The position numbers and the translations under genes were made by a program. The notes under the pieces were generated by a model. It did no database searches, was not told the origin of the DNA, and was given only the letters and a program-made list of their open reading frames with translations. A stretch of DNA of 57,116 nucleotides from Hyphochytrium catenoides (Eukaryota > Protista > Hyphochytriomycota): contig FLMG01000390.1 of assembly GCA_900088475.1 (NCBI GenBank), positions 1 to 57,116 of the forward strand. Direction: 5' to 3'. Position 1 is the stretch's first letter. Every line of letters starts with the position of its first letter. Shown piece after piece: positions 1 through 57,116 of this stretch.

Positions 1-18
1 TGTCTTTCTCTTCCTCAC

Positions 19-988
19 CTGCTGCGTCTGTTGCTGGTTAGCCACGAAGTCTTGGTTGGACGCTTGGACTCTCTTCGCGGCGTCTGAAGAGTGTGTCATT
101 TGATCTTTCAGCTTCAGAGGAGAGAAAAAGAGAGAAAGAGAGAATAGGGGATAAGAGAGAGAGGAATAAAATGGTAAGCCCGTGGATGTCATCCCTGTCT
201 CTTCTTCCTTTCTCCATTTCTTCTTCTTCCCGCTGTTGTCTGCCCTCACTGGCCCTGGTAACTCTATCTCTCTTTCCTCTTGATTTTCTCTCTCTTCTTT
301 TTTGACTGCCTTTTGACTCCTCTGGACTGACCTCCTTCATATCCCTAGCCATCTTCTGCTTTGTCTTCTCTGATACGATCTCCTCTTTGATAAGAGTCAG
401 CTCCTAGAGTTCAACGGAGAGAGANNNNNNNNNNNNNNGAGAGAGAGAGAGAGAGAGAGAGAGGAGAGGAGAGGAGATGAGAGGAGTGCTCGAGCCATGA
501 CACTGGAGCGCGAGACTTACCTTCTTTATGTCCTGCACGACAGCCTTCCTTGATGTGAGCTCGACCTGTGAAGAAGAAGAGCCGCCGTACGTGTGTGAGA
601 CCGAGAGAGAGAGCGACAAGAAGACGGAGGAGAATAGGTTAGAAGACAGAGAAATTCCTAGAAAGAGACAGAAAAGGCGAGAGAGAGAGAGACAGGGAAA
701 GAGAAAGAGAAATGAAATAGACGCCAAGACAGAAGAGGAATAGAGTAGAAAATTAGACTAGAGCAGAGAATAGAGAGAAGTTGAAACGAAGTGAGATAGG
801 AGAGAGCAGGCGGCAGGGAAGGAACTACCTCGTTGATGTGTTTGAACTTGGACCTGTTGCTCTCCACCATCTGAACCGCTTTTTCTAAGAAATGCAAGGA
901 AGTTTCTGCTCCTTTAAGGTCTGTCGAGAGCTCTGCGAAAGATCCCCGTCAGCGCAAAAGAACGAGAGAGACACAGAGATAACAGAGC

Positions 989-1024
<36 letters not shown>

Positions 1025-1519
1025 GAGAGGGAGAGAGAGAGAANNNNNNNNNNNNNNNNNNNNNNNNNNNNNNNNTGAACTCTATATTGGAGAAAGTATT
1101 TGTGGAGAGGAAGAGGTCTCGCCATCGGTCGAAGCGGCTCTTCAAGAAGGAAATCTTCCCTTCTAACTCTCTGCATGACATAAGGGTCAGGCCCAGAGCG
1201 CGCGAGGTGAAGATTGAAAGATGGGAGAGAGAGAGAGAGACAGGCACGAGAGAGAAGCAGACAAAAGAGAGAGTGAGAGAAAGAGAGGAGAGAGAAAAAG
1301 CAGACAAGAGAGAAAGAGAGAGCGGGTTGGTTGGGAGGGCAGAATGAGAAGAGCGGCAAGGGAGAAGCAGGAAAGATAGACGTAAGAGGAGACGACAAAC
1401 ACCGATCAGACGGAGAGAGAGAGAGATGAGTGGCAGGAGACAGGAGAGAAAGATAGAGGTTCTTACTCTCTATAGACGTGGAAAGGATCCCCGCTGGCTT
1501 GCGTGGTCTCCGCCTCCAT
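19..1519 (-). CDS. STX6: Syntaxin-6/SYP61/Tlg1-like Qc-SNARE, spliced, 3' part runs off the window start
   Basis: Exons read by hand: 1519-1467 (MEAETTQASGDPFHVYRE), 1170-~1076 (ELEGKISFLKSRFDRWRDLFLSTNTF, into an N gap), ~950-828 (LEKAVQMVESNRSKFKHINE), 565-521 (VELTSRKAVVQDIKK), 403-332, 83-19 (AKRVQASNQDFVANQQQTQQ). The DPF..., EL..RK and Q-rich pre-SNARE segments match the syntaxin-6 N-terminal domain. Confidence 0.8.
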
Positions 1520-1967
1520 CAGTGGCCTCGTTAGCTCTGATTCCTGGTATGCAAAGTCCAAAGATTTCCCCAGCCCTCTCCGCACCAAGTTGGAGGACAG
1601 CATGAAGGGGGAGAGAGAAAGAAGGAGAAAGAACAAAGGAGGAGGAAGCGCGATCTCTCTCTCTCTTATCGCGGCTGGGTCAGAGGAGGACCAGACCGCC
1701 AGGCAGGCGGCGGAGAGTGCGGAGCTCTGTCTCCCTCTGCAGCTTGCGCCGTGACTCCTCCAGAAGTCTGAACTTTTCTCAGGCGAGGAGCTTTGTCCCC
1801 TGCGTGGCCTCCGTCCCGGACCTGTGACAGGATCCTCACGTCTCTTCCGCGACTTGTTGACAGCGAGCGGCGACCGGCGACACTTGGTAGCTAGCTTTCG
1901 GCGCTGATGAGCGATGAACTCTCGACCTTTTCTTCTCTTGGATGCAGTGACTGGGGCCGTCTTTCTG

Positions 1968-2004
<37 letters not shown>

Positions 2005-3005
2005 CTCTCCTCTCTCACCTCTCTTCTCTCTCTNNNNNNNNNNNNNNNNNNNNNNNNNNNNNNNNNNNNNNNNNNNNNNNNNNNNNNNNCTCTCTCTCTC
2101 TCTCTCTCTCTCTCCCTCCTGCTGTCTTTTCATCTTTTTGAGTCGCTTCTCTTCTGCGAACTCTTCTGAGTCCGCCCCACAACCAGAATGAAATATTTCA
2201 ATGTTCTAAGGTTTCATAGCGCTTCATATTTACAGTGTCATATACACTATAGAATGTGCCCGAAATCAATCTCTGAAGCTTTGAGCCTTTCAGTAACTTT
2301 CTAGTGCTGCTTGAAGGTCTTCTCGCTTCAAAAAATCTCTCTCTTTCTCTCTCTCTGTCTCTCTCTCTCTCTTTTTTTTTCTCTCTCCGTTTGTGCCTCT
2401 TTCTTCCTCTTCTCTCACGTCTGTTTGCCTGGGCGGCTGCCTGCTGGTCATCGGTCGTGATGCCTCCCTTGACTCTTTTTGCCCTTCTCTCCTTTGAATG
2501 CACCCTTCGCCTTGCCTGGGTGTGGGACGGCTCTCGTCCCTCTAACTAGGTTCTCCTGTGGGCCCGCTAGTCTTGGCTCCTCTTGGCACCAAGAGCTCCT
2601 ACAGTCTCTCTTCCTCTCTATATTCCGTCATGCTTCAGTTCATCTTCTCTCTAGCACGGAGCTCTTCTGCTGCTCTTGCTCTCGCACTGTCTTCTGACGT
2701 TCTACCTGTTCATCACTGCATTAGAAGTGGACTGAGCCCGTTCGCCCAAGGAGGGCGGGCGCAAGAGATAGCGATAACAGAGGCCAATAATTAGGGGGAA
2801 CATGAGTCCGCTAGTAGGCCGCGACAGTGAGAAGAGGGAGATAAAAGAAAGAGCAGAGAAGGGAAGAGTGAAAGAGAAAGAAGGGGAAAGAAGATAAAGA
2901 ATGCTAGAGGGAGAGAGGGAGAGGATGGAGGTGAAGATGTCCCCCAGTGATCGTTAAGAGAGGAGACGGAGGTCTTGAACTGGGAGGTCTCTCTTTACTT
3001 TGAAC

Positions 3006-4868
3006 TCAGTAATATGCAGCGCCTTCCGCAGACCGCTCTGCCACTCGTCTCACTCTTCTTCTATATTCTCCCTTGTCTGACGTGTACAGCTGCGACAGTA
3101 GTAACATGTATCCGAAGTCAGAGATATAGTCAGAAGAGAGACCCTGAGGAGCGCAGACAGGACAGAGAGTGGACGGACCACCAGCGACGAAAGGGATGGC
3201 GCGGCGGGGAGAGTGGGAAAGAAACAAGGAACTAAACGAGAAGAAAGAGAAAGAGGAAAGAACGAGAGACTAAAGCGGAGGAGAGAGAGAGAAAGAGAGA
3301 AAGAACGTCATGGGCAAGAGGGAAAGCGGTACTAGTGCTGGTCGGTACCTTCGCAGCCTCAAGATTGGCCGGGCTATTTGGGTTTGGATCTGTAAGGAGA
3401 GACTAAAGGGGAGAGATTGGCGCCACAGGCATTAGCAAAGGACTGAGAAGGAAAGAGAGCAAGGGAAAACCTAGAAAGCAAGACGAGTGAGCTGAGAAGA
3501 GAGAGATGGAGACAGATGACGCCAAAGGAGAAGACAATGTTTATAAGCCAAAACCTGTTGACTGTCACAGTCACAATCGGGTCATCCATGGTAGACGCAG
3601 AAGAGGATGAGATAAAAGGAGAGAAGAGACTCATGGATTGAAGAGTCTCGGTACCTGGATAGAGGTGAGAATGGTAGAGACAGTATAGATGGGAGACCAC
3701 TGGTCCTGGATGATGTCGAGACACAGCGAACCATCTGGGTAGACTGAAGGGAAGAGAGAAATGCACCGGGTCTTTCAGAGGTTATAAGACAGAAGCTTGG
3801 TTCTAGAGACATAGGTGATATCTCGTATGTAAGCGTTTGGGAGGTTGAAAAGAGAGAAATCCAAACAGAGAAAGAGCAAAAGAAGAGCTAAAAAAAGAGA
3901 GAGGTAATGACAGATAGCACTGCAAGAATAGCGAGAGAAGATAGCGCGGGGGTGCGGTGGGGTGGGGCAGGGAAAGGCAGACAGACAGAGAGAGAGAGAG
4001 AGAGAGAGAAGAGCTTGAGAAGAAGAGGATCAGAGAGAGAAGAACATAGGGTGATACAGGCAAGGCTATGGATAGGGAGCGTTACCATTAGGATGGAACA
4101 TTTCACACATAAACTTCACTTTTGGGGGCTTCTCTGGATACTGTTCGGGGAACGCGAGCCTGAGGGTGAAGATGCCGCCTAAGACCAGCCCCAGGTGCCA
4201 GAGTCAGAGACGCGATGAGAGACAATGTGAGCGAAGGATCTTCTCTCAGGAGGATAAGAGAAAAAGAAGAGCAAACTGGAACAGAAACGTAACAGGCAGC
4301 GCTGAAGAAGACTGAGAGAGACAGTGGAGAAAGTGCGACGGAGAGAGATAAGACAGAGAGAGAAAGAGAGAGAGGACAGAGAGGGAGGGGAGACAGCGAG
4401 CGAGAGAGAGAAGAGAGACAGAGAGAGAGTGAGTCAGTGGGAGATAAAAGGAAGGAGCTCGACATGATTGTGACGAAGAATCTGGATGTAGGGCACCGAC
4501 TGACCTTCCCAAGGGCTCTCGTCCGGACCTGTGACAGTAGCTTGCCAGATTCTAATATTGTCCTCGTCAATGGGAGAGGCGCTGATCCCCTGGTATGAGG
4601 AGGACATCATACGTCAGACGCTCTGCATCGTGCTCTCTCCCCTTCTCCCTCACACTCTGTCTCGGCCGGCGCTGTATCCTCTCTCTTTCTCTCGCTAAGC
4701 CAGCTTTGGCTCGCCCTGCTCCCTCTCTTTGGCCACCACTGCCTCTATCAGTAGCTCAGGCCTCTCTCACTCTGTCTGTCGTACCTCTGGTGGGTCCACA
4801 CTCAGCGCCTTCAGGTCACTGAGCAGCCGAATAGTGCAGGCTGATATCTTCTTTCCGCAGGCTTGCAT
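3006..4868 (-). CDS. UBC2: Ubiquitin-conjugating enzyme E2, UBC2/RAD6 family, 6 exons
   Basis: Exons 4868-4785 ([28 protein letters not shown]), ~4590-4505 ([28 protein letters not shown]), 4178-4086 ([31 protein letters not shown]), ~3742-3654 ([30 protein letters not shown]), ~3402-3349 ([18 protein letters not shown]), ~3089-3006 ([18 protein letters not shown]...stop). HPN motif and catalytic Cys present; GT-AG introns. Confidence 0.93.
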
Positions 4869-6159
4869 CCTTCTCCTTTGTCTCTACTGTCGCTCTGCAG
4901 TCACAGTCTTTCTCTTTGTCGCGTGTCTCAACCTCAAGCGTGGCTGAGCTGTGAGGCTCTTCTCTGTTGAAGGACCTCTCTTTCTGGCCTTCAAGCAGGC
5001 CAGACCCTGGCTTCAGCCCTGGCTTCAATCAACTCCGAGGCAGCATTGGGCGGGCTTCTTCCAAGCTTCCTGAGCCCAAGAGAGGAACAGAGGACGAAGA
5101 TAGAGAGAGAGAAAGAGAATATTTGGGGGGGGGNNNNNNNNNNNNAGAGCTGGGAAGCGGTAGAAACCTCAGCGACAAAGAAAGCGATGTACAAGAGGAA
5201 AGAGGTTGAGGACAGGAGAGAGAAGCGAAGAGGAGCAGAAGGAAAGAAAGGGCGGGGGAGAGAGAGAAGAGACAGAGAGAGAGAAAGAGAGAGAGAAGAG
5301 GGAAAGAGAGAAAGAGAGAGAGCGAGAAGAGATGAGGCAGAGAAGGTGAGAGAGAACAAAAGAAAGAGGGAGAAAGGTGAGAGAGAGAAAGACAGAAGGC
5401 GATGAGAGAGAGCCCTCGAAGAGAGAAGCCTGAGGAAGAGAAGCCCCTCTTCCCATCAAAGCGAGAGGACCAAATAGGCTCCACAGGATACCAATAAGAC
5501 AGAGCCCATCAATTTACAGCATTTCGCCAATGATAAAAACTAAAGAGATACAGAGACAGAAAACCTTGGGAAAGACCAGAACAAGAAACTTCTGCACCCT
5601 CACGATAGCCGTTACCGGCACTAGCTACAACCCTACTTTAAGTAGAGCCATACAGCATAAAACAACCACAAGATATTCTTGACATTGGACTTCTCTATAA
5701 TCTAAGATAGAGGAGCAAGCTCTGGAGCTCGCCCTCTGATATGAGTAATTCAGTCCGTCGGCCTGAATTAGGTTTTGGATGTTTGTCGAGTGGATTCTGA
5801 ATAGGAGGAGGTGTTTTTTAGAGAGAAGAGAAGGAGGAGGGAGAGAGGAGAAGAGGAAAAGGCTGAAAGAAATGATTGAAGTGGCTTGTTGGTTCAAGTG
5901 AAGGGATGGGTAAAGTAATCAAGGACTGGGTGAATGAGGTAATCACGGACTGGGTGGATGGGAGCCACTTGCAACCTGGCCTATCCATCTCAATTAGTGG
6001 TGACGTATATCCTCTCTCCGGAAGCTGCTGTTGGCTTGGGCCTCAGGGGCGTGATGCATCTCGAGCATTACCGACACACAGAAAATGGAAAGGATGATCT
6101 TCGCCTTTCACTTCAGGCACATTCACTAATAGCTTCGCCCTTCGGGCTCGCAATAAATA

Positions 6160-6532
6160 AAGGGTTGTGCCACTACTGTTTTGCCCTGCTACTGTACAAA
6201 TATTATGCCCACCCCTAACATAATGCTCTACGTGTAAATCCAGTGTGCCTGCCCACTCCAGCTATGAAGAGTTGAAAGGTCACACAACTGTATCCTATGC
6301 TAATGCCCATCATGGGCGAAACAGTAGCAGCTCTTTTGAGAGGAGAAAAACAGCTTTCACCATTTTAGACATAACTCCTCGACGGCTGGGAGTGAGAAGG
6401 TGCCCTTGAAATATGTTGCCCCTGAACTATATGGCTAGCAGAACTCAAGACGATTTGTCCATGGGGTGTCGTGGGAACAGACGCCACCACTTGGCTCTTG
6501 CTTAGGTTGGGCAAAATAGTGGCACAACCCTT
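6160..6532. mobile_element. MITE with ~25-bp terminal inverted repeats and TA target-site duplication (Tc1/mariner-like)
   Basis: Left end AAGGGTTGTGCCACTACTGTTTTGCCC and right end GGGCAAAATAGTGGCACAACCCTT are reverse complements apart from a 3-nt indel. TA sits at 6158-6159 and 6533-6534. No ORF inside. Confidence 0.7.
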
Positions 6533-6559
6533 TACTTTTTCAATGGCGCTCTTGTCGTA

Positions 6560-6810
6560 GAACTTCTAGGGGAGAAGATGTGTCAAAGATTTCCAAGAAG
6601 TAGCTTCTGAGCATAGAAGAAATCCTTTCCATTTCGTCTTTTCCCCTAGCGCATTCTATCTGTCGTCGAGGATTCGCTCAATATCCCACACGAGCTCATT
6701 GGTTTCTGGGTCAATAAAGGGTTTAGAGTAAGACTCCCGGCGGTCGTTGCATTCTTCCACGTGTGGAGGGAAAAGATATGGACAGGCTGTGCAATTCGGA
6801 AGCTCTTACT
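6560..6810 (-). pseudogene. Ty3/Gypsy (chromovirus-type) integrase C-terminal chromodomain remnant
   Basis: Minus-strand translation ELVWDIERILDDR*NALGEKTKWKGFLLCSEATSWKSLTHL fits the chromodomain pattern (W.IE.IL..R...KWKG...E.TW...HL) and contains a stop. Confidence 0.55.
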
Positions 6811-7584
6811 TTATAGCTCTTTGCACTTTGGTGGAGCCGTCTGCCCCTACTTCCCTGCCTGGAGAGTAACCCTTGGCGCTTGATCATTACGATGCTGTCC
6901 GGTCGGCTCGCCGTCCAGACCTAGGAGGCGACACTTTCTCCTCTACCTGCGGCAACGCCTTCCCCCATCAGCCTTAGTAGGTGCCCAGCTAGGGGAACTT
7001 CGCCTGCGCATTGGGTTTCTCCCGTGGTCTCTCATTGATTCTCAGCCTGCGCTCAACTTACTTTATTTTTACACTTACTACGTCCATACGCCGCTGAAAG
7101 AAATAAGAAGGGCCTAGAAAGCAAATTGGGACTCACGAAGGTTGGAGGCATTAGGTGAATATCATATCTGATATTGACTAAAAAGGGGTAGGAATGAAGG
7201 AATCTGACAAAACAAGCGAACCACAAAGCTAATGGCAAGAGAAGATATAACGTAAGAAAGCAAGACTATACAAGCTGATAAGAAAAGGCTGGGATGCAGT
7301 TGAAAAGACGCCTCTGCCTTCCATCGATCCACGGCACTCGTTACAGTGACTATCCATGCCTTACCGCGGCCGCATGTAGCTGATGAGCCCAGATATAGCG
7401 GCCAGAATAGTAATTCTCAAACCTCAAGGACTCAGGGAAAGGTGCACAGAGCGAGAGCACAAAAGAAGTAGAAGAGAGAGAGACACAAGGCGTAGCATCG
7501 TTTTCAAGAAGATACACAGAGACGTCGCCCGAAGAAGCAACAAAATTGGTAAATAGACAACAATTGAGCAGATTTAGCTCTCTT

Positions 7585-10500
7585 TCAACTGCTTTCTACC
7601 CATTGTACAGTCTGAAGGAGGCCTGCCGACACCTGTGACAGCTCCATCAGCTTCTTATAGTCAGGGCGGTCAGACGGGAGCATCGTCAGGCAACGGAGGA
7701 AGAGCGAGTTGGTCGCTGAGAGAGAAGGGGATGGCATGCAGGAGGAACCTTGGGCTGCCAACAGAGACAGGGATTAGTCCTTTAAAGGCTGAGGAAGTCA
7801 GAAGGGGAATTCCCAGGAAGAGAAATATGGAGAGACGAACGCCAACAGACAGACAGAAAGCAGACAGAAGAGAAGAAGGTAACTTCTTTCACAAATCTAG
7901 AGCCCGCTTATGCTCTGCTTACAGGTACTAGCTCACATGATCCATTAAAAGAACCAGCAGGCAAGGTAGAGAAAGACAAATAGCAAGTACGGGGAGACCA
8001 AATATCGGTGAGCAAAGAGTTCAGGTTGAGGACAGGGGACACATATTAGAGAATGGGTGATGGAAGAAGGAGACATTAGCTCTTACTTCTCTTGAATGGA
8101 GGCTCGTCGCTGGTGATCCAGTCGCTTAGATCCGCTGGGACAGAGGTCATTAGAGGCGCAAACTTCACACTGCGACGCATTTGGGAGAGGATGAGAGAGA
8201 GTCGTTGACGGCCAATGGCGACTAGCTCCTCCACTAACGAGGACTTGTCCTTCATCTACCAGAACCACCAGCAGACATGGAAGTACAAGACAGGGGTGAG
8301 ATGGCGCGTCACATCGAGTGCCAAAAAGAAGGTCGAAGCGACGAAGAAGAGTCAAGACCTAGGAACGCGGATAGCAGCAGAAGGCTGGATACAGTTGACT
8401 GAACAACGGGCCGAACGAAGGCTGGTTCTCTGACTTAACCCGATCCACCGAAAAGGCAAAAGGATAGAGTCAGAAAGAGGATCGCAGAGCGTAAGACGGA
8501 TAGATAGGACCAGTCCTTGTACCTGCACAAGAACCTCCTCTGCAATAATGTCCTGCCCTTTCTCATAGAGAAGGATAACCTGCCGCTGGCGGACAATCTC
8601 CGCGGAAATCCCATAGGATTGAGCAAGTGATTGGGCCATCTTATCATCCACCAACAGCACCTGGAAGACAAACTACAAGCAGCGACGCACCAATAAAGTA
8701 GCGTGACGGAGGCAGGTAGCAAATAACATGAGACCCATTAGCCTCCTAATATAATCCTTGCCGTCAGACAGAAAGTGCCAGCAGAAAGAGAAAGCTAAGG
8801 GACATAGTTGGCACTACTTCAAGAACCTAGGTCAAACGGAACCCCTCGGTCTCTAGAGCGACAAGGGATGTAGATTGGATTTACAAGGTGTGCAGGCGCG
8901 ACGAGAGAAGCTGTGAATAGCCTTGCTAGAGCCGTACACAAGAGGAAAGGAGAGATGTGGATGATAAAAGTGGAGACGGGCAACACATCTGCTGCTACGC
9001 AGAGGTAAGCGATAGACTCAACGTGCTGTCCGGTGGTTGGGCCTTACCTCCTTTCTAGCTTCATAAACCTGTCCTGCCTCTGCCGCGCTCCCTTTACCGC
9101 CAGGCGAACTCCTGCTCTCGATAGCCCACAGAGCATTAGGAGAGCAGAGGTCCGCTGATGAAGGGAATAAAGAGAGAGGATTCACTCCCTGCGGAAGGGA
9201 AGCGAGACGAAGTCAGTCTGAATGTTAGAGAGCTTATGAGATATGACAAAAGGGCAACATTCAGGTGTATGAGTCTATAAGAGGCGGCATGTAAAGACAA
9301 AAATGGCTTTACAAAGATAAACAGCAGTGGGGAATCGGGCAGATGGCCGGTCATTGACTGGGCCCGGCAAGACAGAAGGAAGGAAAAGAAAGAGAAGGTG
9401 AGAAAGAAAGAGAGGATAAGAGAACGTAAGGGAGAGAAAAAGAGAGACAGCACACTTGCCTTGATGTCATGTGCGACCAGCGCATCAAGCGTTTGTAAGA
9501 GGAGTATGTGCAAACGAAGAGAGGACGGCGAGGGTGCTTTCTGGCCAGAGCTCAGACGAGAGAAAAAGGAGGTAGACAAGGTGGTTGGCCAGTATCGCAA
9601 GGTTACACTAGTTCCCTTTATCTCTTCAACGGCTTGAGAGCGAAGACCGCTTCGCAGCTTTTGAGGGGTCTTTGGGGAAGCCAAGCCTTGCACTATGACC
9701 TGCGACAGGTGTACAGATGACAGAAAAGACGAGGTCCCCCGAAAGAGGTGAGGGCTTGAAAAAAAAATGAGAGAGAGGGAGAGATCAAGAGGTCCAAAAG
9801 CAACCTTGTCACAGCGGTGGAGCGAGGAAGCATCAGGAAAGTGGGCTTGACGCTAGCGGGATGGCCAAAGAGCAAAGGAGAGAGAAGGCGCAAGGGCGAA
9901 AGGGCGCATGGCGCCAGCTCAAGAAGGAAGAAGAAGCCTTACGTGTGAAAGAGAGGAGATTGGGAAGTCGATAGACGATAGGTGAACAGTTCCTCACTCT
10001 TACCCCGAGTACCCTCTGTACTTGTCCCAGTAACGCACGAATGTACGTCTTCTCCTCTGCTCTCTCCTCTATTCTTTCTTGTTCCCCTTCGGCTTTCTTC
10101 TTTCTCTTCTCGTCATCTTCTCCACTGCTCCTTGCAGTCAGAATATCTCTCACTTTGTCCCCTAAGCCTTCCTGCCATAGCTGCAGTGCCGCTCCTGTAC
10201 GCAGATCTATGTCTTCTATGGCGAACAGGTGTTGAAGGCACGCCACGAGTGTGACTATCTTTTTATCCTACAGGCAAGAGTAGCGGTCGTTAAGAAGAGA
10301 GCACGTTTGAACTAGGAACACAAAGAAAAGCAGGAAGAGATGAAAAAGACTGGATGGAGGTTGGAGTCGAAAAGACGGAGAGAGAGAACGAGAGAGAGAG
10401 AGAGGTGAGAGAGGCTAAAATGCACATCTATCAAGATAGAGATGTAGATGCTAAACTGACTGCAAACCTAAAGCAACGGGTAAGCAAAGAGTGAGAGAGA

Positions 10501-13500
10501 GAAGAGATTGACAGCACGAGCTGGCGGTAAGAGACAGGAAGACAGACAGCTCAAAAGCAAGCACCCTTCTTCCTACCTCTTTCCTCCATAACTGGAACAA
10601 CTGTAACGATCGGTAGTATGATAAGAGAGATGGCTGCCACAAGTGAGGGAACTTCCGAAGAAGAGCAACAACATTCTCTCTTATCCCCGCTGAGGGAGTA
10701 ACGTCCTTGAGATCTTGTAGGAGAGAGTCATAGCTGTCTCGGCTTCCTTCCTTTCCTGCTTCACGGTCTTCTATCCAACTTCTATCGCTTTCCTTGCTTT
10801 CGTCATCGGGACGGCGCAGCCGTTGGACGTCGCAAATTTGCTGCTCTATTCCTAAGATCTGGGACATGGAGAGAGAAGATGTGAGAAATTCCGAAGAGAA
10901 AGAGTGAGGAGAAGAGTAAAAGAACAGAGACGACAGCCAGAGATGGAATAAATCTAGAAACATAGATGCAGTGTCACTCTATCAGTTTGAATATCACCTG
11001 CGCTAGGTTCCACGTAATCTCGAGTTCGGCCCTAGCGATTGACATAAATATTGATTCACCGTCTTCTAGTGCTTCCTGCAATGGAAAGCATAAGAAAGAA
11101 AAGAGACTTAGAGACAGAATAAGGGAGAGAGAGGCAGAACACAGAAAGAAAGAAAAGAGAGAGAAAAACATATGGGAACGAGAGAGCACCAAGACAGAGA
11201 TTGAGAGAAAATCAGAGAAAGAGGGAGAGGCAAAAGTCCAGGGAAGCGCCGGACCGCATAGACAGAAACAGACACACAGGGAAACGACTCTTAGAGCATG
11301 AGGAGGCCTACGGTCACCAGCTCGTGGGGAGAGTTATTCTTCGGCCCAAACAACAGTAAAAAATAAAGGGAGGGAAGAGAAAACGAAGAGACAGAAGAGA
11401 CAAAGACGGCAAATGTAATCCCAAAAGTGACCCCAGCTCGGCTACTCTGGGGCCCGTCCTACCAGCGTCAATACTCTCTCTTTTTTTCCCAGTCTTTCAT
11501 TGATATAGAGAGCTATTCGAAGCTTCTCTCTGAGGACCAGCCACCGCCATCCTGCACTGTCTCCGTCCACCTTGCCCAAAGTCTTCTCTTCCAGAGCTTT
11601 TCCTCTTTCTCTCTCCACCTCATAGCACTGACAGCAAAGAAGAAGCGACGGAAGAAGGTCGGGCGAGCGCCGAATGTAGTCTATGATCTTCTCCAAGGGA
11701 GAGTTAGGAGGAAGTGATGGGGGCGGACGCGGAGGATGCATCTCTGTGTCTTCTTCATCCCCATCTTCCTCTTCTCCTTCTTCGTCTTCTTCCGCTTCAT
11801 CGGCATTACTGGGTGGACGTCTATGGGTGGAAGTAAGACCCAAATCTCCCCCTTCTTCTTCTAGGTAGAGGGAGAGCCAGCGATGGATAGGGGAAGAAGT
11901 AGGCTGGACTGGCTGTCTCTGAAGAGAACGAAGTGGGACCGAGAAGAACCACTCCAGGAAGAGCATCACATTCTTTGGTGGCGGAAGAAGTAGGCGCTGA
12001 TGGATGTTCCAAAGACGCTGCTCGACGCATCGAAGTCGTAAGAGAAAAAAGACGATCAGTTTTATGGATGGCAGAGAGGAGAGAGAGAGATGCGCTGTAG
12101 AGAAGAAAATAAGAGGCGGGAGAGGTTGAGGGGCAGGAGAACATGACAGGGACACCTTTAGAGCACAAGACTAACGTTTGAACGACACATCCCACCCAAT
12201 AGAGCTAGGGCATTGCGGCAAACGAACCAAGAGATGCAGAGGTTGGAAAGAGAGTCTAAGGCGGACTTAGAAGATGAGTAAGATGAGGAAGATGGAAGGC
12301 CCCGGCAAATTAAGTGCCATTTCCAGTGAGGCAATAGGAGAGGGTAAGGACTAACAGAGATAGGAACCTACCGAGATTGAGAAAACATCGTGCAACGCGC
12401 TGCAGAAGAGAAAGGCCAGTAACTGCTTTCTTTGTGAGCGAGACAGCGGTGGAGAGGACTTCAAGAGAACGTAGTCGTCGGACGAGCGAATGCCATGAAA
12501 GAGCTCCTCGGGAGACTTTGAGAAATCAACTGGGACCGAAGGCAGGAGGAAGGCATTGCAGAAGGTGACGCAGTCAACGGCTGGGAGTTGGGAAGCAAGG
12601 CTTTCTTCTACTATTCCATCATTATCAACCTCGCCCTCCTTCCGCAGTGGTTGGAGCACAGATAGCCAGCCCTTTATCTCGGTAAGGAGGGGCTGAGGCT
12701 CCTCCGTTGCTATCATAAAAGAGGAAGACTGATCCGCGATTTCTCCGAGTTCCTGAAGATGTTAGCCATTGATATTGCACAGGAAGACAGTCGTGAAACA
12801 GGTCAAGGGTCAGATTCTTCATAAAAGATTACGAGCTATGGCATTGGATGGGGGCGAAATGAGGTGACAGTCTTTATCATGAAGCGAGTGACCGAGGAGA
12901 AGGGAGAAAGGGAAACAGAAAGAAGTGCGGAGAATAAAGGACAGTCCTTAAAGAGGCAGCTGAGGCTAAAGGCCCCTATAAAATAGTTGAAAGCAGAACA
13001 AACAGAATGGAGAACGCCAGCTTGGTGTGCTGTCATCACCAACTCGCCACAACGAGATCGGGCGAGACAAACCGGAAGAAGAGAGGCTCAAAGAGGACGA
13101 GAGAAGAACTGGAGCATAATGACGGCTGACAAACCTGTCTTAAGAGTTGATAGCCTTGGAGAAGTAGCTTCCTCCATGAGAGGCGCTTGTAAAGAGAGGA
13201 GATCTGTTGAGGCGTAAAGCCAGGCACACGATATCCACCAGCATGGGACTGTAGCGAGGACTTGAGCCTCTACAGAGGTAAGAGAGAGGCAGCAAAACGA
13301 GGTGAGGGACGAAACTGACGAGCGCCAGGACGAGACGGAACTCTTAGGAGGAATAACATATAAAAGATCACGACAGTCAGTGGAGAGGTATAGAGCGTGA
13401 GAGATTGACCTTCAATAATTCTCTCTACAACCCGGTACCTATACAGCAAAGCCAACGCACCAATAGCGCAGACACAAGGAGAAGATTTGAGAAGACAGCG

Positions 13501-16500
13501 GAAGGGAAAGAGAGAGAATTTTAAGCTCAAGCCACGGCTGCTGCCCTCACTCTCCTACCTCCATACAGTAGTCAATCGCCCAGAGGTGGAAATCTGCCCC
13601 AAGGATCCCGGCCCTAGTCTCTCCTAGCTCCTCAAACACCTGAACAAGCAAAGGAAGAGAGCGAATGCGGCTCATCTCCTTTTCCAGCCCCATCAAAAGC
13701 TCGTCAGAGGGTCGATAGCGGGCATCTCTCGTAGCCTTCCTCAACCGCTCTAGGAATTGGTGGAGAAGGAAGGATTCTTGCTGGTTGCTGTTCTACTCTC
13801 CCAGAAAGCAAGCAAGGTAATGGAGAGGGAGGGAAGACGTACGGCGGCAGTTAGAGGAGGGAACAGTCTATGTCAAGGCAACAGATAGTAGAGAAGAATT
13901 TCTATTAGTTAGTTAGATCGTGCGTTGAGAAAGAAAGCATTTTACATATGCGGGACAAACGGAGGAGACAAGGGACCTGAGACTTTAAGTTCAAAAGCCG
14001 AGTGCTTACCTGTGAGAGGTAAGAGAAGACTTTCGTGAGACTCTTCTCTCTCAGCACAATCTCAGAGATCTTGATATTGATGACATGGCCCGCACTGGTG
14101 ACAGGGAAAGAGACGAAGCACCGTGCCCGGCTGTCTCTCCCTGGCTCAAAGGAGGTACTCTAGACGGGAGAAGATGTGGTAGGCGTAAGACCGTGACATC
14201 ATTGGAGAAATAGGAAAAAAAATAGATACGAGTCAGAGTGTACAAAAGGGCAGAATATGGAACTTTCTTTTCAATCTTCAGCAAGGGCCAGAATGTGAAG
14301 CCCTGCTCTTTACTCTCTGTCATCAAGGCTCTCGTCGTTGCACTACATAACACTCGTCACACTTGCTTACCGATATGATCCTTGCTTGAGGGCCCACGGG
14401 GAGGACCATCACCCTGGGTCCATGGCGGGCCCTCCACAGCTCGAGAAGCCCTCTAGGTGGCGCGTAGATGGCTAAATATAGACCATAGGAGACCTCTGGA
14501 TGAAGAAGGTCCGGATCGGAGAGGACAGTGCCAGAGCAGGTAGAGTGAGAGCGAGCAAGAGGGGGCCTCTCTCCCGCCTTCGCCCCTTCTCGAGTCCTGG
14601 TCTGAGGTTTAAACTGCTCAGGAGACTGCAACCAAGCAATCTGTGCGTCCCTATAGCCCTTCCAGTTGCGGATAACCTACAAATAACACCAGCAGTTGAC
14701 CATATCGCCGTCGATGAAGAAAGACGTTAAAAGAATATCAGTCAGACAAGACGGGTAAGACTACCGTCTCAGGAAAAGGAGTGCTTTAGCGGCCAGGTAA
14801 AGGCTAACAGAAAGGTCACCCATTAGAAAGTGCCAACAAGGTAGAAAAGTCGAGAGTAGCAAACCCCAACAACTAGAAGGCGATCAACATTTGAAACTGA
14901 ATCGCCTATCAAGGACCTCCACAGTGAAAGGGACTCACAAGAAAATGCTTTAGATCGAGCAGCAGCACCCTTCCAAAGGAGTCAGTGCAGGCGGCGAGCT
15001 CCCCGTGCGGGCTCACGATCACTCGCTCAATCTGCCGTCGAGGATCAGACAGACTTGCGCCTAGAGGCACACTGTCAGGAGGAATGCCCGTCATGTTTTG
15101 TTCCTCCTCCGCTGGGAGAGACGATGAAGCATCTCTAGCGTCGCCACCTCCTGATGACCATCCCCAGCTCTTGGCGAAGGACGAGACCTAACACGAACAA
15201 ATCAGAAGAGAGCAGATAGGAAGATGAACAGCAGAGAAAAAAGATGTGCAAGAAGGAGATTCAGACCTACGCTCCGACCTAGCACTTCACGAAGAAACGT
15301 AGAGCAAGAGTTTTTGCAAGATGAGGGAAAGCCGAGGACAAGGTAGAGACAATTACTGAGGCGTAACGTCAATAAAAGAGGAGCTGAGGATAAGGGACAG
15401 AGTATGTTACGACTGCAAAGCGACCAACGTGTGTCTCTCTCTAGGTCACCCTGGCACGAGCGCCATTTTCCTTTCTTCTTACCGCTGAGAAGGCGACAGA
15501 AGCCACCTTGGATGCAACCACTGAGGCTAACTGTCCTATATCAGCTCCTCTCGGATCTATTCCCTTCGTGTATAAGGAGAGGCAGGGCCCTCTTCCTCCT
15601 CCTAGCACATTGCAAGAACCCATACGATGGTGAGACTGGAAAAGCGAGGGAGGGGAGGGCCCACAGTAAACAGCCATGTTCAGCCTCTCTTGACCGGCGA
15701 GGAGCCACTTGCGGCAATGGATAGGCTTGGAGAGCAGAAAGGAATCACTTCCTAGCCTTTCTCTTGTGGTTTGTTCTCTCGCTTTCCCGGCTTTTAATAT
15801 CTCAGAGAGCGAGAGAATAACCAAGACCGAATTATCATGCAGGACCCAGAGCTGCGTCTCCTCTCCTTCCCTTCCCCCTCCGGCCTCAGAACTGGAGAGA
15901 AGTGAATCTGCAACTAAACTGCCCTGAGACCGAGAGATTTGGATGATCGAAGCATCTTCAAATTTCTAGGAAATGGGAAGCCGAAAGCGAGAACGACAAG
16001 ACCAAGAAGTGAGAGAAAGAGTGTTATTTATGTCACCGAGAGAGAAGGCGAAGGCGGGAAGAGCAAAGTGGGCAAGCTCTCTCGGGAGAAGGAAGAGGAA
16101 TGGACGGGATAAGCAACAGCAGAGACTGAGGAATAGCAAAGCAAGTCACAATAGAAAGGGATGGACCCTCATCCTCACGAGTCACACCACCAAGACAGGG
16201 GCAAAGCCCATGGAAGAAATGTAAAGAATGAACACGGCCAAGTCTCAGAAATTATAGCGCAGATTAAATAGCACCAGGAGAAAGAGGGAAGAAGAGGAGG
16301 CAAGTGTGAATTGTTAAGCGACGCGATCGACAGAAGAAGAAAAGATCCTCGACGGTGCATAAATGCGTGATCATTGGAGGATGACCCACGGCGCTCAGAT
16401 CGCCTCAGTATGACGATACGATGGACTGAAATCAGGAAGGGACTGAAACAAGGACTGTAGAGATGGAGAGACACGGAGAGGGCGGACAAAGGGAAAGCTA

Positions 16501-17025
16501 CGACAGACGAAGAGAAGAACAGACAGAGAGGCCCTTCACCTGTGAAAAAATATTCTTCCCTTCAATGTCATAGACATGGAATAGCCCAGACGACGTTCCA
16601 ATGGCAACATGATAATCATCCAGAAACGCTCCTGCAGAGACGAACTCATCCTCATCTCTATGGAGATTGAGCTCCAAGAGCCTCGTCTTATGCGCCAGAT
16701 TGTGATGGTGATCTTGAGAGTGCAAAGGGAAGACTAGTAGAGCATTTTCCCTGCGGGCACAAAGGCAGCACTTGCTGTCTACTGAGAGATCGAATATCAG
16801 GTCCTTCTCTCCTATCCACGCCCCTCTCTTGACAGAGGCGAGAGAAAGTCTCTCCCGCTGTTCCAGTTGATGACGGGCAAAAATGCTGCCATACGTCAGT
16901 CTATGAAGGACTGAAGAGACATCTTCAGCCCGGAAAGAGCCGAACTCGAAGAGGGAGTTAGAGGAATGCTCGTCTGGATCCAACAGGGAGGAAGAGCTCT
17001 CCATACTGTCATCGAAAGCCGCCAT
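7585..17025 (-). CDS. RAB3GAP2: Rab3 GTPase-activating protein non-catalytic subunit, multi-exon
   Basis: First exon 17025-~16540 (VAIGTSSGLFHVYDIEGKNIFSQ). Later exons give LSDPRRQIERVIVSPHGELAACTDSFGRVLLLD, IRNWKGYRDAQIAWL and LYLAIYAPPRGLLELWRARHGPRV, all diagnostic RAB3GAP2_N motifs. Further exons lie near 13550-13790, 13040-13260, 12380-12830, 11440-12000, 10570-10860, 9950-10270, 9460-9700 and 8330-8660. The likely last exon reads ...RCLTMLPSDRPDYKKLMELSQVSAGLLQTVQWVESS* with the stop at 7585. C-terminal exon boundaries are approximate. Confidence 0.88.
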
Positions 17026-18741
17026 GGCTGCTACTTGGCTAGTCCCTCGTTTGGGAACCCTTCCTTACGACAGGCACTCTCTCTTCTATGTCGCCGCTCT
17101 CGTTTCCCCCCGGTGAACCTTTCCGTGCGGTCTTCTATGTCCTCCACTCTCTCGAGCAAAGGCTGGGCGAGTGATTATCTCTCTCGCGTTGCGTATTCCT
17201 CAACTACTCTTGCTTCAACTCCTGAACAGTGATACCGCCTTGGCACGCACGGAGGCTCCTGTGGATGAGGAGGAAGGGAAGACAGCCTCCTAGGATATCT
17301 CCATCTTTGGTGTGACTTTTTACTCTTCTGTTCCCTTCTGCGTGACTTTCGACGCTCTGCCTTCTTAATCCTCTTCTTGCTTTCTCCCTCGTCCTCTCCC
17401 TCGCTCTTCCCCTGCGCTTCTCTCCCTTTAGGCTGCCACTCTGCTGGACGGGCGGCACCCTTTGAACTACCGAATCTTCCTTCTGGGCCTGCACTGGCCG
17501 TCGAGAGCGCTAATAACAGGTGCAGCTAGGCCTGAGGAGGGCGGCAGAGGGAGAGTTCATGATGCCAATCAGACGAAGATTCTTGGCTGATCCACAGCAA
17601 TTTCTTCCTCTTTCTTCATGTTTCTCCTCTTGCCGTCTCCCTCTTGGGGTCTCTCTCCCTCTTTTCCCTATGTTTACTGTGACTCTGTTTCACACTACAA
17701 GTCATCCCACTTCCTATCTAATCAGTGCTCTGTCTCGTGGCTTGTATGTGCAGTCCCTCTACCTATTCCCTATCTCTCTTGGCATCTTTGTTTCTGCCTT
17801 CCGATATCCCAAATCTCGAAAATAACTGCTACAAGCGAATTGGTTTTACCTTACCTCACCGCATTGCCGAATGTAGCAAAGACTACACAATTCATATTTT
17901 ATAAAAAGGTGCAGTCACTGAAGTAGGAGTCGAAAATTGGAACTCCTTGAAACTAGATTAATTTTGGTTACTTCGTAAAGAGAAAGGAAAGAAGGCTCTC
18001 ACTCTTATTTAGTGGGGCTAGATCATCATTATCAACCAACTTATGGGCAGTGCTTTCTAGAGCAGGAGGCAGAAGAGGCACAACAGCAGCAAGGAGCAGG
18101 AGGGGAGGAAGGGGGCGGAAGCCTGGCAATCAGAACGCGAGACACTGTGGCCATAGAATGTGGTGATGAGAAGGAATGATGAAAGAAGGAATGATAGACT
18201 TTTATAAGAAGACGTAGGAGCACCACATCTTTCCTTGGCACTGCAGGTAGCAGGAGCGATGAGTTTATATATCTCTTTCCACTATGACATGTGAGTTACA
18301 GGGTCCCTTGCTTCATTCACGAACGCAGGTGTTATTAGTTACTGCTGAAGCCTCCGCTTTCCGCCATTCCCTATCCCAACCGACATCAACCGTCATAGAT
18401 GCTGAAGCAATGATGGGCGCTGACCCATTCAGGGTATTATTATGGCTACGAATCGGGCGGCCCTCTCTCTCTATCGCCCTCTCATCCCATGTGCGCCAAT
18501 GAACACCTACTTCACCTGCTGTGCTTACCGACTCTTTCTTCTTACTAGTGTCCGTCTTCAACCTTCGCCGTGCTTTTCGTTGCGGAGAGTATAGGTCGGG
18601 AAAAGGGGTCGGGAACAATTATTCCCGGCAATCCCATTGACGCCAGCCCTCAATCAACCATACTAATACCAATTCTTCCTGTCAAGACATCCATTTTTTC
18701 CCTATTTGCGCACTATACATGCCCTTTTAGCAACTCAATTC

Positions 18742-18840
18742 TCCTCTTGCCTATGAGGGACTTCCCGCTGTCTGAGTGAGGGACTCGCCGCTGTCTGAGT
18801 GAGGGACGTTTACTGTCTGAGTGAGGGACTTCCTCTTGCC
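18742..18840 (+). repeat. Short tandem array of ~23-bp units (3.5 copies) flanked by a 10-bp direct repeat
   Basis: Units TGAGGGACTTCCCGCTGTCTGAG / TGAGGGACTCGCCGCTGTCTGAG / TGAGGGACGTTTACTGTCTGAG / TGAGGGACT. TCCTCTTGCC at 18742-18751 and 18831-18840. Confidence 0.85.
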
Positions 18841-19379
18841 AGCTGAATAAAAAAATTTCAACCCCGCTAGCCCGCAAATGCTCCTCAACCCACCAAGTTT
18901 AGTACCAAGATACGTGAGCATGTTCTTTTGACTAAGTCAATGTGAACCCCGCGGCTCGTGGGGTAGGGAACACCTAATCTAGCCCTACGGAAACCGGTGC
19001 ATAAAACCTTCCCAGCTAATAAGACATCTCTCTTTTGTAGGGAAGGCGCTGACCAAGTGACTACTCGACGAGTGATCACTGGCCCTTGCTTGGTGATGAT
19101 CTGTGGAGAGTCTCTTATTGTCCACACGAGCAATGACTAGGAGGATGCAATAGGGTAGGTGAAAGATGTTGCTGCACGCGGCTCCACAGGATGAGAAGAT
19201 GTCCTAATAATAACAACCGCGCCAGGCAGAGTGAAACAGCAGCAATTTATCGGCAAGCCGAGGTAACAGGAGGAGTCTATTCTATAATAATGGACGTCGT
19301 CAGAGACCCCTTCTCTACCTCTTCCATGTGGAAGAAGCAGATATTAGTACCTAGAGCCTACGAGAACTGGGGAAACGGC

Positions 19380-20700
19380 AAGGACAGGCTCATTAGCTCT
19401 TCCTCGCGATCAACATCATCAAGTCAACTCCATTTCGTCTGCGGCCGCTTATTTTCACGATATTGTAGACTTGATATTATATTAGTACGATAGCTCTAGA
19501 GCCACCGTCTCGTTCACATTTATTGGCGAAAGAGTCGTACGACGTAGGACCGCGACATGAAAGGTAGTCCTAGAAGGATCTTAGGTCAATGGTGCCATGT
19601 CTTATAGTATTGCATCACCTCCGCCCGCCTTCTTTGCTTGCCTTGGTGATGTATGAACGAGCCATGAGACCAGAAGTGCGAACCATCATGGGACCTTCTG
19701 GCTCTTCTGTCCCTACTGCTGGATAATAAGGAGGGTGCTGCAACAAGGAAAACAGTTGAGTCCATGAGAGCGCAATAGCCGAGAGGAGGGTGGAAGGCTC
19801 GAGAAACAACAGGTAATATTAGTCTAGCAAGCCAGTAAAGAGATACACACACGGTCGTCGGGCCTACTACTGACAGGATAGAGGCTAGACGGTCGTTCCT
19901 TACTACTCCGGTGAGCTTATCATCTTATCCATGTTGTTCGTAATCAATACGATGTAGTAGTAGTAGGGCGGAGGTATAGACCGATAGCACGTCCTGCCGT
20001 GCGGTAGTTCTATTTAACCAACAAGAACGAAGGAGGAGAGGACAAGCCGGAGAGATAGAATGCCAGAAGATAGACAGCAGCACCACGCCGTCCCAAGGTG
20101 AGGAAGGACTCACTCGTCTATGTACAGCTCTATGTACACTACTACCGTTATCACTTCCGAAAGATCTTTCTTGAACAACAACGGTACAGCTTGTGGTGGT
20201 AATAGACGCGCGTCGGCCCTGTGTACCTTAGGTCCACCTAAGGAACGTCACTTAGAAAGACTCCATACGAGTATAGCACCCAAGCACCTCCCCATCCCCA
20301 GTACGACTACTGCGGGTCGGTCCAGTACCAGTAATAACAGCTCATACCGAGCGGGTAAAGGCAGTGGCTGGATGATCTTAGATACAGTGCTTCAGTACTG
20401 GCTTCTACAGTCAACACTGTACAAAGAACTACCAGTAGTGTAGTGTGTGACTGGGTCCTTTGGTGATGGCGGGTGGGTGATGAAGTACTGCTGTAGACTC
20501 TCCAAAGCTTCGCTGAAGTGACCCACCCACCCTCACCCTCAGAAATATCCGTTTTGGACGGCTCGATCGGGCTCCGTCGGTTACCCTGCGGGATAGGAGG
20601 AACCTCCCACTTTCGAATCCCTTAGGAGAGTGAGAAATACCCGTCAGGTAACGTCGGCAGACAGGGGTGTGTACCTCCAGTGCGAACACTTCTTCGGTAC
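19380..20700 (-). pseudogene. Possible degenerate tyrosine-recombinase (DIRS/Crypton-type) remnant
   Basis: Minus-strand fragments in plausible order: GVVLLSIF...LLLRSC, RSSKER, GPMMV...ARSYITKASKE, GTIDLRSF*DYLSCRG, TKWS. They loosely parallel the YR motifs (FF.LLR.SE, SKTD, PLF, G.DP..F.THSLR.G, GRW.S). Broken by stops and frameshifts. Confidence 0.3.
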
Positions 20701-21403
20701 ATAGACGGCGAGGTTGTGGGAAGAACTATGTGGGGGTGTCAAGCAGGTAAGAAAGCATTCTTGGAGCTAGGCCAATGAAGGTGAGAGGTGGCCAATTCCA
20801 AGCCCCGCAGTATTACTACGTCACTCATCAACAGGTATAGTCCTTCAAAGACTACATTGCAGGTCCATATTATTAGGATCAGGTGAGACAGAGTATCCCT
20901 CCCAAGAACAATTCAACACGCGAGACAGAGTCCTTTTGACATAGAATCTCGTCAGGTAATCTACCAGTGATGGTGAGAGACAGAGCGAAGAGAGAGAGAG
21001 CGATCGTGGAAGAGAAAGGTTTCCCATTCCGACGCTCACATCTTCCCTTCTTTACAAGGCCAAAAAGGACCTTTCTCTTTTTGGCAATGCCAAAGCTTCA
21101 TCAATCAATCATCTGCAGATTTCTGAGCTATCTTTAAATTGAGCTCATCTGGAGCACTCGCTGTGAGCAGACCTGTAGACTAATATAGAATCATTGTAGC
21201 GTCGTCTCCTTCCACTGAGCTCAAGGGCGATTTAACGAGTGCTAGCAAAGCCTTGCGTTGAGAGGTAGTAGTAAAGACATGATGGACTACACAGATCAGA
21301 AGGAGCCCTCTCCTTCTCATGCCGGTGTCTTTTATTTCAGATCGTGAGACAGGGGGATCATATCTCTCTCTCTGGTATTCTTTTCTCAAGCTAGAGAGCC
21401 GCC

Positions 21404-22489
21404 ATGCCACGCCACTGTGACTCTTACAAGGCTCCAACTTTTGGTACGAGGTGCCGGGAGTGTTTCCAGCTTGCAGAAGTGCATGCTTCTCCATCCCCAT
21501 CTACCTCTAACGCTACCGGCCATAGAAATGGCTCAGCTCCTAGTCTATCACATAGATTGGAGGAGTTTCCCATCATTGAAAAAGGGGCAACAAAAGGGGA
21601 AGAAGAGCCTCTCATTGAGAGTCTAACAAACTCGATTAGAAGAGTAGTCGACAGGAAGTATACTGGCACATCTTTCAACCACTCAATCAAGCATGTGGCC
21701 TCACTTCCTGCAATGAAAGTGAAAGAGGAGAGCTCTGTTATTCACGACGAGAAACTTGGCCCTCCGCTTGCTTCACCTCCTCATCCTTTCTCTTCGGCAG
21801 CTGGCAGCCACAACGAGGAGTTGAAATTCAGGAGCTCCAAAGCAAGCTCCGCCAGTACTCTAAACCGGTATCAAGATGAGACAGACAGCTCTTCAGCGTC
21901 TGAAGGTCCATTAGAAGTGCCGTCTCCACTCTCCGCACATGCCTCCACTGTCGTATTGCCTGTGGGTGATCGTGCCTCGAAGAACTACGGGTCTAACAAG
22001 GGGCGAGCTAAGCAGACTCACGAGGATAGGGAAAGACGAGAATGTAAAGGCAGAGAGCAGTCACAGAGCAATCTGAAGTCCCCTTCTCTCCTCTCTGCTC
22101 TTTGGAAGAGCTCCTCAACTGCACCTATGTCATGCGACAAATGCCGGGATAGTTTCAGCTGGAAGAAGCGCCGTCATCGTTGCCGTCTGTGCGCTCTGTA
22201 CGTTTGTGAGAGCTGCTGCAAAAGAATCCAGCTTCCTTCGTCTCTTGCGCTCCATAAAGAGTTAAAGAAGGTAGATCGAAGGCTCCCACAGTGGGTCTGC
22301 ATTGAGTGTGTGAGCAGCCAGATAAGAAAAATTCGGACTTTGAGTGAAGGAGACCTTGACCTCAAGAGCATTGAAAGGATGAAGCAGGAAGGTAAGCTTT
22401 GCTCTCTCTATCACGCGCGCGTCCTTGCTCTTGTACATACTCAGGCTGTTTGTTTGAGAGCCTTCTTAAGCTTGGTTTATTGCATCTGA
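21404..22489 (+). CDS. FYVE-type zinc-finger protein; true 3' end may be spliced (GTAAG donor near 22392, followed by an N gap)
   Basis: 361-aa ORF with W...CDKCRDSFSWKKRRHRCRLCALYVCESCC...WVCIEC (eight-Cys FYVE pattern), a Ser-rich linker, and an N-terminal C-x11-C-x2-C-x6-H motif. Confidence 0.8.
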   Translation: MPRHCDSYKAPTFGTRCRECFQLAEVHASPSPSTSNATGHRNGSAPSLSHRLEEFPIIEKGATKGEEEPLIESLTNSIRRVVDRKYTGTSFNHSIKHVASLPAMKVKEESSVIHDEKLGPPLASPPHPFSSAAGSHNEELKFRSSKASSASTLNRYQDETDSSSASEGPLEVPSPLSAHASTVVLPVGDRASKNYGSNKGRAKQTHEDRERRECKGREQSQSNLKSPSLLSALWKSSSTAPMSCDKCRDSFSWKKRRHRCRLCALYVCESCCKRIQLPSSLALHKELKKVDRRLPQWVCIECVSSQIRKIRTLSEGDLDLKSIERMKQEGKLCSLYHARVLALVHTQAVCLRAFLSLVYCI

Positions 22490-23078
22490 CGTTTACTGCT
22501 CTTGNNNNNNNNNNNNNNNNNNNNNNNNNNNNNNNNNNNNNNNNNNNNNNNNNNNNNNNNNNNNNNNNTCAGACTCCCTCTTGCCTTTCAACCTTTTCTC
22601 ACTGAGCCTTGTCCCATTGCAGTTGTAGGCCTTCACCCAATCATCGGATCAGACATGCACCACCAGAGGTCTCTCACGACTCGATGAGCTTCGTCCACCT
22701 TTCTGGGTCTTTCCTTAGCTAGCCGGACTATACAATTCGTCTGTTTGTGCGTATCAGCACGATTAGCCGTTGCGTCTCTCTCTGTCTCCTGTGAGGCTGC
22801 TTGGCAGACACATCAACTTAACTTATTTATATTTATTGGGATGGACTAGATACCGTACTTCATTGTGCTGTTCACTCTCACCCGAGGCCACTGCATCAGT
22901 GTGGTGAGTCTTCTTTACATATCTCACCCTTCAAATTCGGCTCTCCTTCCTGCTCCTTCTTTAAAACCAACTCACCTGGTCCGGCCTGGTCGCTTTCACA
23001 AGCTCCATCGGCCGGTGTGGTTTTCATCGCTGTCTCTTCATTCTTTCTATTTACTAGATATTCCTGTGAGAGAAGTTC

Positions 23079-24211
23079 CTAGAGTAGGAAGATATCCTCT
23101 GTCGGTGCTTCAAAGACTCTGTATGATGCTGGTCTTTCTAACACGTCATCCAGCTTCTTGATAAGATTCTTGTACACTGGGTTCTGCACGTCAGGTACAG
23201 CAGCAGGCGACAAATAAGTGGTGAGGGAGAAGTGCTGGTGCGACAAGGAAAGGCGGGCTATAACCCAAAGAGAAGCCTCGCTCGCTAAGTACAAATCACG
23301 TTTGGGCCCTCAAACGTTTGTCGTCATTTCGTCTAGTAGACAGGGAAAGAGACAAAGATGGAGACGTGGTTCCTAACGATAATCCCTTCTCTTGTGGCCT
23401 TGATAAGCCTTCGACAGCTGCTGCCTCTCTCTCTCCAGAAACCATTTCCTACAGAAGAGAATTCCTTCGCTTCGCTCTCATTCTTCTCTCTCTCCAGGTT
23501 CTCCTTCTCTTACCTGTAGCCAGTTCTCGTAATCCTTCTTTGACCGCCACTGTGTAAACTTGTTATCCATCGATATAGACAAGAGACACGCAAAGTATTC
23601 TCTTTTACCTTGGTGAGGATCACATAGCGGTGATGATCACTAACGTCACGTAGAGTGCGGTAAGACATCAGTCCAGGCTGCTTGGTTACCTGCTCATGCA
23701 CCTGAAGACAGTGGAACGCAAGGGATTAATGCGGGGAGAGGAAGCAAAGGAAGTCACCAGTGCAAAATAACGCATAAGAGAGAGAGAGTCTAAGAGATGG
23801 AGTAGAGAATGACAGACTTCTTTAAGCAAATAATATAAGTGACAAGAATCGAGAGCAACAAAGACCGAAGAGAGAGAATAACACGCTCCTTCATAGTGGA
23901 AGCTCGCACTAAGTGGGCGTCCGGTAGATAGCGAGAAAGATCGAAAGAGCTAAGCAGCAAGAAGGGAGACGAATGGACTAGGGAAGAAGGGGCAAAAGCA
24001 AGGCCTGGGGGCAGGAGCCCATAGATGACTCCCCAGAGGCCAAAACTCGTTGAAAATCAAGCACACCATATGGGGCCTCGCCCCTGGAGAGCGGAAGGCA
24101 ACCACCACCCATGATTAAGGCTAGCCCACTCACCCCCTCCATTAATCGGGCTACAGCTGGCTCAAAACCCTTCACCATTATCCGTTCACTCAGCACGCGG
24201 ATGGGCGACAT
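23079..24211 (-). CDS. Small antibiotic-biosynthesis-monooxygenase (ABM)/dimeric alpha-beta barrel protein, 4 exons, ~103 aa
   Basis: Exons 24211-24134, 23701-~23609, 23549-23514 and 23183-23079 join in phase 0: MSPIRVLSERIMVKGFEPAVARLMEG|VHEQVTKQPGLMSYRTLRDVSDHHRYVILTK|WRSKKDYENWLQ|NPVYKNLIKKLDDVLERPASYRVFEAPTEDIFLL*. The QPG...Y...W.S...W pattern is typical of ABM. Confidence 0.82.
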
Positions 24212-24505
24212 CTTTCGTTCAAATGGAGTGATATATCAGATAGAGCACGGGAAGTTACACGTCCGGTCCTAATGCTTGCTGGACCTTCTGTCACTTATGT
24301 TCTTGGCTGTTTGCCGTGAGAACGCTGCTTGACCTCTGTCACTGCTGCTTCCACTCTTCTTGTTTATGCTATGACTGAACGGAAGAAAGAAGCCTGTGGC
24401 GGGGCCAGGTGAAGCTTTTGCGATGAATGATCTGGTTGAAGCTTCAGAAGAGCATCTGAAGCATTGATCCTTTCATTCTTCTCCCACATCAACTGTTCCA
24501 AAGCT

Positions 24506-24624
24506 TGACCCGGGTTAGCTTGACTCGAATCTGGTACTTGATCTATGGCTTACTTATTTCCTTGACCCGGGTCACTCAATCCAATTTTGAGCCTTTAGCA
24601 CGGCTATGCGAAGAATGACCCGGG
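24506..24624. promoter_or_regulatory. Three TGACCCGGG(TCA) motifs in a divergent intergenic region
   Basis: TGACCCGGG at 24506, 24563 (full palindrome TGACCCGGGTCA) and 24616, between the head-to-head ABM and PSF3 genes. Confidence 0.35.
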
Positions 24625-25119
24625 CTCTTTGATTTGGGTGCGGCTCTGCCGTCTGTTGTTGGCGCGAAGCTCCAACAGGTTCAGTTTTGAAAGAGCAAAA
24701 AAAACAAGGGCCGAGCGAGGTCAGAGGTCAGTGCAATGCCCAGAGTCACACAGCAGGCGCCCGGGACACCCGCTGTTCTGGTCTGCAGGCAGAGTCAGGT
24801 CAGGCACTATTCGTGAGCCGTCGCACGTGGGTCTGGTTTGTCGGTCTTACTCTGCTTGTAGATGAACGTTGGCGCATTCCAGTGGCAGCATTGATGCCCG
24901 GCATTCCAGAGCAGTTCTTGAGTGCAGATAGACAACAGACTCTAGTCTTAGCTGCTCTTCGCCCCTAACTTCCAAACATCCAAGTGGGACCGGGGAAGCG
25001 GACGACACTGGACCAGTAGAGTCAGCTCGAGGTACAGGCGAGTATCAAAGTGGAGTACTCTTCCGTACGTGACTGGAGCTGTACGTGGATTATGGAGAGG
25101 TCATCCTAGAAGTTTAATC

Positions 25120-26039
25120 ATGGAGGAGAGCTACTACGACATCGACTCCATTCTTATGGAGGAGGAACTGCTAAGCTCAACCTTCGAGGTCGAAGTCATA
25201 GCCTGCGGTTTCATGGACCAGACCTGTCCCTACGAGGACTTGCCCGAAGGTTCTAAACTCGAGCTTCCGTTCTGGATAGCAGCGCCGTTGCAGGCTGGCG
25301 GGATTGTGCAGATTGAGCTGCCAAAGATGTTCCGGGAACGCTTTAGAAACCAAATCATTGCAGGGCCAGCGGTGGTAAACCTTAGAGAGCGGTCGCCTTA
25401 TTACTTTCAGGTTCGATTCCTACCCTTGGCTTATCTTCAACATCCCCCATTGCTCCTCTCTTCTGCTTCACGACTTCCTGAGGTCCTCTTCTCCTCTACA
25501 TCCTCCTGTCAGCCCTGCTATCGTCTGTCTCTGTGCGGCGTGCAGGCTTCGTTCTACAAGCGCCTAATATCCCTCTAACCTAGGCCTTCTCTCTCACTCT
25601 CTGTGGAAATGTATATTGCCTAGCTTGAACGGTCTTCTGACAGGACCACTTAGCATGACTTTCTTTTCGTCCCTTCCAACTGGCTCTCCCCCCGAACGCC
25701 AATGATTCTGTCATCTAATTTTGGTGCTCTCTCTCCCCATTCTCCACATTTCTGTAGCTGGGAAGCCGAATCTCTGCTATGATGGAAGAGACTGAGTCTG
25801 CAGCCTTGGACAGTGTCCTCCGCACTGCATTCTGCGGGGAAAGGTTCAACCTTATCCTCGATGTCTCCATGAACTCGGGCCTTCAGGACACTTCTGGGCT
25901 TATCAAAACACTGACAATTATGGAACTCGCTTTATTCAACGCGGGAGTAGATTGTGCACACAGCTTTAGGGCATGGAAACAGCGAGACATGCAGGGAGAT
26001 GCGGCCTTTTCTTCATGGAAGAGAAGAAGAGTCTTCTGA
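25120..26039 (+). CDS. PSF3: GINS complex subunit 3 (Psf3), 2 exons
   Basis: Exon 25120-25410 (MEESYYDIDSILMEEE...LPEGSKLELPFWIA...VVNLRERSPYYFQ), GT-AG intron, exon 25758-26039 (LGSRIS...ERFNLILD...LTIMELALF...FRAWK). Confidence 0.93.
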
Positions 26040-26894
26040 GACAACACTTCGGGCATCGAAGCGCACCTGAAAAGTAAACAGAAGAAGGGAGAGAGAGACG
26101 AAGAGAGAAAAGATTGGTCAGCGATGCGATGTCGTTATCGGGTGGAGGCTGCAGAGAATGAAGTACTATATGCGAGCATCAGTAAACAGAGATCTCACTC
26201 ATTAGCCACTTTGCAGCGGCATCAGCAACGAGGAATTCTACTATAGAAACTCGATCATCTGCTCAGCAAACGTAAATGATATGACATGCGCTTTCACTCC
26301 CTGGTTTATTGTCTGCCTCTCGATCCTTCCCTTGTACTCAAGTTGACCCTTTGTCTACCCTTCTCCCTCTTCTCACGTGACTTTCGCTCCTTTCTGAACC
26401 TCGTACCTTGTAAATTTGTCTCGGACACAGGCAGGAGTCTGTGGCTAGACGAGGAGATCCGCGTCTTTTGAAGATAAACAAGATGTCCAGGGTAAGCAAC
26501 CAAAAGCCAATAATTCACGCTAAGCGCACGGTCACGCACAGAGCCTGCCGAAGACAGGAATAGGACAAGACAAGAGCACTCAGGCAATGGTCAACAAACC
26601 ATTACTGACTTTCAGTAGGAAGAGGCGGGTAAGAGGACGACAAAAGTGCATCGACGGCTAGTGGCGGCGCTTGGAAAGCACCATAGAGCACCGGACAAAA
26701 GGCAACAATCAAGAAGACTGCCAGAAGACTTGCCCCAAGTAGGAACTCCCATCATTAGGAGAAACAGAGACCACATCTCGCATCTCTGACCCCTGTGGCA
26801 CCGTTCCAACCAAGCAATGCTAATACGATGCTGATCTCACACTCATCTGCTAAGCAGAACGAGGACGAAGACAAAGAGACGAGGAGGAAAGAGA

Positions 26895-26926
<32 letters not shown>

Positions 26927-27143
26927 GCCCAAGTGAGGAGCATTTGACTGGCAGGCAAGTACGCAGAGCAGCCTGACCGCTCTGTCACTCTGTACCCTTG
27001 TTCTGAACCAGCTCTATTTAGATTACAAAATAACGTCCAGTGTAAGTACCGTATTCTAAATCTCTGCCCTTGGTGTTCAGATTGATTCCCTGCTGGGAAT
27101 GCAGCACTACCTTAAAGGTCATTCTGGTGGAGAGAGCAGAGGC

Positions 27144-27147
<4 letters not shown>

Positions 27148-27222
<75 letters not shown>
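27148..27222 (+). repeat. Perfect (GA)n microsatellite, ~75 bp
   Basis: Uninterrupted GA dinucleotide run; many shorter runs occur elsewhere, several next to assembly gaps. Confidence 0.95.
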
Positions 27223-27225
<3 letters not shown>

Positions 27226-27475
27226 AAGAGGGGAAGAGAGAGAGAGAGGAAGAGAGAGACAGTTAGGACAACGAAACAACGAAGTGGCGAGACAAAGGCG
27301 GAGAGACAGAGCTTATACATTGACGGTAGCGCGCTGTCTGTAGAAGAGAAAGAGAGACAGAAGCTGCTCCATCGCAATCGAAGACCGGCATAGACCTCTT
27401 GCACTTCTATTAAGAGAACGGAGACCTAGGACAGAGTGAGATCGAGACGATCACCAGCGATAGCCGACTGGCAGG

Positions 27476-28211
27476 ATGGTGCACGGCAAGAATATCAAGA
27501 GACGCGGTAAGGTGAAGGTCACCCGCCGCGCTCGGCCTAAAGTCAAGTTCACAGGGAGACAGTTCTCTAGCGAGCTGGTGAAGGCGCAATGGGATCAGAA
27601 CAAGACATTGAGACAGAACTATGAAGCTATGGGAATAGAGCCAGATCCCAACTCCTTGCGGTCTCTTAAGGAGTCAGACAGCAGAGGAAGGAGCCCAGAG
27701 GAGATTGAGGAACAGGAAGGAATGCTCTTTGATGTGCCAGAGAGCGATAACCTTCGGGGCTCCAGGAGAGGGCTTATAATGTCCGAGGAAGAGCAGGCTT
27801 ACCTCCGACGTCTTATGGCCAAGTACGGAGAGGACTACGAGGTACGCCAGAGGGCAGCGCAAGGGTAGCGTGAGTGTATAGGATGAGCAGAGATGAGGGG
27901 ATGGTGCGGCAGGGAAGGCAGAGAATAGGGAACAACGAGCCAGACGAGAAAGAGACAGCGCTTGAGAGAGAGGGGAAGACGTTATGATTGTTAGACAGCA
28001 GAGGCGCCGGAGCGGGAGAGACACGCAGGAGAGGCGGGAGGCAGAGGAGATTGGCGAGTCGGCCGGCCTTCTCAACGTCTCTCTTCTCTTTCTACAGGCG
28101 ATGTTCCGCGACATAAAGCTCAACAGCAAGCAGTGGACGGCCGCCAAGCTCAAGAGACGCTGCGCTAGGCTTGTCCTCGTAGAGCATGAAGCAAAGAAAG
28201 AACAGAATTGA
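27476..28211 (+). CDS. NOP16: Nucleolar protein 16 (ribosome biogenesis), 2 exons
   Basis: Exon 27476-27841 (WDQNKTLRQNYEAMGIEPDPN...MSEEEQAYLRRLMAKYGEDYE) and exon 28098-28211 (AMFRDIKLNSKQWTAAKLKRR): Nop16 signature motifs. Confidence 0.93.
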
Positions 28212-28837
28212 AGGCTCTTTCTCTCCTCTCGAAAATTCTGCTTCTCTTCTACCTGTTGTCTCTCTCTCTCTCTCTCTCTTTATCAATCTATCTATCTATC
28301 TATCACCTCTTTCTTATTGGCCAAGCTGCTTCCTCTCTTAGTTCCGAGGGCCACGGAGTGATGTTCAGACCATGGACTTAGGGAATATGTCTAGTCACTA
28401 TCTTTTCTTATTTTTGCCTCTTTCGTCCCTCATGCTCAAAACAGTCTGCCTCTCTTCTTCCTTCTTGTCTTGCTCTTTCTCGCTCTGTCTCTCTTCTTAT
28501 TTCTCTCTCTCTCTCTCTTCCGTGGCCCGAGAAGCAGATGAGAACCTGTGTATATTACTCTCGCCTATGCTCATTCATTAAATAATCTCCTGTCTTTTAC
28601 TCCATCAAGAGAATATGCTTCTCGTGGCTTCGGCGATATAAGAAAGTAAAGGAGGGGAGGGAAACCAGGAGAGGAGGAGAAAGTGTGTGACTCTGATAAG
28701 AGAGAACGAGCCACAAGAGCAATAGCAAAGACGAAGAGAAGAGGAGCCTCACTTGAAAGGGAGGGAAGAGAGTTTGGCTACAGGGCGATGGAAAGAAGGC
28801 CGGGCCCATTCTAAGCAGCAAAGAGAGAGTCTTGAGA

Positions 28838-30245
28838 TCATCCTCGGGAAGCAAGGACGGACATTTTGTCGTTGACTTCGTGGATCTCCGAGAGCAAGTT
28901 CTTGATCTCCTTTGCAAATCTGTCAGACGAACGTTTCGAGGGAGAGAGAGAGCTCGACGGACTTTTCAAGCTGCCTTTCCCTCCCTCTTTCTCCCTTTTG
29001 GGTCGCGCTGGTCGAGGTTGGGAGAAGGTGGGACTTATCGTCTCATTCTCCACACTGGAGCATTCCTCTGCCAGCTCTCTCTCTGCTTCACTCTCGGTAG
29101 CTCTATGGAAGGAGAAGGAAAGAAAGTGTCACGGCGAGCGGAAAGGGATGGACTAAAAGAGAGAGAATAAGAGATAAAAAGAGAACCTACGGCGAAGTCT
29201 GGGAGGAACATGGAAAGAGAGAGAAATAGAAGAGAGACGATAACCTCAGCGTCTCCCTTATTGCCTCTCTAAAGTTGGTACTTTTGGCTCCGTTGGGATA
29301 GAAGAGTGGTCTCTCTCCTGGACTGAGCGGCGTGGGGCGAGATAGACCCAGAGGCGCAAGGTCTGGGACCTGGATGGGCTCTACTAAGAGAGACTGGTGG
29401 GGGCTCGAGGCGTCAATCCCTAGTGGTAGATACGGAGGTGAGAGCAAGGAAATGGGACCAGTGACAGACAGAGAGAGGAAAGAGAATTCTGACAACGGAA
29501 AAAAAAAGCGAAGAGATAAGACGGCAACCTAGAGGAATTCGAGAAGAGAGAAGACAGAGTGGAAGAGAGCAATCAACAAAGACTGAAGAGCGGAAGCAGG
29601 AGAAAGGACTAGGACATTGTTATGACACTTTTGTCTGGCATAAAGTGACATGCGGACTTAAAAAATTGACAGATGGAGAGAGAAAGAGCGAGAGAGAGGA
29701 GAGAGAGACAGAGACAAAAAGAGAGAGAGACACAGAGATAGAGAAAGAGAATGAGAGAGGGGGCGAAGACGGGGCAAGAAATTGCCCAGGTACAGATAGA
29801 GAGATGTCCTAAGAGAGAAGAGCGAGGCGGCGATAGAGACAGCAAGGAGCGCGTTTAGAAAAGGGATTTAAGGAAGAGACGCCTACAAAGGAAAGCCGAT
29901 GCTGCAAGGAACAAGGCAAGAGGCATTGCCAGGAAAGATTATGAGGAGGAGATGAGGGAGAAGGAGAGGAGAAGTGAGGGATAGCAGAGAAGAGAGGACT
30001 CTACCTCGAAGAACCTGTGGGAACTGGGAGCTGCTGATGGTGATGACGTCAAGATAAGGAGCTCCAGAGTGTTTTGAGGTTCCAGTTCTGGGACTCTGCT
30101 CCGCCCGACGAGAGCAGCTGGAGGCGTCCATCTCTCCCTCAGGACAGAGTTGAGAGAGAGAGAAAGAGACAGGGACAGAACGAAAGAGAGAGAGAGAGAG
30201 GGGGAGGGAGAAAGACAAGGAGGAAGAGCGACCTATTGGGGGCAC
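28838..30245 (-). CDS. Hypothetical spliced protein of unknown function; boundaries uncertain
   Basis: Exon-like stretches (~30000-30140, ~29250-29430, 29100-28838 ending RFAKEIKNLLSEIHEVNDKMSVLASRG*) separated by AG-rich tracts (CT-rich on minus) that look like introns. Confidence 0.35.
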
Positions 30246-31096
30246 AGAGAGCTCCGAGAGCGTAGAGACGGTGAATTAGGGTAAGAGATGAATCATAGAT
30301 TAGGAGTGGCTGAAAGGAGCATGGAGACAGGAGGAAGAGACAGAGCTAACGAAGAGAGAGATCGACGCTAAGGTGCTAGCTATTCAGAGAAGAAACTGCG
30401 CTCAGTGTCTCAATGATCGCATCTCCAGAAGCTTTGGACTCAGCTCTAATATCTCCTCGCTCTCCCTCTCTCTTTTCTCTCTCTTCTGTCTCTCTCCCGC
30501 TCTCGTTTCTCGTTTTCTCTTGGTCTGCTGCTCTTGCAGCTTGCGAAGAGGAGAGCAGAAGGACGGAAGAGGTTAACTGTGCAGCAAGATGTTACCTGGA
30601 AAGAGGAACGCACCTTGAGGAGGGACTGGCACAGAGAAGGGAATGGAAGGAGAGAGTAAAGAGGATGGAGGACCAAGAAGAGTTGGTCAGAAGAAAGACA
30701 AAGAGTGAGTGAGATGGAGAAGGGAAGGAAGTCGAGAAACAGAGCAGGAGAGAGATAGTGAGGCACCCGAAGATGGAAGCGCAGCGGATAATCGACGAAG
30801 GAGACCAAGAAGAGAGAAACTAGCCTTTTCTGACCTTGAGGGACAAGATAGCAGAAAGGGGAGAGATAGAGGCGGTAGGAGGATTGGAGGCGAGGAGGAA
30901 AAGGCGAGAGAGAAAGGAGAGAGGAGAGAGGAGAGAGAGGACAAAAGAGAAAGAGGAATTCCGAGACAATAAGAACCCGGCAAGATGTTGTATATCAGGA
31001 ATAGAGTGGAGACGCGGAAGAGATGGGAGAAGAAAAGACAGAGGAGGGAAGAGAGAGTAAAGTGTGAGGAGGTAGGGAGACAGAGACAGAATTGGG

Positions 31097-31127
<31 letters not shown>

Positions 31128-31992
31128 GCAGAGATGTTGAGCTCCAACTGCCTGCGCTTCTCTGTCTGACAGCCTGTGAGGGACAACCCCAGGCCAAGAC
31201 ATCACCAAGTCACAAAGGAGTTACAAAACGCTGACAGTGAAGCGAGGGAAGTGACTTTTTATACCTCAACTTCCGGTGCTTTTCTTCCTCAATTACACCA
31301 ATTAAAGAGGGCAAAGGGTCGATAACGGGCTTACACATACAGGCTGCTTTGGTTTAGCCGTTAACGTCAAATGACTCTATCCTGTCTTTTGTGTTGCTGG
31401 TCTGTCATCTCTCTTCTTGATCCTCTCTCCTTCTCTCCGCTCAGTGCCTCTCTCCCTTGCAGGTGCCCTGCCTCCTCCTTTGTCGTCTCCTTCTCTCTCT
31501 TCTCTCTCTCTTTCATAGCTCAAGCCTGCGCCTCTCTCTCCCAGCATCTGCTGGGGAGGATGAGTCACGGTTCTAGTTCCTTTGTCTCTGTCCCTCTTCT
31601 CTAGCTTGAAGGTGGTGAGGCTCAAAGGTGCCAGCAAGAAGACCTGCGCAGAGAAAGAGAGACAGAGACAGAGACAGACTTGAAAAAGAGAGAGGGGCAA
31701 GGGAGCTAGCCACATACGGAAGCGATAGGTGGAAGAAGAGGCGGTGTATCCCAGACCAAAAGGAAGAAAGGCCGGGCAGCTGCCATCTCTGTCGGACAGG
31801 GGAGCGGTTCAGCTGCCATTTGAGATCTGTTTTTCTCTTCGCTTAGATTGCCGTCCAGGAGGAGGAAGATCATGCTGCACTCTTAACGCTTCTCGTACGC
31901 TCTTCAGAACCTTTATCTTCTCTCTCCCTCTCTCTTTTCTCTCTCTTTCTCGCTCTATTTTTTTCTCTCTCTTAATGGCTTGTTCTAGCACG

Positions 31993-34900
31993 ATGCCTAG
32001 AGCTAAGGGACAAGGGGATGGAGGTGTCAGAAGCCTTGCAGCGTGGAGGCAGGAGGAAGAGGGCCAGACATCCTCCGTGGACGTACAGGCACTTTTGGGA
32101 AGAGTGAGAGGACAGCTGGCGCTGATCGGCCCAGGGTGAGCGAGATTCTACATCAAACCCTTCTCTCTCTCTCGCTCTCGCTCTCTTCTTTCTTCTTCTC
32201 TCTCTCGCGCGCGCTGTCTATGTTTTGCTGTGTACTCTTTCCTTTCCGTTTGGCGCGCACATCGGTAGCTTCCTAGTTGCTTTATTTGCTCGCCGCCTTC
32301 TTACCTTTTCACTTCTCTCTCTCTCTCCTTCATTTCACAACTGACTTTCTTGATCGTTCATTACATTTCTCCCCTCTCGTCTCTCTCTCTCTTTAAAGGG
32401 TGCTCCGGTCTCTCTCTCTTGGGCTTGAGTCCTCGCCCAACCTTTCCTTGGAGCCGCTCCTGGAACTTCTCCACCGGCACAAGCTTCCTCTGAGCAGACA
32501 GGTAACCGGCAGCAAGCGGGTCAGAGGGTCAAAGATGAGAGGAGAGAGAAGGGACTCACGAAGATTTGGAGAGAAGGGGGCTAAAAAAGAAAAAGGAGTA
32601 GAGACTTCACGGTCAGCGCAGAAAGAGGAGGCGGGAAGTCTACGTTGACAGAGAGACTGAGGGCGAGCACTGGATCTTTGACAGCTGGATAGGAAAGATC
32701 TTACTAGATCATTCTCTAGCTCTTGTTCTTCGTCTCTCCCTCTCTCTCATGTCAAGAAATCATTGCTCTTTCCTCGTGTGCTAATTCATCATTTTCTGTC
32801 TGCCTCTTCTTGGTAGGAGCTGAAAGCTCTTCTCCTATCGCGACCTGACCATAAGCAGCGTCCAGCGGGTCTTCTCATCCTGGATATTCTTCGGGTAAGC
32901 GCGTGAGATGGGGAAGAGCGGGGGAAGAGAGAGAGAAGAGAGAGAGCGAAGAGAGAGACAGAGAGAGAGAGAGAGAGAGGAAAGCACACGCAGCGCCGCA
33001 TACTAGGAGTAGGAGCCATAGAGAACAGAAGTGCTCGTAAAGGATAGAGAAGACAGAGATCTCCTTAGTAATCGGATGTGACTGGGCTGAATCTAGTCTC
33101 AGCCTACTTCCAGTCCTTTCTGACTCTACTGATTCTCTCTCTATCTTTTTATCTCTTGTTATCTCCCCACTTCCGGGCTCTCTCGCGTCCTCTGTCTTTC
33201 CTACTGGCACCGTCTAGCCCAAGCTAGCAGGAGAGCGTCTGGAATGTGTGCACAAGGCCTTCCACTTTTTGGATAGAGAAAAGAGAGGGAAAGTGAGTCT
33301 CTCGAGGGTCCTCGAGCGTATTGACGGCGAGAGGCATCCAGACGTCATGTCCAGGAGAAAGACGAGAGAGCAAGTGATGGCAGAGATCAGAGCCTGCTAT
33401 GGAAGGTCAGACGGGGGAGAAGGAGAGAAAAGATTGGGGAACGACGAGGTAGAGATAAAAGGCTGGGAGAACTCTCTCTCTCTCTTGAGTGCGTGTGTGC
33501 CAAACGAAGAGTATTTTAAGCTTATCATTGAGGGCATTTGGTCCAGAAGGGAAGATCAGAGAGAGAGAGGGAGCAAAGGCGTGCATGCTCCCCCTCGACC
33601 TTTCTCGCTCTACGGTCAAAGGGAGACAAGCAGTGTGAAGGTTCCATCTAGTGTGCTCTTTCTCGTGGGAAACCTAAGGAAAGAAGTAGGAAAAAGTGGC
33701 ATTCGGGGCTTCTTGGGCCTGAGGAAAAGCTTCGAACGCTTCCAGGGCAGCGATAAGAGAGGATTGAGCCTGACCGACTTGAGAATAATGTTGAAGGAGA
33801 ACGGCCTCTCCCTCTCTGACTCCGAGTTGCGCCTCCTCTGGAGTGCCCTAGAAGAGGCAGAGAGAGGCCAAGTCATGAGCGAGACAGTTCTGGGGCTCTT
33901 TCTCCTCCCTCTGAGCAGGAGAAGACAGCTACTGGTGCGGCAGGCCTACCTGCGCTTAAGCAAAGAGAGTAAGGATAGACGAGTTCTTCCGCAGGGAATT
34001 CTCTCTTTCTTCAATTACGCGCGCCACCCACTCGTCTTATCAGGACAAGTGAACCCTCAGGCCCTTCTGCAGGAGTTTCTGGCAACATTTGAGGTGCCTG
34101 ACGAGAGAGAAGGCGAGATCGACAGAGAGAGATGGGAAGGGTACTTCACGGCTCTCAGTAATACCATCCCATCAGATGAACTCTTCGAGCTGATAATGCA
34201 CAACGTCTGGGGAGTCCGGGGAGATGAAGAGGAGGAGCTCTTCTTTCCTGTTACTCCCGTCACGAACGAAGAGGAAGGGAGAGGAAGAGAAGGGAAAGAG
34301 ACTCTAGCCGTAGCCCCACTCCCAGCAGCTACAAGGGTGGCCCATCCGCCGCAGGAAGTGGGATGGTCGGAAGCGGAATCCATTGCCGTAAAAAGAGACA
34401 ATGACAATGGTCCCTCCACTTTCTCAGGAAGTTCCGGCGAGAGAGAGATGCCAGCAAGAACCTTAACTCCCCTATCTCCTGACCAAGGACTCATTCACTC
34501 TAGGAACTCGGTTATCAAAAAGGGGAATCCGCTTTCTTCCGCCTCGATAGACCCTATAGTATGCGCAGAGGCAGACAGGATCCGCAGGCAGCTTGCCTCT
34601 CGGTCCATCCATGGCATCTGCAGACTCTACAAGGAGCTGAAGAAGAATGCGGAAGTCGGCCAGAAGATAAGTGAGAGGCGGGATGGCAGGGAGAGAGAGG
34701 AACGACGCTATCTCTCTTTTGGAGGATGGAAGAGGGCCCTGCGCGCTTGTGAGCTGCAGGTGCCGGACAGCAGCGCCCGAATCTCATTTGACGCCTTGGA
34801 TCTTGCAGGCTCAGGAAGCGTTAGCTGCGAGGATCTCCTTCGTCTTCTTAGGGGTGAGGCCGCGTACAAAGAGAGCCGGAGAAGCCTCATCCTCTCACAT

Positions 34901-36694
34901 TTTGATCGCATGGATGTTGGCAAGAGGGGCTCACTTGATCCACGTGCACTTCTGGAAGGATACCATCCTGCCAATCATCCCGAGGTGGTGAGAGGGTCTC
35001 TCTCTGCAGCTGCATTGCACCAGGAGTTCCTCGAGATGTTTGAGATCTCTGACGAGAAAGAGGGAATAGTCTCTCGAATGGACTGGCTAACTTACCATCT
35101 GAATGTGAGCGCCGCGGTGGACTCTGATCAATACTTCCAGGCCCTTTTAGAAGGCACCTGGGGGCCCTCGGGTTCGGCGAGAGGCGCAGCTGAGAAAGAA
35201 GATATTAAAGTTCTCAGGCGTCTCGTTCCATACACTGAACTTCTTCCCGCTGGATCTCAAACAGCAGCCGTCAGGGGACTGTCTGAGTCTTCTGCCGATC
35301 GTCAGAGCCGCCTCCTCGTTTATTCTTCTGGCCAAGGAGCAAGCGCCTGTTTGCATGGAGATACGTCTGTGACAACTCCCTCGGAGTCCATTCTTCTCTC
35401 CCCGAGGAGAGCAGGAAAATCGTCTCGTATGCGAGGAGTTCCTCCTGGTGTTCAGGTGATCATCTCTTTTCTATATAGAAATATCCGTTCAAGGGGTTTG
35501 CGCGCTTTCATCCTCCTGCTGAGGCAGAGCCGAAAGCAGCCTATTGTTACTACCTTAGAGCTCCGCCGGCTGCTGGCCGAAGCTGGAGCCACGTTGCCTG
35601 ATCAAGATCTGCGAGCCCTAGCCGCTCACTTTGAGGACTGCGGAGCTGGTGGCGTTGACATGGGGGAGCTTCTTGAGGCCCTTCGACCTCCTTTGAAGGC
35701 GCAGCGCCTGCAGCTAGTTGAAGAAGCCTACCGGGGTCTCTGTTCAGTCGCAAGCGTACCCGTACGGCCATCAACAGGGCAGGCAAAGCATACAGCTGCA
35801 CCTCTATCGGCCGACAGCTCCTCTTGTCGCAGTCCCGGATCCGCAATCCCCTTAGTTACAGCAGAGAACATCCTTAGAGCATTTAATCCAAGTGGACACC
35901 CAGACGTGACTCTCAGAGGAGTAGCAGCAGAGAACGTGCTAGAGGAGTTCCTAGAGACTTTTGAGGTCGGAGCAGACCCTGCTGGTCGCATCCCCTTCGT
36001 TCTCTGGGAAGACTACTTCCGGTCCGTGAGCTTTATCCTTGAGAATGAGGAGGAGTTCCAGAGACTAATGAGAGAGAGCTGGCATGTACAGCTTGCGCCA
36101 GAGATTGCCCAGTCTAGCTCTCCTTCTCCCTTCAGCACCGCCTCGCCTCCTCCCGCAGGTAGCCCTCGCAAGAAGCGGTCGGGTGTTGAGCATGACAGCC
36201 GTAAAGGAGGCGTCACTACCGCATGGCGAGAGTCCTTCAGTTCTCAAATTTCACTCGGCGTAGTGCCGGGCTACTATTCGAGCGAATCAGCTCCTGACCA
36301 GGCCACTCCAGGCGCAAACCGTGGCTCAGGTGCGAGTGACGATAGAACGGGGAAACGGACAGGCAGGCGGCCGAAGGCTAACGCAGGGATCCCAGATCAA
36401 TTCCAAAGCAGCCTTAAGGGGCAAATCTTCGAGGAAGCGAGAAAAAGAGATCAACAAGAGGAAACAAGGCCACCACCATTGACACAGGGAAAACTTGTCC
36501 GCAGCCTCGCTGAGGTGACCTTGGGCTCTCTAAAGGAACAGGAGCTCCTCTCACCCACCTCTGCCTCTTGTCCAGCTTATGCAACCGGCTTTGCGTTTGT
36601 CAGTCCAATCTCCCCATCATGCTCCGAAACCGTGGGCTCAGTACCCGTCAGAAGAATCTCAGACACATTCCGAAGCTCTCTTACTCTGGGTTGA
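31993..36694 (+). CDS. Calcyphosin-like (CAPS/CAPSL-type) EF-hand repeat protein, ~1270 aa
   Basis: Small exons 31993-32135, 32399-32501 and 32817-32894 join in frame to a long last exon 33218-36694. Four units of R..LV..AF..LD...HP.V..G...EFL.TF...W..YF..VS.....D..F..L....W, with EF-hand-like loops (DLAGSGSVS, DVGKRGSLD). Confidence 0.85.
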
Positions 36695-36859
36695 GGCAGC
36701 AACCGAAGGCTTGACCCAACCTGTGAGATATGCAGCTTTCGTCCTCTTGTAAGGCTATCTTTCCCGGTCTTATTCTCCTAATGTGTTGCTTGTACCTCTC
36801 TCTCCCTCTCTTCTCCCAGCTAGCCGTGATAATAACCGAATTTCAAGCCTTAGTTAGTC

Positions 36860-38430
36860 CTACCAGCCCTCCCTTCGGGCCTTCTCTGCAGCTTGCGAGA
36901 AGAGTCTTCTTTGCTCTTTTTCGAGCTCCTCCATTTCGTCCGCGGATGGCTTCTTCCTCTTTCTCCCCTGGCGACCTCCAGCTGCGGGTCGATTCCCTTG
37001 TAAAACTGCAGACTCACTCTCTTCACTCTGCGATGAGAGGGATAAAGAGGGAGACAAGGGAGGAGAGAGGAAAGAGAAAGAGAGAGAGTGAGAAAAAAGA
37101 GAAAAGGGGGGGGCGCGGTGAGAGAGGAACGAGAGACCAGGGAGCGACGGACAAAGAGGGAGGAAAACGAGAGGGAAAAGCAAGAGAGACAGAGAGAGAC
37201 AGCAAGCGTAAGAGAGAGAAGAGAGAGAGAGAGAGGAGTGACAAGAGAATAGCGGGAGAGACAGAGACAGAGAGTCTCGGCGTAAGAGAGAGAGAGAGGG
37301 ATAGGGACCGAGAAAGACAGAGAAAGAGAGAGAGAGTTTCTTGTCCTCGATGTCTTTTCCTCTTCCCTTCTTAGTCGCAGACCCCATAGCATTGCCCAGC
37401 AGCTACTATTTCTTCGCTTCGTCTCACTTTCCACTTTCGTTCTCTCAGTTACATCTTCGTCCTCCTCTTCTCTCCTCTTGACTAAACAATCTCTTTCGCC
37501 TCACTCGGGCTTCCATCAAGGGCAACGCCTGGCATGTCTTACCTCTAGCTTCTCCCTAATATCTGCAAATCCTGCCTCCTGGGTACCGCAAGGGAGCACA
37601 AGTAAGCGTTAAACGACAGAGAAGAACCCTCCGGGGTTTCCTACGTGCACCCCCTCAGTGCTGGTGCCTCTACGGGTTCAGCTGATGGTCTTTATCTCTC
37701 CCTTCTCCCTCCAGCCAGCCAGTTTAAGTCCATAGAGCTCTATACTTCCCCTTGTCATACCTCTAACCCCTGCAGCAACTGTGTCTTCTGCATAACTTGC
37801 CCCTTCCCATCCTCTGCCAGCCGCTGTGCCCGCGAGGCAACGGAGGAGACGAAACCTGAGGCGATAGTTAATCATACCGGCACTACATTGAGTGGATGAT
37901 AAAGGCTGGAGATCCGAGGAACAGGCGAAGAGCAGAAGACTGTGCGCTCTTCTAGGCAACAAAAGGCAACACAGTCCTTCATAGGCCTCGGGCCAGACTT
38001 GGAGAAAGCTAGAAAGAAGGTGAGAGACAGAGAGAGAGAGAGGCAGGGCTTGACATGGAATGTAGCGCACGATAGTGCGTGAGATGGAACCCGCGAGAGG
38101 ATGTGAAGGTGTTGCTCGTGGGAATTGAGAGGCAGAACTGACCTTTCGCAGCCGCGTCCAAGACTGCGACGACGCTGCTTGTGTCCACCCAGAGGCCGTC
38201 CTCCTCTTTCGGACCGTGCTCCTGAATAAGCCTAGCCAGAGCAGCTGAGATTGCAGAAAGCGTTAGATCTCAGTTCCTTACCTCTGTGCGCTCCTTCACA
38301 CTCTCTCTCTTCTCGAGGTCTACCTCTGCTGACTGTCCATACCTTTCGATAGGCTCGGTCCTTTCCTCTCTCCTGGCATTGCCCCTGTTGGCGGCCAATG
38401 GAGCTGTTTGAGCCCTTTCGCAGAATAAAC
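36860..38430 (-). CDS. Histone-fold protein resembling NC2beta/Dr1 (NF-YB superfamily), spliced; 5' end unresolved
   Basis: Phase-compatible GT-AG exons ...-38282, 38221-38143, 37855-37761, 37578-37543, 37027-36860 give ...LWVDTSSVVAVLDAAAKGFVSSVASRAQRLAEDGKGQVMQKTQLLQGLEEAGFADIREKLE...SADEMEELEKEQRRLFSQAAEKARREGW*. This parallels Dr1 (EFIHLISSEAN...HVIQALESLGF...EELLRQQQELFAKAR). Confidence 0.55.
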
Positions 38431-38907
38431 TCTCTGTTGTGGGAGCAGAGAAAGAAGAGATGGAGGAGAAATACCGCCTGCAATAGCAAGACCCCTGCCG
38501 GGGAGCCGAGCAGGAGGGGAGAGAGCTCGTTATGGCGCTTAAGGAGAGACACAGGGCCGATGCATCGGCCTCTCTCAGAGTCAGAAAATAGATGAGAGCG
38601 GCAAACCCTTGAGAGTCTGGACTCTGGACACTGCCCTTCATAGCCCAGGCCGAGCAGAGATTGAGAAAGACGGACAGAGAGATGGAGAAAGACAGCGAGA
38701 GCACGGAAGAATCTTAGGAAGAGAGCGAGATAGTGAACAGGAGAGCGCTGGAGGAGACAGAGCGAGGGGAGAGCTGCGAAAAAACAGCACGAGAGAGAGA
38801 GAAGCAGCGCTGGATATGCCTGGCCGTTAGCCGCTCTATTCTCGGGGTTTCTGTTCTTGAATCTTGAAGTGTGTGCCTCCTGCTCTCAGGGGAAGGGAAG
38901 TCAGCAG

Positions 38908-38942
<35 letters not shown>

Positions 38943-39150
38943 AGGGAGAGGGAGAAGAGAGAGAGGAGGAGGGAGAGAAGGGACACGAGAGCCACGGAGA
39001 GAGCTCATAGCTTCCTTCATACAAAGCTGACAGCGCAAGATATCCACAGTCCGGTCAGTCTTCATCTTTCTCTTCAGGAAGGACAAGTCAGCTTCGGAAC
39101 CGTCGTCGTGCAGGCATTTTTGGAGCTTCAGAGGCCTTATCAGCAGCAGG

Positions 39151-42100
39151 ATGTTGGCCCTCAGCAGCAGAGGGGGAAGAGAGAGCGCGAAGAGTCTTCT
39201 CGTGCGCCGTGCGGCAGCTTCTCTTCCCATTTCTTTCAATGGACTCGATCTTCTCTCCTCCTCCTCGACCCATCCGCGGCGCTCCTTCCATCTCTCTTCA
39301 CTCTCTTCCGCCGCTGAGAGACCCAATGGCTATCTCCATGAGAGCACTATTCCGACTCTGCACTTTCAGAAGTCCCTCCCGCGGCTCCCGATCCCTCCCT
39401 TGGAGAAGACTCTAGACAGGTGCATTGCTAGGCTTCGCTTGCTCTCTCTGTCTCGCGCCTGTTCTTCTCTTTACTCTCCCACCGCCCACCTCTCCGCATG
39501 TCGGTAACGTCGCGTCAGAGCCATGTTACGCCAGGGAACAGCTCTCCCTGCACTGACGTCCTGGCGATGGTTGCCTTGATCGCTTCCACTTCTGACCTCC
39601 TTTCCACCCCGGCTGCCCGCCGACCATTAGAGAAGTTTCCTTGGCCTGGCTTTCTGCTCAATATCTAGTGGGCTCACCCCCGTCTTTCCTTCTTTGCTTC
39701 GTATTGATGCAGGTATCTGGCGTCCGTGGAGGTCGTCACTTCCCCCGTGCAGTTCGCAGTGGTGAAGAAAGATGTGGAGGAGTTCAAGGTAGCTTGCTCT
39801 TGAGCAATCCTCCTATCTTTTCGTCCCTTTGCCGCACTATGAACCCGCGGCCGGGTCCTTTGTCTTACAGCTCTTTTGACTACCTCTCACCCACTTCTGT
39901 GCCGCTCATACAGAACGGTGTTGGTCCTTCACTGCATGAAGCGCTGATTCAGAAAGACAAGCTCAACAAGCACACCAGCTACATTAACAGTGAGAATCAT
40001 CCCCTGCCCACCGCATATCCTTCTCCGATGTTGGTCTGCGAAACCGAGGCCCATCAATAGCCGAAGAACGCACTTGTCCTCCGGACATCCTTTCCTTCTG
40101 TCTCGCCATAATCTGGCCTTATAACTTGGCTGCATCTACCATTGCCTTTATGGCTGCTTCTTGACCTACGACGCAGGAAACTGCAGGCTGTTCTCCACCT
40201 CCATTAGCGCACTCTAACTTAGTGCTGCCTTTCTCTGCGTGATGAAGCTCTTCTCCTCCTAAAACGTGAACTAAGTCTCTATTCTTTCCTGGAATTGCGC
40301 TGCAGAGTGGTGGTTTGAGAAGTATGTGCAGGACCGGGCTCCGCTGCCGATCAACTATAACCCAGCCATCATGTGGAAGGTGCGCGCCAATGTGCCTTCT
40401 TTTCCCTGTCATGCCTGCTTCATGTTGGCTGATCTCCCAAGCAAAAGTGGCCAACTCCAAGCTTCTTGCACTAAACTTAATCATCCATTCGTGGTTTCTT
40501 TTATAAAGATATCCCGAACTTTCCCACGCCTGACCCTCTTCTACTCAGCGCGATCCCAATGAGGCGAAAAATGATCAAGCACAGCGTGCCGCGTCCCTGA
40601 TCGCATCTTCTGTCAGGTTCTTCCGCACCTTCAGAGACCGAAAGCTAATCCCAGATATCTATCATGTCAAGCCTCAAAAGAGCAAGACTAAGCTTTATGA
40701 GTACGAGGGGGCGCCCGGTCCTGTCGTCTTCTAATTCTTTAGGGATCCATCAAAGCCTGTCATAGTCTTCTTCCCAACTACTGAACTTCCCTCGTCCGCG
40801 TGTGTTCATCATGTTCGCTGCCTTCTTCTCAAATCTCTGGGCTGATGACCGGTCGCCCTTGTACAAGTCGTACTCCTCAATCTTTATGTTTTCTCTCTCT
40901 GTCTTTTCTTACATCACATCTTCGTTCTCGTCTTTGCAGCAACATTTGCCGTCTCCTTCCGGAGAGCATCTCATTCTATGGATCCTACATGTTTGATGCC
41001 TACCCGCTGGACATGAGTCAGTACAAGGTTTGGATAAGGAAACCTCTACTCTCTCGTTATCCTTCTACTCCTCCCCTTGTGTCCGTATCTCACTTTTGTT
41101 TTGTTCTTTGCTGGGGCTTGCCACTTCAAGCTTCTTGTACTATATGGGCTACTGTGCATATATATGTCTCTCAGTTACGGCTTCAATTGATTTGCGTTGG
41201 GCCGCTTGACTCACTACCACCAATTTTTTAGAACCTTTTCGCCTCGACGCGCATTCCAAAGATTGGCAGAGACGAGCTCCAGGTTTATCCCAATGCCAGG
41301 TCCGTTGTGCCGGTTCTAGTTGTACCGACGGTGGCAGGCCAGCTCTAGGTTGTTCCTCCTTTAGAGCAAGGGTCGTTTCAATCGTTGGTTCCACCTTTGT
41401 GGACCCAGATAGTGCTCTTCCCTCTGACGTAACTCAAGCTCTATTGGGCAGACTGTGGTGCCTCTTACTTGTTTCTCTCCCATCCTCTCACGGTATCTGA
41501 TGTTCACCACTAGACTCGCTCACAACTGCGCCTCTTCATAAGCTTATCTGCTCTCCTACCTCGTACCCTCTCCGTCTGTCAGGCATGTTGTTGTCCAGCG
41601 TGGCGCGGATTTCTACACTTTCAATGTACTCCACGAGGTTCGTAATACTGAGTATATTTTGTGTATCCAGTGGCCCCTCAGCTGGCTTTTCTCAAGCGCA
41701 TTGTCGTTTTCTCAACGGCATTGGCCTTAAGACTCTTGTCTCTTTCCTTCGACTTGAAAAATTCAACACCCGCTCTCCTTTACCTCCTTGATGATTGTAG
41801 GATGGAACGGCAGTTCCTGACGAGGAAATCTTCGATAATATTCAAGCCATTCTCAAGCAGCCTTATACAGGTGTGCAGAGTCCCTGATACCTCTGGCTTC
41901 TTGTCATGAGAGCGGCTTCCGACGCACCCTCTTTCTTCTAGACTCTTGCCTTACAACCTGCCGTTTGGGTCGCTGATGTCTGACATTTTTTTTGTCTGCT
42001 GCGTTTGTATCTTTCTGTGTCTTTAGATGCTTCTAAAGGAAGTCCCGTGGGCTTGTTCACTTCGCTTAACCGCGACGAATGGGCAAAGATCCGAGACTCG

Positions 42101-44990
42101 CTCATTTCGGAGAGTAACGTCAACAGAGCCGCTTTTCAGGTCAGTACCATGGATAATCTTCTGTAGCACTTCAACCCCTCCCACTTCTTGGCCTGGCTCT
42201 GCAGTCTGATCTTACCCTATCGGCTCATAGCTCTCCTCTGCCACGATTTCGCGTGCTTTTTGTAACTTGGTGCCTGCGGCCACGTAGGCTTATAACGGCA
42301 TCCAGGGGTTGATCTAGTCGCATTCATGCCTCTATTGCTTTCACTCTGTGTTCGGAAGTACGACCTTCTATAGTGACACCTTTGTTGTCCTCGGTACAGC
42401 TTGTTGACAGCGCCTTGATGTCAGTCGTGCTGGACGAGGCTTCGCCAACGACCAACCTCGAGCTCTTTAATACGGTAGGGAAGAGATACTAACATGCTAG
42501 GACGAAAACCAAGAAACGATCGGCTCAGACATCAGAGGGTCTCCTGAGCTTGATCTCTCTAACCTTGTCGGTTGCTTGATTCCTCCTAATTTTGCTTGCG
42601 GAATCTAGTTCTTTGCACTAGCGAGGATGGATGCCTGTAGTATCTCACCTATCTTCACTCCGCGTTCTTGCATCGCGCTCTTAGCTTTCTTCGTCCGTCA
42701 ATTTGTAAGCTCAAGCTTTGGCTGATCTGTCGCCCCCTGAATGTTCTCCTCTCTTAGTTTTTGACAGGCGACGGCACTAATCGCTGGTATGACAAGAGTT
42801 TCCAGGCGATTATTTGCAAGAACGGAGAGGCCGGAGTCAACTTCGAGCATTCTTGGGGCGACGGTGAGAGTGAAAATAAGCATCTACAGACGGAGGACAT
42901 GGGGCAATATCGGCAAACCGCCTTGCTCTATCTACTGCGCTTGCTCCCATCCCCCTACTCGCAGCTCCATCACAGTCATCTTTTCCATCCGTCATTCACC
43001 TTCCCTATGGTTCTTTCACTGTGCGCAATTCAGTTGTTGCTATCTTCCAAGCAGTGGGACAAGCTTTTCTGTTTGTCTCTTCATCCCCAGTCCTACTTAA
43101 CATATGTCGTCCGTCCAAGGTGTCGCTGTCCTGCGCTACATGAACGAAACCTTCGATGATAGTGTCAACAGCGCTCCGCTCCTCTCAGCTGCCCCAGTCC
43201 AGCCACGCAAAATTGAATGGGAGCTCTCAGCCCAGCAGCAATCTGAGCTTAAGAGGGCTCATCAGAAGCTAAAGGACTTTATCGGGACCATGAAGGTGCG
43301 CAGGTGTTGCTCGTCTTTCAAGGCATCTTGTTCGCTCTTCTCAGCGGGTCCGCTTGTAAAAAGCTGCTCTTGGTGTTGAGAGGGAAAGATATTTATCTCC
43401 AACCCGACGTGTATGTCTGCTGCTTTGTTTATCCTCCTTGCTATTGCATTGGTTAAGCGCACTTCCTCTTCACTGGATGAGTCATCAGTCATTATGCGCG
43501 TGACTTCTGATGCTCCATCCTCATGTGTGAGAACTTGTAACACAATGTCTCCGCCTTTAATTTAGGTCAACATCGTGGATGAGCGGAAGGTGGACCGCTC
43601 TATCGCCAAGAGGTATGGCGTCGGTACCGACGGGTTTATGCAGATGGCCATCCAACTGGGCCACTGGAAGATGCATGGACGGATTGTCTCTACTTATGAG
43701 AGTGCTTCCACTGCTGCCTTTAAGCACGGGAGGACGGAGGTCATCAGAAGCGCCACCATGAAGGTCAGAGAGGCAGAGCCATAAGGATCTGTGAATGTCT
43801 AAAAGGACATGGTGATAGTCCAAAACCAAAGGCGATTCTTTAGTTCAGGAGTAACGTTTGATAGGACTGAACAAATGTTTGGAGTGACTCAAAGTCTATT
43901 TGCGGTGATTCTTTCTATTGTGACTGATAGCTTCTCTCCTCCTTCATTCTTCGGTCTCTCCCCATTGGTACCTGACGCCGGTCCACCCAGGCAAAGCAGT
44001 TCGTAGAGACGATGTCCAATCCCGCTGCTTCTTCAGAGGAGAAAGCAGGAGCGTTGCGCGCAGCAATTGATCTTCATCAGAAGTTGGTGCGGGAGGCTGT
44101 AATGGTGAGACTCACAAGTTCTCTTCCTATCAGCTTCTTCATCTGGGTTCATCATACTCTCATTATTTGTTGGCATGCTAAGCGCTGGCTGTGTCCATTA
44201 GCTTCTCAATCTCACGTCTTCCATGCTCCTAGTAGCTGCTCTGATCTAGATCCACTATTCTTTAGCAAAGGCTAGTTTGCTTCCAATTCATAGGTTACCT
44301 GAGGGGCATCCCAGTCCCATAAATACGTCTACTCGCCGTCGATTGTCCGACAACATGTCCCCTTCAGATTCGCTTAGTCGCTCTTGTCGCTTCACAGGGA
44401 CACGGGTTTGACAGACACTTGCTGGGACTCCAAGAGCTGGCCAAGGAGAGGTAGCGAATTTTACCGAACTTTCCTTATTTCATCAACCTACTATATATTT
44501 GGGGACTCATTGCATCGATCTATAATGGCGCTCCCCCGCTGAATCAGCTTTCATGCTGCCATCCATCAAGTTTCTTGAGAAACTGTTGTCTCTCACTGGC
44601 ATGTTGTCACTGTCTACACGGTCTCTGCAGGGACATTATGCCCTCACTCTTCACCAATGAGGGGAAACAGATTATGGACAAGATTATCCTCTCCACCAGC
44701 ACTCTCTCCTCACATGCCTTGCAAGGTGGAGGATTCGGTCCTGTCAATGATTTGTGCTATGGCATCGGATACGGGATAGAAGACGCGGTGAGCCTATACT
44801 CGGATTCTATTTCGTCTTCTCTTATGTCTCTCGTCCTTACAAGTATCGTTGGACTCCTTCCACACAGGTCCGATTTGCCGTGACAACTTTCAGGCCTGAT
44901 GGTGAAGAGTTTGCAGATAAGCTTCGAGAAGCAGTACGCGAGATGGCCGACGTGCTGGAGGCGTCACAAAAGACAAAGCAAATGCCCTAA
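39151..44990 (+). CDS. CPT2: Carnitine O-palmitoyltransferase 2, mitochondrial, about 18 exons
   Basis: Presequence-like N-terminus, then [58 protein letters not shown]...[14 protein letters not shown] (catalytic His), [37 protein letters not shown]...GIGY. All introns checked are GT-AG; stop at 44990. Confidence 0.95.
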
Positions 44991-45274
44991 AGTGAGATGA
45001 TGGCGAGGTTAGCGTGCCTCGCGGTCCCAGATCATTCTAATCTCGGGGTAGGAAGATAGCACTGTTAACTTCTGCTTACTTGATCAAGCTAAAAAAAATA
45101 TTCTGCACTCTCGCTGAGAATCAAGGAAGATGGAAGGATATCAGTGCTGCTTATGGCCTAAATATGCTCTGCAGCTTCCTCGCTCTCTGAGCTAAACACT
45201 AGCCATGCCCACCCTACCAGTCTCATCAGAGTAGAGACACAAAGAGGCAACGACTCACAAAATGACAATCATCT

Positions 45275-47473
45275 CTACTCTGCGGCCTTGACGTGCGTTG
45301 TGCTTGATCCCTTGGGAGTGCTAGGATGGAGGTTTCGCTTGATGACCTCCCACTCCACCCGCAGTAAGTTCCACATTCCGCGCCGCATAATTTCCAGAAC
45401 CGCCAACAAAAATTTTCTCTTGCCATCGCCCATAAAGAACCACCAACTTGACCATTGTGCCGTCCAGACCATCCTACAACAGAAAAAAATAAAGATAAGC
45501 TCGACATGGTGGTGAGCCGACTCGAAGAATGTCGGATTCTGCAATGCTCAACGAGAGAACGTCGTGTCCCCCTGACCTGAGTATGAGATCAACAGCTATG
45601 GCAGCATAGTAGAGGCTCCGACGGGAGTACAAAAGCTTATTCCTGAGTAATGCGTGGTGCGAGTCCGGTTGCAATAGCCCCCAGTCCATGACGAGGTCCC
45701 AAAAGAAAGAGTAGACGGAGTTGAAAAAGGCGGAAAGAAGAAACAGAACGCTCCACTGGCGCTCGAGCCATTGCGGCATGAAGCTTGCGGGTATGGAGTG
45801 CGTCAGGATGACTGGGAAGGCCGAAAGATACTTCAGTGTGTTCAGCACATGCAGAAACCTCTCGTTCGAGTCCAAGGATTGAGAATAGGCCACCCTGCAC
45901 TGCACTGCGCGGACTCTGCGCACACAAACAGAAGAAAAAGAGGAAAGAATGCGACTAGTAAGACAGGGCACCTTGAGGATGGAAGCACGAAAGGGCCGTA
46001 ACCCCACCCAACAAGTAGTGTTAGCAAACGGCTACCGATGAGTCAGCGACGGACTGTAAGGGCGCACAACAACAGGTTAAGCAGGGTCAGGGAAGACTAA
46101 GCAAGCTACAAGTGAGACCAGAAGGCCCAAAGAACCCGAGTGAAGCGGTAATCCTGACATGTATGGCACACTGGCGATAATATGCGGGACGAAATGGTGA
46201 TGATAAGCAGTGCGGGAGAAGACTTTCTCCGGTCCGAGCATGTGATTGTATAGAATGAAGGCCGTCCGTGTCAAGTCGGCCAGAACCTTGGATGTGCTAG
46301 TCAGCGCGTCAGCAATCAGAACTTCAGAGAAGGTGATGGAAGGGCGGTTGTACGCCGTCAAACAGCGCTCTGTATGCCAAAGTAAATTTAGTTGAAGAAG
46401 AGAGAGTATAGTAAGAACGCTATAACCATAAGATTAGCGCGGGTGTAAAGCAACGCAAGGAAAAATAAGGGGTTAGGTTGAGCTAACGGCAAAAACGTTT
46501 GGGCGACACGGTACCCCTCTGTCAATAGAGCAAGATAGAAGGCTATCGGAGCTATTCCAACACTAGAAGGCTTGCTGAAGAAGAATCTCAAACATCATAT
46601 TCACCACTGCAGGATAGAGGAACGTGGCGGGACTCGAGCAAAGAGAGAAAGAAGGCGCACCGGCAGCGATGCTGGTGTAGAGCATGGAAGTGAAGCTTGG
46701 TGAAGATTGTGCACGGTGCAAAGAAGCAACACGTACTTAATCGCTCGAGCACCCACATCCTAAACGGTCGGAGAGCCACGTCGTATGGGCAAAAGAGAAG
46801 GGCAAGAGAGGAGGAATAGAAGATGATAACAGGGATCTCAGGATGCGCGTCAGGAGCCTCCAGTGCTATAATATACATAGCGAAACAGGCAAGGCACCAG
46901 CCCAGCCACACACTTGCGAGAAGATATATCGCGCGCGAGGAAGGCGCTGCCTCTGGGGAAGTGAACACAAAACAACGTTGGTTGATCAATGCAAGGTCCC
47001 GAATGTCAGGGCTAGATAATTGGTCAGATTCTAGGCTCGAAGTTCAGAGGAAGATAAAGTCACTCCGAGGGAGAAACATGGACAGTGAGAGGAACATAAA
47101 GCGTGGGGTACCGCTGGGAAGCCTTCCTACCTGGCCGCATATCCAGCGCTATCGTGAAGTTGATCCTGCACTGAGTGAAGGTTGCCACATTGAAGCCCCA
47201 AAGATAAAGGAAGAGAATTAGGGCAAAGGCGCCTCGGAACATGATCAGCCCAAAGGCCATTCCGCGGTAAAGATCGTCCGAGAACTGCCCAGGGAGAAAA
47301 TCCTCCTCACTTTTGCCTTTCCCGTCACCGTCGCCCTTACCATCATATTCCTTGTCCCCCGCTGAGACAAGGCAGGGTATACACCCGAGTAGCAGACAAG
47401 CTCCCAGTTCAAGTGCACTTCCCCCATTCATCCTTGGGAGGAAAGGAGCCATTAAACCTCTGCACGCTGCCAT
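45275..47473 (-). CDS. EXS-family membrane protein (ERD1/XPR1/SYG1-like, no SPX domain seen), spliced
   Basis: Exons give LWGFNVATFTQCRINF, ITFSEVLIADALTSTSKVLAD, RAVQC...HVLNTLKYLSAFPVI, NSVYSFFWDLVMDWGL, YYAAIAVDLILR and LEIMRRGMWNLLRVEWE: EXS domain motifs. Confidence 0.9.
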
Positions 47474-50400
47474 CGATATCCTTCAAGGGCTACGCTTGCC
47501 AGCCAGCAGGACGACGACCATCAGGCTAGAGTCCGTCGCCTGTCCTTCTTCTTATCTCAGCAGCAATGAACACCTGCAGCCTTATCTCTAATGGAGAGGC
47601 GCCTTTTACATTTCACACGCTGTGCCGGAGATAAAGAGGCGACTGGAAAAGAATCAACAAGAGAAAGGGTCCAGCGAGGTGGAGAGGTCAATCAGGAACC
47701 ATAAGGGGCAGAGGAGAGAAGCCACGAAGGGAGGAGAGAGACCGTTTCACAGAGACCGTTTCACCTCGAGTGCTACGCGTTCTACTCTTTTGGCTATCAG
47801 ACACTGAGAGGCAGTAGAGGGAATGCGAAGGACGCCTTCAACAAGCCCCGAATGGGTCGTGGCGGAGCATCATGGACATCCCCGTCTCGAGCACCGGCAG
47901 GAGTAAGGTCACGACAGAGAAGAGACTGAAAGCACTACGGTAACCTTGCACTAATACTAACGGCAGCAGTGAGGGGAAGATATCCCACAGAGTCCGGTAA
48001 CCGCTATCCTGTCTTACACTTACAGTACCGCTCTTGTGTATATGTACTACTGTACTACTACATCAGCTTTGTGTGTGTTACAGTTCTGCGAAACCCTGAC
48101 TACCCAGCTCTCTGGACAGGGGAAGACTTTGTACTACGCTGCGAAAATTAGAAGAAAGGACTACAACCTGGACAAACTTCTTGATGGTGCTTGTGAAGGG
48201 CTGCTACTGGTAGTAGTGATGAAGTTCCACCTGATAATAGTAGTTATTCGTCCTCCTTGTCCTCTTCGTACAGTGGATAATCTTACCACTAGTGCTGACT
48301 TCCTTCTTAGAACCTCCTCCTGGCCATCTGATTCCCAACGGAGGAGGATTGACTCTGGTGATGACTTCTTCATCACCGTCACAACAGGAGCTTTCCTCGA
48401 GCCCGAGAAGATCACAAATGCTTCCGATATAAATAAGGCCTTGACAACGGTGGGACGTAATACTTTTATTCCTCATAATACAATAACGGCCCTTCAAGTA
48501 TCATGCGTAGAACCTCCATCAGTCGGGCTGAGTACAGGACCCCCCCCCCCCCCTTTTGCCACATTGCTGAGGCACGAATAAAGTGGGAGTTCGGGCGGCA
48601 GGGTGCCATACAGTTGCAAATACCCCACTTGTGGGACTTCTTTGCTGCAGCAAAGGAAAAGATTGGGATCGGGGGAGGGGTTACTTCTAATATATACCCT
48701 AATTTAATGCATGGGTTAAAATCCTGGCTTAATCTATAGGCTGCAAGCTACATCATCATCATGATTGCATGGAAGCTGCTCTTGATGGAGTGTACGAATT
48801 ATGATGAGTTATCAACTTTTTTTATGAACAATAAAGATAATGGTGCTACTCTTCCTCGTGTTTATCACCTTGCTCATCGTCTCAAGTTGTCGACGATCAT
48901 AAGTATTGATAACAAAAAGACTATAATCTGCTATGTCTTGTCCTGACTCCTACTTCGATATTCACGAGTGTATGATGCTAGCTGTTCTTTATGTATGTAT
49001 GACTGATACGGTTATTTATGACAATGAAGATGATGGCGCTACTCCCTCTCGCGATATCACCTTGCTCATTTGTCTCTGCTGTAAATGACAATAAGTAAAA
49101 ATGTCGAATTTCTAATCTGCTGTTTATTACCTTTACTACCACTTCGAGCGAAGATCAGACTAAGGAGTGCATTAATGATAGTGGGTGGAACCGACAACAA
49201 ATAAAAGTATAGAAGGAGGGTGTGGACCGACATTTATGCCAGCAAGAAGTGGCCCGCCATCACCACCAGCAGCAGAAGAGAAGGAAGAGGCCATAATAAT
49301 AGGAGGCCTACCTGCAGACGGCGATGATGATGGGGAGAAGAAGATGGGCGTTGGATGGTTCTGCTGAGGTTTCCTATCCAGTCATCACTTTCCTCTTCTT
49401 GGGCTGCTGCTGCTGCTGAGGTGGTTGTGGTGGTGGAGGCCCATCCTCCTCCATTTTCTCCAGATTTTCTTTTGGCGTTGTTAGTGCTAAGTGGCCCACC
49501 ACTCTTGCTTTGGGGCGCTTTACTATTGCCTTCTCCAAGTGCCGCAGGAAGCGCTTCCATTGCCACAGGAAGGAGATGTTTGGTCGTTCTCTTATGGCGT
49601 GTGAGAGTGAAAAGTAGGATCTTCGTAATTGATCGATGCTATGGAGTGGTATAGCAAACGTCTTTATTATGGATGAAGCGCCGCAGAAGAGAAGGAAATG
49701 GTAGCAAGTGGGAGTCATCTCCCGAGGTGGTTGGGTTCAATAAAACCAAACTACTGAAGAGCCGCTAGCGCACCCACAGGACAGCTAATATAGGTCCTTG
49801 CCAGTAGTTCTAATAGGTTCACTGCTACCACCCTGCGCTACTATTACCCACCACTACCAAACCTCCAACTACTGTTGCTGCTAGGACTACCAAGAAAGTA
49901 CTGTTTCCAGACAAAGTGGTGAGGAAATGGAGCGACTCTTTCCCGAAACCTATTCTCTACTTACAGCTTATGTTTAGGAGTATTACAGCAGCTCGTTTTG
50001 CTTAGATTGCTCTAGAGCGGTTCCTTAGCGGCATAATCTCAGGCAATGACCCAGAGCCCACCCTGCTCCTTGCTTGCTCCGGCAATAATGGGGCATAGGA
50101 CGTATGAAGACGGTCCTTGATTGCGTGGTTCGCTGACTGAGGGCTCTGTTCTCTGTATAATAGTAATTTTTACTGGTAACCGACCACGACTGTTGTTCTA
50201 CTATCTAATCCACAATTTCATGATGAAGCGCCAGATAACGGACCCACGGTCGTCCGTTACGTGTTGGATGGAATAATGCCCATGCCAAGAGCTATTATAT
50301 GGAGGAACCAGCCGGGCACAGCTGCTCCAGAAGCACTGCTTGGTGGCTTAAGTACTGTAGCAGTGATGGTGGTTAATAGAAGAGGTTCGATGGATGCTGG

Positions 50401-51380
50401 CTTTTTATAATTGTTACCCCTAGAATATAGCACAGTCTAGTACTCATGGCATATAAATTTCCCTAGTCAATAGTGGTTGCTTATAATGGACTCTAGATAG
50501 AGAGGATGGGACCGAAGTAGCAGCAGCTTTTCTTATTTTTTGAATGGCTGTGGTGGTAGTAAAGGAGTCATTATCTAAGCAACAAGCAATAAAACACCTA
50601 TAATCCTGTCCATCAATTCACCCGAAAAGCATTCCAACTTTTGCTTCGGGTGAGCCTCTATTATTTGCCTTGTTTATGCGCCTTTTACCAACAATAATGG
50701 TGGTTGAGGTCGCGTCCCCCTTCTTCTGTAGCTCTATTGAACTCAGTAGCGAAAGGGCGTTATTGACGGCCTCGCTCGGCCCTGCAAAGCGCTGTCGGCT
50801 TCTCGTACTACTATGAAAAGCTAAGAGGAGGCTTTTCTTCAATATACTTTGGAGGCATTATCCCTGGGGAAAAAACGGGAAAGAAAAAGAAGAAGAACAA
50901 GGACCCAGTCCTTCTTATCTGAGTTATGAGCACAGAGATGAAAGGGCCATGGCAGGGCAGAGAACACTATCCTTTGTGGAGTGAGAAGATGACAGGCTGC
51001 TTAAAAGTCGATGGCTTAGAACTCATATTCATCCCAAGGCCGAGGAATTGCCGGAAAGGCTGAAGAAGATCCACTGCAGTGGGAGCTGAAAGATGATCAG
51101 GCCCATAGCAGAACTCTACTGTTCGTGGAGGACAAACTTATCGCAGTCATCAGAAAATGTCCGCCAGACAAGCATGCATCATGCTTCAGCAAATGTTTGA
51201 AGGTCGCAATGTTGGCAACATAGTTACCGCCATAGTGGGTTATCTTACCAACAAGCAACAAGATGTCGACACCCTTCCAGCTTCTTTGCAAAATAGCGAC
51301 GCTTTTATAATGTACGGAATTTTGAAGACATTCTTATTTAGGTTATGTGGTCTACTAATATAGACAGAATGCGTATGAAG

Positions 51381-51450
51381 TGTTGAATGTTCAGCTTCGA
51401 CCCTTCACAAGAGGGAGTTCGAGCTGCGGGGAGGTGTTGGAGTCTGACGG
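51381..51450 (+). mobile_element. LTR family B, long-form 5' end, runs into an assembly gap
   Basis: TGTTGAATGTTCAGCTTCGAC...GCTGCGGGGAGG-TGTTGGAGTCTGA, near-identical to 56351-56418 and to the inverted copy at 52330-52396. Confidence 0.75.
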
Positions 51451-52118
51451 NNNNNNNNNNNNNNNNNNNNNNNNNNNNNNNNNNNNNNNNNNNNNNNNNN
51501 NNNNNNNNNNNNNNNNNNNNNNNNNNNNNNNNNNNNNNNNNNNNNNNNNNNNNNNNNNNNNNNNNNNNNNNNNNNNNNNNNNNNNNNNNNNNNNNNNNNN
51601 NNNNNNNNNNNNNNNNNNNNNNNNNNNNNNNNNNNNNNNNNNNNNNNNNNNNNNNNNNNNNNNNNNNNNNNNNNNNNNNNNNNNNNGTGAGAGCTTTTTC
51701 AGAGCTTTGTCAGCTTCGGCTCTCAACTCCTCGTCGCAGGTCCATACTCCTCGAGTGTCCTCTCCCGAATGTAGACTTTGTCTTACGCAAGTGGAGGGGA
51801 CAATCCCGAGGTATGGAAGAAGTTCTCAGAGCTGAGCTGCAGGTAACGCCTTCGTAATAAGAAAGTCGGCTATTGTGCTCTTGTGTGATGAACTTTACAG
51901 AGCTGGGTGGCAATGCCTGAAGCTTCTGTGTGAGCACAATCTAGATGAAACGATAACAAAGGGACTGGGTATTGCTTTATGATTGAGATTTCTCTGAATG
52001 ATTGCTGAGTCCTGAGAGTCTGGTCTCGAGATCTTTGCTCGGCCCAGCTTCCCTCATCATCTCTCTCTCTTCTGCTGTTCCTGTGTTCTTCTGGAAATTC
52101 TTCTCACATCCCTCTTTC

Positions 52119-52396
52119 TGTTGGAGTCTGAGGTCACAGCTATGTGGACTACAAGCTGGCAAGCTTAACTACCCAAGTTTCAGCTCTAAACTCCCAGTAG
52201 AAGCAGAGATATGAAGCAAACGAAATGTCCCTGTTTATATCTATGGCTTATGGTCAGTACCCCGGAATACATTCAGGACTGACTGTTCTAGACAGGGATT
52301 TCTCTATGACTGGACTACAAGCTGTGACCTCAGACTCCAACACCTCCCCGCAGCTCGAACTCCCTCTTGTGAAGGGTCGAAGCTGAACATTCGACA
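52119..52396. mobile_element. Fold-back composite of two LTR-B left ends, flanked by 5-bp TSD CTTTC
   Basis: 52119-~52310 is the LTR-B 5' part on plus; 52320-52396 is the inverted LTR-B start. CTTTC at 52114-52118 and 52397-52401. Confidence 0.8.
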
Positions 52397-52738
52397 CTTT
52401 CTCATAACACAGGTGTACCCGTAACGTCTATGTCCCTGAGAGCTAGGTGTGTCTAGAGAGTGACAACGAACATTGGTAGCACTCAACATTGTGGTCCTGA
52501 TGTGCGAGGATTGGTCTACTTATTAGTGGAAACTGAAGCTCCTGTAAGAAGTAGTAAGAGATGTTTTCTGCATGTTTGGCTCCGGTCGAAAGTGAGATAC
52601 ACTCTGCCTCAGTGGTTGAAGAGCCCACTATGTCTTGCTTCTTAGCCTTAAACCACCGGTCTCTAGAGTAAGAAAATAGCCAGAGATGGATTTCCTGTCG
52701 TAGATCATTCGCCCAATCTGTATCTGTGAAGAGTTGTA

Positions 52739-52993
52739 TGTTGAACTGTGATCGATGCTGAAACCAAAAAGTGTACAGCGGACGACGCAGAGGGGAAAAT
52801 CCCTGGTATATAAAGAAAAACGGAGATTAGTCAAGAGTACGTTTGGTGTATGGTGCATACTGGTTAGGGTGTCGGCATCAAAGACAGAGGTCCTGGGTTC
52901 AAATCCCGGAGCGTACAAAACTTTTCTCCGGTATATCCAGACACCCCCCAATATTAATTCAAAGTGCTCACCATCAAATGATAAAATCTAACA
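52739..52993 (+). mobile_element. Solo LTR-like element (family A, ~255 bp) containing a tRNA-like cassette, copy 1
   Basis: Ends TGTTGAAC...ATCTAACA. Flanks TTGTA / TGGTA (5-bp TSD with one mismatch). Interrupts the Copia between RT and RNase H; host protein motifs resume on the other side. Confidence 0.85.
52837..52917 (+). tRNA. tRNA-like sequence resembling tRNA-Pro(AGG), with a degenerate or intron-like anticodon arm, inside the LTR
   Basis: Acceptor stem GTACGTT/AGCGTAC, D-arm GTGT-ATGGTGC-ATAC, TTAGGGT, variable loop AGGTC, T-arm CTGGG-TTCAAAT-CCCGG (box B). TATATAAA ~30 bp upstream and TTTT just downstream. Confidence 0.7.
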
Positions 52994-53790
52994 TGGTAGT
53001 GTTCGACTCTGATTGTTGTCTGGGGGTTGATGTTCCTCCTAGACGTAAGTAGTTAGTAGTCCTTTTCAGATATCTCAGAATTCGCTTAACTGCAGCCCAG
53101 TGTATCTGCCTATAGGTGGTCATATGCTGGCTAATTGCTTTTACTGCAAAGGCCATATCCGGGCTGGAGGGCTACCATTTGCATAAGACTGCAACAGAAT
53201 TTCTGTAGGGTACTTTTCTTCAGAAGTGAGAGTAGAGATAGAGTCTGCCTTGGGCAACTTGTCACCAGGAGCACCGGGCGTACTGACTGGGTTACAATTC
53301 TTCCATCCCGTAGCGCTGTAGGAGGTCTAGGAGGCCGTCCGCACCAGAAAAGTCGGCTCTTTTCCAATGGGTCAATGTTAGGCTTAATAGGGTTTAGGCC
53401 CTATCCAATACCCCCAAAATGGCGGCGGTCTTGATATCACATGGTGCACTTCTAGATTGAGCGTGGCAGAGAGAGAAGACAGCGCACAGTGTCGTGTCCA
53501 ATGACTGGGGCAAAGACCTCTCCAGTGTCAATACCTTGCTTTTGTCGATTGCCAAGAGCGACCAGACGACTCTTGTAGTTCTACTTGTCGCGGAACCGTC
53601 GCTCTGTAACTTGACTCTAAAGACCCACTGACAGCCGATGACATGTGCGTCTGGCGGTGGAGGCACTAGGTCGTAGACCTCATGAGCCTGCAGACGTAAG
53701 CTCGGAGGTAATGACGGCTAACCATTCTGTAGCTGAGGTCCAGAGAGCCCTTCGCGTACTGTCCTTGGTTCAGAGACATGGAGAAGATTG

Positions 53791-54046
53791 TGTTAGATTT
53801 TATCATTGGATGGTGAGCACTTTGAATTAATATTGGGGGGTGTCTGGATATACCGGAGAAAAGTTTTGTACGCTCCGGGATTTGAACCCAGGACCTCTGT
53901 CTTTGATGCCGACACCCTAACCAGTATGCACCATACACCAAACGTACACTTGACTAATCTCCGTTTTTCTTTATATACCAGGGGTTCTTCCCCTCTGCGT
54001 CGTCCGCTGTACACTTTTTGGTGTCAACGTCGATCACAGTTCAACA
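53791..54046 (-). mobile_element. Solo LTR-like element (family A) containing a tRNA-like cassette, copy 2, inverted relative to copy 1
   Basis: Reverse complement of 52739-52993 with about seven differences, all outside the tRNA-like core. Inserted just upstream of the Copia EPRT motif. TSD is degenerate (CAACA/CAATC on minus). Confidence 0.85.
53867..53947 (-). tRNA. tRNA-Pro-like sequence, identical to 52837-52917
   Basis: Exact reverse complement of the copy-1 cassette. Confidence 0.7.
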
Positions 54047-55507
54047 TGTTGGCCTGATCTAATGGCAAAGAGAGAGAGACTTCCCGTACCAGTCTATCCG
54101 TCATAGGACCGAGTGAAGGGGTGGTCGCGGCAGGTGGGGAGGGAGAAGAATCTGCGGGTGGGTCTTCATCGTCCCCAACCTCGGTGTCGCTTGTCTTTAA
54201 GGAACTATCTCTCGCTTTGCTGCGATCTGGTGCCGACGCTGGGGAGCCAATGGCATCTGCTGCACCTGCTGTCCCGAGCGAGCGTGCACTTTGTCCTTCC
54301 TGTCTCACTGCTGCCTCTTCTTCAGCACCTAGTGGTCCTGCTATTCAAGTGTAGTTGGTTCTTCGCTCGCAATTATTGGGAACAGGGAGACATAAGCATG
54401 AGGCTTTCAATAGAAATGCACCCGAGCGAGACTCGTCACTAATCACATCACGCCGCACCCTGCAGAAAAGATATACCCAGAGCTCCATGCATCAAGCTTC
54501 TTGAGCATCGTCGACGGCTTCAAGGCATACGCAAGTGAACCAAAGACGCGTAAATGGCCAACATCAGATTGCTTCCCGTACCATTTCTAGTACGGAATAG
54601 AGCCAGCGAGAGAGCCAGTGGGGCAGCGGTTTGACGACGTGAACAGCAGAGGCCAATAATGCATCTGCCCAAACGAGGCTAGGCAGCTCAGCAGCAATTA
54701 AAAGGCATCTCGTCGCTTGCATGACAGTTCTCATCAAACGTTCACAACATCCGTTGCTAGAGGGTGAATAAGCAGGTAAAGGTGAGTGCAGGAATGCGCG
54801 GCGAGAAAAGACACTGCGAGCAGCGTCGCTAATGAACCCTTCCCCGCGATCGGAGCGAATCTCCTTGACACACTGACACGTCTGGTTCTCCTCCATAAAG
54901 AGAATAAGCTCCTCCAGCTTCCTTTCTGCCTCTGCTTTGCTTCAAATTCAAAAAAATTCCACAAAGCACCTCAGCGAGTGATCATCTACAACGAGTAGAA
55001 AGTATACATAGCGGGCTTGGTAGCTACGAGTATTGACAATGCCGACGTCAACGTGCAGAAGTTCAAGCAGTCTTGTTGTTTTGCGAGGCTGAGTGTGGTA
55101 AGGCTTACGTAATAGCTTGGCTAGGTAGGATGCAGGTCTCACAGAGGCACGGCTGTTGACAAGCTCTATCAAGGGCTATACCCGAAGCCTATACGGCTAG
55201 TCTTTGGATATCTGTATTATTGAGATAACTAAGTCGTTTATTTGTGCCACAGGGCGGTAGGCCCTTGCGTGCTCGTAGCTGCGGCTAGTCTTGGAGAAGA
55301 GTCACTTTGGCCCCGTGCATCGGCAGTGTCCGAGGAGTAATAAGCGGTTCCATTATTGGTCAAACCAATACCCCTCACTTGTTCTTGTGAGTTTGACTTT
55401 GCAATGTCCTTGACCAATGAAGGACTGAGAGTGTAAGCTCCATTTGAGGTAAATAACAACACTGCTTCACCAGAGGAGTCTTGGATGTATTGTCCAATAG
55501 AGAGAAG

Positions 55508-55628
55508 ATGTTGGAGTCTGAGGGCACAGCTATGTGGACTACAAGCTGGCAAGCGTAGCCACCCAAGTTTCAGCTCCAAACTCCCGGTAGAAGCCGAGAT
55601 ATGAAGGAAACGAAATGTCCCTGTTTAT
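55508..55628 (+). mobile_element. LTR family B, short-form 5' fragment, truncated
   Basis: TGTTGGAGTCTGAGGGCACAGCTATGTGGACTACAAGCTGGC...AAATGTCCCTGTTTAT matches 52119-52240 and 56425-56545. Confidence 0.8.
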
Positions 55629-55800
55629 TGCGAGCCCGAAGGGTGAGGCTCAATTTCAACCCACAGCAGGGGCTTCAGCACAAATGGACTTTTTCGTGTT
55701 TTGAGTGTGTGTGTGTGTGTGTGTTTTTGATCAAAATTTCACTATTTGCTTTTTCACTAATCACTGTTTGGGCTTTTTCTTTGGGTTTGGGTCTTTGTTT
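55624..55800 (+). mobile_element. Possible Helentron/DINE-like non-autonomous element end
   Basis: TTTATTGCGAGCCCGAAGGGTGAGGCT hairpin motif (25/27 identical to the reverse complement of 6131-6157), followed by a (TG)n microsatellite; truncates an LTR at a T-run. Confidence 0.35.
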
Positions 55801-56341
55801 GTGTATTTTGGAGATATAAAAGGGATCAGAGAAGAAGCGAAAGGGTTTGTATGAATATAAACCGAATTTGTAACGCGAGACGTATCACTATAAACCGAGA
55901 CACATCGCGTGAGTCCCGACGAATCTGTGTTGTAGCATCATTTTACCTAAGACGCATCACCTACTATTCTGTCTTTTTAGCGGTAGGAGCTGAGGGTGGA
56001 GGTGACATGTCACGCGACTCCTGCAGCGGTCGAGAGTTGAGAAAGTTTCGCCATTCACTCACTCAGCCACTCACTCACTATTCTCCTGTAGAGAGCGTGG
56101 GTGAACGAGTAGGGGAGATCCTTTAGAGAGTGGGCCAGCCTATCTAGGAATATCGATAGAAGAAATGAAGAGCTCCTACAAGTAGTGTTACGAGTACAAG
56201 AACTTGTACGACTAAATCAGTGGTCCAACATGTTATAAAGGAAACAACATCTCGCCAACCTCGCTGTTCATCGTACATCGAGAAATGTGTGCAACGGAAA
56301 CCCAAGAACCAAGCAATCTCTTTCTACCGGGTCTACAGCAT

Positions 56342-56759
56342 GCGGGGAGGTGTTGAATGTTCAGCTTCGACACTTCACAATAGGGGAGTTTGAGCTGGGG
56401 GGAGGTGTTGGAGTCTGAGGGCACTGTTGGAGTCTGAAGGCACAGCTATGTGGCCTACAAGCTGGCAAGCTTAACTACCCAAGTTTCAGCTCTAAACTCC
56501 CAATAGAAGCCGAGATAGGAAGCAAACGAAATGTCCCTGTTTATATCTATGGCTTATGGTCAGTACCCCAGGATACCTCCAGAACTGACTATTCTCGACA
56601 GGGATATCTCTATAACTCCATATCTTAGGGTTATTAGGAATTGTTGGCATAGTCAGAATAGCTCTAGATTATGGGACCTCAGTTGGGCTTATAAGTGGAG
56701 CACTCTCATCTAATGACATTGTCCAATCATCCCGCATAATCCAATAGGTTATGGGCCCA
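56342..56759 (+). mobile_element. Complete Copia LTR (family B) with upstream PPT(s) and downstream half-tRNA-Met PBS
   Basis: PPT GCGGGGAGG 56342-56350; TGTTGAA at 56351; second PPT GGGGGGAGG 56397-56405; TGTTGGA at 56406 and 56425; end TCCAATA at 56746; GGTTATGGGCCCA at 56747-56759 (copia/Ty5-type PBS). Confidence 0.85.
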
Positions 56760-56948
56760 CGCATCCCCCAGGACTCGGAAACTTGTTCTGAGGCCTCTGA
56801 GTCAACCACTGGACCATTGCGATCCCGATCGAGACCAAGATCAAGTCGGCCACCTGGAGCAGCCAATGAGCTCCACTGGGCAATAACGGCTACCCGGTCT
56901 CGCCGGCGGACAAAACAAATAGCCAGTACCGGCTAACGGCACAGTCAT

Positions 56949-57116
56949 ATAGCTGCTAAAGGACTTCTAAAGGACAGATTTGATGTAAAGGACTTAGGAG
57001 AACTCCAATACTTCCTAGGAGTAGAAGTTACTAGGGATCGAAAGAATCGGAAGATTTACCTTCGCCAACGGAGATTTATTCAAGACCTCCTGAAGCGTTA
57101 TGGCATGGAAGATTGT
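56949..57116 (+). mobile_element. Copia reverse transcriptase fragment, runs off the window end
   Basis: IAAKGLLKDRFDVKDLGELQYFLGVEVTRDRKNRKIYLRQRRFIQDLLKRYGMEDC: RVT_2 C-terminal motif (F.MKDLG...FLG.E...L.Q..YI..LL.R.GM..C). Confidence 0.9.

Follow-up and report, generated by a model that had tools for sequence, protein, structure and literature searches.

The sequence evidence supports the identification of two units of about 255 bp in Hyphochytrium catenoides contig FLMG01000390.1 as solo LTRs of a non-autonomous, abundant, non-coding TRIM of the Helenus/TRIMp3 type, here called T1, and the family probably supplies its own primer. Each T1 LTR carries a tRNA-like module, and the primer binding site (PBS) of the family is, over 14 nt, the exact reverse complement of the 3' end of that module (..CGGAGCGTACA) with CCA added. 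The whole contig of 57,116 nucleotides was analysed and is referred to as the window.

The two units and the T1 family

The units are inverted relative to each other and have the ends TGTTGAAC...ATCTAACA in common (Table 1). The initial annotation had described TGTT...AACA ends on both, a 4/5 target site duplication (TSD) at copy 1, and in each an 81-nt module resembling tRNA-Pro that is followed by TTTT, with an unchanged core and about seven changes around it, and all of this was found again. Indeed there are seven differences between the copies, at LTR positions 18, 20, 24, 59, 62, 98, and 238, none of them in the tRNA-like segment. Copy 2 is present a second time, with the same flanks, on contig C3263 (L022). 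The T1 sequences in the window are solo LTRs only, without an internal region, and the ORFs adjoining T1 copies have no Pfam match. The larger ORFs of the window are ordinary genes, one EF-hand and one FYVE.

Table 1. Features of the T1 copies and of Copia-type sequences in the window
Feature	Position	Strand	Remarks
Solo LTR copy 1, family T1	52739-52993	+	255 bp; ends TGTTGAAC...ATCTAACA
TSD of copy 1	left 52734-52738, right 52994-52998		TTGTA / TGGTA, 4/5 match
Putative U3 of copy 1	52739-52836	+	U3/R assignment putative
TATATAAA in copy 1 U3	52807-52814	+	precedes the tRNA-like start by about 30 bp
tRNA-like gene, copy 1	52837-52917	+	81 nt, tRNA-Pro-derived
T4 tract, copy 1	52922-52925	+	candidate Pol III terminator
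Trailer and putative U5, copy 1	52918-52993	+	variable part among T1 copies
Solo LTR copy 2, family T1	53791-54046	-	256 bp; 97% identity to copy 1
Flanks of copy 2			CAACA / CAATC, 3/5 match
tRNA-like gene, copy 2	53867-53947	-	identical to the copy 1 gene
TATA of copy 2	53970-53977	-	mirrors copy 1
T4 of copy 2	53859-53862	-	mirrors copy 1
Copia-type LTR, candidate helper	56424-56744	+	TGTTGGAGTCTGAGG...ATCCAACA in intact copies
Further Copia-type LTR fragments	52118-52311, 55508-55701		
RVT_2 fragment	56937-57116		after the Copia-type LTR

With copy 1 as the 100% reference, the 61-Mb assembly, a short-read draft of 4759 contigs, has at least 181 candidate LTRs together with about 41 internal regions. 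The 40 LTR candidates scored are 94–100% identical, mostly across positions 1–255, so that T1 is far beyond chance, and the initial concern that only these two copies might exist falls away. A full copy is about 633 bp, with an internal region of about 124 bp, beginning TGGTGTACGCTCCG and ending CCGGGGGAG, between two LTRs of about 255 bp. Several such copies were found elsewhere in the genome, with direct LTRs, a PBS (TGG...) placed first in the interior and a purine tract (PPT) placed last, and these bear out the earlier reading of the window units as solo LTRs of an LTR retroelement. A perfect 5-bp TSD is present at 14 of 34 T1 solo LTRs, with a 4/5 match at 5 more, and at the full copies L066:1246-1878 and L085:1245-1875. 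The ends are sharp TG..CA, with no A-rich tail. Copy number, conserved TG..CA ends, and 5-bp TSDs had been put forward initially as the checks on the element, and each came out in its favour.

In its direct LTRs, short non-coding interior, length below about 1 kb, PBS, PPT, and fixed TSD, T1 has the features of a TRIM, and in each of its LTRs lies the feature by which Helenus elements are recognised, a sequence of tRNA origin that includes box A (TRGCY..YGG) and box B (GGTTC). Helenus is regarded as polyphyletic, and kinship is therefore not needed for membership. The two LTRs inside single T1 elements are up to 97% identical; such pairs, the presence of copies that are 97–100% identical, and the perfect TSDs indicate that T1 was active recently.

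The tRNA-like module and the primer binding site

The acceptor stem of the module, GTACGTT/AGCGTAC followed by A73, has 7 bp including one G.U. The box A-like sequence is TGGTGTATGG, box B is GGTTCAAATCC, and the T arm is intact. The anticodon arm is broken by an 11-nt insertion, and ARAGORN reports both modules as 'tRNA-???' with a 4-base anticodon. The Rfam tRNA model RF00005 has no match to the module, even at E<=10 on 116 nt, and within Rfam the T arm partially matches mascRNA alone, far below threshold. The module is thus tRNA-like rather than a standard tRNA, in keeping with the earlier suggestion that it does not decode. Compared with host tRNA-Pro(AGG), 54 positions match over the 72-nt gene, and the trailer after the module (AAACTTTT) is similar to that of the host tRNA-Pro(AGG) genes.

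The putative Pol III features of T1 are boxes A and B, the T4 tract, the TATA box upstream, and the strong conservation of the module. With a T4 tract immediately behind the module, most Pol III transcripts would terminate too early to yield a genomic RNA. As the Rfam tRNA model is blind to the module, its processing by RNase P, RNase Z, and the CCA enzyme is an assumption, made from the intact acceptor and T arm. These enzymes do recognise non-decoding tRNA-shaped RNA, as in the Mauriceville retroplasmid and mascRNA/MALAT1, and in the Mauriceville retroplasmid cDNA synthesis starts at the CCA end. Both are unrelated in sequence to T1, and neither is an LTR element with a PBS that pairs with the module.

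Variants shared by at least four copies occupy 3 of the 81 tRNA-like sites and 38 of the 174 other LTR sites (p=9e-5), whereas private changes are close to even, at 0.020 in the tRNA-like segment and 0.027 in the rest of the LTR. That shared variants avoid the module while private changes do not would suggest that the module is under selection. There is no covariation between the T1 subfamilies, both of which have an invariant PBS and an invariant module 3' end. In contigs from soil sequencing runs that are 85–95% similar to T1, neither the PBS nor the 3' portion of the module is altered, and U5 has about 15 changes. A search of sequencing runs found parts of T1 only in contigs of four soil metatranscriptomes, in small shares. 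These soil RNA-library contigs (Logan) cover element positions 139–557, and carry-over of DNA is possible in them. No T1-specific 22-mers were found in metagenome scans.

The duplex between PBS and module is 14 bp with an energy of -28.3 kcal/mol, compared to -7.7 to -13 for the 3' ends of host tRNA-Pro. In a search for an autonomous element sharing the T1 PBS, a 13-nt word of the PBS had 26 exact matches in the genome, all 26 of them in T1. Of these matches, 24 are at PBS sites and two are at truncated LTRs that end in CCA. The latter were considered as proof of a CCA-tailed RNA and dropped, since they can be accounted for just as well by the opening of a snap-back hairpin. In a scan of about 300 kb of repeat DNA for families with a self-matching PBS, only T1 was found.

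In one locus (L098) the end of the LTR is followed by TGT and then by a stretch exactly complementary to LTR positions 179 to 1. This arrangement shows what appears to be a fossil of the pairing between PBS and tRNA-like sequence, extended by a polymerase. A PBS 'imprinted' by the tRNA-like RNA past 14 nt is seen in no T1 copy. The leader beyond the PBS resembles the complement of the T arm weakly (p about 0.04), and its origin as a copied T arm was not adopted at that level.

A sister family, T2 (L045), was detected by a box-B scan, and its LTR is homologous to that of T1 (score 153, compared to 75±10 for shuffles). The T2 acceptor is GGGCATG/CTTGTCC-A, with double changes relative to T1 at pairs 2-71, 5-68, and 7-66; it has been re-coded yet is still paired. 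From the 3' end of the T2 module, ..CTTGTCCA, a PBS of TGGTGGACAAG is predicted, and this sequence has a single genomic occurrence, immediately behind the LTR end CAACA (C3799:32964), the support for T2 being one solo LTR and this one pattern match. A further relative, L007, has homology to the LTR end and leader, a variant PBS (TGGTGTACGTTGCG), and 2 copies, the second on C3785. With so few copies and no module nearby, it was ruled out as a helper.

Alternative explanations of the match

LTR elements, and all Helenus families so far described, are by default primed by a host tRNA (PMC10886601). T1 may likewise be primed by a cellular tRNA whose 3' end matches that of the module, and the module would then be only an internal Pol III promoter, as has been suggested for Helenus, with an acceptor copied from that tRNA; this is considered unlikely, while deserving real weight. 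The body of the module is like tRNA-Pro, yet the acceptor stems of all three host tRNA-Pro isoacceptors differ from that of the module, with 3' ends of ..AAGCGCCC (AGG), ..AACGGCCC (UGG), and ..AACAGCCC (CGG). Three pattern designs for a host tRNA with the T1 module 3' end, ..GAGCGTACA, gave only T1 copies or non-tRNA chance matches. A T loop followed by ..AGCGTAC or by ..CGTACA has 78 and 83 genome matches respectively, all T1 LTR variants, so that genes combining a standard T loop with the ending ..CGTACA are confined to the T1 LTRs. The acceptor pair GTACGYT/RGCGTAC-A at normal tRNA length was matched solely by 4 T1 copies with deletions and by 4 chance sequences that are not tRNAs, with 3 in the control. 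These negative results cover standard T loops in a fragmented short-read assembly of 4759 pieces, and a tRNA that is unassembled or that has an unusual T loop is possible. If the module were a promoter only, this would leave unexplained why the acceptor stem, which is outside boxes A and B, is without shared variants, and why its pairing has been kept through the double changes between T1 and T2.

The pairing might instead take place in cis, without a free small RNA, either as self-priming of the Tf1/Tj1 kind, in which the R-region segment of the genomic RNA would fold back on its PBS, or as a packaging or regulatory stem, with the tRNA shape serving only for an RNase Z cut or an RNA 3' end. 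This is judged distinctly improbable. Tf1/Tj1 elements have a PBS that pairs with part of their own 5' LTR transcript, and they need no host primer (Levin 1995–1998; PMC4600332). In T1 only about 75 nt separate the PBS from the 11-nt templated complement upstream of it, and the L098 snap-back fossil shows intramolecular pairing in use. The end of one contig from a soil RNA library is no more than 1 nt from A73 of the 3'-LTR module, although contig ends are unreliable as transcript ends. Against this, the Tf1/Tj1 primer is cut by RNase H from the mRNA, of which it is the first 11 or so nt, and has neither a tRNA shape nor a CCA, whereas the segment complementary to the T1 PBS forms the 3' end of a tRNA-shaped module, 67–81 nt downstream of the likely transcript start. 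The T1 PBS also includes the TGG for a non-templated CCA, and that TGG is kept where the T1/T2 LTRs read AAA/TTT, which fits a CCA-tailed end. In the minimum-energy fold of R-U5-PBS the two segments are unpaired. Tf1 and Tj1 are autonomous Ty3/Gypsy elements, unlike the non-coding T1.

It is very improbable that the match is a relic of one ancient primer tRNA, since lost, in a family that is now immobile or otherwise primed. The lack of covariation in the T1 subfamilies would be consistent with a relic, as would the variant PBS of the low-copy L007, which has no matching module nearby. However, the 97–100% identity of copies, the 97% LTR pairs, and the perfect TSDs indicate recent activity, and both partners in the match are intact while U3 and U5 vary.

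A reading of the units as ordinary SINEs of tRNA origin, or as two repeats that lie together by chance, can practically be dismissed: like SINE2 elements the units are short, abundant, and non-coding, with a tRNA-like Pol III cassette as internal promoter, but SINE2 elements are LINE-mobilised with tails and variable TSDs, and the ragged ends, A-rich tails, and variable TSDs named initially as signs of a SINE are not seen in T1, which has sharp TG..CA ends, fixed 5-bp TSDs, and LTR-PBS-PPT-LTR copies.

A proposed mechanism and its relation to known elements

The model of T1 as a whole, a Helenus/TRIMp3-type TRIM in which the 3' end of the module primes at the element's own PBS, is favoured with reasonable confidence. 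The wider proposition, that the T1/T2 lineage encodes its own primer for reverse transcription, a tRNA-Pro-derived RNA with an acceptor re-coded to differ from all host tRNAs and so uncharged, but trimmed and CCA-tailed, with a 3' end that co-evolves with the PBS, is held with the balance tilted slightly in its favour. Each LTR is ordered as putative U3 with a TATA box, tRNA-Pro-derived module, T4, and putative U5, to which full copies add the PBS, a short leader, and the purine tract, inserting with a 5-bp duplication; the two window units are best explained as independent solo LTRs that LTR-LTR recombination left behind. The module would be transcribed by Pol III, possibly also by Pol II via the TATA box, and RNase P and RNase Z would trim its RNA, to which CCA would then be added. 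The matured 3' end would pair with the PBS over 14 bp and prime minus-strand DNA. The primer may be a free small RNA from any of the approximately 180 LTRs, which is favoured; alternatively, the genomic RNA may provide it with its own tRNA-like end. The re-coded acceptor and A73 would keep the RNA uncharged, and therefore its 3'-OH free. An abundant Copia-type family shares the terminal LTR bases of T1, and the proteins would most likely come from this family.

Helenus/TRIMp3 elements are TRIMs of 311–1263 bp with tRNA-like boxes A and B in each LTR and a PBS and PPT between the LTRs, and those of the fungal and plant families that depend on Copia have 5-bp TSDs (Kojima 2024, PMC10886601). Their tRNA-like part is usually not a functional tRNA, and an origin by insertion of a SINE into a TRIM LTR has been proposed (Kojima 2024, PMC10886601). 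T1 is similar in its tRNA-like sequence within the LTRs, its PBS, PPT, and 5-bp TSDs. In Helenus, however, the PBS matches host tRNA 3' ends or anticodon loops, and in this one survey of such elements complementarity of the PBS to the tRNA-like sequence of the element's own LTR was sought and not found (Kojima 2024, PMC10886601), whereas the T1 PBS is an exact 14-nt match to its own module, CCA included, with no fitting host tRNA gene. Helenus has been reported only from fungi, animals, and plants, with none from stramenopiles or other protists in that paper or its supplements (Kojima 2024, PMC10886601), which agrees with the initial statement that no such element was known from this protist lineage; the host of T1 is probably the stramenopile Hyphochytrium catenoides. 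A weak word test showed no sequence relationship between T1 and the listed Helenus families, five T1 words of 11–13 nt being absent from the text of 6 supplement files of the same paper. [quoted passage not shown]

T1 accounts for part of the inflated tRNA-like counts in the Hyphochytrium catenoides genome, and it would extend Helenus-type elements to the stramenopiles. To our knowledge, the described tRNA-primed retroviruses and LTR retrotransposons all borrow a host tRNA, with the Tf1 group using the 5' end of its own mRNA, and we know of no previous report of a primer that is self-supplied from a tRNA-like module. If the proposed mechanism is correct, priming would have a third solution, in a non-coding element that carries a primer gene of its own, and the tRNA-like modules of TRIMp3 elements would gain a function beyond that of promoter. 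Each solo LTR would then serve as a source of primer, with only the Copia helper proteins needed, and the pairing would leave by-products in the form of snap-back inverted LTRs and LTRs ending in ..ACA-CCA. The module and PBS together form a compact two-part system in which primer choice may be tested by compensatory mutation.

Solo LTRs of a TRIM family and their Copia-type neighbours

The two units of about 255 bp with LTR-type ends that the initial annotation took for solo LTRs of a non-autonomous LTR element are both present, in inverted orientation, with a spacing of 797 bp and 97% identity. Copy 2 has the same features as copy 1, mirrored (TATA box, tRNA-like segment and TTTT). The flanks of copy 1 are TTGTA/TGGTA, in agreement with the 4/5 TSD claimed for it, and those of copy 2 are CAACA/CAATC (3/5). 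There are 7 differences between the copies and 0 in the 81 nt tRNA-like segment (the module), which bears out the observation of an identical tRNA core between flanks with about seven changes. Copy 2 (window 53786-54060) is seen again, with identical flanks, on L022 (contig C3263), which may be a haplotig of the heterozygous diploid assembly or a segmental duplication.

The 255 bp unit belongs to a family, T1, with at least 181 candidate copies in the 61 Mb genome. The 40 copies scored are 94-100% identical and mostly span positions 1-255, so that the ends of the unit are sharp. Neighbouring T1 LTRs in direct orientation always flank a conserved internal region of ~124 bp, starting TGGTGTACGCTCCG and ending CCGGGGGAG, of which there are about 41 in the genome. 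Perfect 5 bp TSDs are present at the full elements L066:1246-1878 (AGAAG) and L085:1245-1875 (CTAAA), as well as at 14 of 34 solo LTRs; a further 5 solo LTRs match at 4/5. The two LTRs of a single element share 91-97% identity, a sign of recent T1 activity. T1 is a TRIM with the same architecture as Helenus/TRIMp3 (Kojima 2024, PMC10886601). The high copy number, sharp ends, 5 bp TSDs and two-LTR copies uphold the earlier proposal, and the units in the window can be identified securely as solo LTRs of a Helenus-type TRIM; they are two separate insertions. The Hyphochytrium catenoides genome paper gives transposable elements as only 1.79% and does not describe the T1 family.

The T1 copies lie amid an abundant family of LTRs of ~320 bp (TGTTGGAGTCTGAGG...ATCCAACA), which has 5 bp TSDs and adjoins Copia-type RVT_2 fragments. 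It shares its terminal bases (TGTTGAAC...ATCTAACA) and a similar purine tract with T1, while its PBS region differs, and as a putative helper it probably provides T1 with integrase and reverse transcriptase. Copies of each family are nested in the other, the Copia-type family being very abundant around T1 copies, and the first 19 bases of its LTR are duplicated at window 56414-56432. The RVT_2 fragment at the end of the window apparently belongs to an internally deleted derivative that is present in L006 too.

Elsewhere in the window, long stretches at positions 1-14000 and 26000-32000 are strongly skewed towards purines (GC skew ~0.18, AT skew up to 0.29) and contain a degenerate short-period repeat family, for example at 27089-27296. 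The Atlas neighbours of the EF-hand and FYVE ORFs are ciliate and oomycete proteins.

Features in the window and at other loci of the genome
Feature	Location	Strand	Remarks
T1 solo LTR copy 1	window 52739-52993	+	starts TGTTGAAC, ends ATCTAACA
TATA box of copy 1	window 52807-52814		TATATAAA
tRNA-like segment of copy 1	window 52837-52917		81 nt
TTTT tract of copy 1	window 52922-52925		
T1 solo LTR copy 2	window 53791-54046	-	starts TGTTGAAC, ends ATCTAACA
Copia-type LTR family pieces	window 55508-55701, 56414-56744		family with 5-bp TSDs
RVT_2 fragment	window 56937-57116 (window end)		E=2e-6
FYVE zinc-finger protein ORF	window 21404-22489	+	361 aa, ordinary host ORF
EF-hand protein ORF	window 33248-36694	+	1148 aa, ordinary host ORF
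Host tRNA-Pro(UGG) genes	L031 1471-1543, 2699-2770 (contig C388)		tandem, 1.2 kb apart
CCA-ended T1 LTR	L041 ~1000-1180 (contig C1131)	-	
CCA-ended T1 LTR	L095 ~1435-1615 (contig C2516)	-	
T2 solo LTR	~L045:1563-1824 (contig C2923)		TGTTGAGAACTGTGAT...TTCCAACA, flanks GAAAT/TAAAT
Low-copy T1 relative	L007 787-1060 (contig C2546); second copy C3785:1172-1389		

The tRNA-like module and its conservation

The tRNA-Pro-like segment followed by TTTT was found as described, with 54 positions matching the 72 nt host tRNA-Pro(AGG) gene. The acceptor stem and T arm are intact and the anticodon stem has an 11 nt insertion; ARAGORN calls 'tRNA-???' with a 4-base anticodon, and the anticodon arm is irregular, as had been noted. 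The Rfam tRNA model has no match to the segment, even at E<=10 on 116 nt. Host tRNA-Pro genes have a T4-T5 tract within ~5 nt of their end, and the trailer of the AGG genes, AAACTTTTT, resembles that of T1, a likeness which suggests that the module was captured from a tRNA gene or precursor and not from a mature tRNA.

Among 62 distinct full T1 LTR copies, variants common to at least 4 were taken as marks of differences between replicating lineages. Such variants affect 3 of the 81 tRNA-like sites, as against 38 of the 174 other LTR sites (Fisher p=9e-5); private changes per site per copy are nearly even, at 0.020 in the tRNA-like segment and 0.027 elsewhere. There is no shared variant in the acceptor strands or the D arm among these copies, and since boxes A and B do not include the acceptor stem, a role as promoter only would leave the conservation of this stem unexplained.

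The LTR of T2, a divergent sister family, is homologous to that of T1 over its length, and its module has the acceptor GGGCATG/CTTGTCC-A and a D arm of the tRNA-Gln/Glu type. Compared with T1, acceptor pairs 2-71, 5-68 and 7-66 are altered on both sides with pairing kept. For T2, its own 3' end predicts the PBS TGGTGGACAAG, which has one occurrence in the genome, at C3799:32964, directly after CAACA, the T2 LTR end, where the chance expectation at that spacing is ~0.03. The low-copy relative at L007 is 74-80% alike to T1 in the LTR end and leader, with no tRNA-like module seen upstream; a T1 solo LTR has inserted in its LTR, with the perfect TSD GGTTG. Its PBS variant, TGGTGTACGTTGCGACC, has T where T1 has C, matching a perfect A67-T6 pair that the T1 5' strand would still allow, which is possibly one covarying position.

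Small parts of the element are present in four soil metatranscriptomes, in relatives 85-95% similar to T1 that have ~15 changes in U5 and none in the PBS or the 3' part of the module. Taken together, the contigs span element positions 139-557: they start inside the module of the 5' LTR, run through the internal region and come to within 1 nt of the discriminator base A73 in the 3' LTR, leaving the 5'-LTR U3 and 3'-LTR U5 uncovered. An R-U5-PBS-PPT-U3-R genomic RNA ending at the module would be expected to have this extent, though the contigs have a depth of ~2 and may reflect DNA carry-over. T1-specific 22-mers have no match in two metagenome scans.

Complementarity of the PBS and the module

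Extended by CCA, the final 11 nt of the tRNA-like segment in T1's own LTR are exactly reverse-complementary to the T1 PBS, in a duplex of 14 bp and -28.3 kcal/mol. Complementarity of this kind was sought in Helenus and none was reported (Kojima 2024, PMC10886601), whereas in T1 the match is exact.

At L098 (contig C3117) TGT adjoins an LTR end, and after it comes the exact complement of LTR 179 down to 1, so that the inverted part reads back through the module and U3 and ends at LTR base 1. Such a product would be expected from plus-strand strong-stop DNA that folds back, anneals through its copy of the PBS to the module in R, and is then extended. Over L098 1-372, bases 42-1 of the internal region, in complement, meet LTR 107-255 at a TGT microhomology, ahead of the TGT and the inverted LTR part; the whole looks like an aberrant reverse-transcription product and runs on into Copia RVT_2 sequence. 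The copies at L041 and L095, of different subfamilies, run from LTR base 1 to exactly A73, then CCA, then unrelated DNA, with no TSD in either. An opened snap-back hairpin and a cDNA of CCA-tailed RNA would account for them equally well, so they are not counted as proof of CCA addition. These aberrant ends make up 3 of 73 distinct module ends examined. These fossils show that a polymerase makes use of the PBS/module complementarity, and are silent on which molecule primes the minus strand.

At window 52114-52401 two left ends from the Copia-type LTR family form a fold-back, with arms TGTTGGAGTCTGAGGTCACAGCT at 52119-52141 and 52320-52342, which may be a by-product of snap-back like that of T1.

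The source of the primer

The best reading of these sequences, and a moderately probable one, is that T1 supplies its own primer for reverse transcription. A possible alternative is priming by a host tRNA whose 3' end equals that of the module, for example one with an aberrant T loop or one absent from the draft assembly. The host tRNA-Pro genes AGG, UGG and CGG have the acceptor stems GGCGCTT, GGCCGTT and GGCTGTT with discriminator C, and their 3' ends form weak duplexes with the T1 PBS (-7.7 to -13 kcal/mol). A T-loop pattern followed by ..AGCGTAC or ..CGTACA is found at 78 and 83 sites, all of which are T1 LTR variants. The acceptor pair GTACGYT...RGCGTACA at normal tRNA length is present only in 4 internally deleted T1 copies and at 4 sites without tRNA features (control 3). 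The 13-nt PBS word has 26 exact matches, every one of them in T1. The pattern searches, the statistics on conservation, the comparison of the T1 and T2 acceptors and the snap-back structure in L098 narrow the host-tRNA alternative without closing it.

For T1 to supply its own primer, Pol III would transcribe the module from boxes A and B as far as T4, and the TATA box 30 bp upstream may serve either Pol III or, for the full-length RNA, Pol II. With its acceptor stem and T arm intact, the transcript could be cleaved by RNase P and RNase Z and receive CCA. The re-coded acceptor stem, A73 and the broken anticodon arm should block charging, which would leave a free 3'-OH. The module RNA would then anneal to the PBS of T1 genomic RNA inside Copia particles and prime minus-strand synthesis; as variants, priming may come from the module with which the genomic RNA ends at its 3' side, or from a Tf1-like event in cis. 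Solo LTRs, including the two in the window, would still supply primer.
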